Source of the DNA: Mobula hypostoma
Taxonomy: Eukaryota
Direction of reading: 5' to 3'
Length of the DNA: 64,000 nt
Assembly (NCBI RefSeq): GCF_963921235.1
Contig: NC_086108.1
Span: forward strand, 83,082,001 to 83,146,000
In this document: piece by piece, positions 1-64,000 of the stretch
Layout: each line of letters begins with the position of its first letter
Position numbering within the stretch: the stretch's first letter is position 1
Notes under the pieces: generated by a model
Databases searched by the model: none
Seen by the model: only the letters and a program-made list of their open reading frames with translations
Told to the model about the DNA's origin: nothing
Made by a program: the position numbers and the translations under genes

Positions 1-19
1 TTGCTGAACTTCTTCATTT

Positions 20-475
20 AATCACCAAGGATGCCTCTTAGTCTCCATTAACTTTCCACTTCAGTTTTCCTTCTCCTTCATTTCAAATTTATAATAAAGC
101 TGAAGAGCCAGCACCTTACCTTCTTTCTGAACTCAATACTGAATTCAATAATTGAATATTATCATCAATTACATCCTTGTTTTCCATATTTCTGGTTTGA
201 AATTTTCAAATTTCATTCGTCTTCTCCTATTTCCCGAGATAAACCTTTTGTTATTCACCATCTTTCTACAGGCACCACCACCACTTTAGTCATTCCATCT
301 CTACCCTATCACAGATCATCCCCTTGTTTTCTCTGCTCCCCCCTCTTGTCCATATTTTAATAATGACTTTTCTTCTAATCGTTCCCAGTTCTGATGGAAT
401 GCCAACAACATGGAACATCATTTCTGCTTTAGCAGATGCTGCCAGACCTATTGAGGATTTCTAGAATTTAAATTT
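20..475 (+). mobile_element. Highly decayed PLE 3' remnant (GIY-YIG C-terminus, 3' UTR, degenerate HHR ~384-420)
   Basis: 'gctgaagagccagcaccttac' resembles the LEEQHLIF-coding end of the intact PLE; 'gcagatgctgccagacctattgag' resembles its tail. Confidence 0.5.
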
Positions 476-504
476 TTTTTACATACAATTCTTACCTTTG
501 TTTA

Positions 505-770
505 CAAAATCCTCTGTAAACTTTGTCTATAACATTCTCGATCCCTGGAAACAACTGTAGTCTTCTTGATTACCCCTGAGTTTAATTGCTTCACAACTGG
601 CCTTCTCCATGCCAGTTCAAAAACTTCTCTAAACTTACTTTAGCATTCTCCTGAAACATACCACTTTGATCAATCTTTTGCCCATTTGCTCTATTATTTC
701 CTTAAATGGCTCTGTGTTGAATTTAGTTTCATAATACCACAGTATATAGTAAAGGTGCTTAGAAGTGTTT
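505..770 (+). mobile_element. Old L2-type LINE/SINE 3' tail fragment
   Basis: Resembles L2-type 3' tails ('ctttgatcaatcttttg...tggctctgtgttgaattt...aaaggtgct'); recognised from memory. Confidence 0.35.
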
Positions 771-1333
771 TCTGCTTTAGTATAATTCACTGACATAAAT
801 CAGGGGCCTTGCACTAAGTCAGACAAGAAACAGGACATGACCTCCAGCACCTGAAGTCACAGATTTTGCCTGGGTTCTGCCTAGTTTCTTCAAAGTAACT
901 TCAACCCTGGCTCAATGATCAGGGGACATTAGTCTCAAGTACTCCTAGCCTGGCAACTAATTGTCTGTTGATGAGAATGTCAGTGAGAATGCATGACAAT
1001 ATCAGGCAGCACCTTAAAAAGATAAATAGAAGTATTTATAAATATGTAATGTTTCATATCACTAACTTTCAGGAGTTTCAGGTGTTATTTCATATTTCCA
1101 GCATTTGAAGTTTCTGTTTTGTTTTTTGATTTATAACTATTATAGTTATTCTTATTCCTTTAATGAATAGTTACAGATTTTAGGGCCGGGGCATGGTCAA
1201 TATATAGAACAGATTGAAGATATAAGGCAGAGGGACAAGGGACTAGTAATCTCAAAAACATTTCATGTCTTTGCGTTCTCCTAATTGTGGCTCATCTTTC
1301 TGCCAACCACGCTCCCTTTCTTTTCCATCTCAC

Positions 1334-1429
1334 CTGTTCCCTTTGAAATCGACCTCTGTATCTTGCCCCTCACTCTGACTTAATTTACAGCAGTTTTGCT
1401 GTTCATCAGTTTCCTTATCTTTCACTCTC
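1334..1429 (-). CDS. Possible isolated 96-nt coding exon (RVKDKETDEQQNCCKLSQSEGQDTEVDFKGN)
   Basis: Minus strand: acceptor tttggtttcttgccaaccaccatcag|, donor CAG|gtgag, one open frame, length divisible by 3; no partner exon found. Confidence 0.25.
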
Positions 1430-2734
1430 CTGATGGTGGTTGGCAAGAAACCAAAATTTATTTCAATGTGCTTTCTTCTACCTCTCACTTCAACCTCACA
1501 TCCCCTCAATTCCATCAGAGATTTTATTAGTTGTCAAAATTCAACCTACATTTTATCATTTTAAGTCAAATATGGATAAAGAAATACATTGTAAGGGATT
1601 TCATTTTTACTGCTGTCAGTTCTAGCAGACTAAATTGTTATCCTTTCATAGATTCTACCCAATTTCCAATTCATTAACTTCACACTAAGTTGCGAAGATT
1701 GAAATCTAGTCTTTCAAGCTGCCTCTCTATCTGTGCAGGTGTCTTACTCTGTCTGAATCACTTTTCCTTCTCAAAGAGGTGTTAAGTTAGTACCTTTGTC
1801 AATTAGCATAAGCAGATGGGAATCACTCCCTAAGGAAACAGTAGTTCTCCCACACCTGCCTGTAACCAAGAACCATTTGCAACAGGTCTTTGAAACAGGA
1901 TACTAAACAATAACCTGCCCAACTTCCTTAGCAGACATGGATGTTTCTTCTAATTCTTTCATCCTTTTCCCAAGTATTAATATAATCATTCACATAACAT
2001 TTCAAGGTTGTCAGCTATACACAGAGATTTTGGAAAGGTTATCATTTTACTAACATGCAAAAATGGCGATGCATAATAATTGTGAGTTGATGTGAGCCCA
2101 TATGTTATGCTTACGGGCCTATGAATTGTTGGAGCAACTAAGCTACTTGAGGTGACATGATGTACGTTGGTCTCTGGCTCCCAGTCTGGCAATGGTTGGG
2201 ATCGTGACAAGGATTTAGAAATGCCATTGTTCTGGAGGAGGCAGTCGGTGCCGTTGCATGACTTCACTGCCACTGAGGCTATGGATCAGCATTCTTGCTA
2301 ATTCCTACACCTACCGAGGTGAATAAGCATTTGGATACTTACATCTGAAGCTCCTGGTTGACTCAGTCTATCAGCCTCTCCAAAACTGAGAACATAGGAG
2401 CACACATATTTTCAGGAAAATCCCTGAGAATTTATACTGCTGCCTTTACCTAATCCTGCTAGAATTGGAAGCATACATTATTGTTGGTAATAGAGTGCCA
2501 ATGCCTCTCGCTGAAAGTCCACATCCTGGTCCTGGACTCCTCCATACTCTTCAAGACATAGTTATTAGCATGCCGTTCAATAAATTCAGCAATTGCAGTT
2601 GTAAAGAAAATATTTTCCTTTGAAGGACTGGAGACCCTATATATTTTTAAAATTAAAGCTCTGGTCATAAGAGCTTGAAGACAAGGTTATATGTCACCTG
2701 ATGAAACACCCTACTTCCTGCTTCCAGGGTAGAA

Positions 2735-3485
2735 AATAGAAATAAACTGCAGAATTTGAAAGTCTGAAATTAAAGCAGAAAACCAGGGGCCTAAACGGTC
2801 CTTTCAGATGAATCAGTGATACATTTGCACTTCTTACAATCTAATGTACTGCATTTGGTATTCACAACGTAGTCTCTGCTACACTGGAGAAGCCAAATAT
2901 AGACTGGGGTGGTCATATTGAGGACAATGGAACAGTGACTCTGACCTTCCAGTTACGTATCACTTGAATTCAACATCACACATCCACTCTGTGGACTCCT
3001 GCACTGTTATAATGAGGCCCAATCCAACCTTGAGGAATAACACCTTACTTTCAGTATGGGCACACTGCTGCTTGGGCTGAATATCAAATTCTCCAGCTTT
3101 GCACTTATTATTTGTGTCTGTATTGGATCTGGTCATTTGTACCCCTGCCATCATTTTGCCCCTGTTTTTTCTCCTTCAATTTGTATGGTCCGGGCTGCTG
3201 GATATGTAACAGGGCCTCACCATTTACTGCATATTCCACAGACCAAGTAGATTATAGTCCTGGTAAATGCACCTTTAATGCATTTGGACTTACCTTCTCA
3301 GAGATGTTCTTTTGCTCTGCCCATCCCTTGCCCATCTTCTCTTCTCAGTAAACTGTTTTTCTCTCTTTCCCAGTTCTGACAATGGGTCCTTGGAGTGAAC
3401 CATTAACTCTGTTTTTCTTTCCACAGATGCTGCCTGACTTCCTGAGAGTTATTTTTTCAGTATTTTCTTTTCAAATACTGCATTC
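2735..3485 (+). mobile_element. Decayed PLE 3' fragment (GIY-YIG relic, degenerate HHR ~3371-3410), preceded by a short inverted tail copy (~2735-2785)
   Basis: 2786 onward reads GPKRSFQM..YICTSYNLMYCIWYSQRSLCYTGEAKYRLG, homologous to GPKQSFQV..VIYCVRCSRCGLLYIGETRRRLG. Confidence 0.7.
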
Positions 3486-4029
3486 CCTGTCTGATCCCAG
3501 TGATCTCTTTCTTCAATGTAATGCGATGGATTCCTTTTTATTTTTTAGTCTTCCTTCAACCTTTCTTCACATTGTTAGCGGGGTATATATTGTGCCATAA
3601 AAGCTGTGAAATGTGTCCTTGGAACCTGCAGGGTCAGCATTGTTAGTGGAATCCACAAACATAAAGAGAGGTTAGTTTGTCACAGGAAATGACAATTTCT
3701 AACTTGTTCCCTTTACACACTTCAAATCATTGTCATTTATAATGTACTGCCAGGAGGCCTTATAAATTGTGACTTACTTTGAGATGCGTGACTTACACTG
3801 AGTTAGTCCTAGATGTTTTGATTTCCCATTTGGTTGTAATCATGTTCCTTTTTGTATAGAAATTGTGTATAATTTGCGTTTTCCTTGTGAATGATGTTTA
3901 TATGATGCTGTGCAGCTGTGATGCTGCTACATGTAAGGTTTTCATTCCACGAAGTGCATAAATGCACTTGTATTTAGTGCAATAAACCTAAGTTTGATTT
4001 TGAAGATGATTTTGGAAATACCACTGCCA

Positions 4030-4655
4030 TTAAATGAAGATGGCGATGCTACGCAACGCAGCGCGCGCAGCTCTCCGGTGAAATGATATCATATTTGTAA
4101 GTAGGATGCCGTGCACAATTCTGATTTGATGGAGACAGACATGAGAAGCACAGAGGAACATCTGGAGAAACTTCTGAAATGCCCGGCTCGCTGCCGCTGC
4201 TACTGTGCGATCAAGAATCTCCGGAGGGAAGGCCCCAAAATCCTCGGCTTTGCCTGCTGCTGGCAGCCGAGGCTGGGGTCGAAGTGTTCGGCAGAAATGG
4301 TGCTGGGTACTCGGTATCGGAGGCTCAAAGTTTTCGGATGACTCAGAGTCGGACTGTGGTCGGGCATAGCAGGGAGAGTTTTCTTCCTTCTCCCGTCTGC
4401 GTGAGATGTAGGACTTTTGAGAGACTTTGAACTTTTTTACTGCGCCCATGGCCTGTTCTTCATCAAGTTATGGTATTGTTGCACTGTTGTAACTACATGT
4501 TATAATTATGTGGTTTTTGTTAGTTTTTCAGTCTTGGTCTGTCCTGTGTTTCTGTGATATCACACCGGAGGAATATTGTATCATTTCTTAATGCATGCAT
4601 TACTAAATGACAATAAAAGAGGACTGCGTGTCCTCATAATCTAATCTATTCTAAT
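4030..4655 (+). repeat. Unclassified CpG-rich interspersed repeat, probably a young non-autonomous retroelement
   Basis: Starts AAGATGGCG; CpG-rich body in an AT-rich background; AATAAA then a (TCTAA)n-like tail. Confidence 0.45.
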
Positions 4656-6204
4656 TTTCTGTTCTCATTGTTACCTTTCCTAATCCTCAATAACAAAGAG
4701 GAAAATATTTCACAATAGCATCCACTCTTTATAATGTTACTTTATCTGTCTCCTCCATCCTTAACATGTAATTTTCCTATTCACATCCGATAGGATCTCC
4801 CCAAGATAGTGCATGGCAAATAATTATTTCGCAACACACGCTCTTCCTTGCAACAAGGTCATCATAGACACCCATAATGTTCAGACCTGAGTCAGCAATC
4901 TCATTCTTCTAAGAGCAGATTAAAAGATTCACAATATCGAGGGCTGAAGGGCCTGTACTGTGGTGCAACATTTGGAGATCTACGTTCTAACATTGATCTA
5001 GGTTTCAGATGGTAATATTATATCAATTAAATCTCCAATTCTCTAAATTGTGTTGCCCTCAGATTTGAAATGCCCTTTGGGTGCAAGGTTGTAAAATACA
5101 AACTAGTGTGTTTAAAAACTGAGCACCTTGTGGGGGGAGCTGGAAAATTGTTGAAGAGGGCCCTTTCCTAAGATGTTCCTCTGCTGGATGTGACAGGATT
5201 TATTCCCCCAGTGGGCTGGCATCGAAACAGAAGTTATTAGTAAGCTAGTGACATTTAAAAAGGCTTTGCTTTTCTGCAAAGGTTCCCAGATACAGGTAAC
5301 GTATGTCACTTTCAACAGTAGATTTTTATAGTGGAGAATTTCATTCTGCATCGTCTCAGAGAAAGGAGAATCAAGCCTGGTGGAAAGAGTCATCATGAGA
5401 TTTGTGACCAGGAATGCAATTTCCTAACTAACTAGTAAGACCCCCAGAGTAATGAGGTTTCTATATCTAAGCCAGTATACTAAAAACATGATGGCTGTTT
5501 TACTGAGCGCTGCATTGAGTTCCAGTTCTTGCAGATACAGAGTAGATTATGCCTCCAAACCTGATTACTAGCTTTGGAGGACAGAGTTATGAGTGACAGT
5601 TTGAAAAACCTAAATATTTCCAATATAAAATAAATTTAAGGAGATGGGATATTGTAAAAGGTACCGTGGAGTAGAAAGATTCTTTGTCTAGCATAAGTTC
5701 AGTTATATCTGCAAATGGGAGGCCTCAAACATTAAGGTGGTGGAAATCATAAATTGGGAATATTACAAAAGGAGTCTACTTGGCCGATGGTAGTCGTGTC
5801 ATCTCAGAAGTATTTTTAAGTGACATTCTTAAACTCCTTCTTCGTAGCTCTGCAAAAGCCTCCAAAATGGTTTACTGTTCTCTGCCTTTGATTGCTGCTC
5901 TTCCCAAATACATTACCTCATCTTTTGCCTACCTGACCAGCCCATCAACAACCTAAATCCATCATCCCCTTTATTACCACTGCCAATTTTTGTATCACTT
6001 AAAGACAACTTGAACATGGTCCCTACATTGCAGTACTAATCATAGGTATAATGCCTCATAATCTCCCATTGTCTTGTTGATTGGTAGTAGGATTATTTAG
6101 ATTACATCTATTTCTATTTTTTATATTTCTCTTATTCCCAGCCATGCAGGTAACCTTCTGAGAGAGCAATCTCCTTCTTTGACAAGGCTCTGTGAGATTC
6201 CTGC

Positions 6205-6600
6205 AATTTAGCAGTCTCGGTAGTCTCCTTGGTATGAACATAGAATTCTCCAACTTCCGGTAATTCCCTCCCCCTCCCTTCTTCTATCCCTATTTCACTC
6301 TAACCCTCCCCCAGCTCCCTCATGGTTCCGTCTCCTTCTCCTTCTACTACCCATTGTTTTCAGGGCTATGATGTCAATGCCTCCCCTCCCCCACCCCTTT
6401 GTCTTTCAAATTACTGCTCTTTCAACTGAAGCTACAAGCATTCTTCAAATCCTTCCCCATCTTTCATTCTTCAGTCCTGACAAAGTGTTCTGGCCCGAAA
6501 CGTCGACTCATCATTTCTAACTGATGCTGCCCGACCTGCTGAGTTCATCCAGCATACTGAAAGTGTTGCTTTGATCACAATATCTGCATATTTTTTTGTG
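6205..6600 (+). mobile_element. PLE 3' fragment with HHR-like motif at 6472-6508 (core CTGACAA, mutated)
   Basis: GMNIEFSNFR-stop end, pyrimidine-rich UTR, 'cagtcctgacaaagtgttctggcccgaaacgtcgact'. Confidence 0.75.
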
Positions 6601-6904
6601 TCTGTGAGATTTCTGTACCCAGGGACAGCACTTAAAGAATCAAGTAAGCTGACCATCCAGTTCCTTCATTGACATAACTCTTTAGATTCTTCATGGGTGT
6701 GACATGGCAGTGCTATGTCCTCCATGTGTCTACATCTTTCAGGATAGGTTTATCTGTGCTGGCGTTTGATGTGATTGTTGAGAATGACACAGAGTGTGAC
6801 AAGGTACAGATTTGTCCAGTGGTTCTGGCAAATGACAAACAGAAGACAAGATCTATGACAATTCCACGTCTAAGAAACCATTTGAAAGAATAATAAGGTC
6901 ATCA

Positions 6905-7130
6905 GACATAGGAGCAGAATTAGGCCATTCAGCCCACCAAGTCCACTCTGCCACTCCATCATGGATGATCCCAGATCCCACTCAACCCCATACACCTGCT
7001 TTCTCGCCATATCCTTTGATGCCCTGACCGATCAGGAAACGATCAACTTCCACCTTAAATATACCCACAGACTTGGCCTCCACTGCAGTCTGTGGCAGAG
7101 CATTCCACAGACTTACTACTCTCTGGCTAA
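6905..7130 (-). mobile_element. CR1 LINE 3' fragment
   Basis: Reverse complement of the CR1 3' end seen at 11490-11720. Confidence 0.75.
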
Positions 7131-7599
7131 ATGTGACTAAATATATAATTGTCCAGAAGAGTGTGTGGGTGTGGATGTTTTATCTGTGTAAGTCTGCTGT
7201 ATGTCTACAGGTATGTGTGAGACAGCAAGAGAAATAAGAAGTAACTCTCTTACACTGTCTTCACTCATACAGCTGCCTACATTTTGTATAAGTCTTTATG
7301 TTGCCAAAAGCTCTAGATTGTGTTGCACATTTTAGTTTCTTTCCTTTGGCCTTGTAATTATTCTGAGAACTTCTTAAAGATATATGGGGAATCAATGCCA
7401 TCTGCAGTCCATATAGTGTGTGGGTGGTGGAAAAGCAAGGATTCCTGAGCTTGATAGCAGCAACTGGTATGTATACGTATTTTAACTCACTGGAATAACA
7501 GTAAATTACTTCTAAGTTGCAGCCATGCCACAGTACAAACTCACTTCATAAGACTCTCCATCTCATGTTCTCGATATTTAAGGTGAAAGAAGGAAAAGG

Positions 7600-8020
7600 G
7601 GATGGGAATCATGAAGGGGGGGCATTAACAGAAGTTCACCCTCCACCCCCCTCTCTTTCACTGTTTCCCATCACCTTTTCTCTCCCACCTTATCTCCTTG
7701 CCCGCCCATTACCTCCCTCTGGTGCTCCTCCCCCCTTTTCTTTCTTCCATGGCCTTCTGTCTCCTTCACCAATCAGCTTCCCAGCTCTTTTCGTCATCCA
7801 TCCCCCTTCAGGTTTCACCTATCACCTGGTGTTTCTCTATCCTAACCCCCCACCTTTTAAATCTATTCCTCAGCTTTTTTTTTGCCAGTCCTGCCAAAGG
7901 GTTTTGGCCCAAAATGTTGACTGTGCTCTTTTCCTATCGATGCTGCCTGGTCTGCTGAGTTCCTCCAGCATTTTTGCATGCGTTGTTCAGATGTCCAGTA
8001 CCTGCAAATTTTCTTCTGTT
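7600..8020 (+). mobile_element. PLE 3' UTR fragment with degenerate HHR (7886-7923); short inverted piece at ~7600-7636
   Basis: 'cagtcctgccaaagggttttggcccaaaatgttgactg...gatgctgcctggtctgctgagttcctccagc'. Confidence 0.7.
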
Positions 8021-8721
8021 TGTCCATAGGATAAAAATTGAGACCGTGGATTAGTAGAGAGAAGTGTGGGATTGTGTGCATTTTCCATCTGTGTGGGATC
8101 ACAACTCTGACCACATTTGGAATGTTCACCCTACAGATACTTTGGATCAGATATTTTAGATTTCTCTTATCACTGGTAGATGCATGAAAATAGGAAAAGT
8201 TTTATAAAAGTAAATACATTTTCCTATTCACTGTAAATAACCCTCGCTCTGTTTTAGAATTTATGTCAGTTGTCAGACATTCCCTCAGGCAGCCTGCTGT
8301 GCATATGTGAGTTTCTCCCAGTTTGCTGATGACTGCTTATCATAAACTTTAGGCAGGAAAACCACTGCAAGCAAAAATCAGCATTTTCCTATGTTGTGGG
8401 ATTTCTAACAAATAGAGTCCAAATGGTTTTCCCTTCTTTCCAAAATAAGACAATGTCTTGGGTTTGGGTGTGACAAATCTGCAGATAATTACTGCATCTT
8501 GCTATCCTTTTATAGAAAACACTCAATTTTTCTGCAATTGGACAATATATTTCCAATGCTTCAAGCCACTGGATGAATTTCAACCAATATAAATCGAATA
8601 GTACCTACAGTGTTGCAAATACAATCAAATATTGATACTTGAATAAATATTGGTTTAATTTAGTTTAATATCCTTCCTGCACTGCTATATTACAAATATT
8701 TTAATCAGCATTAAACATCAA

Positions 8722-11700
8722 CTTAATAAAATATTTAATGATATGATATTGAAGGGAGCAATCACTCTATTGGGAGTATTCTATAGACACTCAACAGCAA
8801 CAGAGACACCGAGGAGCAGATCAGGAGGCTCATTTTGGAAAAGTGCAAAAATAGCAGGATTGTTGACATGGGTGAATTCATCTTCCCTAATATTGATTAG
8901 TACCTCCTTAGTGCAAAATTTTCAGATAAGGCAGAATTTGTTAGGTGTTTTAGAAAAGATTCCTGACACAAACTGTCAATGGACCAACTAGAAGAGAAGG
9001 CAATACTGGATCTTGTATCAGGTGATGAATCTGATCAGGTGACAGATCTCTCAGTGCATGAGTATTTCTTAGACAGTGTCCCCAATTCCCTGACCTTTAA
9101 CATAGCCTTGGACAGGGATAGCAGTAGATGGTATGGACAAGTATTTATTCAAGGAAGGCCAATTTAGGATATTATTAGGCAGGAACTTGGGAGCATACAA
9201 TGGGAACAGATGTACTCATAGAAATGCACAATGCAAATACAGAGGTTGTTTTGGGAGTACTTTCATGAGGTTCTGGATACATTTATCCCACCGAGGGAAA
9301 GAATGGTAGGGGGAAGGAAGCATGGTTGGCAAGAGAAGTAGAACAGTCAAGAGTAAGAAGGAAGCATATTTAAGGTTTAGGACAGGGCTCTTGTAAGTTA
9401 TAAGGTAGCCAGGAAAGAGCTTAAGAATGGACTTAGGAGACCCAGAATGGGACATGAGAAAGCCTTGGCTATTAGAATTAAGGAAACCCTAAGGCATTCA
9501 ACATGTATATGAAAAACAGAGGGATGACTAAAGTGAAGATAGGACCAATTAGGGATAAAAGAGGAAATATATGCCTGGAGTTGGAGGCAGTAGGGAAGGT
9601 CCTTAATGAATACTTTGCTTCAATATTCAGCAGTGAGTGGGACCTTGACAAACGTGAGGTCAGCATAGAAAAGGCTAATATGCTGAAAGATGTCAAGGTT
9701 AATAAAGAGAATAGGTCTCCGGGGCCAGATATAATAGTACACCAAGCTACTACAGGAAGCAAATAAAGATACTGTGGTACATTCAGTGATGATATTTTGT
9801 ATATTCACTAGCCACAGGAGTAGTACCAAAAGACTGAAGGGTGGAAAATGTTATTCCTTTGCTCAAGAAAGAAAAATGGAATAACTTTGGGAGTTATAGA
9901 CCAGTGAGTCTTGTAACAATGGTGGGCAAAACATTTGCAGTGGATTCTTCTAGACAGGATTTATGAGCATTGGAGAAGCATAACCTGCATAGCTTTGTGA
10001 GAGGCGGGCTATACTTAGTGAACCTGATTAACTCTCTTTAAGGAAGCAATAAAATAAATTGAAGAAGATAGACCAGCGGATGTGGATTTCAGTAAGGCGC
10101 GCACCACCGTTTACCATTCAGAAAATCAGAAATCAGGAAGCATGGGATCTAGGGAAACTTAGCTTCATAGACTTATAATTGGCTTGCCCGCTGAAGGCAG
10201 AGGGTGGTAGTACATAAAGCATTTTCTGCCTGGATGTTGGTGATCAGTGATGTTCTGGTGGGTTAATAAGTTTGCAGATGACACAAAGGATGGTGGTGTT
10301 GTGGATTGTACAGAACATTGTCGTAGGTTATGATGGAGCATTGATAGGATGCAAAGCTTGGTTGAGAAGTGACAGATGGAGTTCAATCTAGAAAAGTGTG
10401 AAATAATACACTTCAGAAGGTTGAGCTTGAAGGCAGAGTCCAAGGTTAATGGCTGAATTCCTAGCAGTGTGGAGGAACTGAGGGATCTTGGGGTCCACGT
10501 CCACAAATCCTTCAAAGTTGCATGCAAGTCGATAGGGTGGCTAAAATATGTATGATGTGTCGTCGTCTTTTGCTTGTCAAGGGATGGAGTTCAAGAGCCT
10601 TGAGGTAATGTTGTAGCTCTATAAAACTCTGGTTAGATCACACTTGGAGTAGTGTGTTCATTTCTCGTTGCTTCATTATAGGAAGGTTGTAGAAGCTTTA
10701 GAGAGGTTGCCGTGGAAATTTTCCAGGATGCTGCCTGGGTTAGAGAGCATGTCTTACGAGAAAAGGTTGAGTGAGCTAAGGAATTTCTTTTTGGAGCAAA
10801 GGACGATGAGCGATGACTTGATAGAGGTGTATTAGATGATAAAAGACGTTGATAGAGTGGACACCAGTGCCTTTTTCTCAAGGCAGTAATAGCCAGTATG
10901 AGACAGTATTATTTTAAGGTGATTGGAGGAAAGAAGTCAGAGCTAGGTTTTTTCACAGAGAGTGGTGCACACTGCCTGGGGTGGTGGTAGATACAGTAGG
11001 GACACTTAAAACACTCTTATAAGCACATGGATGAAAGAAAAGTGGAGGGCTATGTGGGTGGGAAGCATTGGATTGATCTTGAAGTAGGTTAAGGAACTGG
11101 AACAATATTATGGGCCAAAAGGGGAATAGAATATAATGCTGAGCCTTTATAAGACACTAGTCAGGCCGCACTTGGAGTACGGTTAACAATTTTGGGCCCA
11201 TATCTCAGAAAGGATGTTGTCATTAGAGAGAGTCCTGAGAAGCTTCACATGGATGATTTTGGGAATGAAGGGGTTAATGTATGAGGAACGTTTGGCAGCT
11301 TTGGGCCTGTACTCACTGGAATTTGGAAGCATGTGTGGGGATCTCATTGAAAACTACTGAATGTTGAAAGACTAGATTGGGTGGATGTGAAGAGGATGTT
11401 TCCTGTGGTGGGGTATCCAGAATTAGAAGGCACAGCCTCAAAATTGAGGGGTGACCCTTTAGAACAGAGGTAAAGAGGAATTCTTTCAGCCAGAGAGTAG
11501 TAAATCTATGGAATGCTCTGCCACAGACTGCGGCGAAGGCAAAGTCTGTGCACATATTTAAGGCGGAAGCTGATTGTTTCCTGATCAATCAGGGCATCGA
11601 AGGATATGGTGAGAAGGCAGGTGTGGGGCGTTGAGCAGGATCTGGGATCAGCCATGATGGAATGGCGGAGCAGACTCGAAGGGCTGAATGGCCTAATTCT

Positions 11701-11770
11701 GCTCCTATGTCTTATGGTCTTATGGTCTAAAAGCCTGTACTGTGCCCTATTGTTTTATGTTCTAAGACAT
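8722..11770 (+). mobile_element. Degenerate CR1 LINE ORF2 (EN-RT) with a second CR1 3' fragment (~11120-11727) nested in its tail
   Basis: Peptides AITLLGVFYR, AILDLV, KVLNEYFASIF, KFADDTK; (ttatggtc)n tail at ~11710-11727. Confidence 0.8.
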
Positions 11771-13049
11771 GGAAACACTGCAGAACATTGAAGCCTTTCA
11801 TTTAACAACAGGAACAGGTTTTCCTCCCTTTAGTTATTGAGAGTAGTTTGAATGAACCATGTAGCCATTACAGGTACTCATCACTGAATCTCTGAACAAC
11901 AATTTTTTAGCTTGCAGTCCAGTTAAGTTACTAGCACATCCAGTCAAACATCACATTCAATATAAGAAGTAATATTATGAATCACACAGTTCAGTGAATA
12001 TGAATTATAAGATGGTGTAACAAAACCCATTAAAGCCAGAAATCTCATTTCATATCATACCTGAGCAAGGAAACTCTGCTGAATATAACTACTGTCTTCT
12101 ATTAGTTATTTTATTTTGTATCAATGGTGTTGATTAAAATGCTCCATAAAGTGCTCCTGGAATTTCTATTTTACGCTGAATTACATCTGACATACACTGA
12201 ACATCATGCACCACAGTCAGATGACTTGTCAGATGTCATGAGGTGCAGAAAAAAACTGCATTTTCTCCCAGTAATAAAGTTGTTTTCTTTCTGCATTCTC
12301 AGAAAAGTGAGAGGAAAACTCATAAAATTGCTTTCTTTGATGAAGGATTTCAGAGTAAGGGATCAGATCTTATTCTTATATCAAGTTCTTAAAGAGCAAA
12401 ATCAGAATGTTCTCCACATAAAAAATTGAAATGATGACATCTCTGTACCCTGTAAACTGTGGATAAAGGGCCAATTAGGATAGAAGTCCTTAAAAATTTA
12501 TTAGGTGACAGATACAGTTCAGGGATGGTTAAGTAGCACGCTGATGAGCCATTAGACAAGTTTGAAAGACTGAATAGTTTTTACTGTCATAGTCTTTACT
12601 AAAATGTTTTCCATGAAGAAGCTGTACAGAAGACACAGTTCTATGGTGATTAAACAACTTTGTAAGCACAAGGAAGTCTCACTTGTTTTTTGCCATGTAG
12701 TAATTTTTTGAGGCTGTGTATGAGGAAGATTTTAGGAGAAAGTCATCAGGTACAGGAGTCTGCTTTGCCATTCAGTAAATTCATGGCTCATCTGATACTT
12801 AGCTTCGAATCTACTTCCCTGCCCGAACTCAATAATCTTCAGTGCCCTGTAGCCAAAAGTCTATCACCCTCAGACAGTATATTTAATATCTCGCAATTCA
12901 CATCTCTCTGGGGTACAAACTTCAAAGATTCATTACCTGCTGAGCAATAAATGACTCCTCAGTGCTGATTCCTTACCTAGAGACCCTGAATCTTGGTTCT
13001 GAAATGAATGACTTAGGGTATATTTCTTAAGTTATACTGTCCTTAAGAT

Positions 13050-13570
13050 ATGTTCAGGGAAGAGGCTCTTAAGATATATTTAGGGAAGCAGTCCATGATG
13101 TGGGATAGGAGGGGAGATGTTGGCATTGTGGTCTGCAGTCCTTGACAAGTATCCAGCAGAATTAATTTGTCAACCTCTGGACATAGGCTATGGTTTTTCT
13201 AAGTCAGAGTTGAAGTCTTCCTCAACCTCATGTGTAGCACCAAAAGTTAGGGCATAGGTATGGATGATTAAAATGTGTTGGTTCCACATTAGAGTGAGCC
13301 AGAGGGACATGGGGCTTTTTTCATTTTGCACAAGGAAGTCAAGTCCACTGATTATCTCAAGCCCAATGGTGAAGCACACTCCATGCATTGTCAGGGACAC
13401 TTCGACCCCACACACCCAAGGGTCTACTTTGCAGGAACCAAATGAAGGAGTGTTTATCAAGGGCAAAGAGGCAAGCTGGTGCCCAGCAAGACTTCAAAGG
13501 CTTCAACACTTGACTGTCTTTGATATGAATGTTCATCATTTCTTCCCACAGCAAATTATTTAGTCCAGCC
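13050..13570 (-). mobile_element. Old RTE-type LINE endonuclease fragment
   Basis: HGVCFTI...IIHTYALT..ATHEVEEDFNSDLEK resembles the RTE APE motifs HGVGFAI...ISAYAPT...KEDFYSDL. Confidence 0.55.
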
Positions 13571-13616
13571 TTTTTGCCACTATGAACTTGAAATCAATAT
13601 GACCAAATGCTAACAA

Positions 13617-14047
13617 CCTCCAAGAGGACCACACCTTGTCGTGGTTTGGAGGCTTGCATGCCTCAATGACCTGGAGAGCTATGTTGGCTGGAGTCAGGGC
13701 TTTACGCTTTGGCTCTTGGTAGGGTCACACTTGCCAAACAGGTCAAAAGGGTAGAAGCCAGACAAAGAGTGGTCACCAGTCCTCCATGTTCTGAGGTTTA
13801 GCTCAGGGCTCACAACTCTAACTTCTAAAACAAAATTGTTATGGAAACAGCATTGAAGAATCCTTCTACATCTCTGCGCGACAAAATTCCTTAGTCTCCA
13901 CCCGGGACTTGCATGACGGACAGTAGTGATAACCGAGAAGAAGCTACTGACATGATGAAGGAAGTCATGAACATCCTCAGAAATGGAAGACCTTCATTGC
14001 TGCTCTAAATGCCATTGGCATAATGGACAGTAAGTAAATAAGTAAGT
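13617..14047 (+). mobile_element. RTE-derived bipartite non-autonomous retroelement, copy 1
   Basis: 12-bp TSD AAATGCTAACAA (13605-13616 / 14048-14059); RTE-like 5' end 'caccttgtcgtggtttggaggcttgc'; (TAAG)n tail; second copy at 52242. Confidence 0.7.
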
Positions 14048-14189
14048 AAATGCTAACAAAGAAGCAACAAGACATTAGAAGAAACTTCTCTCTGTTATAA
14101 AGTTCTAAAACATGACAGAGAAGTATTTAAGTCACAAATCCACAGCCACACCACCCTTTTCTTGAAAGAGGAAGATATACCAAGGAATC

Positions 14190-14483
14190 ATAGAGGGATA
14201 TAATTATGACCACATTTGAGAAAGGAGATAAATCTAACTGCAATCAGCTACAGAGGGTCTTCATGCTATCTGTTGCGAGATACCTCACCCAATGGCTAGA
14301 GAGCTGTTCCCAAATCACTGTGTGTTTTGAAGCACAATAGGCAAAAAATACTGAGGTCAATGCTTCCATGAGAAATGCTGGAAACATAAACAACCACTAC
14401 AGATGTGATATTTTCCAACTTTATTCAAGCCATTAGTTCCTTCATATGGGATGGACAATTGGAAAGCACTTTCATTAAATTTA
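14190..14483 (+). mobile_element. Old RTE RT fragment, left half (split by the PLE)
   Basis: KGDKSNC..YRG-like motif at ~14220-14260; continues after 19245. Confidence 0.5.
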
Positions 14484-14585
14484 AACGCAAACAACAGGAA
14501 TTCTGCAGATGCTGGAAATTCAAGCAACACACATCAAAGTTGCTGGTGAACGCAGCAGGCCAAGCAGCATCTATAGGAAGAGGCG

Positions 14586-14623
14586 CAGTCGACGTTTCAG
14601 GCCGAGACCCTTCGTCAGGACTA
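14586..14623 (-). ncRNA. Minimal type I hammerhead ribozyme (left arm)
   Basis: Exact reverse complement of 19133-19170. Confidence 0.85.
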
Positions 14624-14914
14624 ACTGAAGGAAGAGTGAGTAAGGGATTTGAAAGCTGGAGGGGGAGGGGGAGATGCAAAATGATAGGAGAAGACGGGAG
14701 GGGGAGGGATAGAGCCGAGAGCTGGACAGGTGATAGGCAAAAGGGGATACGAGAGGATCATGGGACAGGAGGTCCGGGAAGAAAGACGGGGGGGGTGACC
14801 CAGAGGATGGGCAAGAGGTATATTCAGAGGGACAGAGGGAGAAAAAGGAGAGTGAGAGAAAGAATGTGTGCATAAAAATGAGTAACAGATGGGGTACGAG
14901 GGGGGAGGTGGGGC

Positions 14915-15787
14915 CTAGCGGAAGTTAGAGAAGTCAATGTTCATGCCATCAGGTTGGAGGCTACCCAGACGGAATATAAGGTGTTGTTCCTCCAACCTGA
15001 GTGTGGCTTCATCTTTACAGTAGAGGAGGCCGTGGATAGACATGTCAGAATGGGAATGGGACGTGGAATTAAAATGTGTGGCCACTGGGAGATCCTGCTT
15101 TCTCTGGCGGACAGAGCGTAGATGTTCAGCAAAGCGGTCTCCCAGTCTGCGTCGGGTCTCACCAATATATAAAAGGCCACATCGGGAGCACCGGACGCAG
15201 TATATCACCCCAGTCGACTCACAGGTGAAGTGATGCCTCACCTGGAAGGACTGTTTGGGGCCCTGAATGGTGGTGAGGGAGGAAGTGTAAGGGCATGTGT
15301 AGCACTTGTTCCGCTTACACGGATAAGTGCCAGGAGGGAGATCAGTGGGGAGGGATGGGGGGGACGAATGGACAAGGGAGTTGTGTAGGGAGCGATCCCT
15401 GCGGAATGCAGAGGGGGGGGAGGGAAAGATGTGCTTAGTGGTGGGATCCCGTTGGAGGTGGCGGAAGTTACGGAGAATAATATGTTGGACCCGGAGGCTG
15501 GTGGGGTGGTAGGTGAGGACCAGGGGAACCCTATTCCTAGTGGGGTGGTGGGTGGATGGAGTGAGAGCAGATGTACGTGAAATGGGGGAGATGCGTTTAA
15601 GAGCAGAGTTGATAGTGGAGGAAGGGAAGCCCCTTTCTTTAAAAAATGAAGACATCTCCCTCGTCCTAGAATGAAAAGCCTCATCCTGAGAGCAGATGCG
15701 GCGGAGACGGAGGAATTGCGAGAAGGGAATGGCGTTTTTGCAAGAGACAGGGTGAGAAGAGGAATAGTCCAGATAGCTGTGAGAGTC
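14915..15787 (-). pseudogene. 5'-truncated inverted copy of the PLE ORF C-terminus (thumb, Cys linker, GIY-YIG)
   Basis: 246-aa ORF 14915-15655 is identical to the C-terminus of the long ORF except one Q>R change. Confidence 0.9.
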
Positions 15788-15795
15788 TTCCGGTG

Positions 15796-18700
15796 ATGCC
15801 TACACCGAAGAAGTTTAGATCCTCTCTTCGACGGGAGTTCAGTGAAACCATCTCTCACTGCTCCCCATCTGTAATTTCTTCGGCTCTTCAACTTTTCGAC
15901 CACACTTTGACTCAGACTCGCTATCACAGCCATATATCCTTTCTTGGAACGTGCCTCCGTCGCCAACTTACTCCAGTTGGCTTTAGGATTCGTTTCCAAG
16001 CCTCTCAATTTGGACCTTCTGAGGATCCCAGGTACTCACATTTTATTGACTCTGCCTCTCGCCGCTTCTCCCGTCAAGCTCTGAAGGCGACGCTCTCCGC
16101 CATGAGGAGGTACTTGGTGTCCCTATCCCAGACCCTTCCACACCTTCGGGACACTTTCTTCGCCGTCTGTATTGGTCCTACCCGTTATTTCATCCTCCGT
16201 CGGATCCACGCCTGCAATCGCCGTTTTTTTGACTTTGTCATGTTAGGTAAAGATCGTAAGATCTTACATCTACGGACTCCAGAGCCTGCCGGCCCCGACG
16301 CTAGCAGGCATGAACTTTCAATTGCGGCTCCTGCCATTGATCTCGGCGGCTCCAACACCTCAGGACATATTCAAAACCCGGACTCCAGCAACGACCATGG
16401 ACACATTCGAAGTGATTACGCAACCACCAACTGCAACTCCAGCCTTGAACTCCAGGCCGGGTCTTTATGTGCTGCTGTTGTGACTCCCGTCTCCCCTTCC
16501 CCAACCACCACTCCGCAGCCCCGTCTTCCTCAGATCCCACCGTCAGCTCCTGGGCCCTCAGAGGCTCCATCTTCCTCTCACCCCAACCCTCCCCTCTCCA
16601 CTGACACCCCCAGCCTCCCCCCTCCCCCCTCTGATCCCAGCTCTCATCCGTGCCGGGTCTTTACCATCCCCTCCGACCTTCAACTGTCGGAGGCAGAACG
16701 CTCTGTTCTCAGTAAGGGCCTCACGTTTGTTCCCCTTCGCCCACACCTCAGCGAGTTCCGTGTTCGCCACGATGCGGAACTTTTCTTCCGCCGTCTCCGT
16801 CTCCGAGCCTACTTCTTCGGCAAGGACTCTTCCACCCCCACCGATGACCCCTTCTCCCGTCTTCAACCGTCCTCTTCTTCATGGACACCCCGCTCTGGTC
16901 TTCTGCCTGCTCTGGATCTCTTTATCGCTAACTGCCGACGGGACATCAACCGTCTCGACTTCACCGCACCTTGTCCCCATTCCAACCTCACTCCTTCGGA
17001 ACGCTCTGCTCTCCAATCCCTCCGCACTAATCCTAACATTATTATTAAACCCGCTGATAAAGGAGGTGCTGTTGTAGTCTGGCGTACTGACCTCTACCTT
17101 GCCGAGGCACAGCGACAACTCGCGGATACCTCCTCTTATTTACCCCTCGATCGTGACCCCACTAAGGAGCACCAGGCCATTGTCTCCCACACTATCAACG
17201 ACTTTATCCGCTCAGGGGATCTCCCATCCACTGCTACCAACCTTATAGTTCCCACACCCCGCACTTCCCGTTTCTACCTCCTACCCAAGATCCACAAACC
17301 TGCCTGTCCTGGCCGACCTATTGTCTCAGCTTGCTCCTGCCCCACCGAACTCGTTTCTGCATACCTCGACACTGTTTTATCACCCCTTGTTCAATCCCTT
17401 CCGACCTATGTTCGTGACACTTCTCACGCTCTTAAACTTTTCGATGATTTTAAGTTCCCTGGCCCCCACCGCTTTATTTTCACCATGGATGTCCAGTCCT
17501 TATATACTTCCATCCCCCATCAGGAAGGTCTCAAAGCTCTACGCTTCTTTTTGGATTCCAGACCTAATCAGTTCCCCTCTACCACCACTCTGCTCCGTCT
17601 AGCGCAATTAGTCCTTACTCTTAATAATTTCTCCTTTTGCTCCTCCCATTTCCTCCAAACTAAAGGTGTAGCTATGGGCACCCGTATGCGTCCTAGCTAT
17701 GCCTGCCTTTTTGTTGGGTTTGTGGAACAATCTATGTTCCGTGCCTATTCTGGTATCTGTCCCCCACTTTTCCTTCGCTACATCGACGACTGCATTGGCG
17801 CTGCTTCCTGCACACATGCAGAACTCATTGACTTTATTAACTTTGCCTCCAACTTTCACCCTGCCCTCAAGTTTACATGGTCCATTTCCGACACCTCCCT
17901 CCCCTTTCTAGATCTTTCTGTCTCTGTCTCTGGAGACAGCTTATCCACTGATGTCTACTATAAGCCTACTGACTCTCACAGCTATCTGGACTATTCCTCT
18001 TCTCACCCTGTCTCTTGCAAAAACGCCATTCCCTTCTCGCAATTCCTCCGTCTCCGCCGCATCTGCTCTCAGGATGATGCTTTTCATTCTAGGACGAGGG
18101 AGATGTCTTCATTTTTTAAAGAAAGGGGCTTCCCTTCCTCCACTATCAACTCTGCTCTTAAACGCATCTCCCCCATTTCACGTACATCTGCTCTCACTCC
18201 ATCCACCCACCACCCCACTAGGAATAGGGTTCCCCTGGTCCTCACCTACCACCCCACCAGCCTCCGGGTCCAACATATTATTCTCCGTAACTTCCGCCAC
18301 CTCCAACGGGATCCCACCACTAAGCACATCTTTCCCTCCCCCCCCTCTGCATTCCGCAGGGATCGCTCCCTACACAACTCCCTTGTCCATTCGTCCCCCC
18401 CATCCCTCCCCACTGATCTCCCTCCTGGCACTTATCCGTGTAAGCAGAACAAGTGCTACACATGCCCTTACACTTCCTCCCTCACCACCATTCAGGGCCC
18501 CAAACAGTCCTTCCAGGTGAGGCATCACTTCACCTGTGAGTCGACTGGGGTGATATACTGCGTCCGGTGCTCCCGATGTGGCCTTTTATATATTGGTGAG
18601 ACCCGACGCAGACTGGGAGACCGCTTTGCTGAACATCTACGCTCTGTCCGCCAGAGAAAGCAGGATCTCCCAGTGGCCACACATTTTAATTCCACGTCCC

Positions 18701-18843
18701 ATTCCCATTCTGACATGTCTATCCACGGCCTCCTCTACTGTAAAGATGAAGCCACACTCAGGTTGGAGGAACAACACCTTATATTCCGTCTGGGTAGCCT
18801 CCAACCAGATGGCATGAACATTGACTTCTCTAACTTCCGCTAG
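15796..18843 (+). CDS. PLE polyprotein: N-terminal domain, reverse transcriptase, Cys-rich linker, GIY-YIG endonuclease
   Basis: Open ~1015 aa from ATG 15796; motifs IKPADKGGAVVV, FYLLPKIHK, GRPIVS, DVQSLYTSI, GVAMGT, RYIDD, YYKPTD, CKQNKCYTC, VIYCVRCSRCGLLYIGET, RFAEH, GMN. Confidence 0.93.
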   Translation: MPTPKKFRSSLRREFSETISHCSPSVISSALQLFDHTLTQTRYHSHISFLGTCLRRQLTPVGFRIRFQASQFGPSEDPRYSHFIDSASRRFSRQALKATLSAMRRYLVSLSQTLPHLRDTFFAVCIGPTRYFILRRIHACNRRFFDFVMLGKDRKILHLRTPEPAGPDASRHELSIAAPAIDLGGSNTSGHIQNPDSSNDHGHIRSDYATTNCNSSLELQAGSLCAAVVTPVSPSPTTTPQPRLPQIPPSAPGPSEAPSSSHPNPPLSTDTPSLPPPPSDPSSHPCRVFTIPSDLQLSEAERSVLSKGLTFVPLRPHLSEFRVRHDAELFFRRLRLRAYFFGKDSSTPTDDPFSRLQPSSSSWTPRSGLLPALDLFIANCRRDINRLDFTAPCPHSNLTPSERSALQSLRTNPNIIIKPADKGGAVVVWRTDLYLAEAQRQLADTSSYLPLDRDPTKEHQAIVSHTINDFIRSGDLPSTATNLIVPTPRTSRFYLLPKIHKPACPGRPIVSACSCPTELVSAYLDTVLSPLVQSLPTYVRDTSHALKLFDDFKFPGPHRFIFTMDVQSLYTSIPHQEGLKALRFFLDSRPNQFPSTTTLLRLAQLVLTLNNFSFCSSHFLQTKGVAMGTRMRPSYACLFVGFVEQSMFRAYSGICPPLFLRYIDDCIGAASCTHAELIDFINFASNFHPALKFTWSISDTSLPFLDLSVSVSGDSLSTDVYYKPTDSHSYLDYSSSHPVSCKNAIPFSQFLRLRRICSQDDAFHSRTREMSSFFKERGFPSSTINSALKRISPISRTSALTPSTHHPTRNRVPLVLTYHPTSLRVQHIILRNFRHLQRDPTTKHIFPSPPSAFRRDRSLHNSLVHSSPPSLPTDLPPGTYPCKQNKCYTCPYTSSLTTIQGPKQSFQVRHHFTCESTGVIYCVRCSRCGLLYIGETRRRLGDRFAEHLRSVRQRKQDLPVATHFNSTSHSHSDMSIHGLLYCKDEATLRLEEQHLIFRLGSLQPDGMNIDFSNFR

Positions 18844-19132
18844 GCCCCACCTCCCCCTCGTACCCCATCTGTTACTCATTTTTATGCACACATTCTTTCT
18901 CTCACTCTCCTTTTTCTCCCTCTGTCCCTCTGAATATACCTCTTGCCCATCCTTTGGGTCACCCCCCCGTCTTTCTTCCCGGACCTCCTGTCCCATGATC
19001 CTCTCGTATCCCCTTTTGCCTATCACCTGTCCAGCTCTCGGCTCTATCCCTCCCCCTCCTGTCTTCTCCTATCATTTTGCATCTCCCCGTCCCCCTCCAG
19101 CTTTCAACTCCCTTACTCACTCTTCCTTCAGT

Positions 19133-19170
19133 TAGTCCTGACGAAGGGTCTCGGCCTGAAACGTCGACTG
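19133..19170 (+). ncRNA. Minimal type I hammerhead ribozyme (right arm, 3' UTR)
   Basis: Stem I UAGUC/GACUG; core CUGACGA plus one A; stem II GGGU/GCCU with CUCG loop; GAAA; palindromic ACGU in place of stem III; predicted cleavage after GUC at 19165. Confidence 0.85.
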
Positions 19171-19245
19171 CGCCTCTTCCTATAGATGCTGCTTGGCCTG
19201 CTGCGTTCACCAGCAACTTTGATGTGTGTTGTTTCATTAAATTTA

Positions 19246-19660
19246 TCTCCTTACAGAATTTGACCTCTATTTCACAATTTGTGATCCTAACCAATGGGCT
19301 CACAATAGGTTTGGTTTCAGTGCAGAGTGGTGTCAAGGAAGGCCATGTTATTACTCCAGCAACTCTTTAACCTGCCTTGCTGTAATGCTTAACCTCTTCT
19401 CCAGCAAGTTTCCAACTAGAGTGAAACTAAGCCGCAGGACCAATCCAATGCGAAACTCTTTGACATAATCTGTTTCCATTTCAGATTCAAGGTTTCCCCA
19501 ACCTGAACACTGAGCTGCAGTGGGTGGATGATGTTTGCATAGGCATGTGCTCACAGGCTTATCTAAAGTCACTATTGACTCATTCACTGAAGTAAATGAC
19601 AAGATAAGCCATACACTCAACATCCACAAAAGAAAGGTCTACCAAGCTGCTCTCCTGCCT
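19246..19660 (+). mobile_element. Old RTE RT fragment, right half
   Basis: VQSGVKEGHVITPATL resembles RTE GVKQGCVIAPTLF. Confidence 0.55.
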
Positions 19661-20056
19661 TTGTAAAATATAGCCCTCTAACAATCAAATCCCATAATGA
19701 GCCTCTGAAAAATATGCAGTTTATTAAAAACAAATTAAAGCTCTAACTAGTAATTATAAACAATAAAATTGGCCCAAGGAAAATTTCATGAAGAGTATCA
19801 TAGTATTTAATGCAACAAAATGCAAGAAAAACACTAATAGAGACAAGTTCCTTCATAACAGGCATGCAATTGCTACCAGGCAGCAAGTTTTCCAGCTATA
19901 AGCCGCTAATACTTTTACAATTGGAATCCTATTGCCAGTGTTATGAAAAGATTCAATTTACAGGCTGAACTAGCTTATGAGCACCCAGTTTATGGATACC
20001 CATTCATACAAACCATCTCCTGAAATTCAAAAATCCAACATGAGTGCATATGCTCC

Positions 20057-20156
20057 TTCCATTATGAAGGAACTTTTTCTGTGGAAGGTTGTGGTGATAG
20101 TTTACCACAATCTTCCACAGAAAAAGTTCCTTCATAATGGAAACTATCACCACAAC
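20057..20156. repeat. 41-bp inverted repeat with 4-nt loop, plus a nested 16-bp inverted copy
   Basis: 20057-20097 pairs with 20102-20142 (2 G:T mismatches); 20088-20103 is the reverse complement of 20141-20156. Confidence 0.9.
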
Positions 20157-20159
20157 TAA

Positions 20160-20950
20160 TGAAGAGGCAGGCAAAGCCTTGGCTGACTCAAGGGTCGAGG
20201 CATGTGAGTGCAATGCAAAGTCGGGACGATGTCAAAGCATGGTCGAGGGGAAGTGGTCAGAGCAAGGTTGAGGCATGTTCGATATGGAGTTGGAGTTGGA
20301 GATGGAATTGGAACAAGCAGAGCAGAGAAAAGTCAGAGCGGAGGAGTTTCGCAGCCTGTCCCGAGAGCAAGGTTTGATTGGTCTAAGGGCCAGGCAGATT
20401 TGGAAAGGTCGGGTACGGGCTGCAACGTAGCAGTGGGGTCCATGCCCAAAGCTATCAATGCAGCAGGCTCCAGGTCCTAGTGCGGGGGTACGACCTGGTG
20501 TTTGGACAATTTAAACGCGGGGCCAGATGGACCAAAAAGGCTGGGTGCTGAAACCCGGGGCAAGGGTTGGACCGGTTTGGTTCTGCTTGTGGCTACGCAA
20601 TGTTGACTCTGCCTTCAGCATTGAGAGTGAGGCTGTGGGCCTGCTCCGGCTGCTCTGGGCTTTGTGTCTGCAAGCTTCGCGATGATCTGATCCACTGACT
20701 GATGAACTGAGGCTAACGCTGTGTCCTGCTCCAGCTGCTCTGGGCTTCAGTTCTACAGACTCACTTTCATTCTGAATGCTGTTGCTTGCTTTTATTGTTT
20801 GCACGATTTGATTTTTTTCTCCCTCTTTCTGCACATTGGGTGTAGGTCTTTTTTTCGAATTGGGTTCTTTCGGGTTTCTTGTAAGCAGACAAATCTCAAG
20901 GTCGTATAATTTATACGTATGTTGATAAGAAATGTAGTTTGAACTTTGAT
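20160..20950 (+). repeat. Non-coding interspersed repeat with a LINE-type (Rex1/L2-like) 3' tail
   Basis: GC-rich body; tail 'aatctcaaggtcgtata...tttgaactttga' similar to ~45627-45700 (minus) and ~62670-62770. Confidence 0.4.
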
Positions 20951-21006
20951 TTTGTCCTTTATAGCAGCGTCTCTTGCACTTTATTGCTTTGAAACATTCA
21001 TTGTGC

Positions 21007-22580
21007 CATAAGACACAGAAACTAAATCCATGCCACTCAGACCATTGAGTTTGCTCCCCAATTCCTTCATGGCTGATTTATTATCCATCTCTACCCCATT
21101 CTCCTTCCTTCTTCCCACAACCTTTCATGTCTTACTAATGTATACTTTAATGTATATAATATATATTTTAAATATACCCAATGACTTGGCATCTGCAGCC
21201 ATCTGTGGCATTAAATTCCACAAGTTTACCATGCTTTTGGCCAAAGAAATTCCTCATCATCTTTGTTCTAAATGTGTGTCCCTGTATTCAAGGCTGTGTT
21301 CTCTGGTCCCAGACTCCCCCCACTAAAGGAAACATTCTCTCCATGTCCGCTCTGCCTAGACCTTTCAATATTTGGTAGGTTTCAATGAGATCTTCACTCA
21401 TTCTTCCCAGCTCCAGCAAGTATAGGCCCAGAGCCACTAAACACTCCTCATACATTAACCCTTTTATTCCTAGGGTCAATCTCGTGAACCTCCTCTGGGC
21501 TTTCTCTAATGCCAGTGCATCCTTTCTAAGATATAGGACCCAAAATTGCTCACAATACTCCAAGTGTGGCCTAACTGATGTCTTATAAAACCTCAGCATT
21601 ACATCCTTGTTTTTATATTCTAGTCCTCTCAAAATGAATGCTAACATTGCATTTGTTTTCTTTACCGCTGACGCAACCTGCAAGTTAACCTTTAGGGAAT
21701 CCTGCACAATGGCTCCCAGTTCCTTTGCACCTCTGATCTCTGAATTTTCTTCCCCATTTAGAAAATAGACTATAACTTTATTCCTTCTGCCAAAATGCAT
21801 GACCCTACACTTCCTAACATTGTATTCCATCGGTCACTTCTTTGTCCATTCTCCTAACCTGTTTAAGCTTTCTGCAAGCTACCTGCCAGTCCACCTGTCT
21901 TTGTATCATCCGTAAACCTAATCAGAACCTAATCAGAAAACCATCAATTTCATCATCCGAATCATTGACATATAGCATGAAAAGAAGCTGACCCCATCAG
22001 AACACCACTAGTTACCGGCAGCCAACCAGAAAAGGACCCCTTAATTCCCAGTCTTTGCTTCCTGCCAGTCAGCCAATCTTCTATTCATGCTAATATCTTC
22101 CCTGTAATACGATGGGCTATTAACTTGCTTAGCATATTGTCAAAGGCATTTTGAAATTCCAAGTAAACAGCATCCATGGATTCTCTGTTGTCCATCTTAC
22201 CTGTTATTTTCTCAAAGAATTCTAGCAGATTTGCCAGGCAAAATTTCCTCTGAATGAAGCCACGCTGACTTTGACCTATTTCATTATGTGCCTCCAAGTA
22301 TCTCAAAACACCATCTTTAATAATGGGCTCTAACATCTTCCCAACCACTGAATTCAGTCTAACTGGCCTATTATTTTCTGACTTTTGCCTCTCTCTCTTC
22401 ATAAAGAGTGGAGTAACATTTGCAATATTCCAGTAATCTGGAACCATTCCAGAATCTAGTGTTTCTTGAAAGATCATTACTAATGCCTCCACAGTCTCTT
22501 CAGCTACCTCCTTCAGAAATCTAGGGTGTAGTCCAACCGGTCCAAGTGAGCTTTCAGATTCCAAGCACCTTCTCCTTAGT
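21007..22580 (-). mobile_element. 5'-truncated CR1 LINE (RT region)
   Basis: VRPHLEYCEQFW, NVTPLF, RPVRLNSVVGK, DAVYLEFQNAFD. Confidence 0.9.
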
Positions 22581-22924
22581 AATAGCAATAGTAATCAGAA
22601 CGTCTCAGATTTGCCTACGGTCAGGATGGAAGATTCTGGGTCATGTGAAGTTCCATATGCTGGTGTTTCTGACAATGTATTCTATTTCTAGAGAGACAGA
22701 GAGTTTTCACACTCTCTCCTTACTTTCAGTAATTGTCTTTCTTATTAGCCTTATGTGTATTCAATGACATTCACTGTGGAGGTTATGCACCTTTACTATT
22801 TTTATGTATTCCTCTACTTATGATTGAAATTGATTTATGCCAGTCTGTAAAAATGGAACTTCTTTGAAGGAAAGGGGGGGAAGAAAGGAGTAATAGGAAT
22901 ATGTTTTTGCTGGCAAAAGTACAA

Positions 22925-23106
22925 CAGTTTCTTCAGATGCTGGAAATCTTGTGCAACATGCACAAAATGCTGGAGGAACTCGGGAGTCAGGCAGCATCCA
23001 TGGAGGGAATAAACAGTCATTGTTTTGGGCCAAGATCCTTCATCGGGATTCCGCGCCCTCCCCCCCGCCGCCCATGGATGCTGCCTGATTTCCAGAGTTC
23101 CTCCAG
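22925..23106 (-). mobile_element. Short PLE tail with degenerate HHR (23014-23050) and a short inverted arm (~23072-23106)
   Basis: 'ctggaggaactcgggagtcaggcagcatccatgg' versus 'ccatggatgctgcctgatttccagagttcctccag'. Confidence 0.7.
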
Positions 23107-23641
23107 GGTTTTACCATAGCGGCTTTGGCTCCTGTAGCTTTGTTCCTCAAGGCCAGCAGAGGGAGTGTTGAGTCACTGTAACGATATAGAAAATGGGTAC
23201 ATTCCAATTTAGGGTGAATAGCTAGAAATTTCAAGGAAAAAAATGAATGAAAATATTTTCTATATCAATTAAGTGACCGAATCCACTTGAAAAAAAGACC
23301 ACAAATCTCAAGAGACCACAAATCCTCAAATATTATTTCAAAGTATTACAACCAAATGAATAAAGTGGTACCATATTTCATTCTCCAGGCTCCTGGGAAT
23401 ATAACCCTTATCATTTCATTTTCCATTAAATAATGGCTTCTACAATTATCAATAGATATCACTGATAAACACAGTCTCCAGCAATAGAAGTACTGATAAG
23501 ACTGTATACACTCAGAAACCACTTTATTAGGTACAAGAGGTACAACTGTGTATGCTTATGCTCTTCTGCTGCTGTAGCCCGTCCACTTCAATGTTCAATG
23601 TGTTGTGCATTCAGAGATTCTCTTCTGCACACCACTGTTAT

Positions 23642-26600
23642 TGTGTGCAGTTTTGGGCTCATTATTTTAGAAAGGATATACTGACATTGGAGAGGGTTCA
23701 GAGATGATTCACGAGAATGATTCAAGGAATGAAAGGGTTACTATGTGAGGAACATCTGGCAGCTCTTGGGCTGTATTCCCTGGAGTTCAGGAGAATGAGT
23801 GGGGTTCTCATAGAAACATTCCGAATGTTAAAAGGCATGAAAAGATTAGATATAGCAAAGTTATTTCCCATATAACTATATAACCATATAACAATTACAG
23901 CACAGAAACAGGGCATCTCGGCCCTTCTAGTCCGTGCCGAACTCTTACTCTCACCTAGTCCCATCGACCTGCACTCACCCTGTAACCCTCCATTCCTTTC
24001 CTGTCCATATAGCTATCCAATTTAACTTTAAATGACAACATAGAATCTGCCTCAACCACTTCTGCTGGAAGCTCGTTCCACACAGCTACCACCCTCTGAG
24101 TAAAGAAGTTCCCTCTCATGTTAACCCTGAACTTTCTCCCTTTAACTCTCAACTGATGTCCTCTTGTTTGAATCTCACCCACTCTCAATGGAAAAAGCCT
24201 ATCCACGTCAACTCTATCTATCCCCCTCATAATTTTAAGTACCTCTATCAAGTCCCCACTCAACCTTCTATGCTCCAAAGAATAAAGACCTAACTTGTTC
24301 AACCTTTCTCCGTAACTTAGGAGACGAAACCTGGGCAACATTTTAGTAAATCTCCTCTGTAATCTCTCAATTTTATTGACATCTTTCCTATAATTTAGTA
24401 ACCAGAACTGTACACAATACTCCAAATTTGGCCTCACCAATGCATTATACAATTTCAACATTACATCCCAACTCCTATACTCAATGCTCTGATTTATAAA
24501 GGCCAGCATACTAAAAGCTTTCTTCCTATCCACATGAGATTCCACCTTCAGGAAACTATGCACCATTATTTCTAGATCCCTCTGTTCTACTGCATTCTTC
24601 AATGCCCTACCATTTACCATGTATGTCCTATTTTGATTAGTCATACCAAAATGTAGCACCTCACATTTTTCAGCATTAAACTCCATCTGCCATCTTTCAG
24701 TCCACTCTTCTAACTGACCTAAATCTCTCTGCAAGCTTTGAAAACCCACTTCATTATCCACAAAGCCACCTATCTTAGTATCATCTGCATACTTACTAAT
24801 CCAATTTACCACCCCGTCATCTAGATCATTAATATATATGACAAACAACATTGGACCCAGTACAGATCCCTGAGGCACACCACTAGTCACCGGCCTCCAA
24901 CCTGACAAACAGTTATCCACCACAACTCTCTGGCGTGTCCCATCCAGCCACTGCTGAATCCATTTTACTACTTAGATATTAATGCCTAACAATTGAACCT
25001 TCCTAATTAACCTTCCGTGTGGAACCTTGTCAAAGGCCTTACTGAAGTCCATATAGACAACATCCACCGCTTTACCCTCGTCAACTTTCCTAGTAACCTC
25101 TTCAAAAAATTCAATAAGATTTGTCAAACATGACCTCCCACGCACAAATCCATGTTGACTGTTCCTAATCAGACCCTATCTATCCAGATAATTATATATA
25201 CCATCTCTAAGAATACTTTCCATCAATTTACCCACTACTGACGTCAAACTCACAGGCTGATAATTGCTAGGTTTACTCTTAGAACCCTTTTTAAACAATG
25301 GAACAACATGAACAATATGCCAATCCTCCAGCACCATCCCCGTTTCTAATGACATTTGAAATATTTCTGTCAGAGCCCCTGCTATTTCCACACTAACTTC
25401 CTCAAAGTCCTAGGGAATATCTTGTCCAGACCTAGAGACTTATCCACTTTTATATTCCCTAAAAGTGCCAGTACTTCCTCTTCTTTAATCATCATACTTT
25501 CCATAACTACCCTTCTTGTTTCCTTTACCTTACACAATTCAATATCCTTCTCCTTAGTGCATACTGAAGAAAAGAAATTGGTCAAAATCTCCCCCATCTC
25601 TTTTGGCTCCGCACACATCCATCCACTCTGTTTCTCTAAGGGACTAATTTTATCCCTCACTATCTTTTTGTTATTAATATAACTGTAGAAACACTTTGGA
25701 TTTATTTTCACCTTACTTGCTAAAGCAGCCTTGTATCTTCTTTTAGCTTTTCTAATTTCTTTCTTAAGATTCTTTTTACATTCTTTGTATTCCTCGAGCA
25801 CCTCATTTACTCCAAGCTGCCTATATTTATTGTAGATCCCTCTCTTTTTCTGAACCAAGTTTCCAATATCCCTTGAAAACCATGGCTCTCTTAAACTTTT
25901 AACCTTTCCTTTCAATCTAACAGAAACATAAAGATCCTGTACCCTCAAAATTTCACCTTCAAATGTCCTCCATTTCTCTATTACATCCTTCCCATAAAAC
26001 AAATTGTCCCAATCCACTGCTTCTAAATCCTTTCGCATCTCCTCAAAGTTAGTCTTTCTCCAACCAAAAATCTCAACCCTGGGTCCAGTCCTATCCTCCT
26101 CCATAATTATATTGAAACTATTGTGATCACTGGACCCGAAGTGCTCTCCAACACATATCTCCGTCACCTGCCCTATCTCATTCCCTAACAGGAGATCCAA
26201 CACTGCCCCTTTTCTAGTTGGTACCGCTATGTATTGCTGCAAAAAACTATCTTGCACACATTAGACAGACTCCAAACCATCCAGCCCTTTTACAGAATGG
26301 GCTTCCCAGTCAATGTGTGGAAAATTAAAATCTCCGACAATCACAAATTTGTGCTTACTACAAAGCATAGTAAGGGATTCTAGGACAAGAGGGTATGATT
26401 TCAGGATTGAAGGACATCGTTTTAGAACTGAGATGTGGAGAAATTACTTTAGTCAGAGGGTGGTAAATCTGTGGAATTGGTTGCCACGAGCAGCTGTGGA
26501 GGCCAAGTCATTGCATGTCTTTAAAGCAGAGATAGATAGGTTCTTGATTAGCCAGGGCATCAAAGGGCATAGGGTGAAAGCAGGGGAGTGGGGATGACTG

Positions 26601-26688
26601 AAAGAATTAGATCAGCCCATGATTGAATGGTGGGGCAGACTCAATGGGACAAATGGCCTACTTCTGCTCCTATATCTTATAGTGTTAT
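23642..26688 (+). mobile_element. CR1 3' fragment (23642-23872 plus 26366-26688) inside the Tc1 element
   Basis: The halves join as ...TTATTTCCCATA|GTAAGGGATTCTAGGACAAG...; peptide NYFSQRVVNLWNWLP. Confidence 0.75.
23873..26365 (-). mobile_element. Relatively young 5'-truncated CR1 LINE (partial EN and RT)
   Basis: 322-aa ORF with GVPQGSVLGP, YADD, RPNLEYCVQFW; 291-aa upstream ORF; (ATGGTTAT)n tail; CATA at both ends. Confidence 0.92.
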
Positions 26689-27589
26689 GGTTATTTGAGT
26701 TACTGTCACCTTCCTTTCGGCTTGAACCAATTCAGCCATTCTCCTCTGACTTCTCTCATTAACAAGGCGTTTTAGCCTACAGAACTGCCGCTTACTTGAT
26801 GGTTTTTGTTTCTTGCACCATTCTCTGAAAACTCTAGAGACTGTTGTGTGTGAAAATCCCTGGAGATCAGCAGTTTCTGAGATACTCAAACTACCCTGTC
26901 TGGCCATGGTCCTCGGCCAAAGTCACTTAGATCAAGTTTCATCACCATTCTGATGAACAACAGTTGGACCGCTTGACCATGTCGGCATGATTTTATGCAT
27001 TAATTGCTGCCACATGTTTGATTGATTAGATATTTGCATTAATGTAGGGGTGTACTGAATGAAGTGAACACTGAGTGTGTGTGGACGTGGTATGCTGAAG
27101 GGCCTGTTTATGGTGCCTCTGTGACTTTATGATTGTACTTGGCACTCAGATTCGAAACAGTCATAGAATCAAACTCTTCAGCACAAAATTAAGACTGGCA
27201 AGAAAAGGGGCTGCATTGGCTAAGATGTCTTTTAATAAATGAAATGTTAAACAGAGATCTGATGGCAGTACTTGAAGAAACCAGAAACATTCCTCTTGCT
27301 GTCCTGACCAATATTTCTCTCTCAACAAATATCCATAAAACAGAACCTCTTGACTGTTTGTAGAAACTTGTTTTGCAAACATTGTCTGCCACATTTCCTA
27401 TATTTCAACAGTGGGTTGGCTAATTAACAGAAAATAAAGAGCTATGTATAAATATATATTAAAGACACGGATGAAGGGGCTGAGTATACTGTAGCCATGA
27501 TTTATTAATGCTACAAGAATATCTAGGTTAGCAAGTTGAGAAGATGAAAAAGGCTGCAAAATGTATTGTAAATGGCTTATATGATTGAG

Positions 27590-29795
27590 CAAGACAATAG
27601 TGGATGCAGTATTATGTACAAAAATGTGATGTTATCATTTTTAAATGGAAGGAAACAATAAAATGTTGTGGGGCAAAGGGATCTGAGGTCCTTGTGCATG
27701 AGGTATAAAGGCTGGCATGTAGGTTGGCCTTTATTGAAAACTAATAAGGTACAAAGATTGTATCACAGGACACTAGTGCATCGTGCCTAAAAAACTACAT
27801 TATGTTTTGTCCTCTGATTTTAATGAATGATATACTTGCATTGGAGGATATACAGAGAAAGTTCACTAGATTGATTACTGGCATAAAGGGAGATTGAGCT
27901 TATTCCCTTTGGAGCACAGAAGAGTGAGAAATAATCTTATTGAAACATACAAGATTCTGAGGGGGTTGACAAAGTGGATGGTGAGATGATGCTTCTCCAA
28001 GCTGGGCTATGTAGAACTCACAAACAGATTCATAATAATATAATATACCGGAATAATAGTAATATAATATATAATATCAAGGACCTTGATACAATAACTA
28101 CAACTAAACAGGTAGAGCTGAGAAAACTTATGGGCCTGGAGATAGGCAAGTCCCCTGGTCCTGATGGAATGCATCCCAGGGCACTGAAAGAAATGGCAGA
28201 AGTTATAATAAAAGCTTTAGTGATAATTTACATAAAATTCTCTGGACTCTGGGCAGGTCCTGGCAGATTGGAAGATGGCGAATGTCACGCCACTGTTCAA
28301 AAAAGGATGTAGGCAAAAAGCAGGTAACTATAGGCCAGTTAGTTTAACATCTGTAGTTGGGGAAATGCTTGAAGCTATCATTAAGGAAGAAATAACGAGG
28401 TACCTGGAAATAAATAGAACCATCACGCAGACACAGCATGGATTCAGCAAAGGTAGGTCCTGTTTGACAAACTTACTTGAGTCCTTTAATCATTTACTTA
28501 GATTTTCAGAAAGGATTTGATAAGGTGCCACATAAAAGACTTAACCACAAGATAAGGATGCATAGATTTGAGGGTGATGTATTAGCATGGATAAAGGATG
28601 GTTGACTAATAGAAAGCAGAGAGTTGGGATACATGGGTGTTACTCTGGTTGGCAATCAGTGGTGAGCGTTGTGCCACAGGGTTGGTGCTGTGCCCACAAC
28701 TGTTCATGATATACATTAACAGTCTGGAAGAGGGGACCGAGTGTAGTGTATCCAAGTTTGCTGATGATACTAAACTGAGTGGAAAAGCAAATTGTGCAGA
28801 AGATATGGAGAGTCTGTAGAGAGATAAAGATAGGTTAAGTGAGTGGGCAAGGGTCTGGCAGGTGGAAAACAATGTGGATGACCTCACATTTACCAACTTT
28901 GGAAGGAAAAATGGAAGAGCAATTTTAAGTGGTAAAAAAATTGCAGCATGCTGCTGTGTAGAGGGACTTGGGAGTGCTTGTCCATGAATCACAAAGCGTT
29001 GGTTTGCAGGTGCAGCAGGCTATGAAGGAAAATGGGATATTGGCCTTCATTGCAAGAGGGATTGAATTTAAGAGCAGGGAGATTATGCTGCAACTGTACA
29101 AGGTACTGGTGAGGCTGCACCTGGAGTACTGCATGCATTTCTGATCTCTTTATTTGAAGAAGGATATACTGGCTTTGGAGGCAGTGCAGAGGAGTTTCAC
29201 CAGGTTGGTTCCAGAGAATAGGGGGTTACACTATGAAGAGAGATTGAGACGCAATTCAGAAGAATGACAGGAGATCTTATAAAAACATATAAAATTATGA
29301 AAGGGATATATAAGATAGAGGCAGGAAAGTTTTTTCCACTAATAGGTGAGACTAGAACAAGATGCGGTGAAGTAGATTTAAGATGGAGATGAGGAGGAAC
29401 TGCTTTTCCCGGAGGGTGGTGAGTCTGTGGAATCCTCTGCCCAATGAAGCAGTGGAAGCTAACTCAGTAAATATATTTAAAACAAGGCTGGTTGGATTTT
29501 TGCCTAGCAGGGGAATTAAGGATTATGGGGAAAAGGCAGGTCGGTGGAGGTGAGTCCATGGTCAGATCAGCCATGATCTTATTGAATGATGGAGCAGGCT
29601 CAATGGGCCGGATGGTCTACTCCTGATCGTATTACTTATGTTCTTATGTTCTTATGTAATATGGGGATGAGATAGATTTTCTCTTCTCAGAGGGTTGAAA
29701 ATCTTTGGAATTCTCAACCCCAGAGAGCAGCAGAGGCAAAGTAACTGAATATGCTCAAGGCAGAGAATGACAGTCATTTGAATTGAAAAGCAATC
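27590..29795 (+). mobile_element. Old CR1 3' remnant interrupted by a younger CR1 (~28078-29656); continues briefly after the L1 (~36123-36140)
   Basis: KSPGPDGMHPRALKE, NYRPVSLTSVVG, KFADDTKL; (ttcttatg)n tail ~29633-29656. Confidence 0.8.
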
Positions 29796-29940
29796 GGGGG
29801 GACGTCATGTGATGACGTGGGATTGAGATGTGTAAATCCAGCTCTCCCGTAAAAAATCAGCAAAGTACCGTTTAAACAAAGCCAAGTTAATAAATACTTT
29901 CCGAAAACTACTTATAAACTTCTCAAGACTATTTTACGAT

Positions 29941-30873
29941 ATGCCTCGTAAACTGCAAAAGAAGAAGCCTGTTGTTATGAAGTCGCCACAAGATGGGAAG
30001 AAAAAAGGGCCTACTGCAGCGATGGAACCTTGGACTCAGGTTGGATCTCCTTCAGAGAAGATACATTTTATCTCTGGCGTAGAAGAACAGGGAGCAATGG
30101 CGGCGGGAGCGGTCCCTGGGAAGAAGATGCCGGAATTGCGCATGCGCAAAGAAGTAGGCATGCACAAATCGATACAACTCAAACTACAAGAACCGACGGC
30201 CACTGCAAGTGAAAGTGACTCAGAGTCAGAATTGGATTCTGCAGAGAACACAGATGAAGAAGAGGAGAAAGAACTGGAAGAGACTGAAAGTAAAGGATGC
30301 GAAGGAGACATAAGAGAGGCTTTATTGCAAGTAATGATTGAATTAAAAGGATTAAAAATAGAGCTTAGATACATGAAAATGAGGTATGATAAAGCTATGA
30401 AAAGACAGGAGAAAACCGATAAGAAACTTCAAAAGTTGGAAAGAACAATGGAACATATTAATGACAGAGTGCAAAAAACAGAAAATGATATGCCTGTCTG
30501 TAAAACAGAAAGAAATCGACTCTTGGGAAAAGTGGACGTGTTGGAAAAATTTAGTAGACGAAATAATATCGGGATTGTTGGTCTTAAAGAAGGTATAGAG
30601 GGAGACAATCCAATAAATTTTTTTCAAAGATGGATCCCGGAAACTTTGCAAATGAAAGAGGGCGACCGATCAATTGAAATTGAGAGGGCACATAGAGCTG
30701 TAAGACCAAAACCACAAGATGACCAATATCCACGATCAATTTTAATAAAATGTTTAAGATTTCAAGACAAAGAAAGGATTCTACAGGCATCTACTCAAGC
30801 TGCCAAGAATAGAAAAGGGCCATTGATGATAGAAGGGAACAAAATTTTTTTCTACCATGACATAAGTTATGAA
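29941..30873 (+). CDS. L1 ORF1p (coiled coil and RRM), C-terminally truncated by a CR1 insertion; frame continues into CR1 sequence to 31257
   Basis: LEKFSRRNNIGIVGLKEG, IERAHR, PRSILIKCLRFQDKERIL, IFFYHDIS. Confidence 0.85.
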
Positions 30874-32010
30874 CTTAAAGCACACGGTATTGGGGGTAAG
30901 GTATTGATGTGGATGGAGAATTGGTTAGCAGACAGGAAGCAAAGAGTGGGAATAAACGGGACCTTTTCAGAATGGCAGGCGGTGACTAGTGGGTACCGCA
31001 AGGCTCAGTGCTGGGACCCCAGTTGTTTACAATATATATTAATGACTTGGATGAGGGAATTAAATGCAGCATCTCCAAGTTTGCGGATGACACGAAGCTG
31101 GGTGGCAGTGTTAGCTGTGAGGAGGATGCTAAGAGGATGCAGAGTGACTTGGATAGGTTGGGTGAGTGGGCAAATTCATGGCAGATGCAATTTAATGTGG
31201 ATAAATGTGAAGTTATCCACTTTGGTGGCAAAAATAGTAAAACAGATTATTATCTGAATGGTGGCCGATTAGGAAAAGGGGAGGTGCAACGAGACCTGGG
31301 TGTCATTATACACCAGTCATTGAAAGTGGGCATGCAGGTACAGCAGGCGGTGAAAAAGGCGAATGGTATGCTGGCATTTATAGCGAGAGGATTCGAGTAT
31401 AGGAGCAGGGAGGTACTACTGCAGTTGTACAAGGCCTTGGTGAGACCACACCTGGAGTATTGTGTGCAGTTTTGGTCCCCTAATCTGAGGAAAGACATCC
31501 TTGCCATAGAGGGAGTACAAAGAAGGTTCACCAGATTGATTCCTGGGATGGCAGGACTTTCATATGAAGAAAGACTGGATGAACTGGGCTTGTACTCGTT
31601 GGAATTTAGAAGATTGAGGGGGGATCTGATTGAAACGTATAAAATCCTAAAGGGATTGGACAGGCTAGATGCAGGAATATTGATCCCGATGTTGGGGAAG
31701 TCCAGAACAAGGGGTCACAGTTTGAGGATAAAGGGGAAGCCTTTTAGGACCGAGATTAGGAAAAACGTCTTCACACAGAGAGTGGTGAATCTGTGGAATT
31801 CTCTGCCACAAGAAACAGTTGAGGCCAGTTCATTGGCTATATTTAAGAGGGAGTTAGATATGGCCCTTGTGGCTACGGGGATCAGGGGGTATGGAGGGAA
31901 GGCTGGGGCGGGGTTCTGAGTTGGATGATCAGCCATGATCATAATAAATGGCAGTGCAGGCTCGAAGGGCCGAATGGCCTACTCCTGCACCTATTTTCTA
32001 TGTTTCTATG
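30871..32010 (+). mobile_element. Young 5'-truncated CR1 inserted into the L1
   Basis: 303-aa ORF with FADD and VRPHLEYCVQFW; (TTTCTATG)n tail; near-identical to 59482-59927. Confidence 0.92.
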
Positions 32011-34836
32011 AAACCCATTTAACAGAAACAGAACATCAGAAACTAAAGAGAGATTGGGTGGGTAGTGTTGTTGCAGCTTCATTTAATTCAAAAGCGAGGA
32101 GAGTAGCAATTTTGATTAATAAAACGTTACCAATTAGAATACAAATGTAATAACTGATTCTGCAGGGAGATATGTGATTATACGCTGTCAACTTTTTTCT
32201 GAATTATGGATTCTCATGAATATTTATGCACCAAATGAAAATGATGCAAAATTCATACAAGAAGCTTTTTTGAATTTGGCTGATGTACATGAAAAAATAT
32301 TAATAGGATGAGATTTTAATTTTTGCCTAGACCCATTCTTAGATAGATCAACTAAGGCTGTCACAAAATCGAAGGTAGTAAAACTAACTTTATCATTGAT
32401 GAAAGATTTAAATTTGATTGATATATGGAGAGAATTAATCCCAAAGAAAGAGACAATCCGTTCTATTCTAATAGACACAAAACTTACTCAAGGATAGATT
32501 TTTTCCTATTATCAATGAATATTCAACACAGAATGAAAAATATGGAATATAAGGCAAGAATATTGTCAGATCATTCTCCTTTATTAATGACAATAATAAT
32601 GATTGATAAGGAAGAAGTGACTTATTCAATATTATTAAAACGTCAAGATTTTTGTGATTTTATGAAAAAACAGATCCAATTTTTTTTGGATACAAACTCT
32701 CATTCAGTGGATGATAAATTTATACTATGGGATGTGATGAAAGCATATTTGAGGGGTCAGATAATAAGTTATATGACTAAAATTAAGAAAGAATAAATGG
32801 CAGAACTAGATCAATTGGAAAAAGAAATTACAAAATTAGAAAAAGAATCTCAAAGACATATGACAGAAGAAAAACAAAGGCAACTTGTCAATAAGAAGTT
32901 ACAATATAATACGCTTCAGACGTATAGAATGGAAAAAGCAATCATGAGAACTAAGCAAAGGTATTATGAGTTAGGTGAGGAAGCACACAAAATTCTTGCC
33001 TGGCAGTTGTAAACAGAACAAGCTTCCAAAACGATAAATGCAATTAGAACAAGTGCAAATAAAATTACTTATAAACCTTTAGAAATTAATGAAACCTTCA
33101 AAAGTTTCTATTCTAAATTTTATAAATCAGAATCACAAAATGATGTTAATGAGATAGAAAGGTTTTTATCACAAGTAACTCTTCCAAAATTGAATTTGGA
33201 AGAACAAAAGGGATTAGATATGCCTTTTGCATTAAAAAAGGTTGAAGAAGCTTTAGGATCACTCCAAAGTAATAAATCTCCAGGATAGGATGGTTTTCCA
33301 CCTGAATTTTATAAAAAGTTAAAAATTTATTATTTCCTCCTTTTATGGAGTTAATACGCCAAGCGGAAAAAGTACATAAACTCCCAGAATCTTTTTCAAC
33401 AGCGATTGTAATAGTATTGCCAAAGAAAGATAGGGATCCTTTAAAACCAGCATCATATAGGCCTATTTCTTTGTTGAACACGGATTGTAAAATAATAGCA
33501 AAAATTTTATCGAATAGATTATCTAAATATTTACCATAATTAATACATATGGATCAAATAGGATTTATTAAAAATAGACAATTGGCAGATAATGTAACTC
33601 GGCTACTCAGTATAATTCATTTGGCACAAAAAAGGGAGGAGATGAGTATAGTAATAGCCTTGGATGCAGAAAAAGCATTTGATAGATTGGAATGGGATTT
33701 TTTATTTAAAGTATTCGAAAAATATGGGTTAGGAATACCTTTCATAAACTGGATTAAAACTTTAAATACTAACCCTAGTGCTAAAGTAGTGACAAATGGT
33801 CAAATTTCAACACCATTCCAGTTAAAAAGGTCAACTAGACAAGGTTGTCCATTATCACCTGCTTTATTTGTACTGGCGATAGAGCCATTAGCAGAACTAA
33901 TTAGAATTGATCCAGATTTTAGAGTTAATCAGGAGGAATATAAAATTAACCTATCTGCTGATGATGTTTTGATTTACTTAACAAACCCACAGCATTCGTT
34001 ACATAAATTATCTTCTAGACTGGATGAATATGGGAAAGTATCAGGGTGTAAAATAAATTGGGATAAAAGTGAAATTTTACCTCTTACTAAAGGAGACTAT
34101 AGCCAATGTCGATTAGCAACCCAATTTAGATGGCCGGTAAATGGTATAAAGTATTTAGGTATAAGACTTGATAATGATGTAAAGAATTTATATAAATTTA
34201 ATTATTTACCACTATTGAAAAAAATTCAAGAAGATCTTGACAAATGGATGATACTACCAATAACATTAGTGGGTAGAGTCAATGTTGTAAAAATGAATAT
34301 ATTTCCTAGATTACAGTTTTTGTTTCAAACATTACCAATACAATTGCCACAGAAATTTTTTCAAGAGTTAAATAAATGTGTGGGAACATTTCTTTGGAAA
34401 GGTAAGATGTCAAGAATATCATTAGAAAAATTGACATGGAAATTTGAGTTAGGAGGGTTACAGCTTCCAAACTTTAAGAATTATTATAAAGCAAATCAAC
34501 TTAGATTTATTGCATCTTTCTTCGATGATCGAAAACCAGCATGGATTAAAATAGAATTAGATAAGATAGGAGAAAATACACCCAAAGATTTTATATATAA
34601 ATGGGAACCTAAATGGATATGGGAAAAGAAAGAATCTCCTATATTAAAACATTTGATTGATCTATGGAATAAGATAAACGTTGATAATGAAATAAATCTT
34701 TATTAGCAAGGAGACCTTTGTTCCAAAACAGACTTATTCCTTTTACAATAGATAATCAACTTTTATATAATTGGTACCAAAAAGGGATTAGAACTATAGG
34801 ACGCAGCAGGCCAGGCAGCATCTCTAGGAAGAGGTA

Positions 34837-34874
34837 CAGTCGACATTTCAGGCCGAGACCCTTCGTCAGGACTA
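34837..34874 (-). ncRNA. Minimal HHR (GAAAUGUC variant)
   Basis: Minus strand reads tagtcCTGACGAagggtctcggcctGAAAtgtcgactg. Confidence 0.75.
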
Positions 34875-34881
34875 ACCTGAC

Positions 34882-34919
34882 TAGTCCTGACGAAGGGTCT
34901 CGGCCTGAAACATCGACTG
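34882..34919 (+). ncRNA. Minimal HHR (GAAACAUC variant)
   Basis: tagtcCTGACGAagggtctcggcctGAAAcatcgactg. Confidence 0.75.
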
Positions 34920-36139
34920 TACCTCTTCCTAGAGATGCTGCCTGGCCTGCTGCGTTCACCAGCAACTTTGATGTGTGTTGCTTGAATTCCCAGCATCTTC
35001 AGAATTCCTGTTGTTTTAGATCTATAGGAGACTGTTATGAACGAGGTGTATTGATGTCATTTGAACAACTAAAGAATAAATATAAAATATCAAATAACAC
35101 TTTCTTTTGTTACCTTCAATTAAGGGCTTACTTAAAAGGCAAACTGGGTCAAACAATGTTTTTGCCAAAACCCAATGAAATTGAAATTTTAATTCAAAAA
35201 GGAAAAATTTAAAAATTTATTTCTTGTATGTATAATTTGATTCAAAAACAGGCAATTAAACAAGGAATCCACAAGTCAAAACAAAAATGGGAAATGGATC
35301 TGAATATTAATATTGATGAAACAAATTGGTCAAGACTGTGTCTTGACAGTATGACAAATACAATAAACGTTCGACTTAGTACAATATAATTTTTTTACAC
35401 CAATTATATATTACATCGCAAAAAATAAATAGATTAAATTCAAACTTATCTGATCAATGTTTTTGGTGTAATCAAGAAATTGGTACTTTCTTACATTCTA
35501 CTTGGTCTTGTTCTAAAATTCAACCTTTTTGGATAAATTGAAGTCTTATTGGAACAAATTACTGGAACTCAACTTCCACATAACCCTGTATTATTTCTAT
35601 TAGGTGATATTGAAGGGATAAAACTGAAACTAAAACTGAATAAATATCATAAAGGATTCATAAAAATTGCATTGGCAGTAGCCAAGAAGGCTATAGCAGT
35701 TACTTGGAAATTGGATTCATATTTAAGTATGAATCGTTGGAACAATGAAATGTTTAGTTGTATTCCACTCAAAAAAATTACTTATAATTTAAGAGCTAAA
35801 TATGATACATTTTTGAATATTTGGCACCCTTATTTACAAAAGATAGGATGGCATATTTAGTTGCTCCAATGATAAAGATATTGGTCCCTTGGGGAAAGTA
35901 ATAAATAAATATACTAAATTTATTTTGAATCCCATGGAGCATGTGGAAACCTTCCAATATCCAGGCAGTTCTTCTTTCTTTTTCTTTTTTTCCCTTTTTT
36001 TCAGCTAGGGGTATATATCGGGGGGGGAAGGGTTAAGGGGAGGGGGGAGTGTAGACATTATCTTTCTATGTAATCTCTTCAAAAACTCAATAAAAATTAT
36101 ATTAAAAAAAAGAAAAGCAATCAGGGAGATTGGGCATTG

Positions 36140-36245
36140 AAAGTGCAACACACACAAAATGCTGGAGGAACTCAATAGATCAGGGAGTATCCATGGAGGG
36201 AAATAAACAGTCGGCATTTCAGGTTGAGACCCTTCATCAGGATGA
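36140..36245 (-). mobile_element. PLE tail fragment with HHR-like motif (36208-36243)
   Basis: Minus strand reads cctgatgaagggtctcaacctgaaatgccgactg. Confidence 0.7.
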
Positions 36246-36506
36246 GATACTGAGGCCAAGATTAGATGGGCAGGATCGAGGGGCTGCGTGGCGTCCTCCT
36301 GCTCCTCTTTCTAATGATCCTAATGAGGGGATATCCAGAGGTTGTGAAAGCAAGACAGACTCTGGTGTAGTGTAACATTTTTGTGTGTCATATAGTATAA
36401 TTTATGTGGAGGACATCATAGAAAATCAGGACTTCTTAAAGTAGATCATGAAATCAGAGATTTTCCTTGAATCCTCCATCATGTTCTAAAGCTTGGGAGT
36501 ACAATA

Positions 36507-38125
36507 CAAGTTTCCCCTGCTATCCAAAGGTCGAGCGTTCCTATGAAACGGTTCGTAAGCTGGAATGTCGTAAAGCGAAGAAGCAATTACTATTTATTTA
36601 TATGGGAAAATTTTGTGAGCGTTCGCAGACTCAAAAATAACCTACCAAATCATGCCAAATAACACATAAAACCTAAAATGACAGTAACATATAGTAAAAG
36701 CAGGAATGATATGATAAATACACAACCTATATAAAGTAGAAATACTTTTCCACAACCATTGCCTGCACTGTTGTCCGTAGTGAAAATCTCACGCAAGTGC
36801 TCTCGGCAGAAACACGGCGCACGCGCTGAAAATCTCACGCAAGCGCTGTTGGCAAAAACACTCTCTCCAGTAACCTTTAAGCTATGAAGCTGCCAAATCA
36901 TACCAAATAACACGTAAAAATACACAGCCTATATAAAGTGGAAATAATGTATGTACAGTGTAGTATCACTTACCGGAATCGGGAAGACAGCTTGCCGAGC
37001 ACACTGATGATGGTGTGTTAGACTGAGTCGTCGGAGTTTGGGTGATGCAGTTGCCCCCACCCTCCAGGGAGCGAACCAATACCGATCTGCAAAGTACGCA
37101 GGGGTACAGCGGTAGCCAGGAGGCACTCAGCACATTTTTAAGAAAAAAGCCAAAATAAACATGCTAATTAATTAGGTGCCTCCCGGCACGTAATTGTCGG
37201 CCCAGATCAGAGGCGATTGCTGATTGCATCTCCTCTGATCTGGGCCGACAATTATGTGTCGGGCAGCACCTAATTAATTAGCATGTTTATTTCGGCTTTT
37301 TTCTTAAAGGTGTGCTGTGTGCCTCCTGGCTACCGCTGCATTCTCCACGAATCGGTATCTGTCCGCGGCCTGGGGGTTGGGGTGGTGGGACACTGGGGTG
37401 TCATCTCGTCGTCGTCTGTTTCCATTAGGGCAGGCAGCTCATCTTCTCCTATGACTGCCTGCCTCGATGTCGAAGGTCAAGGTTCATCATCTGCTGTGGC
37501 TGATCTGGAAGGCTTGCTTGACTGCTGAGCCTCGTGCATTTTTCTATCATACAGTTCTTTGTAAGCACTCAAACCATCCTGCAAATATCCCCTAAACCAA
37601 CGTACCCTTTCAAAATTAAAGTTGTTCTTTATCATTACTCATTCGGTTTCGATTGTTATCCTTTCCTCTTCCAATTGCATCAGCTCTTCATCTATCAGTT
37701 CTTGGTCATGGGATGCCAAAACCTCTTCAACATCATCTTCGTCAGCTTCCACAAGCCAAACTCACTTTGTCCTTACTTCGTTCACCACAATCAAAACGCT
37801 TAATTGTGTCTAGTTTTACGCCAAGTGTAACACCATTACAAGTTCTTTTAGGCTTTTCCGATACCTTAGAACTCACAGCTGCTCACAGGCACGTGTTTAG
37901 GCAATTCCGGCGAGAATGCCGTTCCGAATCTGGGGGAGAGCAGCTGCTCGGGGCACGAACTGCCTTTTATCGTGCGCTGATTTTTTTGTGCGCTGATTTT
38001 TTTCCGCGCGCTGCTTTTTTTGTAACGGTGAAACACCTTCTGTTAGCGAAAACAAGGAACGAATGTAGGTCTTTCGTAACAGTGAGGTTTCGTAAAGCGA
38101 ACGTTCGAAAAGCGGGGGACACCTG
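36507..38125 (-). mobile_element. Internally deleted Tigger/pogo-like DNA transposon
   Basis: TA on both flanks; imperfect TIRs CAAGTTTCCCCTGCT and AGCGGGGGACACCTG; minus-strand KPKRTCNGVTLGVKLDTIKRFDCGE (CENP-B-like HTH) adjacent to the acidic segment EDDVEEVLASHDQELIDEEL. Confidence 0.8.
37055..37385. repeat. Large internal palindrome in the Tigger-like element
   Basis: ~37108-37217 pairs with ~37228-37338; weaker pairing further out. Confidence 0.85.
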
Positions 38126-38719
38126 TATACAGTAGTGTTGAAAGCTCTTTAACATGACTGGATTTGAATTCTTAGACTTTCTTACATCCAAATGTGCCAT
38201 ATGAGCACGTTTACTCAAAGGCCTTCACAGCACAGGGGTCAAAGTGCACCCGGCCAAGCAGAGTTAAGACAGTGGAGTCTGTCACAGGGAACTGTCTCCA
38301 GGTCAACACCTCTTTACATTGCAAACTAAGCACTTTACACAGTTCTCCCTTGGGCTTTCCTACGCTCACCACCCCCCTCACCCCCATCTCCCAGGTTGCA
38401 ACAACCTCCACCCCCATCTCAAGCCTAAACCTTTAAAGATCACCTAGTCATGAGACTGAATTCATCACAGTACGATTGCCCATCATCCGACCTGACCCTT
38501 GGTCCAATCTCACCCGTGTCTGGTGCCTCTTTGCTTTCTCCTTCCAGGCTTTTCTTCTCAGTTCAGGAATCAATAGATATGAGGTTAGAGCAGGAAGGCG
38601 AGGCTGAAGGAAGATGTCAGGCATCATTTTATTGAATGGAGGAATAGACATGAGGGAGTCAAATAGCCTACTTCTGCTTTTACCTTGTATATTTTCTTCA
38701 CCCATTCCTCTCTCCTGTG

Positions 38720-39765
38720 CCCTACAGACCTGATAGTCAGGATGCACAAATGCTCCTTCCTCTGCATCATCCTCAACAAGGGTGCCATGCCCCAGGCCTC
38801 TGTGCTGAGCCCACTACTGTACACTTTGCTCATACACAACTGCGTGGCCAAACACCCAAACAATCACATTGTCAAATTCACCAAAGACATAACAGTGGTT
38901 GGGCTCATCACCTACAAAGATAACATGGTCTACAGCTTGAGGCCTGGCGCCAAGCAAATAACCTCTACCTCAATGTCAACAAGACAAATGAGATGGTTAT
39001 CGACATCAGGAAAACTCTTGCCACTCACACCCCTCTTCACGTCGACGGCGAGCAGTTCAAACTTCTGGGATTGCACATCTTTCATAACCTCTCATGGTTA
39101 AGAAACACATCCTCCACAGTTGGGAAAGCTCACTAATGACTCTGCTGCCTGAGGAGGCCGAAGAGAATTGGACTATGCTCATCATTACTTGTGACCTTCT
39201 ACAGATGCACAGTTGAGAGCATCCTAACATGCTGCATTGTGGTGTGGAATGGAATCTGCATTGTGGCGCTACAACAGGTAGTTAAAACTGCCCAACACAT
39301 TACCAGAACCAGCTTACCTACCATCAAGGACAACGACATAGAAAGGTGTCAGAAAGGGCCAACATTATCAAGAATGACCGACCCGCCCAGTTCATGGTCT
39401 GTTTCTCCCACTCCACGAGGGAAGAGGTCATGGAGCCTTCACACCAGGACCATCAGACTCAAAAATAGTTACTTCCCTCAAGCTATCAGGCTGACCAACA
39501 CCTCCAACCATTAAGCCACTCCACCAAGATGCCCCCCATCACCACTACTTTATCATTTCCTGTCAGTCACCTTATGTACAGATACTCCTGTACATAGCAT
39601 CACTTTATGTGCATACAATTAGTCCATGTATTTATACATTGTGTTTTTGTTGTGTTTTTCATGATTATTGTGTAACTTTTACGCTGCATTGGATCTGGAG
39701 TAACAATCATTTTGATTTCCTTTACACTGGTGTACTGAAGAACGACAGTAAACAACCTTGAATCC
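38720..39765 (+). mobile_element. Rex1/Babar-like LINE, 5'-truncated and degenerate
   Basis: GAMPQASVLSPLLYTL, IVKFTKDITVVGLI, TFYRCTVESILTCCIVVW, RTIRLKNSYFPQAIR. Confidence 0.75.
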
Positions 39766-40528
39766 TCCTACCCGTTAGATTTCTTCTGCACACTCACCAT
39801 TGGTGAACCACTGGTTGGAAAGACTCTTGAAAGTGCAACATTACAAGGCTTGATCTATCTTCCACAAAAATTTGGCTTATAAGATTGCCATGCAGGATGG
39901 TGGGCCAAAGGGATTGTTCATCGGCATACCATGTATCACTAATTTATTGCATTTTCTACATTTCTAAATACATTTTTATGAATATATTCAGGAGAAGATT
40001 ACAGCATTTTCTCATCTAGGGTTTAATTAACAGATGCTGCACAGTGTGACAACATCATTCTTTTATGCCAATCTTAATCAGGATATTCAAATTTTCAGCA
40101 GATATATAATGAAAAAATACATATTAAGATTTCAAGTACCCTAATAGATACATGAAAGACAATGAAGTAATAATTTGAGAGGATGTCTCTTGAACTTTGT
40201 TCAGCCAATGTTTTGAGTACATATTAAGAGGATTTAAATATTCCGGAATTTCCCCCACTATAGTGGTTGACCCATAGCAGGCAAATGTTTGCATGCACTC
40301 AGAGGCTGGCTACAAGTCATTGTCTACTCATGCATTCAAGCCAATGAGAGAATGCACCGTAAGTTCAAGATTCAGCAGCGAACAATGATAAGGTACCAGC
40401 TTGCCTCTGCTGCATAACACTGCCCTCCAACAGTAAAAGTTCAACACAAGACCTTGGGAAAAAACTGGGCCATCTTTCAACTCTCCGCAACCATTTCTCA
40501 GAAAAGGCAAACATGAATGAATGAATTT

Positions 40529-43500
40529 TAGACCATAAGATATAGTAGCAGAGTTAGGCCATACGGCCCATCAAGTCTGCTCTGCCACTTCATCATGGAT
40601 GATCCTATTTTCCTCTCAGCCCTAATCTCCTGCCACTCCTCATATCCCTTCATGCCCTGACCAGTCAAGAAACTGTCAACATCTGCCTTAAATAAATATA
40701 AAGACTTGGCTTCCACAGCAGCCCGTGGCAAATAATTCCACAGATTCGTCGCTCTCTGGCTAAAGAAATTCCTGCTCATCTCCGTTCTAAAAGGACGCCC
40801 CTCTATGCTGTGGCTGTGTCCTCTGGTCTCAAACTCTCCCACATCCTTTCCACATCCACTCTGTCAAGGGCTTTCACTATTTGATAGGTTTCAATGAAGT
40901 CACCTCTCATTCTGAATTCTAGTGAATACAGGCCCAGAGCCATCAAATACTCTTCATATGACAAGCCATTCAATTCAGGAATCATTTTCATAAACCTCCT
41001 TTGAACCCTCTCCAGTTTCAGTCCATGTTTTCTAAGATAAGGGGCCCAAAACTGCTCACAATACTCCAAGTGAGGTCTCACCTGTGCTTTATAAAGTGTC
41101 AACATTACATCCTTGCTTTTATGTCCTAGTCCTCTTGAAATGAATGCTAACATTGCATTTGCCTTCCTCTTCACAGACTTGACCTGCAAATTAACTTATA
41201 GGGAATCCTGCACAAGGTCTCCTAAATCCCTTTGCACCTCAGCTTTTTGTATTTTCTCTCCATTTAGAAAATAGTCAGCCCTTTCATTTCTTCTACCAAA
41301 GTGCATGACCATACACTTCCTGACACTGTACTCCATCTGTCATTTCTTTGCTCATTCTCCTAATCTGTCTAAGTCCTCCTATCGCCACTCTACTCCCTCA
41401 AAATTACCTGCCCCTTCACCCATCTTCATATTGTCTGCAAACTTTGCAACAAAGCCATCAATTCCATCATCCAAATTATTGACATATAACGTAAAAACAA
41501 TCAGTCCCAACGCCTGTGAATCACCACTAGTCACTGGCAGCCAACCAGAAAAGGTTCCCTTTATTCCCACACTTTGTTTCCTGCCAATCAGCCATTGCTT
41601 TATTCATGCTAGAATCTTTCCAGTAATACCATGGGCTCGTTGCTTGATAAGCAGCCTCATGTATGGCACCTTGTTAAAGTCCTTCTTAAAATCTAAGTAC
41701 ACAACATTAACTGAGTGTCCATTATCTATCCTGCTTGTTATTTCTTCAAAGAATTCCAACAGACATTTGCAATTTTCCAGTCTTCTGGAACCATTCCAGA
41801 ACCTAGTGATTCTTGAAAGATTATTACTAATGCCTCCACAATCTCTTCAGCCACCTCTTTTAGAATCCTGGGGTGTACACCATCTGGTCCAAATGACTTA
41901 TCTACCTTCAGACCTTTCAGTTTTCCAAGAACCTTCTACCTAAAAATGTTAACTTCACAGACTTCATGATCCCTGACACATGGAACTTCAATCCTTGCCG
42001 GTGCTCTTTTCCAATCAATTCCAGCCAGCTCCTCTCTCATGCCTCTGTAATTCCCTTTACTCTACTGTAATACTCATACATCTGACTTTAGCTTCTCCTT
42101 CTCAAATTTCAGGGTGAATTCAATCATGTTATGATCACTTTCTCCTAAGGGTTCTTTTATCTTAAGTTCTCTCATCAATTCTGGTTCATTGCACAACACC
42201 CAATCCAGAAAAGCTGATCCCTTAGCAGTCTTAACGAGCTGCTCTAAAAAGCCATCTCATTGGCCTTCTAGAAAATTCCCCATCTGGAATCCAGAATCAA
42301 GCTGATTTTCCCTGTCTACCTACATATTGAAATCCCCCATAACAGTTGTAACATTCCCTTTTTGGCATACATTTTCTATTTCCCATTGAAATTGGTAGAT
42401 CACATCCTTATTATTGTTTGGGGGTCTGTATACAGCTCCCATCAGGGTCTTTTTACCCTTGCAGTTCCTTGGGCACTATCCACAATGATTCAACAGCTTC
42501 CAACCCTATCTCACCTCTTTCTAATGATTTGATTTCACTTTTGAACAAACAGAGCAATGCCACCTACTCTGCTTTCCTGCCTTTCCTTTTGATACAACGT
42601 ATATCCTTGGACATCAAGCTCCCAGCTATAATATTCTTTCAGCCACGATTCAGTGATGCCCACAACATTATAACTGCCAATCTGCAACTGTGCTACAAGT
42701 TCATCTATCTTATTCCATATATTGCATGCATTCAGATACCACACCTTCAGTCCTGTATTCACCCTTTTTGATTTTGTCTGCTTTAGTGTTGCGACTCATC
42801 CTGTTGAGTGCAATTTTGCCCAATCAACAACCTCTCCTTACTACACATTGCCACTGTTTGTAAACCAGCTACCTCATCTTACCCACTGTCATCCACATTG
42901 CCCACGATACTTCTTGCAAAGAAATGTACGTAGCTCCGGACTCTCGTTGCACCATGCTGAGCCTTTTGATTCCTAGCTTTGTCTGAGGTCTTACCAACAT
43001 CTGCCTCCACAACCTCTCTACTAACATTCTGGCACTCTGGTTCCCATCCTCCGGCGTGGAGCATTAACAAATGCTCCCGCTAGGATATTAGTCCCCCTCT
43101 AATTCAGGGTGTACAGATCCCATCTTCCCTGGAAGAGAGCCCAATTTTCCAAGAATCTTGTGCCCTCCCTTGTTCCCGCTAGGATATTGGTCCCCGTCCA
43201 GTTCAGGTGTAAAGGCCCCATCTTCCCTGGAAGAGAGCCCAATGTTCCAAAAATCTTATGCCCGCCCTCCTACACCAACTCCTTAGCCACAAGTTAAACT
43301 GTATATTCTTCCTACTTCTGGCCTCACTAGCATGTGGCACAGGTAGCAATCCTGAGATCATAACCCTGGGGGTCCTGCCCTTTATCTTAGCACCTAACCC
43401 CCCGAGCTGCCAATGCAAAACCTCGTCACTTGTACCACCCATGTCATTGGTACCTACATGGACCACGGCCTCTGGCTGTTCATCCACCAACTTAAGAATG

Positions 43501-44280
43501 CTGAGGATCAATCCAAGACGTCCCGGATCCTGGCACCTTGGAGACAACATACAATCGGGAATCTCATTCTTGCCCACAAAACCTCCGGTCCGTTCAGCAC
43601 CAGTTACCACAATGTGCCTTCTCTCCCCACTTCCCTTCTTCCCTTCTGAGTCACAGAGCTGGACTCAGTGCCAGAGACCCGACCACGGTGACTTTCTTCT
43701 GAGAGGTCAACACTCCCCCCAACAGTATCCAAAGTGATAAATGCTGTGAGGGTGATGGCCACAGGGGTTCTCTGCACTCACTCCTTAGCACCTTTCCCCT
43801 TCCTGACTGTCACCCAGTTCCCTGTGTCTTGCACCTTGAGTGTAACTACCTTCTGCCTCCCGAATGATCCAGAGTTCATTCAATTTCAGGTCGACCTCCT
43901 TAAAATGGTTTGTTAGAAGCTGCAGCTGGATGCACTTCTTGCAGCTGTGGTCATCAGGGATGTTGGAGGTCTCCCTACCTTCCCACATCCCACAAGAAGA
44001 TCCACTATCCACTATCCAGCCTGGCATCTCTTCTGTCTTATTTGAGCAGATATAAAGAAGGGAAGGAAAAAAAAGCTTAACCTATTTGCTTTCTCTGACT
44101 GAAGCCTCAAAGAGCTCAAGATCACCACTCTGACTCTGTCCACTCAGACTGTGGCCGCTGTGACAATGGCCACTGCGTTTGTCCCTGCCTTCTTTTAATT
44201 TGCTCTTGTTATTCAATCACACAGATTGGCCACTGGTAAAAGCTGTATCACTCTGCCACAACCTGCTTGCTACTGCCTTT
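40529..44280 (-). mobile_element. Near full-length, internally deleted CR1 LINE (ORF1 with Cys finger and SGNH-esterase-like domain; ORF2 EN-RT relic)
   Basis: SSCGMWE..HSCKKCIQLQLL; VVHVGTND..VMISGLLPVP; YLNACNIWNKIDEL..GITESWL; KFADNMK; RPHLEYCEQFW. Confidence 0.85.
43072..43268. repeat. ~99-bp tandem duplication in CR1 ORF1
   Basis: Two diverged copies of 'tcccgctaggatatt.gtcccc...cccatcttccctggaagagagcccaat'. Confidence 0.8.
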
Positions 44281-44395
44281 TTCTACTTGGCCAGTTGACT
44301 TGAGTGAAATCTCCTCCTCTCACTCTTGATTTTACCACCAACTTTTATGTGCCAGCATAGTCTTTTGTTAATTGAGGGGAAGGATGATTGAAAGG

Positions 44396-44650
44396 AGCAG
44401 CACAGTAGAGCAGCAGTTAGCTCAACACCACTGTCTGTAGTTTGTGCATTTCCCCGTGACCACATCGTTTTCCTCCCACATTCCTCAGACATACGAGTTA
44501 GGATTAGTAAATTGTGTGCATGCTGTGTTGGCATAAAAGTGTGGCAACACTTGCGGGCTGCCCCAGCACAACCCCGATGCAAGCAACACATTTCACTATA
44601 TATTTTGATATTCTAATGTATATGTAACAAATAAAGCTAATCTTTAACCA
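44396..44650 (+). mobile_element. SINE (V-SINE-like), degenerate
   Basis: tRNA-like head; core 'gtttgtgcattccccgtgacc...ttcctcccacattc'; AATAAA tail. Confidence 0.5.
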
Positions 44651-44674
44651 TTAATCTTTAAACTCAAGATCTCA

Positions 44675-44978
44675 AACCTGGCATAAGACTCATTGTCCAC
44701 TGGCATCAGTGACCTCTGAGTCCTGGTTTGCCTACAGAAGACAACTTCCAGGTCCTGGAAAAACAACACCAATGCTGTCTCTACAAACTCCCCCAAATCC
44801 ACTGCTGGGACAACCAAGCACGTGTCAGTGTCCTCCTCCAGTTCAACATCTCCAGCAATGAAGCCCCACTTACAATCATCGGGCAGGATACACCATTCAC
44901 ATTCTCAATACCAGATTCTTGAAACAAACAGTGCATTTAAAACTCTGTAGAAGGAAGAGATTACCATGTGGACAAATG
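44675..44978 (+). mobile_element. Old RTE ORF 3' fragment
   Basis: LEKQHQCCLYKLPQIHCW resembles RTE LExxHQRCLRKILxIxW. Confidence 0.55.
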
Positions 44979-44979
44979 G

Positions 44980-45095
44980 GAAACACACACAAAATGCTGG
45001 AGGAACTCAACAGCTCACGCAGCGTCTATGAAAATGAATAAACGGTCGATGTTTCAGTCCAAGACCCTTCATCAGGACTAGAAAGCAAGAGGAAG
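44980..45095 (-). mobile_element. PLE tail fragment with HHR (45043-45080)
   Basis: Minus strand reads tagtcCTGATGAagggtcttggactGAAAcatcgaccg. Confidence 0.7.
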
Positions 45096-45626
45096 ACATT
45101 GCCAAGAGTGTGTCTTTTAACATCACTTGCAGGCAGCCTGGGCATGAAAAGGTAGTGAAAGGACTGATGTTTGGTGCTTATAGTTATTTTTCCCATACTT
45201 TGACAGCATAAAGCATGCTGATCTGATTAAAGCTAATGTTTTGGTTGGCTACACACTGGCAGTCACTTGGAAAAAGATCACCATAACACTCTCATTTCTT
45301 CATTTGTGAATTTCAACAGTCAGTATAATTAAACGTCAGCTGAACAAGAGTATCAAGTTATGAAATTAGGCTGAACTAATATTGTTTGACATAATTCAAC
45401 CTAACGCACACTCTAGATTATGTGTCACCTGAACTTGTAATGAATATCTGTATTTTGTTCTACCCACAAATTGTTGATGGAGCCTCTGCAACATGTATTT
45501 TCTGAAATGATTTCTCTTGTATTGTGTTTGTGGTCTTACCACCTTATGACCTGCTGTCCGACTGCACCACAATGCAAAGCCATTATGAGCATGCACAACC
45601 TTGCATCTCCAAACAGCTTCAAATAT

Positions 45627-46140
45627 TTCAATGGTTCCATTTAATGTCAGAGAATGTATACAGTATACAACCTGAAATTCTTACTCTTCGCAGACATCCA
45701 CGTAACAGAGGAAAAACCCCAAAGAATGAATGACAGAAAATGTTAGAACCCCAAAGCCCCCCTATTTCCCCGCTCATGCACAAGCAGCAGCAAACACATC
45801 AACTCGCAGCCCCCCCCAACTTGCTGCAGGAAAAGCATCAACACCCCATCACACACCATGCAAGCAATAGCAAAGCCACCAGAGACCACGACCTAGAGTT
45901 CATCGAAAAACTACTGTCCATCCCAACACTTCGACATCTCACAGGCTATCTCATACTAGTGAGGGAGAGAGTGGTACTGCTTCTGCCAGAGCGAGAGGGG
46001 ACGCCAACAGCTGGCTGTTTCGATGTTACAATCTGTAGCGTCATTTGTTTCGACAGTAGCGTACGCTACTGGCTCACTGTTTCCATCTCCCACGGTGCTT
46101 TGGTCGGCAGCAGCAGCGAGGAATCAGGTCATCTGAAGAT
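45627..46140 (-). repeat. Non-coding interspersed repeat with a LINE-type tail
   Basis: Minus-strand end 'gaatttcaggttgtatactgtatacattctctgacattaaatggaaccattgaa' resembles the tail at ~20890-20950. Confidence 0.4.
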
Positions 46141-46527
46141 ACGTATCCATGCATGACTAAGCTGCTGCAATAAAAAAATGAGCAAAGCTTCCTGACTCCT
46201 GGCACTGGCGAGACATCAAATTGAAAGCTTGCCTTTAGAGCAATAATTGAAAAATAGCTATTTTATTCATGGATCTCAGACTTTGCAATTCAAATAAAAT
46301 CACCACATTAATTTTGTCTTCATAGGTCTAATAGGCCTGACATAAATATTCAGGTGAAACTGCCGACAAAGAAGTTAAGTGTGTTTATAGTAGATTTAAG
46401 AACATAGAAAACAAAAGTGATTGCGGGCTCCACTGTTTGATAAGACTGTGGTTAAACTTTCACGTTACCTCCACTTTCCTGTCTTGTCTTCATTCAATTA
46501 CTGTCAGCTGCTATCCAGATCATTAAT

Positions 46528-49500
46528 CCATAAAAGCATAAGACAATAGGAGTAGAATTAGGCCATTCAGCCCATCGAGGATTTGCCACCATCCCATCAT
46601 GGTTGATTTATTATCCCTCTCAACCCCATTCTCCTGCCTTCCCCCGACAACCTTTGGTGAACTGATTAATCAAGAACCTATCAACTTCCACCTTAAATAT
46701 ATCCAATGACCTGGCTTACATAGCCGTTTGTGGTAAGAAGTTCCACAGATTCACCACCCTCTGGCTAAAGAATGTTTTCCTCATCTCTGTTCTAAATGGA
46801 TGTCCCTGTACTCTGAGGCTGTATCCTCAGATGCTAGACTCCCCCACCACATCCACTCTATCTAAGTCTTTCAATGTTCAATAAGTTTCAATGAGATCCC
46901 CTTCATTCTTCCAAACTTCATCAAGTACAAGATCCTCCTATGTTAACCCTTTCATTCCAGGGATCATTCTCCTAAACCTCCTCTGGACCCACTCCAATGT
47001 CAGCATATGTTTTCTTGGGGCCAAAAAATCCCTTATGCTCAATACTTAAAATGTGGTCAGACCTTGGGAGTCATTGTGCAGGATTCCTTAACAGTTTTTG
47101 AATTTTGAATTTTCTCCCCATTTAGAAAATAGTCATAGTCATAGTCATACTTTATTGATCCCGGGGGAAATTGGTTAAAAGGGTCAACGCTTTCATTTCT
47201 TCTACCAAAGTGCATGACCATGTACTTCCCGCCACTATATTCCGTCTGCCACTTCTTTGCCCATTTTCCTAATCTGTCTAAGTCCTTCAGCAGACACCCT
47301 GCTTCCTCAATAGTACCTGCCCCTCCACCTATCTTCGTATCATCCGCAAATTTGACCACAAAGCTATCAATTCTTTCATGCAAATCATTTACATTTAACA
47401 TGAAAAGAAATGGTCGCAGCACCAACCTCTGCAGCACACGGCTAGTTGCCAACAACCAACCAGAAAATACCCCTTTATTCCCATTCTTTTCCGTCTGCCA
47501 GTCAGCCAGTCTTCTATCCATGTTAGTATTTTTCCTGTAATACGACAGGTTCGTATCTTGTTAAGCAGCCTCATGTTCAGCACCTTGACAAAGGCTTTCT
47601 GAAAATCCAAGTAAACATCTATTGTCTCTCCTTTGCCTGTCTATCCTGCCTGTTCCTTCCTAAAACAATTCCAACAGATTTGTCAGGCAAGATTTCCCCT
47701 TAAGTAAACCATGCTGACTTTGGCCTTTTTTGTCATGTACTTCTAAGTATCCCAAAACCTCATCCTTAATAATGGACTCCAACATTTTTCCAACTACTGA
47801 AGTCAGGCTAGCTGGCCTATAATTTAATTTCTTCTACCTCCCTTCCTTCTTAAAGTTTGAAGTGACATTTGCAATTTTCCAGTCCTCTGGAAAATTTGCA
47901 ATTTCAGGATCTAGTCATTCTTGAAAGATTATTGCTAATACCTCCACAATCTTTTTAGCTACTTTTTTCAGAACCCTGCTATATAGTTCATCTGGTCCAG
48001 GTAACTTACATGTATCTACCTTCTGATTTTTTAAGCTTACCAAGTACCTTCACATCAGTCATTTCTGCCCGCAGATGCTTTTGAATTCCTGGCATTCTGC
48101 TGGTATCTTCTAAAGTGAAGACTAACACAAAACACTTACTAAGTTCATCTGCCATTGCAACCTCTCCAGCATCATTTTCCAGCTGTCTGATATCCTCTCT
48201 TGTCTCCCTTTTACTCTTTATATATCTGAAAAAAAAACTTCTTGTATCCTCTGTTATATTATTGGCTAGCTTACCTCATATTTCATCTTTTCTCTCTTTA
48301 TGTTTGTTCTTAGTTGCCTTCTCTTGGTTTTTAAAAGCTTCCCAATCCTTGACCTCCCCGCTAATTTTTGTTCTGTTATTGGCCTTTTCTTTTGCTTTTA
48401 TACTCTTTTTGACTTCCTTTGTCAGTCATGGTTGCCTCATCCTCCCGTTAGAATACAATACTTCTTCCTTTGGATTTATCTTTCCTGCAGCTTCCAAATT
48501 GCTCCCAGAAACTCCAGCTATTGCTGCTCTGCCGTCATTCCTGCTAGTGTTCTTTTCCAATAAACTTTGGTCAGCTCGTCTCTCATACTTCTGTAATTCC
48601 CTTTACTCTATGGTAATACTGATACATCTGACTTTAGCTTCCCCCTCTCAATTGCAGGGTAAATTCTATCATATTATGATCACTCTCTCCTAAGGGTTCC
48701 TTTACCTTAAGCTCCCTAATCAAATCTGGTTTAATACACAAAACTCAGTCCAGAACTGCCTTTCCCATAGTGGGCTCAGCCACAAGCTGCTCTAAAACGC
48801 CACCTTATTCACTCTCTGGGGATCCATCACCAGCCTGTGTTTCCCTATCTATTTGCATATTGAAATTCCCCCATTACTACAGCAACATAGCCTTTTGTAC
48901 ATGTTTTTTCTATCTCCCATTGTAATTGCACCCCATATCCTGGCTACTGTTCGGAGGCTTTTATGAAACTCTCATGGTCTTTTTACCCTTGCAGTTTCTT
49001 AACTCCACCCACAAGGATTCTATATCTTCAATTTCTACATCACCTCTTGAATGAGTTGATTTTTTTTTTACCAACAGGGCCATTCTACTCCCACTGCCTA
49101 CCTGCTTGTCGTTTGGATTTCAAGCTCACAACTATGACCTTCTTTCAGCCATAACTCTGCGATGCCCACAACATCACACATGCCAATTTCTAACTGCACA
49201 ACATCATTTACCTTATTCTGTATATTGTGTGTATTCAGGTATAACACCTTCAGTCCTGTATTTATCACCCTTTTTGATTTTGGTCCTTGTTACACTCTAA
49301 CATCCCACTGACTGCAATTTTGCCCTACCACCTGCCCACCCTCCTTCACAGTCTCACTGCACACTGCATCTAGCTGTACTGTATACCAACTGCCCCATGC
49401 TCAGCTCTTTCACCCTAGTTCCCATCCCCCTACCAAATTAGTTTAATCCGTTTCCATCAGATCCAGCCCTGCCTGCAAGGATATTGGTCCCCGTTGGGTT

Positions 49501-50330
49501 CAGGTGTAACCCATTCTTTTTGTACAGGTCATACCTTCCCCAGAGGAGATCCCAATGATCCAGAAGTCTGAAACTCTGTACCCTGCACCATTTCCTCAGC
49601 CACACATTCAGCTGGCAAATCAACCTATTCTTACTCTCACTGGCACGTGGCACAGGCAGCGATCCAGAGATTATTGCCCTGGAGATCCTGCTTTTCAGCT
49701 TTCTATGTTCTCTCTTCAGAACCTCCTCCCTTTCCTACCTATGTCATTGGTACCAACATGTACTATGTTTTCTGGCTGTTTACACTCCCTCCTTCGAATG
49801 CTGTGGACCCAATCGGAGACATCTCCGACCCTGGCACCTGGGAGGCAACATACCATCCAGGTGACTCTTTCACATCCACACAATCTGCAGTATGCTCCCC
49901 TAATTATGGAATACCCTGTCATTAATGTAGTCCTCTTCACCCCGCTCTTCCCTTCTCAGCCACACAGACACACTCAGTGCTGAAGATCAGGTTGCGGCGA
50001 CTTCTCTGTAGTAGGTGTTTCCCCCTTCTCCCACTGGTATCCAAAGGGGTATACTTATTGAGGGGAACAGAAACTTGCCTCCCTGTTGCTCCTTCTATCA
50101 CCTTATTTTCCCATATGAGCCATAGGTCAACAAGCTGCAGCTCCAGTTCCTTCACACCATCTCTAAGGAGTTGCAGCTTGGTGCACTTCGTGCAGATGTA
50201 GTAATCAGGGAGACTGGACGTCTCCCAAAGTTCCCACATCTCACACAAGGAATATACCACTAACTCTAGATCCATAGTCACCTGGGGACTGAGAATTCCA
50301 GTACCTAGCAACTACTAAGTAAGAGAAACT
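46528..50330 (-). mobile_element. Near full-length degenerate CR1 LINE (ORF1 and ORF2)
   Basis: YICTKCTKLQLL, VCCLPGARVGDV..IVHVGTNDIG, KNGLHLN, KFADDTKIGG. Confidence 0.85.
47128..47178 (-). mobile_element. ~50-bp LINE 3' terminus inserted in the CR1
   Basis: Minus strand reads aaccaatttcccccgggatcaataaagtat(gactat)3. Confidence 0.6.
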
Positions 50331-50638
50331 TCTCTTCACTTTGACGAAATGGTTAACCCCTTATTCAGAGTCTATGACTTCTACTCTTCGGTTCTAAAGC
50401 TAAGAGAAAAATATTCCTAATCTCCACCCTGCCAAATCCTCGTAAGAAATACATCTATTTCAATGAGATTTTTGATTTTTCTGAATTTCTGAAAACTTAG
50501 TTCCGTAACATTGATAGAATATCATCTACATTTACACATCCTTACACTTGCATGCATACCAAGAGAGATGTACACAAAGACAAACAGACACAAATACACA
50601 CAGCTCGTGCTTATTTTTCTCTATATTTGGGAGTCAAT

Positions 50639-50708
50639 CTATTCTCCAGACGGCTGAGTAAATTTTGCTTTTTGAATGACATCTGGTTGTTGATCCTCAG
50701 CTGAAGTG
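50639..50708 (-). CDS. Candidate terminal coding exon of an unidentified host gene (TSAEDQQPDVIQKAKFTQPSGE*)
   Basis: Acceptor tatcttctttggtttcttgcag|; phase matches exon 55396-55459; TAG at 50641-50639. Confidence 0.45.
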
Positions 50709-52241
50709 CTGCAAGAAACCAAAGAAGATATATAGACAATGTAAAGTCAAGTATGATGAATATATTTAACATTCACATTACTCTTAATGTTTTTGTACAT
50801 TGGTTGTTCCCTGACAGATTTACTGGTCGTTGATGCAGAGAGCTAATAACTTCCTTTTGATTCTTTTTGCTTCCATTTGCAATTTGTCTAATATCCTTTT
50901 CCTTCAGATAATAGGCATTAATTGGTGCAAATTTTCTCTGAAAGCCTGAACTAACTCTGCAGTGAATGACACTTCCTCTACAAGATTAAGGTCACTTAGT
51001 ACTAATAGAATGATTTATGGTCTTAACAGTAATAGTAAACTGCTCAGCCATTGCTGAAGTAGATTTTGATCTTCATTCCAGCTAGTGATCTGGTGACACA
51101 GAATGTCCATCACTTCTTTAAATTTGGCAGTTTCTATAAAGAAAGAACAGTTCATTCTCCAATGATTGCTTTTGCAATTTTTCAAAATGTTCTATTTTGT
51201 TCTGTTTCAGTTGGTTTTAGATATGACTTTCAACACAACATACTACATCCAGGTATATGAAAGCCTTGCAACACCAGAGAAATTTGCTAAGAACTTAATT
51301 GATTATCTAAGTGATATCCAGAATTTAAAACAAAGTGACAGATACTTTAATATCATAGCCAGTGACCTAAATAATCAAAATAGACTGCTTTCTCATTCAT
51401 CATACAGAAGGGCAATACAACAAAACTTTGTAAGATGGACCAAGTGGAGTACAATCCAAGTAGCCTTATCACCTGAAAGCCAATCTGTACTTAATTGTGT
51501 TGGCACAGTCTAAGATCAGCTGCCAACACACACAGAATGGTGGACCTGTTCTGTAATATGAATTCATACCCTAGTACTAGTTTCTTCAGAGGGGGAAATT
51601 AACAAGAAATAATATCAGTCCCAACTCTAAATAAAGCAATACAAGAAACCTCACAGAAAATGGGTTGCTATATTCCCAATGTTAAAGGATCAAACCATCT
51701 GTTAAACAAATAGCATTACTGTACAATTAGATATTTTGCAAAAATATTTCTTAATTTAATCACAAGGGACAAATACCTGGAAAACCATTTTTTGAAAATG
51801 GAGTTAATTTCAAGTCAGTCTTAAAACTTGACTTGAGAGTAACATGACTGAAAAGCACATGAAAGGTTAGGATGTACAGCTAAGGGTAAAGATCTATCAA
51901 GGCTTGAGGTTGTGCCTGGCCATAGTAAAGTCCAGAGATTTTGCTGAACATAGATATTTGAGCAATGAAGAAATATTTTTTAAAGTAGCCGCACAAAATT
52001 TACTCTGTTGGGAATAGGACCTAAAGAAACTAGGTCTGAAGTCAGCGATATGAAACAGATACGTAGAAAGTTTATTAGTAAAAGAATTGTAGAGTTATAC
52101 AATGGATTACTGGAAAAGCAAACAGATGCTAGGACAGAAAGTAACAGAATTGTTTAAAAAGAGAAAGAAATAACTTTAAAGATCCAGCAAAGTTCAGGAT
52201 TGGCAATGGAATTGTAATTCACCACACCCTACTTAAAGGAA

Positions 52242-52618
52242 CCTCCAAGAGGACCACAACCTTGATGTAGTTTGGAGGTTTGTGTGCCTCATTGACCTGG
52301 AGAGCTATGTTGGCTGGAGTCAGGGCTCTTTGTAGGGTCACCCATGCCAAAAAGTTCAAAGGATAAGGGCAAACTAAGAGTGGTCCCCCGGTCCTCCAGG
52401 CAGCTCAGGGCTAACAACCCTGACTGGTAGAACAAAATCATTATGGAAACAGCAATGAAGAATTCTTCTTCATCTGAGACTCCACCCGGGACTTGCATGA
52501 CTGACATAAGTAAAAACTGGGAGAAAGCTGCTGACACAATGAAGGAAACCCTGAACACCACCAGAAATGGAGGACCATCGTTGCTGCCCTAAACACCAGT
52601 GGCATAACAGGCAGTAAG
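52242..52618 (+). mobile_element. RTE-derived bipartite non-autonomous retroelement, copy 2
   Basis: 12-bp TSD TACTT(A/G)AAGGAA (52230-52241 / 52619-52630); collinear with 13617-14047. Confidence 0.7.
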
Positions 52619-52959
52619 TACTTGAAGGAAAGCAGATGAAGTAGCTGATAAAGTGAAGCCAAAGGCTTCTGTCTTGCTTCAGGTCTGTCAACTGCAGTTT
52701 CAAGGATACCACCAAAATCATTGGGCCTTCATTAAATATGGAGATCAAGGACACTGATGGAAAGATTGCCAAGTTACTATTGACTTGGATGTGAAGACAC
52801 CAGACTTTCCCCAATGAGTCAATACAGTCCATACAATCATAGACGGCTTTAAGCAAGTATACTTAAACATAGATTTTGATGGAAATTTACATCAGTTCAT
52901 GGAGCATTTGTGGTTAAAGCGAAGTTTGAAATGTAATACATTTCAAGCAATCAGGCAGG

Positions 52960-54550
52960 CATACAGAGCATGAGGATGAGGAAGGCAGAGCACGTGGATG
53001 TTCTTACTTGGATTTTCAGAAGGTATTTGATAAGGTGCCACACATGAGGCTGCTTAACAAGATAAAATCCTATGGTATTACAGGAAAGATACTGGCATGG
53101 ACAGCGGAATGACTGACAGTGAGTGGAAGTAAAAGGAGCCTTTTCTGGTTGGCTGCTGATGACTAGTGGTGTTCCTCAGGGGTCAGTACCATTGCTTTTC
53201 ACATTGCTTGTCAATGATTTAGATAATGGAATTGATGGCTTTGTGGCAAAGTTTGCAGATGATATGAAGATAGGTGAAGGGGTAGGTAGTGCTGAGGAAG
53301 CAATGTGATTGCAGCAGGACTTGGACAAATTGGAAGTATGTGTCACGGTCCTGACTGTTAATTCCCCATTTTCTCCTAATTTCCTTTGATGGTGACACAC
53401 CTGGTTTTCATCAAGACCTGCAGCATAAGATCCCCGGCTTTGCAACCACTAGTTGCCAGATCGTTGGTTTTGCCTGTGTGGTAATTAACGTTTTCCGGCC
53501 GCTTAGGACTGTGTGCTTTAAGTTTTGCTCCAGTACCAAGATTTACCTGTGAAACTCAATCTCTCCATGCTAAGAAAAGTTTTGTCTGCCGTTTTCCCTT
53601 CTACGCTCCGTGTCAAGATAAGTTCTGCCTGCCTCCTGCTTTCCTGCACTCCCTTCTGTTTGCTGTTCAACGCTCACGCCCGCGTCTGCATCCTAACTCA
53701 ATCTCTGTGCCTGCATCCTGCGTTTAGGTTCACCTCACCCATTGCAACAGTATGGGCAAAAGAGTGGCAGATGGAATACACTGTTGGGAAATGTATGATA
53801 AATGTAAAAGGAACAATAGTAAAGACTATTATCTAAATGGGGAGAAGGTTCAAGCATCAGAGGTGCAGAGGGACTTAGGAGTCCTCCTACAAGACTTCCA
53901 GGAGGTTAATTTACAGCTTGAGTCTGTAGTAAAGAAGGCATTTATTTTAAGGGGAATAAAATATAAAAGCAAAAAGATAATGCTGAGCCTTAAGACAATT
54001 GTCAGGCCAGACTTGGAGTATTGTCATCAGTTTTGGGCCCTGTATCTCAGAAAGGATGTGTTGTCATTTGAGAGAGTCCAGAGGAGGTTCATGAGGATGA
54101 TTCCAGGAATGACATATCATTTGCAGCTTTGGGCCTGTACTCATTGGAATTTTTCAGAATGTGGGGAATCTCATTGAAACCTACTGAATGTTGAAAGGAC
54201 TAGATAGGGTGGATATGGAGAGGATGTTTCCTATGGTGTGGGTATCCAGAACCAGACAGCACAGCCTCAAAGTTGAGGGGTGATCATTTAAAACAGAGGT
54301 AAGGAGGAATTTTTTTTTAGTTGGAGAGTAGTGAATCTGTGGAATGCTCTGCCACAGACTGCGGTGGAGGCCAAGTCTGTGCATATATTTACAGCGAAAG
54401 CTGATCATTTCCTGATTGGTCAGGGCATCAAAGAATATGCCGAGAAGGCAGGTGTACGGGGTTGAGTGGGATCGGGGATCAGCCATGATGGAATGGCGGA
54501 GCAGACTCAATGGGCTGAATGGCCTAATTCTGTCCCTATGTCTTATAGTC
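52960..54550 (+). mobile_element. 5'-truncated CR1 interrupted by a solo LTR
   Basis: SGVPQGSV, KFADDMK, VRPDLEYCHQFW. Confidence 0.85.
53341..53749. mobile_element. Solo LTR, 409 bp (Gypsy-like by termini and TSD)
   Basis: TGTCAC...GCAACA termini; 5-bp TSD GTATG (53336-53340 / 53750-53754); removal restores CR1 LDKLEVWAKEW. Confidence 0.85.
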
Positions 54551-55129
54551 TCATGGAGGAAAGAATGAAAAATGGATTATAGTCTAGAAGAAGGCAAAAG
54601 ATATTAAATGATAAAAGACTTTGGACATGCAAAAGAGCAACAGCAGTACTGTTATCAACACCTACTCTCAAAAACAACTGGAGCAGTATTGACCTTGACA
54701 TTGAGCCCCAGTAGCTGTAAAGCACCTGAGTGAAGGACAAAGTGCTGTTCATTGAACAAGCGCAAGAGGTTCAGCACAGAGCTGGAACAGAGCGTATTAG
54801 ATCTGAGGAATGGCAGAGGAGGAATGACCTCTCTGATTGTCACAACAAATTTCAAGACATATGCTGGTGATATTAAAACCTGATTTTGATTCTGAGATGT
54901 AAAGCACCAACTTTAACTGCCTCAAAATTCTCAGGTCCACCTTTTCTCTCCTCCCAACACCTTGAACTGCTGTTCTCCCTCACCCCTCTGAAAGCATCTC
55001 AAGTTCAGCCAGCATTGTCCACACTTCAACATCAGCGTGCTAATGAGGGCTTGCTAGTAAAATCAGGTGTGCTTCCCAGATGCCCTACAGCCACGTAGCT
55101 TTCTACTTGCCACATGGAAATAAAATAAA

Positions 55130-55265
55130 ATCTTCTTCATTCTGCCTTCTTCCTCCTTGCTTTCCAGTCCTGATGAAGGGTCTCAGCCCAGAATGTTGAC
55201 TGTTAATTCCCATCCATAGATGCTGCCTGAGCTGCTGTGTTCATCCAGCATTTTGTTTATGTTGC
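55130..55265 (+). mobile_element. PLE tail fragment with degenerate HHR (55165-55202)
   Basis: cagtcCTGATGAagggtctcagcccagaatgttgactg (GAAA lost). Confidence 0.7.
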
Positions 55266-55395
55266 TTCTCTATTTGTATTGAGTCACAATACAGAACCAG
55301 ATAAGCAGTCTGGAAGGGGAAGCTCAATGGACAAGTGACACTGATACATTAAACATTATTATTTGGCTTCATTAAAATACTAATCTTTTGATTAC

Positions 55396-55459
55396 CCTTC
55401 ATCTGCCATCTTCTTTTCTGTATGTTTAACTTTTTTTGGAAGATTTTGTTTAGAAGTTT
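55396..55459 (-). CDS. Candidate internal coding exon, 64 nt (ETSKQNLPKKVKHTEKKMADEG)
   Basis: Acceptor atgtatttttgtccacag|, donor AGG|gtaatc; phase 1 in, phase 2 out. Confidence 0.45.
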
Positions 55460-55849
55460 CTGTGGACAAAAATACATGGATATCAATGAAATAATTCTGC
55501 ATAGAGACATATGTTGTCAGTAGAATGCTGAGGGAATCCCTTCTGCCATTGACCTTATAAAGCTGCTGGTACCCAGGGTGTATCATCAATACAGAATTCC
55601 AAAGCAGAGAGCTTTCCTGTCAATACTCTAAAGATTAAAGTTCCATTTGTATGTTTGGAAGATGATAAGTGCCTACTTTCATTGTTCTCTCTGTTTTTTA
55701 CCCATAAATCTTGATGGTTTCCTTTTGTTTCTTGTCACCATTATCATGTTCAATTTATTGACCTGAAAAGTCACCACTAAGTACAGTTATTATCTTTCAA
55801 ACATCAGGCTCCTGAACAAATGGGGATAACTTTACTCACCTCAGTAGTG

Positions 55850-58530
55850 GAACATAGAACACAACACAGCACAAGAACAGGCCCTTTGGCCTCTGATGTT
55901 GTGCTGAACCAAATAAATTAGTAATAAAAAGGCCAAATAAATTAATCCTTTATATCTACATAATGTCCATATTCCTCCATTTTCCTCACATTCATGTGCT
56001 GGTCTAAATATCTTTTACAAGTCCCTAATGTATCTGCCTCTACCACCACCCCAGCCAGCACATTCCAGGCACTCATCTCTTGTCTCCTTTAAAATTACCC
56101 TCTCTCACCTGAGGTGCATGCCCTCTGATATTACATATTTCAACCCTGGGGAAAGATACTGCCTATCTACTCTCTCAATGCCTCTCATAATCTGTCAGGT
56201 CTTCCCTCAGCTTCAGCCGCTCCAGAGAAAACAACCCAAGTTTGTTGAACCCCTCCTTATAGCAAATATCCTCTAATACAGGCAGCATCCCTGTAAACCT
56301 CTTCTGCAGCTTCCCCAAAGCCTTAACATCCTTCCTGTAATGAGACAACCAAAAAAGTATGCAATACTCCAGATGTAGCCTGAGCTTTATAAAGCTGCAA
56401 CATAACTTCCTGACTTTTGAACTCATTGCCTCAACCAATAAAGTCAAAGATGCCAAATGCCTTTTTAACCACTCTATCAACCAGAATCAAAAATCGTTGT
56501 GATGATTGTATGCTCTAGTATCAATTGTTTGGTGACAATGAAGTAAAGTAACCTGTGTAGCCACCTTCAGGGAGTTATGAGCTTAGATCCCAATATTCTT
56601 CTGTTCATCAACACTGTTAAGAGTCTTGCCCTTAAAAATATACTGTCTCTTTACATTTGATATACCAAGGTGAAACACTTCATCTTTGGCCAGGGTAAAC
56701 GCCAATTGCCATTTCTCTACCCACATCTGCAACTGATCTATATCCTTTGCAAATCATGTATGTTATCCACAACATGTCCAATATTCGTATCATTTGCAAA
56801 CTTACTAACCCACTGACTACAATTTCATCCAGGTCATTTATATTCACCACAAACAGCAGAGGTCCCAGTACATATCCCTGCAGAACACCACTAATCACAG
56901 ATGTCCAGCTAGAATAAGTCCCTTCCACCATCACCCTCTGTCTTTCATGGACAAGCAAGTTCTAAATCCAAATGGCCAGTTCACGATTGATCCCGTGCAT
57001 CTTAATCTTCTTCTGGATGAGGCTTCCGCAAGGGACTTTGTCAAACATCTTACTAAAATCCATGTAGACAACATCCACAGCTTGTCCTTCACCAATCACC
57101 CTCATCCCCTCATCAAAAAACTCAAACAAGCTGATAAGACAAGTCTTGCCCCAAACAAAACCATGCTGACTCTCCCTAATTGGGCCATGATTTTCCAAAT
57201 GCTCATAAATCCAATCCTTATGAATTGACTCCAGTAACTTCCCTACCACTGACGTAAGACTCACTGGTCTATAGTTACCAGGATTATCCCTGGTTCACTT
57301 TTTGAACAATAAAATAACATTAACTACTCCTCAGTCCTCTGGGACCTCGCTTGTGGCTAGAGAGGACACAAAGATATTGGTTAAGGCCCCGACAACCTTT
57401 CCACTTGCCTCCTTCAATAACCTGGGATATATCCCATCAGGTCCTGGGGACTTCCAATACTACCTCTTCCTTTACTTCAAAAAGCCCTCACATATTAATG
57501 CTCTCAGTACTGATCTCCCATATCCACCATATCCTTCCCCTTAAAAAATATGATGTAAAGTACTCAATAAGGACCTCACCCACATCCTTCGCTGTGAAGC
57601 AAATGTTCCCCCATTTATCCTTGAGTGGTTCCATCCTCTCCCTTGTTATCATCTTGTTCCTGATGTATTTATAGAATGCCTTGATATTCTCTTTAATCCT
57701 ACTTGCCAAGGACTTTTCATGGCCTGTCCTAGCTTTCCTAATTCCCTCTTGTTTTCTTTTCTGCCTTCTTTATAATCCTCCAGGACTCTATCTGATTCTA
57801 CCTACCTGAGCTTAATATGCTTTTCCTTTTTCTTCTTGACTAAGTTTGTCACCTCCCTCAACATTCCAGGTGTTGCCATCCTTGTCCTTCCTCCTGACTG
57901 AAACATACTTGTCCCATACTCTGTGCGGTCGGTCTTTAAGTGCCCTCCTCATATTGGATGTGGACTTGCCCAAAACCAGCTGTTCCCAATTAACTTTTCC
58001 TCATTCCTGCCTAATGCTCCTGTAATTTCCCTTGCTCCAGTTTAACATTCTGCGTCAAGTTCCATGTTTATCCTTAGCTATAGCTATCTTAAAACACAAT
58101 GAGTTGTGGTCATTGTTCCCTAGCTGCTCACACGCTGAAGGGTCAGCACCCTGAGACCAGGGTCGTTACCCAACACAAGGTCCAGTACAGTCCCCCAGTT
58201 GTTGGACTACTTGCATATTGATTTAAGAAATGCTCCTGGCTGCAGCTAACAAATCCTTCCCCATCTATTCTACTTGCACTAAGAAGGCCCCAGCTTATAT
58301 TTGGAAAGTTGGGACCCTGTGACAACAACCCTATTGTTTTTACTCCTTTCCTTAATCTGCCTACATATCTGTTCCTCAATATCCTGGTGGCTACTGGGAG
58401 CAGGGGGAAGCTGTCAGTAGTCCAATTCTATCAGAGTGATTGCACTCCTCCTGCTTTTGAGTTCTAACTATATAGACTCAGTGGACAAGTCTTCCATTAT
58501 GTCCTCTCTGAGTGTATCAGTGATATTGTC
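55850..58530 (-). mobile_element. Degenerate CR1 LINE with a small LINE-tail insertion at ~56483-56550
   Basis: SLTSVVGKLLE, VDVVYMDFSKMFDKV, SGVLQGYVLGPLLF, HLEYCILFW. Confidence 0.85.
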
Positions 58531-58599
58531 CAAATAATACTGAACTGATTCCACAATCAAAGATTCACTTCAAAGTCTCTTCATCTCATGTTCTAAATA

Positions 58600-61310
58600 A
58601 TAATAATTATTATTGCTGTATTTTTTATATTTTATCAGTTCAAGCTGATAAAACCTGAGGTATGGACATAGACAAGAGCACTCATTTCTCACTTGCAAGG
58701 AACTTTAGAGGGCTATTCTAGTGGTGTTTAGTATTGCGGCTTTCTGAAGTTTGACATAAATATTGCTGTGTAGGCCTAATTGTTTAATACTATTGTGTAG
58801 TGACTTTAGGATGATACTATTTGTAGATATTACTATTGGGACAAAGTATCCCCTGTTCATGTTCCATAGTCTTTCAATTTCTTCTTTTAATTCAGCATAT
58901 TTCTGGTTTTTTTTCACTTATTGATTTCTGTATGTTACGTGTGTTTGGAATGGCTATATCTATTAAGTAAATTGTTCTTGGTCGTTTATCCTGTAATATT
59001 ATATCTGGACTGTTATCATGGAATGTCCTATCTGTAATAATAGATCAGACATAATATAATTTGTAGGTCTCTTGTTCTAAACCTGGATCAGGCTTGTATT
59101 TACAGCAAGTTATGGTGTCTTTTATGAGTTTGTATTTTAAGGCCAGATTTTGGTGAATGATATTTGCCAATTGAACGTGTCTATGAAAGTAATCAGATTG
59201 AGTTAAACTGCTGTAGGATCCTGTAATGTGTTGTATTGTTCCTGGTTTCTCTTGGCATTTTCTGCATTTATCATCTTGAATTTGTTGGTCTTTTATTCAG
59301 TATTTTTCATCATTCTTTGTGTTAACTACCTGGTCTTTTTTGGCCACAAAAATCCTTTTAGTTTCTGGGAGAGGTCTCCAACTGTGAGCCAAGCATTTGA
59401 TGCTTCCTCGTTGACACCTAGTCCACTCAGATTATGGTGATGTCTTCCATGGCGAGTCATGCTCTTCCACCGTCTAATTTTTGAAGAAAGACTGGATGAA
59501 CTGGGCTTGTACTCGTTGGAATTTAGAAGATTGAGGGGCGATCTGATTGAAACGTATAAAATCCTAAAGGGATTGGACAGGCTAGATGCAGGAAGATTGA
59601 TCCCGATGTTGGGGAAGTCCAGAACGAGGGGCCACAGTTTGAGGATAGAGGGGAAGCCTTTTAGGACTGAGATTAGGAAAAACTTCTTCACACAGAGAGT
59701 GGTGAATCTGTGGAATTCTCTGCCACAGGAAACTGTTGAGGCCAGTTCATTGGCTATATTTAAGAGGGAGTTAGATATGGCCCTTGTGGCTACGGGGGTC
59801 AGGGGGTATGGAGGGAAGGCTGGGGCGGGGTTCTGAGTTGGATGATCAGCCATGATCATAATAAATGGCAGTGCAGGCTCGAAGGGCCGAATGGCCTACT
59901 CCTGCACCTATTTTCTATGTTTCTATGTAGTGATAATTCCTTCAATTTTCTGCTTTCATTTAAGTTTAGTGGTGTGTACTTTTTATTAGAATTGCATATG
60001 CTCATGTGGAATGCTGAATCCTAATTTCTTTGATGAAAATATATCCTTAGAAGTTTTCTCTGATTTGCGTAAATTTTTTATGTCTGTTATTCATCTTCCT
60101 CCATCTGTCCTAGATAGTGCAATGTGTGTTCGACTGTACATGGCATTTTCTAAAATTTGTCATTTGAGTTCTTATTTTTCCAGATACATTTTGACCAAAA
60201 TATTTTGCCAAAAAATGTGCTAATACATGTATAGCAAAAGCTTTTATTGGCTTTGTTGTAATTTTACGGTTGAGTTCTGTTTGGCAGATTTTCTTATGCC
60301 TTGAAGTAAAATCTGTCAAAAGTTTTCCCTTTATTACACTATGATATATTTTCTTTGCTTGTTGATGACCCAGATATTAATATGTTTCATATTCCTCAAT
60401 CAGTCATATTGTATCCTTCTGCTCTTCTTATTTTACAAGCTCTATCGTGTCTTTTTTATGTTTCATGTTCTGCACTTATCTAGTCCAATGTTCATGTTTA
60501 AATCTTTCGAGAATAGTTCTACTATTTGAATTAAATGCTTTAGTTTTACTCGTGTCTGCCCCTCCTGGGCTACACTTCATCGTGAAGTGGCTTGACAAAA
60601 AACAATCAGAAGTGTGAAGAGAAAGAACACCTGCCATACGAAGCAATAACAACTGATGAAGGAGCATATAATTTCAAGTCGTCCATCTATGGAATATGTA
60701 TCAAGATACAATTTGCTTGGTTGCTTCTGATTTGATACCCTATTTTCATTCGATTCAGTAAATTAGAGAGCAGGTTTGACTCTAGACAAAACCATAGTGG
60801 GCTTAGAGAGTCGCCCTGGAAAATACCTCAGTTTATTTTGATAATGGTGGTTGTTCTATTTTTGGTTGTTAATAGACAGGATGATTATCGTATGCCAATG
60901 CTTCATCAGATGTTGTAGGAATTTCACAGGAATTGAGTGCATTTATGTATATTAAGAACTTCTGCTAACCATGAGTGTGGGACAGAATCAAATGCTATTC
61001 AACAGTCAATATAACAACATGCAAGGTTTCTGCTTTTCCGCTGGGCTTGCTTTAGAATTATAGAATATATTACCAGTTGTTCTTTACATTCTTTCATACC
61101 CTTATGGCATCCTTTCTGCTCTTCGGTAAGTATATTGTGGTTACCTAAGTAAATGGTGATTTGTTGTGTGTTACAATTTTATATATAATTTGTAAATGTA
61201 AGACCACAGTTAAGATCTTTACTGCTAGGTATTACATTTCAGCAGTGTTTGTTCTGCTTTTAGAATGTTTTGGTTTTGGCTAAAAGATAAGGGATTATGA
61301 TGTTCAACTT
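58600..61310 (-). mobile_element. R4/Dong-like non-LTR retrotransposon (RT, Cys/His knuckle, restriction-like endonuclease), 5'-truncated and decayed
   Basis: Minus strand: LTEEQKGC..CKEQL (~61075-61130), GIFQGDSLSPLWFCL (~60783-60827), MDDLKLYA (~60663-60686), CRKCQEK...H, PDIILQD..YLIDIAIP..KYAEL, VPIVIS, LQKAAIL. Confidence 0.8.
59482..59927 (+). mobile_element. Young CR1 3' fragment inserted in the Dong-like element
   Basis: Near-identical to 31565-32010; (TTTCTATG)n tail. Confidence 0.9.
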
Positions 61311-61819
61311 AGGAATGTGGTGTCAGCAAATCAGGATGGTGGATTTGGGAGAAGGTTCCAGAGAGAACTGGGAAGAGCAAGATTTGTGACCGACAGTGTG
61401 GTTCATGGTTCTTTTTTGTGGGAACTGCACGGAGGACAGGAGGGAAGTTGGCTGAGGATGCCATGGGAAGGAGCATCCCTGTTGCACAAAGCACCTTGTG
61501 CAGATGATTGGCTCCAAGGAAAAAGAACAAATGCTCCCAATGAGTGAGCTCATTTGCTCAAGATAGATTTCGAGCGACATTTGGAATGTGGTATGTGCTT
61601 TCACAAAGACTGTGGATCCAGTGCGTGAGTTAAGTGACAACTTCAAGATGAACTCCAATTTTATGTGCACATTTGGACTGGGTGAACTGTAATGGGCCCT
61701 TTTAGTATTTTCCTTTTCTTTTTCGTACTAACTGTCCAATAAAGCTGAAATTTACTTCCTATATAACTTTATGTGATGTATGATTTGTTATTTCTTGCCA
61801 ACCAACAATTGTGTATGGT

Positions 61820-62615
61820 CAACACAAAATAATCTGCAGATGCTGGGGTCAAAGCAACACTCACAACACGCTGGAGGAACTCAGCAGGTCGGGCAGCATC
61901 CGTGGAAAAGATTGGTCGATGTTTCGGGCCAGAACCCTTTGTCAGGACTGAAGAGGGAAGGGGCAGAGGCTCTATAAAGAAGGTGGGGGGAGGGTGGGAA
62001 GGAGAAGGCTGGTAGGTTCCAGGTGAAAAAACAGTGAGGGGAAAGATAAAGGGGTGGGGGAGGGGAAGCAGGGAGATGATAGGCAGGAAAGGTGAAGAAG
62101 GAATAGGGGAAAACACAATGGGTAGTAGAAGGAGGTGGAACCAAGAGGGAGGTGATAGGCAGCTGGGGGAGGGGGCAGAGTGACATAGGGATAGGGGAAG
62201 GGAGGGGGAGGGAATTACCAGAAGTTGGAGAATTCTATGTTCATACCAAGGGGCTGGAGACTACCTAGACGGTATATGAGGTGTTGCTCCTCCAACCTGA
62301 GTTTAGCCTCATCATGGCAGTAGAGGAGGCCATGTATGGACATATCTGAATGGGAGTGGGAAGCAGAATTGAAGTGGGTGGCTACTGGGAGATCCTGTCT
62401 ATTTTGACGGACGGAGTGGAGGTGCTCGACGACGCGGTCCCCCAACCTGTGTCGGGTTTCACCGATGTAGAGGAGGCCGCACCGGGAGCACTGGATGCAA
62501 TAGATGACCCCAACAGACTCAGAAGTGAAGTGTTGCCTCGCTTTGAAGTACTGATTGGGGCCCTGAATGGTGGCAAGAGAGGAGGTGTAGGGACAGGTAT
62601 AGCACTTGTAGCACA
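61820..62615 (-). mobile_element. PLE 3' fragment (GIY-YIG, UTR, HHR-like motif 61913-61950 with core CTGACAA)
   Basis: 133-aa ORF VIYCIQCSRCGLLYIGET...GMNIEFSNFW. Confidence 0.9.
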
Positions 62616-62769
62616 TCTCTGTAAGATTATAAACTATAGATTTTCATTGATTCTATTGTATTTTTTGTCCTATTGTGAATGTCTGCAAGAAAATAAATCT
62701 TAGTTATGTATATGTTATAGTATATAGTAGCGAATATGTGCTCTGATAATAAAGTTACTGTGAATTTTG

Positions 62770-63300
62770 AATAACCATCTGCACTAATCCCATTAACCAA
62801 CACTTGACCCTTAACCTTCTATGCTTTGGTGATTCAAGGGATCAACTATTCTCACTTTTTTAATATTTTGAGAATACCTGCCTCCCTTATCTCTGGTAAT
62901 GCCTTCCAGTTTCCATCAACCCGTCTGGGATAAAAAATTTTCACTGATTCACTCCAAACCTCTTATTCTTTACTATGAACCCATGCGGCCAAGCTTTATA
63001 TAATTCCGCCAAGGGGAGAAGTTTCCAAACAGCGACTTTGTGTATGCTCCTCATAATTTTGTATACTTCATCAGTCTCCCTCAATTTCCTATGTCTTTTT
63101 GAAAGCGTGCTGGTTAGTTTTGTAGACAATATTCCATTTGAGGCTAATCTAGTATTTTATAATGGTCTAGCGTGACTGCTTCACTTTGAATTCCGTTTCT
63201 TTATTGATACAGGATAAAAACAGCATTATTACTTCCTTTATTAACCTCTCTCAGGATTTGTGTACAGGGCACCCAGGTTCTTCATTTATTAACCTCTTCC
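62770..63300 (-). mobile_element. Old CR1 3' remnant
   Basis: RKLRETDEVYKIMRS..KLLPL..HGFIVKNKRF. Confidence 0.5.
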
Positions 63301-63730
63301 AAGTTATATTCTTTGCCATGTTTTATTTAAAGAACATTTCAATATCATATGGGAATTGCCTGTTAATATCAACAAAGATGAGGGTTTCTGCTTACTAGTT
63401 TTGAGATATTTGTATTAGGTGCCTGTCTTCACTTCTTCAGATAGAATATCATCCCAAACTCTACAATAATTGATGCACCACTTAATTATGAATACCATTC
63501 ATTGATAAATTTGTGATTTGTCAATGTGTCGCAAGGTCTACATATGGTGAAACAAAATATGATCAAAAATTTCATTAAAATAGTGAAAATAAGAAATCTT
63601 CACTTTATAGATGAAGGATACCACTGCAAAAACCAACACAAAAGAATTTTTCATCTTAACTGTAAATTATAGAGCATTGTTAACAGCAGAAACACAGAGT
63701 TAAAAGGCCACATTATGATATTAAAATCAC

Positions 63731-63802
63731 CTTCTCTTGCATAACTGACAGACGCCAGCTCTGGATTATAGTTGGTTTGCTGTGGATGGACTCTCATGTT
63801 TC
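63731..63802 (-). CDS. Candidate internal coding exon, 72 nt (NMRVHPQQTNYNPELASVSYARE)
   Basis: Acceptor gttcctttcttattgtag|, donor AAG|gtgatt; open in phase 1, matching the next exon. Confidence 0.45.
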
Positions 63803-64000
63803 CTACAATAAGAAAGGAACGTTACAATGTTACAAGTTCCACTCATTGCTTTTCATTACAGAAGAGGTATTTTGAACTTCTTGCATCATGTAACCAAACA
63901 GATAAGACTCCAGAATGTAATTTAAAACTCAGGGATTATATTCTGAAAGTGAACGTGCCTTTTGAAAAGTGATCACAAATCATTCTTGTAGCTATACCCA

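Follow-up and report, generated by a model that had tools for sequence, protein, structure and literature searches.

An inverted Penelope-like insertion with one tailed and one tail-less arm in a 14-bp target-site duplication, probably primed from both nicked strands on one donor RNA

Introduction

How does a retroelement come to end, on both of its sides, in its own 3' end within one target-site duplication (TSD)? This question is raised by a locus in a 64-kb stretch of DNA, analysed here as a whole and referred to as the window, in which a Penelope-like element (PLE) carries an inverted second arm. Inverted arms, TSDs and a tail on one side belong to the general PLE scheme (Craig et al., 2021, PMC8557442), and inverted forms are known for the Penelope element of D. 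virilis (PMC2377424). How the inverted repeats and the one-sided tail are formed is declared open in the available text of PMC8557442, and the available texts of PMC9977147, PMC2377424 and 10.64898/2026.07.22.740005 offer no mechanism for the inversion. In our literature search, apparently no paper states the one-tail rule described below or a twin-priming model for PLEs; older reviews may propose it.

An initial annotation of the window had described a young PLE whose arms were made in one integration event, in a manner consistent with priming from both nicked target strands. The locus is a genuine, fairly young copy of a PLE of known kind; the element and its anatomy are already known, and the locus itself is ordinary. 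Inverted copies having been published for PLEs, the interest of the case rests on a family-wide test of the mechanism and not on the locus. The family data support priming from both strands, which we infer from finished insertions: it is probable that a single event produced this insertion, with its 14-bp TSD, one tailed and one tail-less arm, and that both nicked strands primed on the same donor RNA.

Structure and age of the insertion

Two exact copies of the 14-mer TTTCATTAAATTTA, and no more, are present in the 64-kb window; they lie directly at the two ends of the element (Table 1), where the initial annotation had placed them. Between these copies, the tail and the inverted arm occupy 14484-15787 on the minus strand and the body 15786-19231, and the junction at which they meet was the sole full-length match among the 40 scored of 2600 candidates. 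A recount of the differences between the arms gave the same figures as had been estimated before, namely seven substitutions and two 1-nt indels in C runs; an eighth mismatch in the list, 14524/19232, is the boundary of the arms and was excluded from the substitution count. Six of the seven differences are private to the right arm and one to the left. At 18 of 18 polymorphic sites the two arms agree, and they have four rare variants in common, three of them synonymous. The earlier description of the element was accurate with one exception: it overlooked that 14484-14524 is element sequence, a 41-nt tail which in tandem copies joins the 3' end to the start or leader of the ORF. At this tailed end, 6 nt of the adjoining TSD are identical to the element's own continuation.

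Table 1. Features of the insertion and its target site (window coordinates)
Feature	Position	Strand	Basis or remark
Left TSD copy (14-bp)	14470..14483	+	two exact copies in window
41-nt tail, left arm only	14484..14524	-	element sequence
Inverted 5'-truncated arm: RT thumb, linker, GIY-YIG, 3' UTR	14525..15787	-	arm comparison and Pfam
Putative minimal type I hammerhead motif, left arm	14587..14622	-	sequence
Head-to-head inversion junction, 2-nt overlap (TC)	15786..15787	.	sequence
Single open ORF, 1015 aa	15796..18843	+	ORF reading, Pfam, structure model
Codon 632, RT motif B, reads Arg	17689..17691	+	Gly in 63/63 homologs
Right arm: 3' part of the body, ends at tail-less site	17971..19231	+	arm comparison
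CX4CX2C linker (C882, C887, C890), Neptune/Nematis type	18439..18465	+	alignment
GIY-YIG endonuclease, CCHH motif, conserved R943, H947, E992	18547..18771	+	Pfam and alignment
Putative minimal type I hammerhead motif, right arm	19134..19169	+	sequence; predicted cut after 19165
Right TSD copy (14-bp)	19232..19245	+	two exact copies in window

The window holds a second, short inverted insertion of the same family at 34801-35016, whose 14-bp TSD has 1 mismatch and which combines a tailed arm with another that is unusually short. Older copies of related PLE ends lie at 6444-6554, 22921-23048, 55166-55267, 61833-61949 and 62202-62609, with 72-78% identity to the reference unit.

Single-copy contigs of a related organism (organism B; two runs of one sample) match the left flank up to exactly 14483 and continue for about 845 letters in non-element sequence. 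Organism B appears to be without the insertion, judging from contig matches rather than from letters. In the assembly, the right host flank is single-copy; a search there for a second copy or an empty allele of this flank found only the locus itself. Because the arms differ by 0.55% and the flanks differ from organism B at 11/538 and 4/298 positions, the insertion may date back roughly a quarter to two fifths of the way to the split between organisms A and B, if rates are equal. Contigs of organism A, possibly from the same sample as the assembly, extend over the left junction by 22 letters, fewer than the 31 needed, and no contig among those listed bridges the inversion junction at 15787/15788. 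An assembly artefact nevertheless seems unlikely, because the TSD has the modal length and the arms both share and differ in rare variants. The earlier claim of one integration event finds agreement in this single modal TSD, in the four shared variants and in the end of the contig match at 14483.

The host flanks (14200-14483 and 19246-19500) may be read as a decayed RT-like frame, continuous over the empty site and reminiscent of LINEs of the RTE type; as a Pfam search of both flank pieces gave no match, no argument is built on this frame. If the site is empty in organism B, the length of its contig places the contig end near a near-perfect 39-bp hairpin at 20057-20142, which has weak matches to miRNA families, all below gathering scores.

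The encoded protein

The ORF is open over its 1015 aa, in line with the earlier reading, and the protein has the single-ORF layout of EN+ PLEs, in which an RT is followed by a C-terminal GIY-YIG domain: long N-terminal helices (residues 1-160) and a disordered Pro/Ser-rich part (164-283) precede a telomerase-like RT and the endonuclease. Pfam places RVT_1 at residues 507-669 and GIY-YIG at 918-992, both at E about 1e-3 and below the curated cut-offs; the GIY-YIG copy of the left arm is matched at E 1.4e-4. Residues 330-1015 have 906 homologs at E<=0.001 among 7297 candidates, and the closest named one among the matches listed is a shark protein with 72% identity. In an alignment of 63 of the 120 homologs listed, mostly the longer ones, RT motifs A-C, the GxK-F/Y and DKG motifs, the CCHH motif and the catalytic R/H/E/N residues are all found (G308-L-T-F, D421-K-G, C925, C928, H947, H963, R943, E992 and N1008, the last just past the GIY-YIG domain). 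The structure model (pLDDT 85.9) has four telomerase reverse transcriptases (TERTs) as its top Foldseek matches, at E 8e-10 to 9e-9 and with low TM-scores of 0.25-0.29, and is consistent with the telomerase-like RT of EN+ PLEs. A sequence search of the PDB with a 64-row profile gave no match at E<=0.1, and a homodimer prediction for residues 1-165, in which the alignment was not used, gave no answer, with a score of 0.00.

The initial annotation had noted that a Cys-rich linker between RT and endonuclease is typical of Neptune-type PLEs. Such a linker is present, with Cys at its three positions (C882-X4-C887-X2-C890) in 60-61 of 63 homologs, but a CX2-5CxxC linker between RT and endonuclease is a feature of Nematis as well as of Neptune (PMC8557442, available text), so that it is not diagnostic alone; relative to the canonical EN+ PLEs described there, the clade of the window element is assigned by this motif and not by a tree. 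The term 'ORF-intact', too, holds in part: the frame is open, but an invariant RT residue is changed to R632, in addition to Q604 in a position that is E in 61 of 63 aligned homologs. Both residues are rare among copies of the family (3/35 for R632 and 2/34 for Q604). Because R632 replaces a Gly that is invariant in the aligned homologs, the protein of this copy is likely to be impaired. Across the sampled loci L031-L100, an open frame of at least 1000 aa is found in 6 of 24 copies that span the ORF.

Hammerhead motifs

Each arm carries the same 36-nt minimal hammerhead motif, as had been noted initially. Judged by sequence, these are candidate ribozymes with the core, stem I and palindromic helix III of PLE hammerheads (AGTC/GACT stem I, CTGACGA, GAAA and ACGT). 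Minimal hammerheads are known in Neptune elements of fish (Cervera and De la Pena, 2014, PMC4209133), and the type I core, the short stem I, the extra base after position 9 and the palindromic helix III are shared with metazoan PLE hammerheads in general. The G10.1-C11.1 pair closing stem II is highly conserved in these, outside the descriptor, according to the available text of PMC4209133; here, in contrast, stem II is short and the pair is G.U in both window copies and in the commonest variants, G-C occurring in minor ones. The two motifs point outward solely because both arms carry the 3' end. An Rfam scan of 13000-21000 gave no hammerhead family at E<=1; its 13 matches all lie at the hairpin near 20006-20145.

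The family in the genome

The 34-nt hammerhead core has 37,833 exact matches genome-wide and a control has none, compared with copy numbers of 4,000-9,000 cited in the available text of PMC4209133. The window element is an ordinary member of this large Penelope-like family, whose reference unit measures 3516 nt and which shows the direct and inverted pseudo-LTRs (pLTRs), the partial tandems and the optional 30-40-bp tail of EN+ PLEs. Among 49 motif-bearing insertions in the first 3.85 Mb of contig C1, 25 are inverted, 13 are single and tailed, and 11 are single and tail-less; the inverted form thus makes up about half of all insertions (25/49), with one of the 24 singles, L197, being an inverted pair with a spacer.

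For a closer view, loci were sampled by patterns for the ORF start, the RT core, the hammerhead and paired ends. The resulting 203 clusters included 125 inverted insertions, of which 120 were whole, and 116 of these have a TSD of at least 9 bp; those dropped were 5 at locus edges, 3 without a TSD and 1 with a 7-bp TSD, along with at least 7 pair-picked loci that were binned as single, apparently because the identity of one arm was below the 88% threshold. TSD length is 13-15 bp in 95 of the 116, with a mode of 14 (43/116). Arm orientation and TSD length in other copies, the comparison suggested in the initial annotation, show the window locus in company.

Two loci depart from the common form. 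In L197 (3806-7246), a 13-bp TSD (1 mismatch) encloses an inverted insertion whose arms are separated by 389 nt of host DNA; 353 nt of this host DNA match the 5' flank of a copy in L201 (3962-5399; also on C1, about 480 kb apart) that has the same 5' truncation point and no tail; this suggests that the cDNA switched onto another genomic copy. In L033 (4474-5739), an array of a 310-nt unit (hammerhead, tail and the first 145 nt of the ORF) lies inside one 13-bp TSD, a retrozyme-like repeat produced in one event.

One tailed and one tail-less end

The ends of inverted insertions fall into two classes, near reference positions 3444 (tail-less) and 3480 (tailed), with an offset that scatters over 30-46 nt and reaches 51-52 in two cases. 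In the 116 inverted insertions with a TSD of at least 9 bp, a short end is paired with a tailed end 113 times and a tailed end with a still shorter one three times; two tailed or two short ends were never combined. The same holds for loci chosen irrespective of the tail, 79 of 82 of which pair a tailed with a tail-less end. Genome-wide, 1,836 short inverted pairs were counted, with a deep tail on one side in 933+898 and on both sides in 27, where about 460 would be expected if each arm chose freely; the end patterns differ slightly, so that these ratios are approximate, and they cover the one size class of short pairs. All of the first 50 short pairs have at least one arm running beyond the short site, and none of 10 fetched from the 27 double-tailed matches has a TSD over 8 bp. 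The family thus follows a near-strict rule by which an inverted insertion has one tailed and one tail-less end.

A first pattern for tails on both sides (206 matches) was too loose and was discarded, 10 classed loci and 4 duplicates proving to be of the short-plus-tail form. One double-tailed match, L215, has flanks that are mutually inverted copies and is a fold-back duplication of host DNA, not a primary insertion.

The target itself is symmetric. Outside both ends of the TSD, T is enriched at +3, +7 and +8 (56, 67 and 65% vs 30%; 222 ends, p<1e-15), identically on the tailed and the tail-less side, and the overlap between element and target averages 1.5 nt at short ends and 1.1 nt at tailed ends, compared with 0.7 nt at random sites. 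This two-fold symmetric preference fits two symmetric nicks, each providing a 3' end as a primer.

Donor identity and independence of the arms

At four non-CpG diagnostic sites, the two arms of a pair are concordant in 327 of 348 comparisons, where shuffled pairs give 53% and the best of 500 shuffles 64%. Concordance persists within subfamilies (93/98 vs 71 shuffled; 89/93 vs 63), and 15 rare variants are common to both arms, against 0.43 expected. Both arms derive from one donor. Later gene conversion between the arms could likewise make them alike; in a test of the two origins by synonymous changes, shared rare variants were 11 synonymous to 11 nonsynonymous and private ones 22:45, a difference in the direction expected of donor origin but without significance (p=0.20). 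Concordance is lower in some long pairs (L039 11/15, L196 4/7, L193 4/6 and L095 13/15), so that either two templates occur or these pairs are older.

The arms also differ in length. In 24 pairs the difference exceeds 40 nt, in favour of the tail-less arm in 16 and of the tailed arm in 8, and in 13 of the 24, the window locus included, each arm has sequence absent from the other; as neither arm can there have been copied from the other, fold-back of a cDNA cannot yield those pairs. The other 11 unequal and 92 near-equal pairs are compatible with fold-back and do not discriminate. Both arms end at the 5' edge of the hammerhead (reference unit 3325-3365, about 19112-19152 in the window) in 87 of 116 pairs, most such loci having been chosen for that length. 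The 29 junctions away from this edge all differ, 15 overlapping by 1-5 nt, 6 being flush and 8 gapped.

Proposed mechanism and alternatives

In the reading that we consider probable, the endonuclease of the element would nick the two strands of the target at positions about 14 bp from each other. From one of the resulting 3' ends, a cDNA would start at an upstream site of the RNA, giving the tail-less arm, and from the other, about 36 nt downstream, giving the tailed arm. Each cDNA would halt independently, the two cDNA ends would be joined head to head, in the window via the 2-nt overlap, and each would serve as the template for the second strand of the other; if one cDNA were lost, the result would be a plain copy, truncated at its 5' side and of one or the other end type. 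The mutual exclusivity of the two end classes suggests that both starts may sit on the same RNA molecule within a protein dimer, where the trailing RT would displace the cDNA made ahead of it; this is the least tested step. A generalisation to PLEs at large, in which twin priming would be obligate and asymmetric, a dimer nicking about 14 bp apart and copying one RNA twice from two fixed starts about 36 nt apart, is put forward tentatively, as a possibility of some weight.

Among the alternatives, one retains priming from both strands and replaces the single RNA by two separate RNAs of the same donor locus, or by two units of a tandem transcript, in an asymmetric complex whose subunits each have their own start. 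It accounts equally well for the one-tail rule, the shared variants and the free arm lengths, it makes strand displacement unnecessary, tandem donors with the 3516-nt unit do exist, and the less concordant long pairs would find an explanation. We regard it as unlikely, since it requires a built-in asymmetry to explain the shortage of double-tailed pairs, and since many source variants coexist and yet arms seldom mix. Fold-back self-priming, in which a single cDNA, or an antisense template, folds over and serves as its own primer and template, was proposed for rotifer Penelope from palindromes at inverted junctions (PMC3846280, available text). It explains directly why the arms are concordant, many short pairs do join at an imperfect hairpin located at the 5' edge of the hammerhead, and just under half of the unequal pairs are compatible with it. 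However, its simple cDNA form is excluded for the window locus, where as in 12 other pairs each arm has sequence of its own, junctions of long pairs are overlaps of 0-5 nt or short gaps, and singles of both end types are left unexplained, which makes it very unlikely overall.

Cleavage has also been invoked: the endonuclease would resolve a DNA intermediate, a hairpin or a tandem, and so yield both the tail and the inversion without two priming events. The available text of PMC8557442 gives this as the likely origin of the tail, and the element sequence after the short site matches the target preference, NNTNNNTT. Against it, the ends lie about 36 nt apart where the nuclease stagger is 13-15 bp, the tail in vitro is as long as the interval separating two RT start sites (PMC11167929, available text), and the element/target overlap at short ends is above chance, as priming expects; we hold this route to be highly improbable. 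Two separate insertions at one spot, transfer of an inverted donor or an artefact of assembly would be conceivable in a high-copy repeat whose junction is unbridged in short-read contigs, but can be given hardly any credence in view of the one modal-length TSD, of arms with rare variants in common despite 7 differences, of a junction unique among the scored matches while the off-edge junctions elsewhere all differ, and of the same form in 120 sampled loci. The preferred reading remains priming of the same donor RNA from both nicked strands.

Comparison with known systems

Inversion within one TSD is known from LINE-1, where twin priming was reportedly described by Ostertag and Kazazian in 2001. 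There, the second target end primes a second cDNA (10.1101/2024.12.14.628481; PMC2837659; available texts), and the likeness to the present family extends to the inversion lying inside a single TSD, seen here in 116 of 120 whole inverted insertions (TSD of at least 9 bp). In the LINE-1 example, however, the two cDNAs are adjacent, non-overlapping parts of the mRNA with one 3' end (10.1101/2024.12.14.628481), whereas here the 3' end is present in each arm and the arms overlap, so that inverted repeats arise, and do so in about half of the insertions. The working would be analogous and the product different.

In Pen2a_Av of Adineta vaga, an inverted pLTR closes the insert, a TSD of 8-10 bp surrounds the whole and a 31-bp tail is optional on one inverted pLTR (Arkhipova et al., 2013, PMC3846280). 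The available text of that study favours self-priming on an antisense template; unlike that proposal, the window locus and 12 others cannot come from the copying of one arm. For Poseidon of the anole, work in vitro shows nicking and extension of both strands of AT-rich targets (Frangieh et al., 2024, PMC11167929); two RT start sites bound its tail, a dimer is predicted and the hammerhead is dispensable for insertion. Ends at two sites bounding a tail and AT-rich targets are thus common to Poseidon of Anolis carolinensis and the present family, but Poseidon belongs to another clade and its start sites lie inside the ORF, here upstream of it. The available text of PMC11167929 has no treatment of inverted insertions or TSDs ('inverted' appears once, for a dT block, and 'duplication' not at all). 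Compared with the EN+ PLEs (Neptune/Nematis) of PMC8557442, as far as the available text describes them, the one-sided tail is here near-obligate and counted, and insertion is into AT-rich unique DNA rather than microsatellites, with clean TSDs of 13-15 bp.

Significance for Penelope-like elements

Thousands of young insertions with clean TSDs in this genome turn the mechanism of insertion into a countable question. The family-wide counts exclude simple fold-back for over half of the informative pairs and yield sharp predictions for an in vitro system that already exists. If true, obligate asymmetric twin priming would account at once for the inverted repeats and the tail on one side, for the synthesis of the second strand and for the even division of plain copies between the two end types (13 tailed and 11 tail-less), and it would constitute a mode of target-primed integration distinct from those of R2 and LINE-1.

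Follow-up and report, generated by a model that had tools for sequence, protein, structure and literature searches.

A unique palindromic hammerhead insert in Mobula hypostoma, a likely by-product of Neptune-like Penelope integration

In Penelope-like elements (PLEs) that bear an endonuclease, an inverted, 5'-truncated pLTR and a 30-40-bp tail are standard (PMC8557442, PMC3846280, PMC2377424, PMC8969392); the passages on inverted pLTRs in the first three of these papers place the inverted copy next to a full or longer one and give no truncation hotspot, and the passage in PMC8557442 calls the formation of inverted pLTRs undefined. In Schistosoma mansoni, pairs of minimal hammerheads on opposite strands, 100-700 bp apart, have been ascribed to truncated PLEs (PMC4209133), in a one-sentence mention that gives no junctions, duplications, counts or mechanism. 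The section of the same paper on minimal PLE hammerheads indicates that they need a second copy on the same strand. For PAc, a Poseidon element of Anolis, the purified protein cuts and extends both target strands and initiates at two sites bounding the tail; ribozyme cleavage is dispensable in this in vitro reaction, the first 172 nt of the ORF are required, and the inverted products are left unexplained there (PMC11167929). Non-LTR retrozymes, in the part of the preprint describing them, are short, non-coding, PLE-derived sequences with a type I hammerhead, built as head-to-tail tandems whose ribozymes lie on the same strand (bioRxiv 10.64898/2026.07.22.740005).

Here we describe a 214-bp palindromic insert (34802-35015; hereafter the mini) in a stretch of 64,000 nucleotides from Mobula hypostoma contig NC_086108.1, which we call the window. 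A sequence-only reading had proposed two 74-bp inverted arms separated by 7 nt, the right one running ~60 nt further to the family 3' tail, in an insert of ~214 bp with a 14-bp target-site duplication. This layout stands, with the arms corrected to 73 bp each (74 is reached by counting the last base of the left duplication). The arms lie head-to-head and are complementary at 71 of 73 positions. In family coordinates, where zero is the first base of stem I and the predicted ribozyme cut is +32/+33, the tail-less short arm (34802..34874, minus strand) spans 0 to +72 and the tail-bearing arm (34882..35015, plus strand) spans 0 to +133. The latter continues for 61 nt beyond the palindrome, through a PLE tail of about 35 nt (34981..35015, plus strand) found in this arm only. 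The strandless 7-nt filler between the arms (34875..34881) is unique in the genome and resembles a short templated insertion, an origin it may have had.

Each arm begins exactly at stem I, as had been claimed, and contains a minimal type I hammerhead, identified manually using the description in PMC4209133: one on the minus strand (34837..34874, predicted cut 34842/34841) and one on the plus strand (34882..34919, predicted cut 34914/34915). Both retain all of CUGANGA, GAAA and NUH. The earlier wording of a "complete" core on opposite strands is nevertheless true of the core bases only, because the two mismatches between the arms (34845 and 34912), both of CpG type, fall in the ACGU palindrome of helix III, one in each ribozyme. 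An Rfam scan of the window at the gathering threshold returned zero families, hammerheads included.

The two copies of the 14-bp duplication (34788..34801 and 35016..35029, plus strand) are identical at 13 of 14 positions. The mini interrupts a host repeat, an RT-coding LINE-type copy (33540..35212, plus strand; RVT_1 E 3e-26 for 33540-34706), and 81 paralogous copies of this repeat carry the empty site in single copy, all in the right-hand form. The duplication is therefore real, and its left copy has mutated (one T-to-A change).

A long member of the family lies in the same window (14470..19245, plus strand). This 4.7-kb element has a 14-bp duplication as well (14470-14483 / 19232-19245), confirming the agreement in length noted earlier. 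It comprises a 1.3-kb inverted, tail-bearing arm (14484-15787) and an ORF of 1015 aa from its ATG (15796-18843), with outer ends at about +97 for the ORF arm and in the tail, at +140, for the inverted arm. The single ORF combines RT with a C-terminal GIY-YIG domain, through matches that are weak and below the Pfam cut-off (RVT_1 E 1e-3 at 549-711; GIY-YIG E 1e-3 at 960-1034). Its translation also contains the CX2-5CxxC zinc-finger linker before the endonuclease and the CCHH motif, which the relevant passage of PMC8557442 gives as common to Neptune and Nematis. Tandem or inverted pLTRs with a 30-40-bp tail at one end occur in the family, and the pLTR holds a minimal hammerhead (by hand assignment against the motif in PMC4209133, with cleavage predicted). 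From these sequence features the parent family appears to be a Neptune-like Penelope element, the linker motif being one that does not separate Neptune from Nematis. The mini belongs to this family, as the sequence-only reading held, but to a sister subfamily (127/134 identical). Exact genomic matches number 27,586 for a 27-nt tail word, 35,183 for a 31-nt word taken from the mini's subfamily and 635 for the stretch between tail and ORF start; together these counts indicate that the tail adjoins the ATG upstream in tandem copies. Just upstream of stem I in the long member, 19113-19133 contains initiator-like sites as well as sequence of the branch-point, pyrimidine-tract and splice-acceptor type.

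Compared with the described systems, the mini resembles inverted-pLTR PLEs in its head-to-head copy, its tail at one end, the single target duplication round the unit and the heavy 5' truncation, and differs from them in that its two arms reach no further than the ribozyme and no ORF is left. It is best read as the short end of the known spectrum of inverted pLTR plus tail. The Schistosoma pairs likewise consist of two close minimal type I hammerheads on opposite strands. The likeness to PAc lies in two fixed outer ends bounding the tail and in the probable extension of both strands with no need for ribozyme cleavage; PAc, however, belongs to another clade, and its tail lies 111-118 nt inside the ORF, whereas the tail here is upstream of the ATG. 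With retrozymes the mini shares small size, lack of coding sequence, PLE origin and a type I hammerhead, but instead of head-to-tail units, each with a hammerhead on the same strand, it has a head-to-head arrangement with one ribozyme per strand.

Two samples of loci were drawn, both lying within the initial 9.2 Mb of a single contig. The less biased one takes the first 100 exact tail matches (of 27,586), all on contig C1. Here, 52 loci are two-armed, with an inverted partner, and 48 are one-armed, and arm lengths run continuously from tens to over 2,000 bases. Defining minis as copies with both inner ends at -40 or later, we find 32 among the 100 tail-bearing loci, 13 of which have both ribozymes whole; 20 of the 52 two-armed loci are long copies. 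Extrapolation from this one 9.2-Mb region to all exact tail matches gives ~8,800 minis (6,400-11,600), 3,600 of them (2,000-5,800) with two whole ribozymes. The 32 sampled minis show 30 distinct breakpoint pairs, and all but one (31/32) have a 12-19-bp target duplication when one mismatch and microhomology are allowed. The variant set of the window mini recurs in 7/32 minis, 5/29 short solo, 2/23 long solo and 3/16 long two-armed copies (four long two-armed loci being counted as one-armed in this comparison), and the subfamily variants of minis are in general common to one-armed and long copies. The varied breakpoints and the variants held in common with long copies argue that minis are made repeatedly from the family's ordinary templates. 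With both inner ends at 0, the window mini is the modal product of the family. Its short arm has its outer end at +72, some 25 nt before the +96 to +99 usual in the family, and comparably unusual ends, at +53 to +67, were seen in 4 of 46 uncensored cases. We also note that two-armed copies have target duplications within the narrow range of 13-15 bp, and that 10/29 short and 13/23 long one-armed copies have no duplication, some of these being cut off by the ends of the locus.

Inner arm ends show an enrichment of about 8-fold at the 5' edge of the ribozyme. In the 100-locus sample, 52 of 152 inner ends fall at -15..+10, a rate of 0.021 per base at risk against 0.0024 at +11..+90 (p 1e-20) and 0.0028 upstream at -100..-16 (p 2e-14), the paired ends of a locus being interdependent in these figures. 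The second sample, anchored on the mini's subfamily and comprising 79 of 100 listed places after removal of loci already sampled and of second members of close pairs, gives 0.013 against 0.0042 downstream (p 0.005) and 0.0026 upstream (p 1e-5). The same place terminates 16 of the 48 one-armed copies; upstream pLTRs of tandem copies begin at -18..-4 in 7 of the 28 measured, and tandems with internal deletions rejoin there too. The sequence-only reading had offered, as one outcome, a one-off truncation with random breakpoints. The junction is indeed unique and junctions differ elsewhere, but the breakpoints cluster and minis make up about a third of loci.

Several causes of the stop were considered and rejected. 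Cleavage by the ribozyme would place ends at +32/+33, yet ends do not peak there in the 100-locus sample (0.0043 at +28..+44 against 0.021 at -15..+10). Production of minis from short, retrozyme-type templates is contradicted by the tail arms ending at -30..+12, none of which (0/36) runs into ORF-start sequence. A weak, pyrimidine-rich RNA:DNA hybrid fails as well: pyrimidine content is 0.78-0.83 from -280 to -1, yet the stop rate drops back. As to a spliced template, the predicted junction for the most promising upstream donor, the one searched, has zero genomic matches; the bases upstream of stem I do have the look of a splice acceptor preceded by a branch point and a pyrimidine tract, and in Drosophila Penelope the intron likewise ends at helix I according to the passages concerned (PMC4209133, PMC2377424).

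The ends at the hotspot scatter over about 25 nt, and by eye no extra cap-derived base is evident at one-armed ends. The bases at -14 and -3 from stem I are initiator-like, which we take to be a match to the initiator motif. A similar initiator motif is named for a rotifer pLTR in the corresponding passage of PMC3846280. Judging from sequence, a frequent template RNA likely has its 5' end where the inner ends accumulate, for instance one starting at -3/-14, where transcription start is a guess. Such an RNA 5' end is the most economical cause of the stop at stem I; folding of the nascent cDNA into the mirror image of the ribozyme is a possible alternative. The literature consulted, largely the main texts of open-access papers, yielded neither a truncation hotspot at a PLE hammerhead nor replicating palindromic PLE minis. 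The hotspot at the 5' edge and the evidence from the arms against fold-back, given below, go beyond the cited papers.

We conclude that the mini is very probably a single insertion of a Neptune-like Penelope element, unique and truncated in both arms, likely produced by priming on both strands followed by end-to-end joining. The proposal of an extreme double truncation by the integration mechanism of the family is supported by the unique junction and the family-wide spread of breakpoints. The PLE protein would cut the two target strands 14 bases apart, and one DNA copy would start from each nick; both short copies would stop near stem I of the ribozyme and then be joined end to end, presumably by host end joining. 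RNA would have been the template for both arms, and neither arm would have templated the other. Short repeated fillers are found at junctions such as those of L012 and L029. Microhomologies and short templated fillers of this kind resemble polymerase-theta repair. Family-wide, the outer ends lie at two fixed places, ~+97 and +134 to +140, one per arm, and by analogy these may correspond to the two RT start sites that the in vitro experiments of PMC11167929 describe. The element used there is of the Poseidon clade, with ribozyme and tail overlapping the ORF start.

The alternative that survives best, although we regard it as improbable, is fold-back or self-priming, in which one DNA copy turns back and copies itself into the second arm (a related idea appears in a passage of PMC3846280). 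It would readily yield head-to-head palindromes with short loops, and the inner ends are in fact no more than 10 nt apart in 17 of 52 loci. The arms also mostly belong to one subfamily: 21/32 are identical at four sites, against 14% by chance, and 44 of 52 arm pairs compared (39 sampled loci and 13 with the shared junction described below) have at most one shared-site difference. However, in 24 of the 52 two-armed loci the tail-less arm extends 5' beyond the tail arm by more than 10 nt and so contains sequence absent from it, while the tail arm alone has the tail; with each arm holding sequence that the other is missing, neither can be the copy. In addition, the arms differ at at least two shared polymorphic sites in 8 of the 52 pairs (L065 at 5/11 sites, for example), and one-armed copies have the same hotspot. 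Later deletion at the centre of the palindrome could account for the asymmetry of the arms, and gene conversion for their discordance.

A still less probable reading, and one raised before, is that of a replicating MITE-like, ribozyme-only element, in which the whole palindrome would be transcribed and then inserted anew by the PLE protein. MITEs are non-autonomous DNA transposons. The mini is like them in being short, non-coding, strongly palindromic and accompanied by many similar copies. It is unlike them in that its ends are not mutual inverted repeats, the interior differs from copy to copy and its partner is an RT element; where a MITE would have terminal inverted repeats on each side and a short duplication of fixed length, there are asymmetric ends and duplications of 12-19 bp. 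The same architecture does recur at very many loci: searching the genome with the whole insert gave 1,716 candidates, of which 40 were scored and 30 fetched, and all 30 of these best matches are two-armed palindromes. Yet the junction search suggested by the sequence-only reading, run on 3.48 Gb, returned one match, the mini itself, rather than one junction with the same ends at many loci with different duplications. Junctions differ nearly everywhere else, both in the 32 sampled minis and among the 29 best matches that were parsed (27 different, though chosen by likeness to the mini).

One junction, the simplest, with a 2-nt overlap or microhomology at the stem I hotspot, does recur, at 57 loci whose duplications differ; of 19 such loci examined, 16 have one of 11-15 bp. 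The 15 of these 57 that were fetched, however, fall into six variant sets, and their short arms end anywhere between +28 and +116. Roughly half of these fetched loci have one variant set in common, so that some copying of minis is possible. A longer two-armed derivative has, moreover, been duplicated once, junction included. This 620-bp derivative is found at L239 and L241 (contig 1, 36.21 Mb and 37.28 Mb, ~1 Mb apart), its only two copies in the genome, which are 96% identical and have common inversion and deletion junctions with different flanks; an inverted junction can thus occasionally be copied. The mini itself has no ORF-start region and its transcript is a predicted hairpin. For the mini locus, the replicating-element reading is already largely refuted.

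Least probable of all is that a long two-armed copy lost its centre after insertion because hairpins or cruciforms made it unstable. Instability is a general property of long inverted repeats, and long two-armed copies exist (20/52), but palindrome-free one-armed copies end at the same place (16/48), internal-deletion tandems rejoin at the stem I region too, and random deletion would not be expected to produce a peak there.

Returning to the doubly primed, doubly truncated insertion, the predicted fold of its transcript is one long hairpin in which neither ribozyme would be able to form. The hairpin is calculated at -165 and -173 kcal/mol and the ribozyme fold at about -106, so that forcing the latter costs 59 and 67 kcal/mol. 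The transcript has one sense ribozyme, paired with its own antisense. Given this pairing and the mutated helix III palindromes of both ribozymes, "double ribozyme" describes the sequence and not a likely activity. The predicted hairpin and the missing ORF-start region, which the PLE template needs in vitro, suggest by analogy that the mini is likely inert as a mobile element. It is thus likely a by-product with no onward spread, preserving a trace of the way in which these elements insert, rather than a new self-spreading element.

As an element, the mini is ordinary debris, and its interest lies in the mechanistic record rather than in the locus. Tentatively, and at somewhat less than even chances, the ~9,000 minis may be read as a record of PLE integration by symmetric priming on both strands, with two independently templated copies, sometimes of different variants, joined by host repair, and about one third of copies running off the 5' end of the RNA upstream of an uncut hammerhead. 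If so, the inverted pLTR would be explained without self-priming, cleavage by the ribozyme would not be what trims the template, and the commonest by-product would be a 70-100-bp hairpin against the element's own 5' region, which could feed small-RNA silencing. The importance is modest: a young, high-copy family offers thousands of junctions on which double priming and self-priming can be compared, the sharp stop at the 5' edge of the ribozyme adds to the value of the data set, and repeat annotation could file such palindromes as MITEs.

Other derivatives of the same PLE are tandems of the retrozyme type, with units of 262 bp (L261), 310 bp (L260, at G000:C2:157815700-157818700), 419 bp (L232) and 435 bp (L246). 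In these, ribozyme, tail and ORF start are rejoined to the pLTR by internal deletion, with hammerheads on the same strand, and all four fit the definition of non-LTR retrozymes given in the preprint. About 15 of 30 loci with the tail-to-ORF stretch have an internal deletion, many leaving the ORF 115-190 nt past its start, and L247 and L248 have two internal deletions in common. The window also holds eight older remnants of hammerhead arms from related PLE families, 70-82% identical (3372-3444, 6473-6554, 7887-7976, 23005-23049, 36131-36242, 44982-45081, 55166-55267 and 61833-61949), several of which seem to begin at stem I too. An older PLE fragment at 62199-62643 is 77-78% identical to the 3' end of the ORF of the 4.7-kb element, and an unrelated palindrome at 37107-37338, with 111-nt arms, 92% complementary, and a 10-nt spacer, is possibly a MITE or a hairpin-type repeat.
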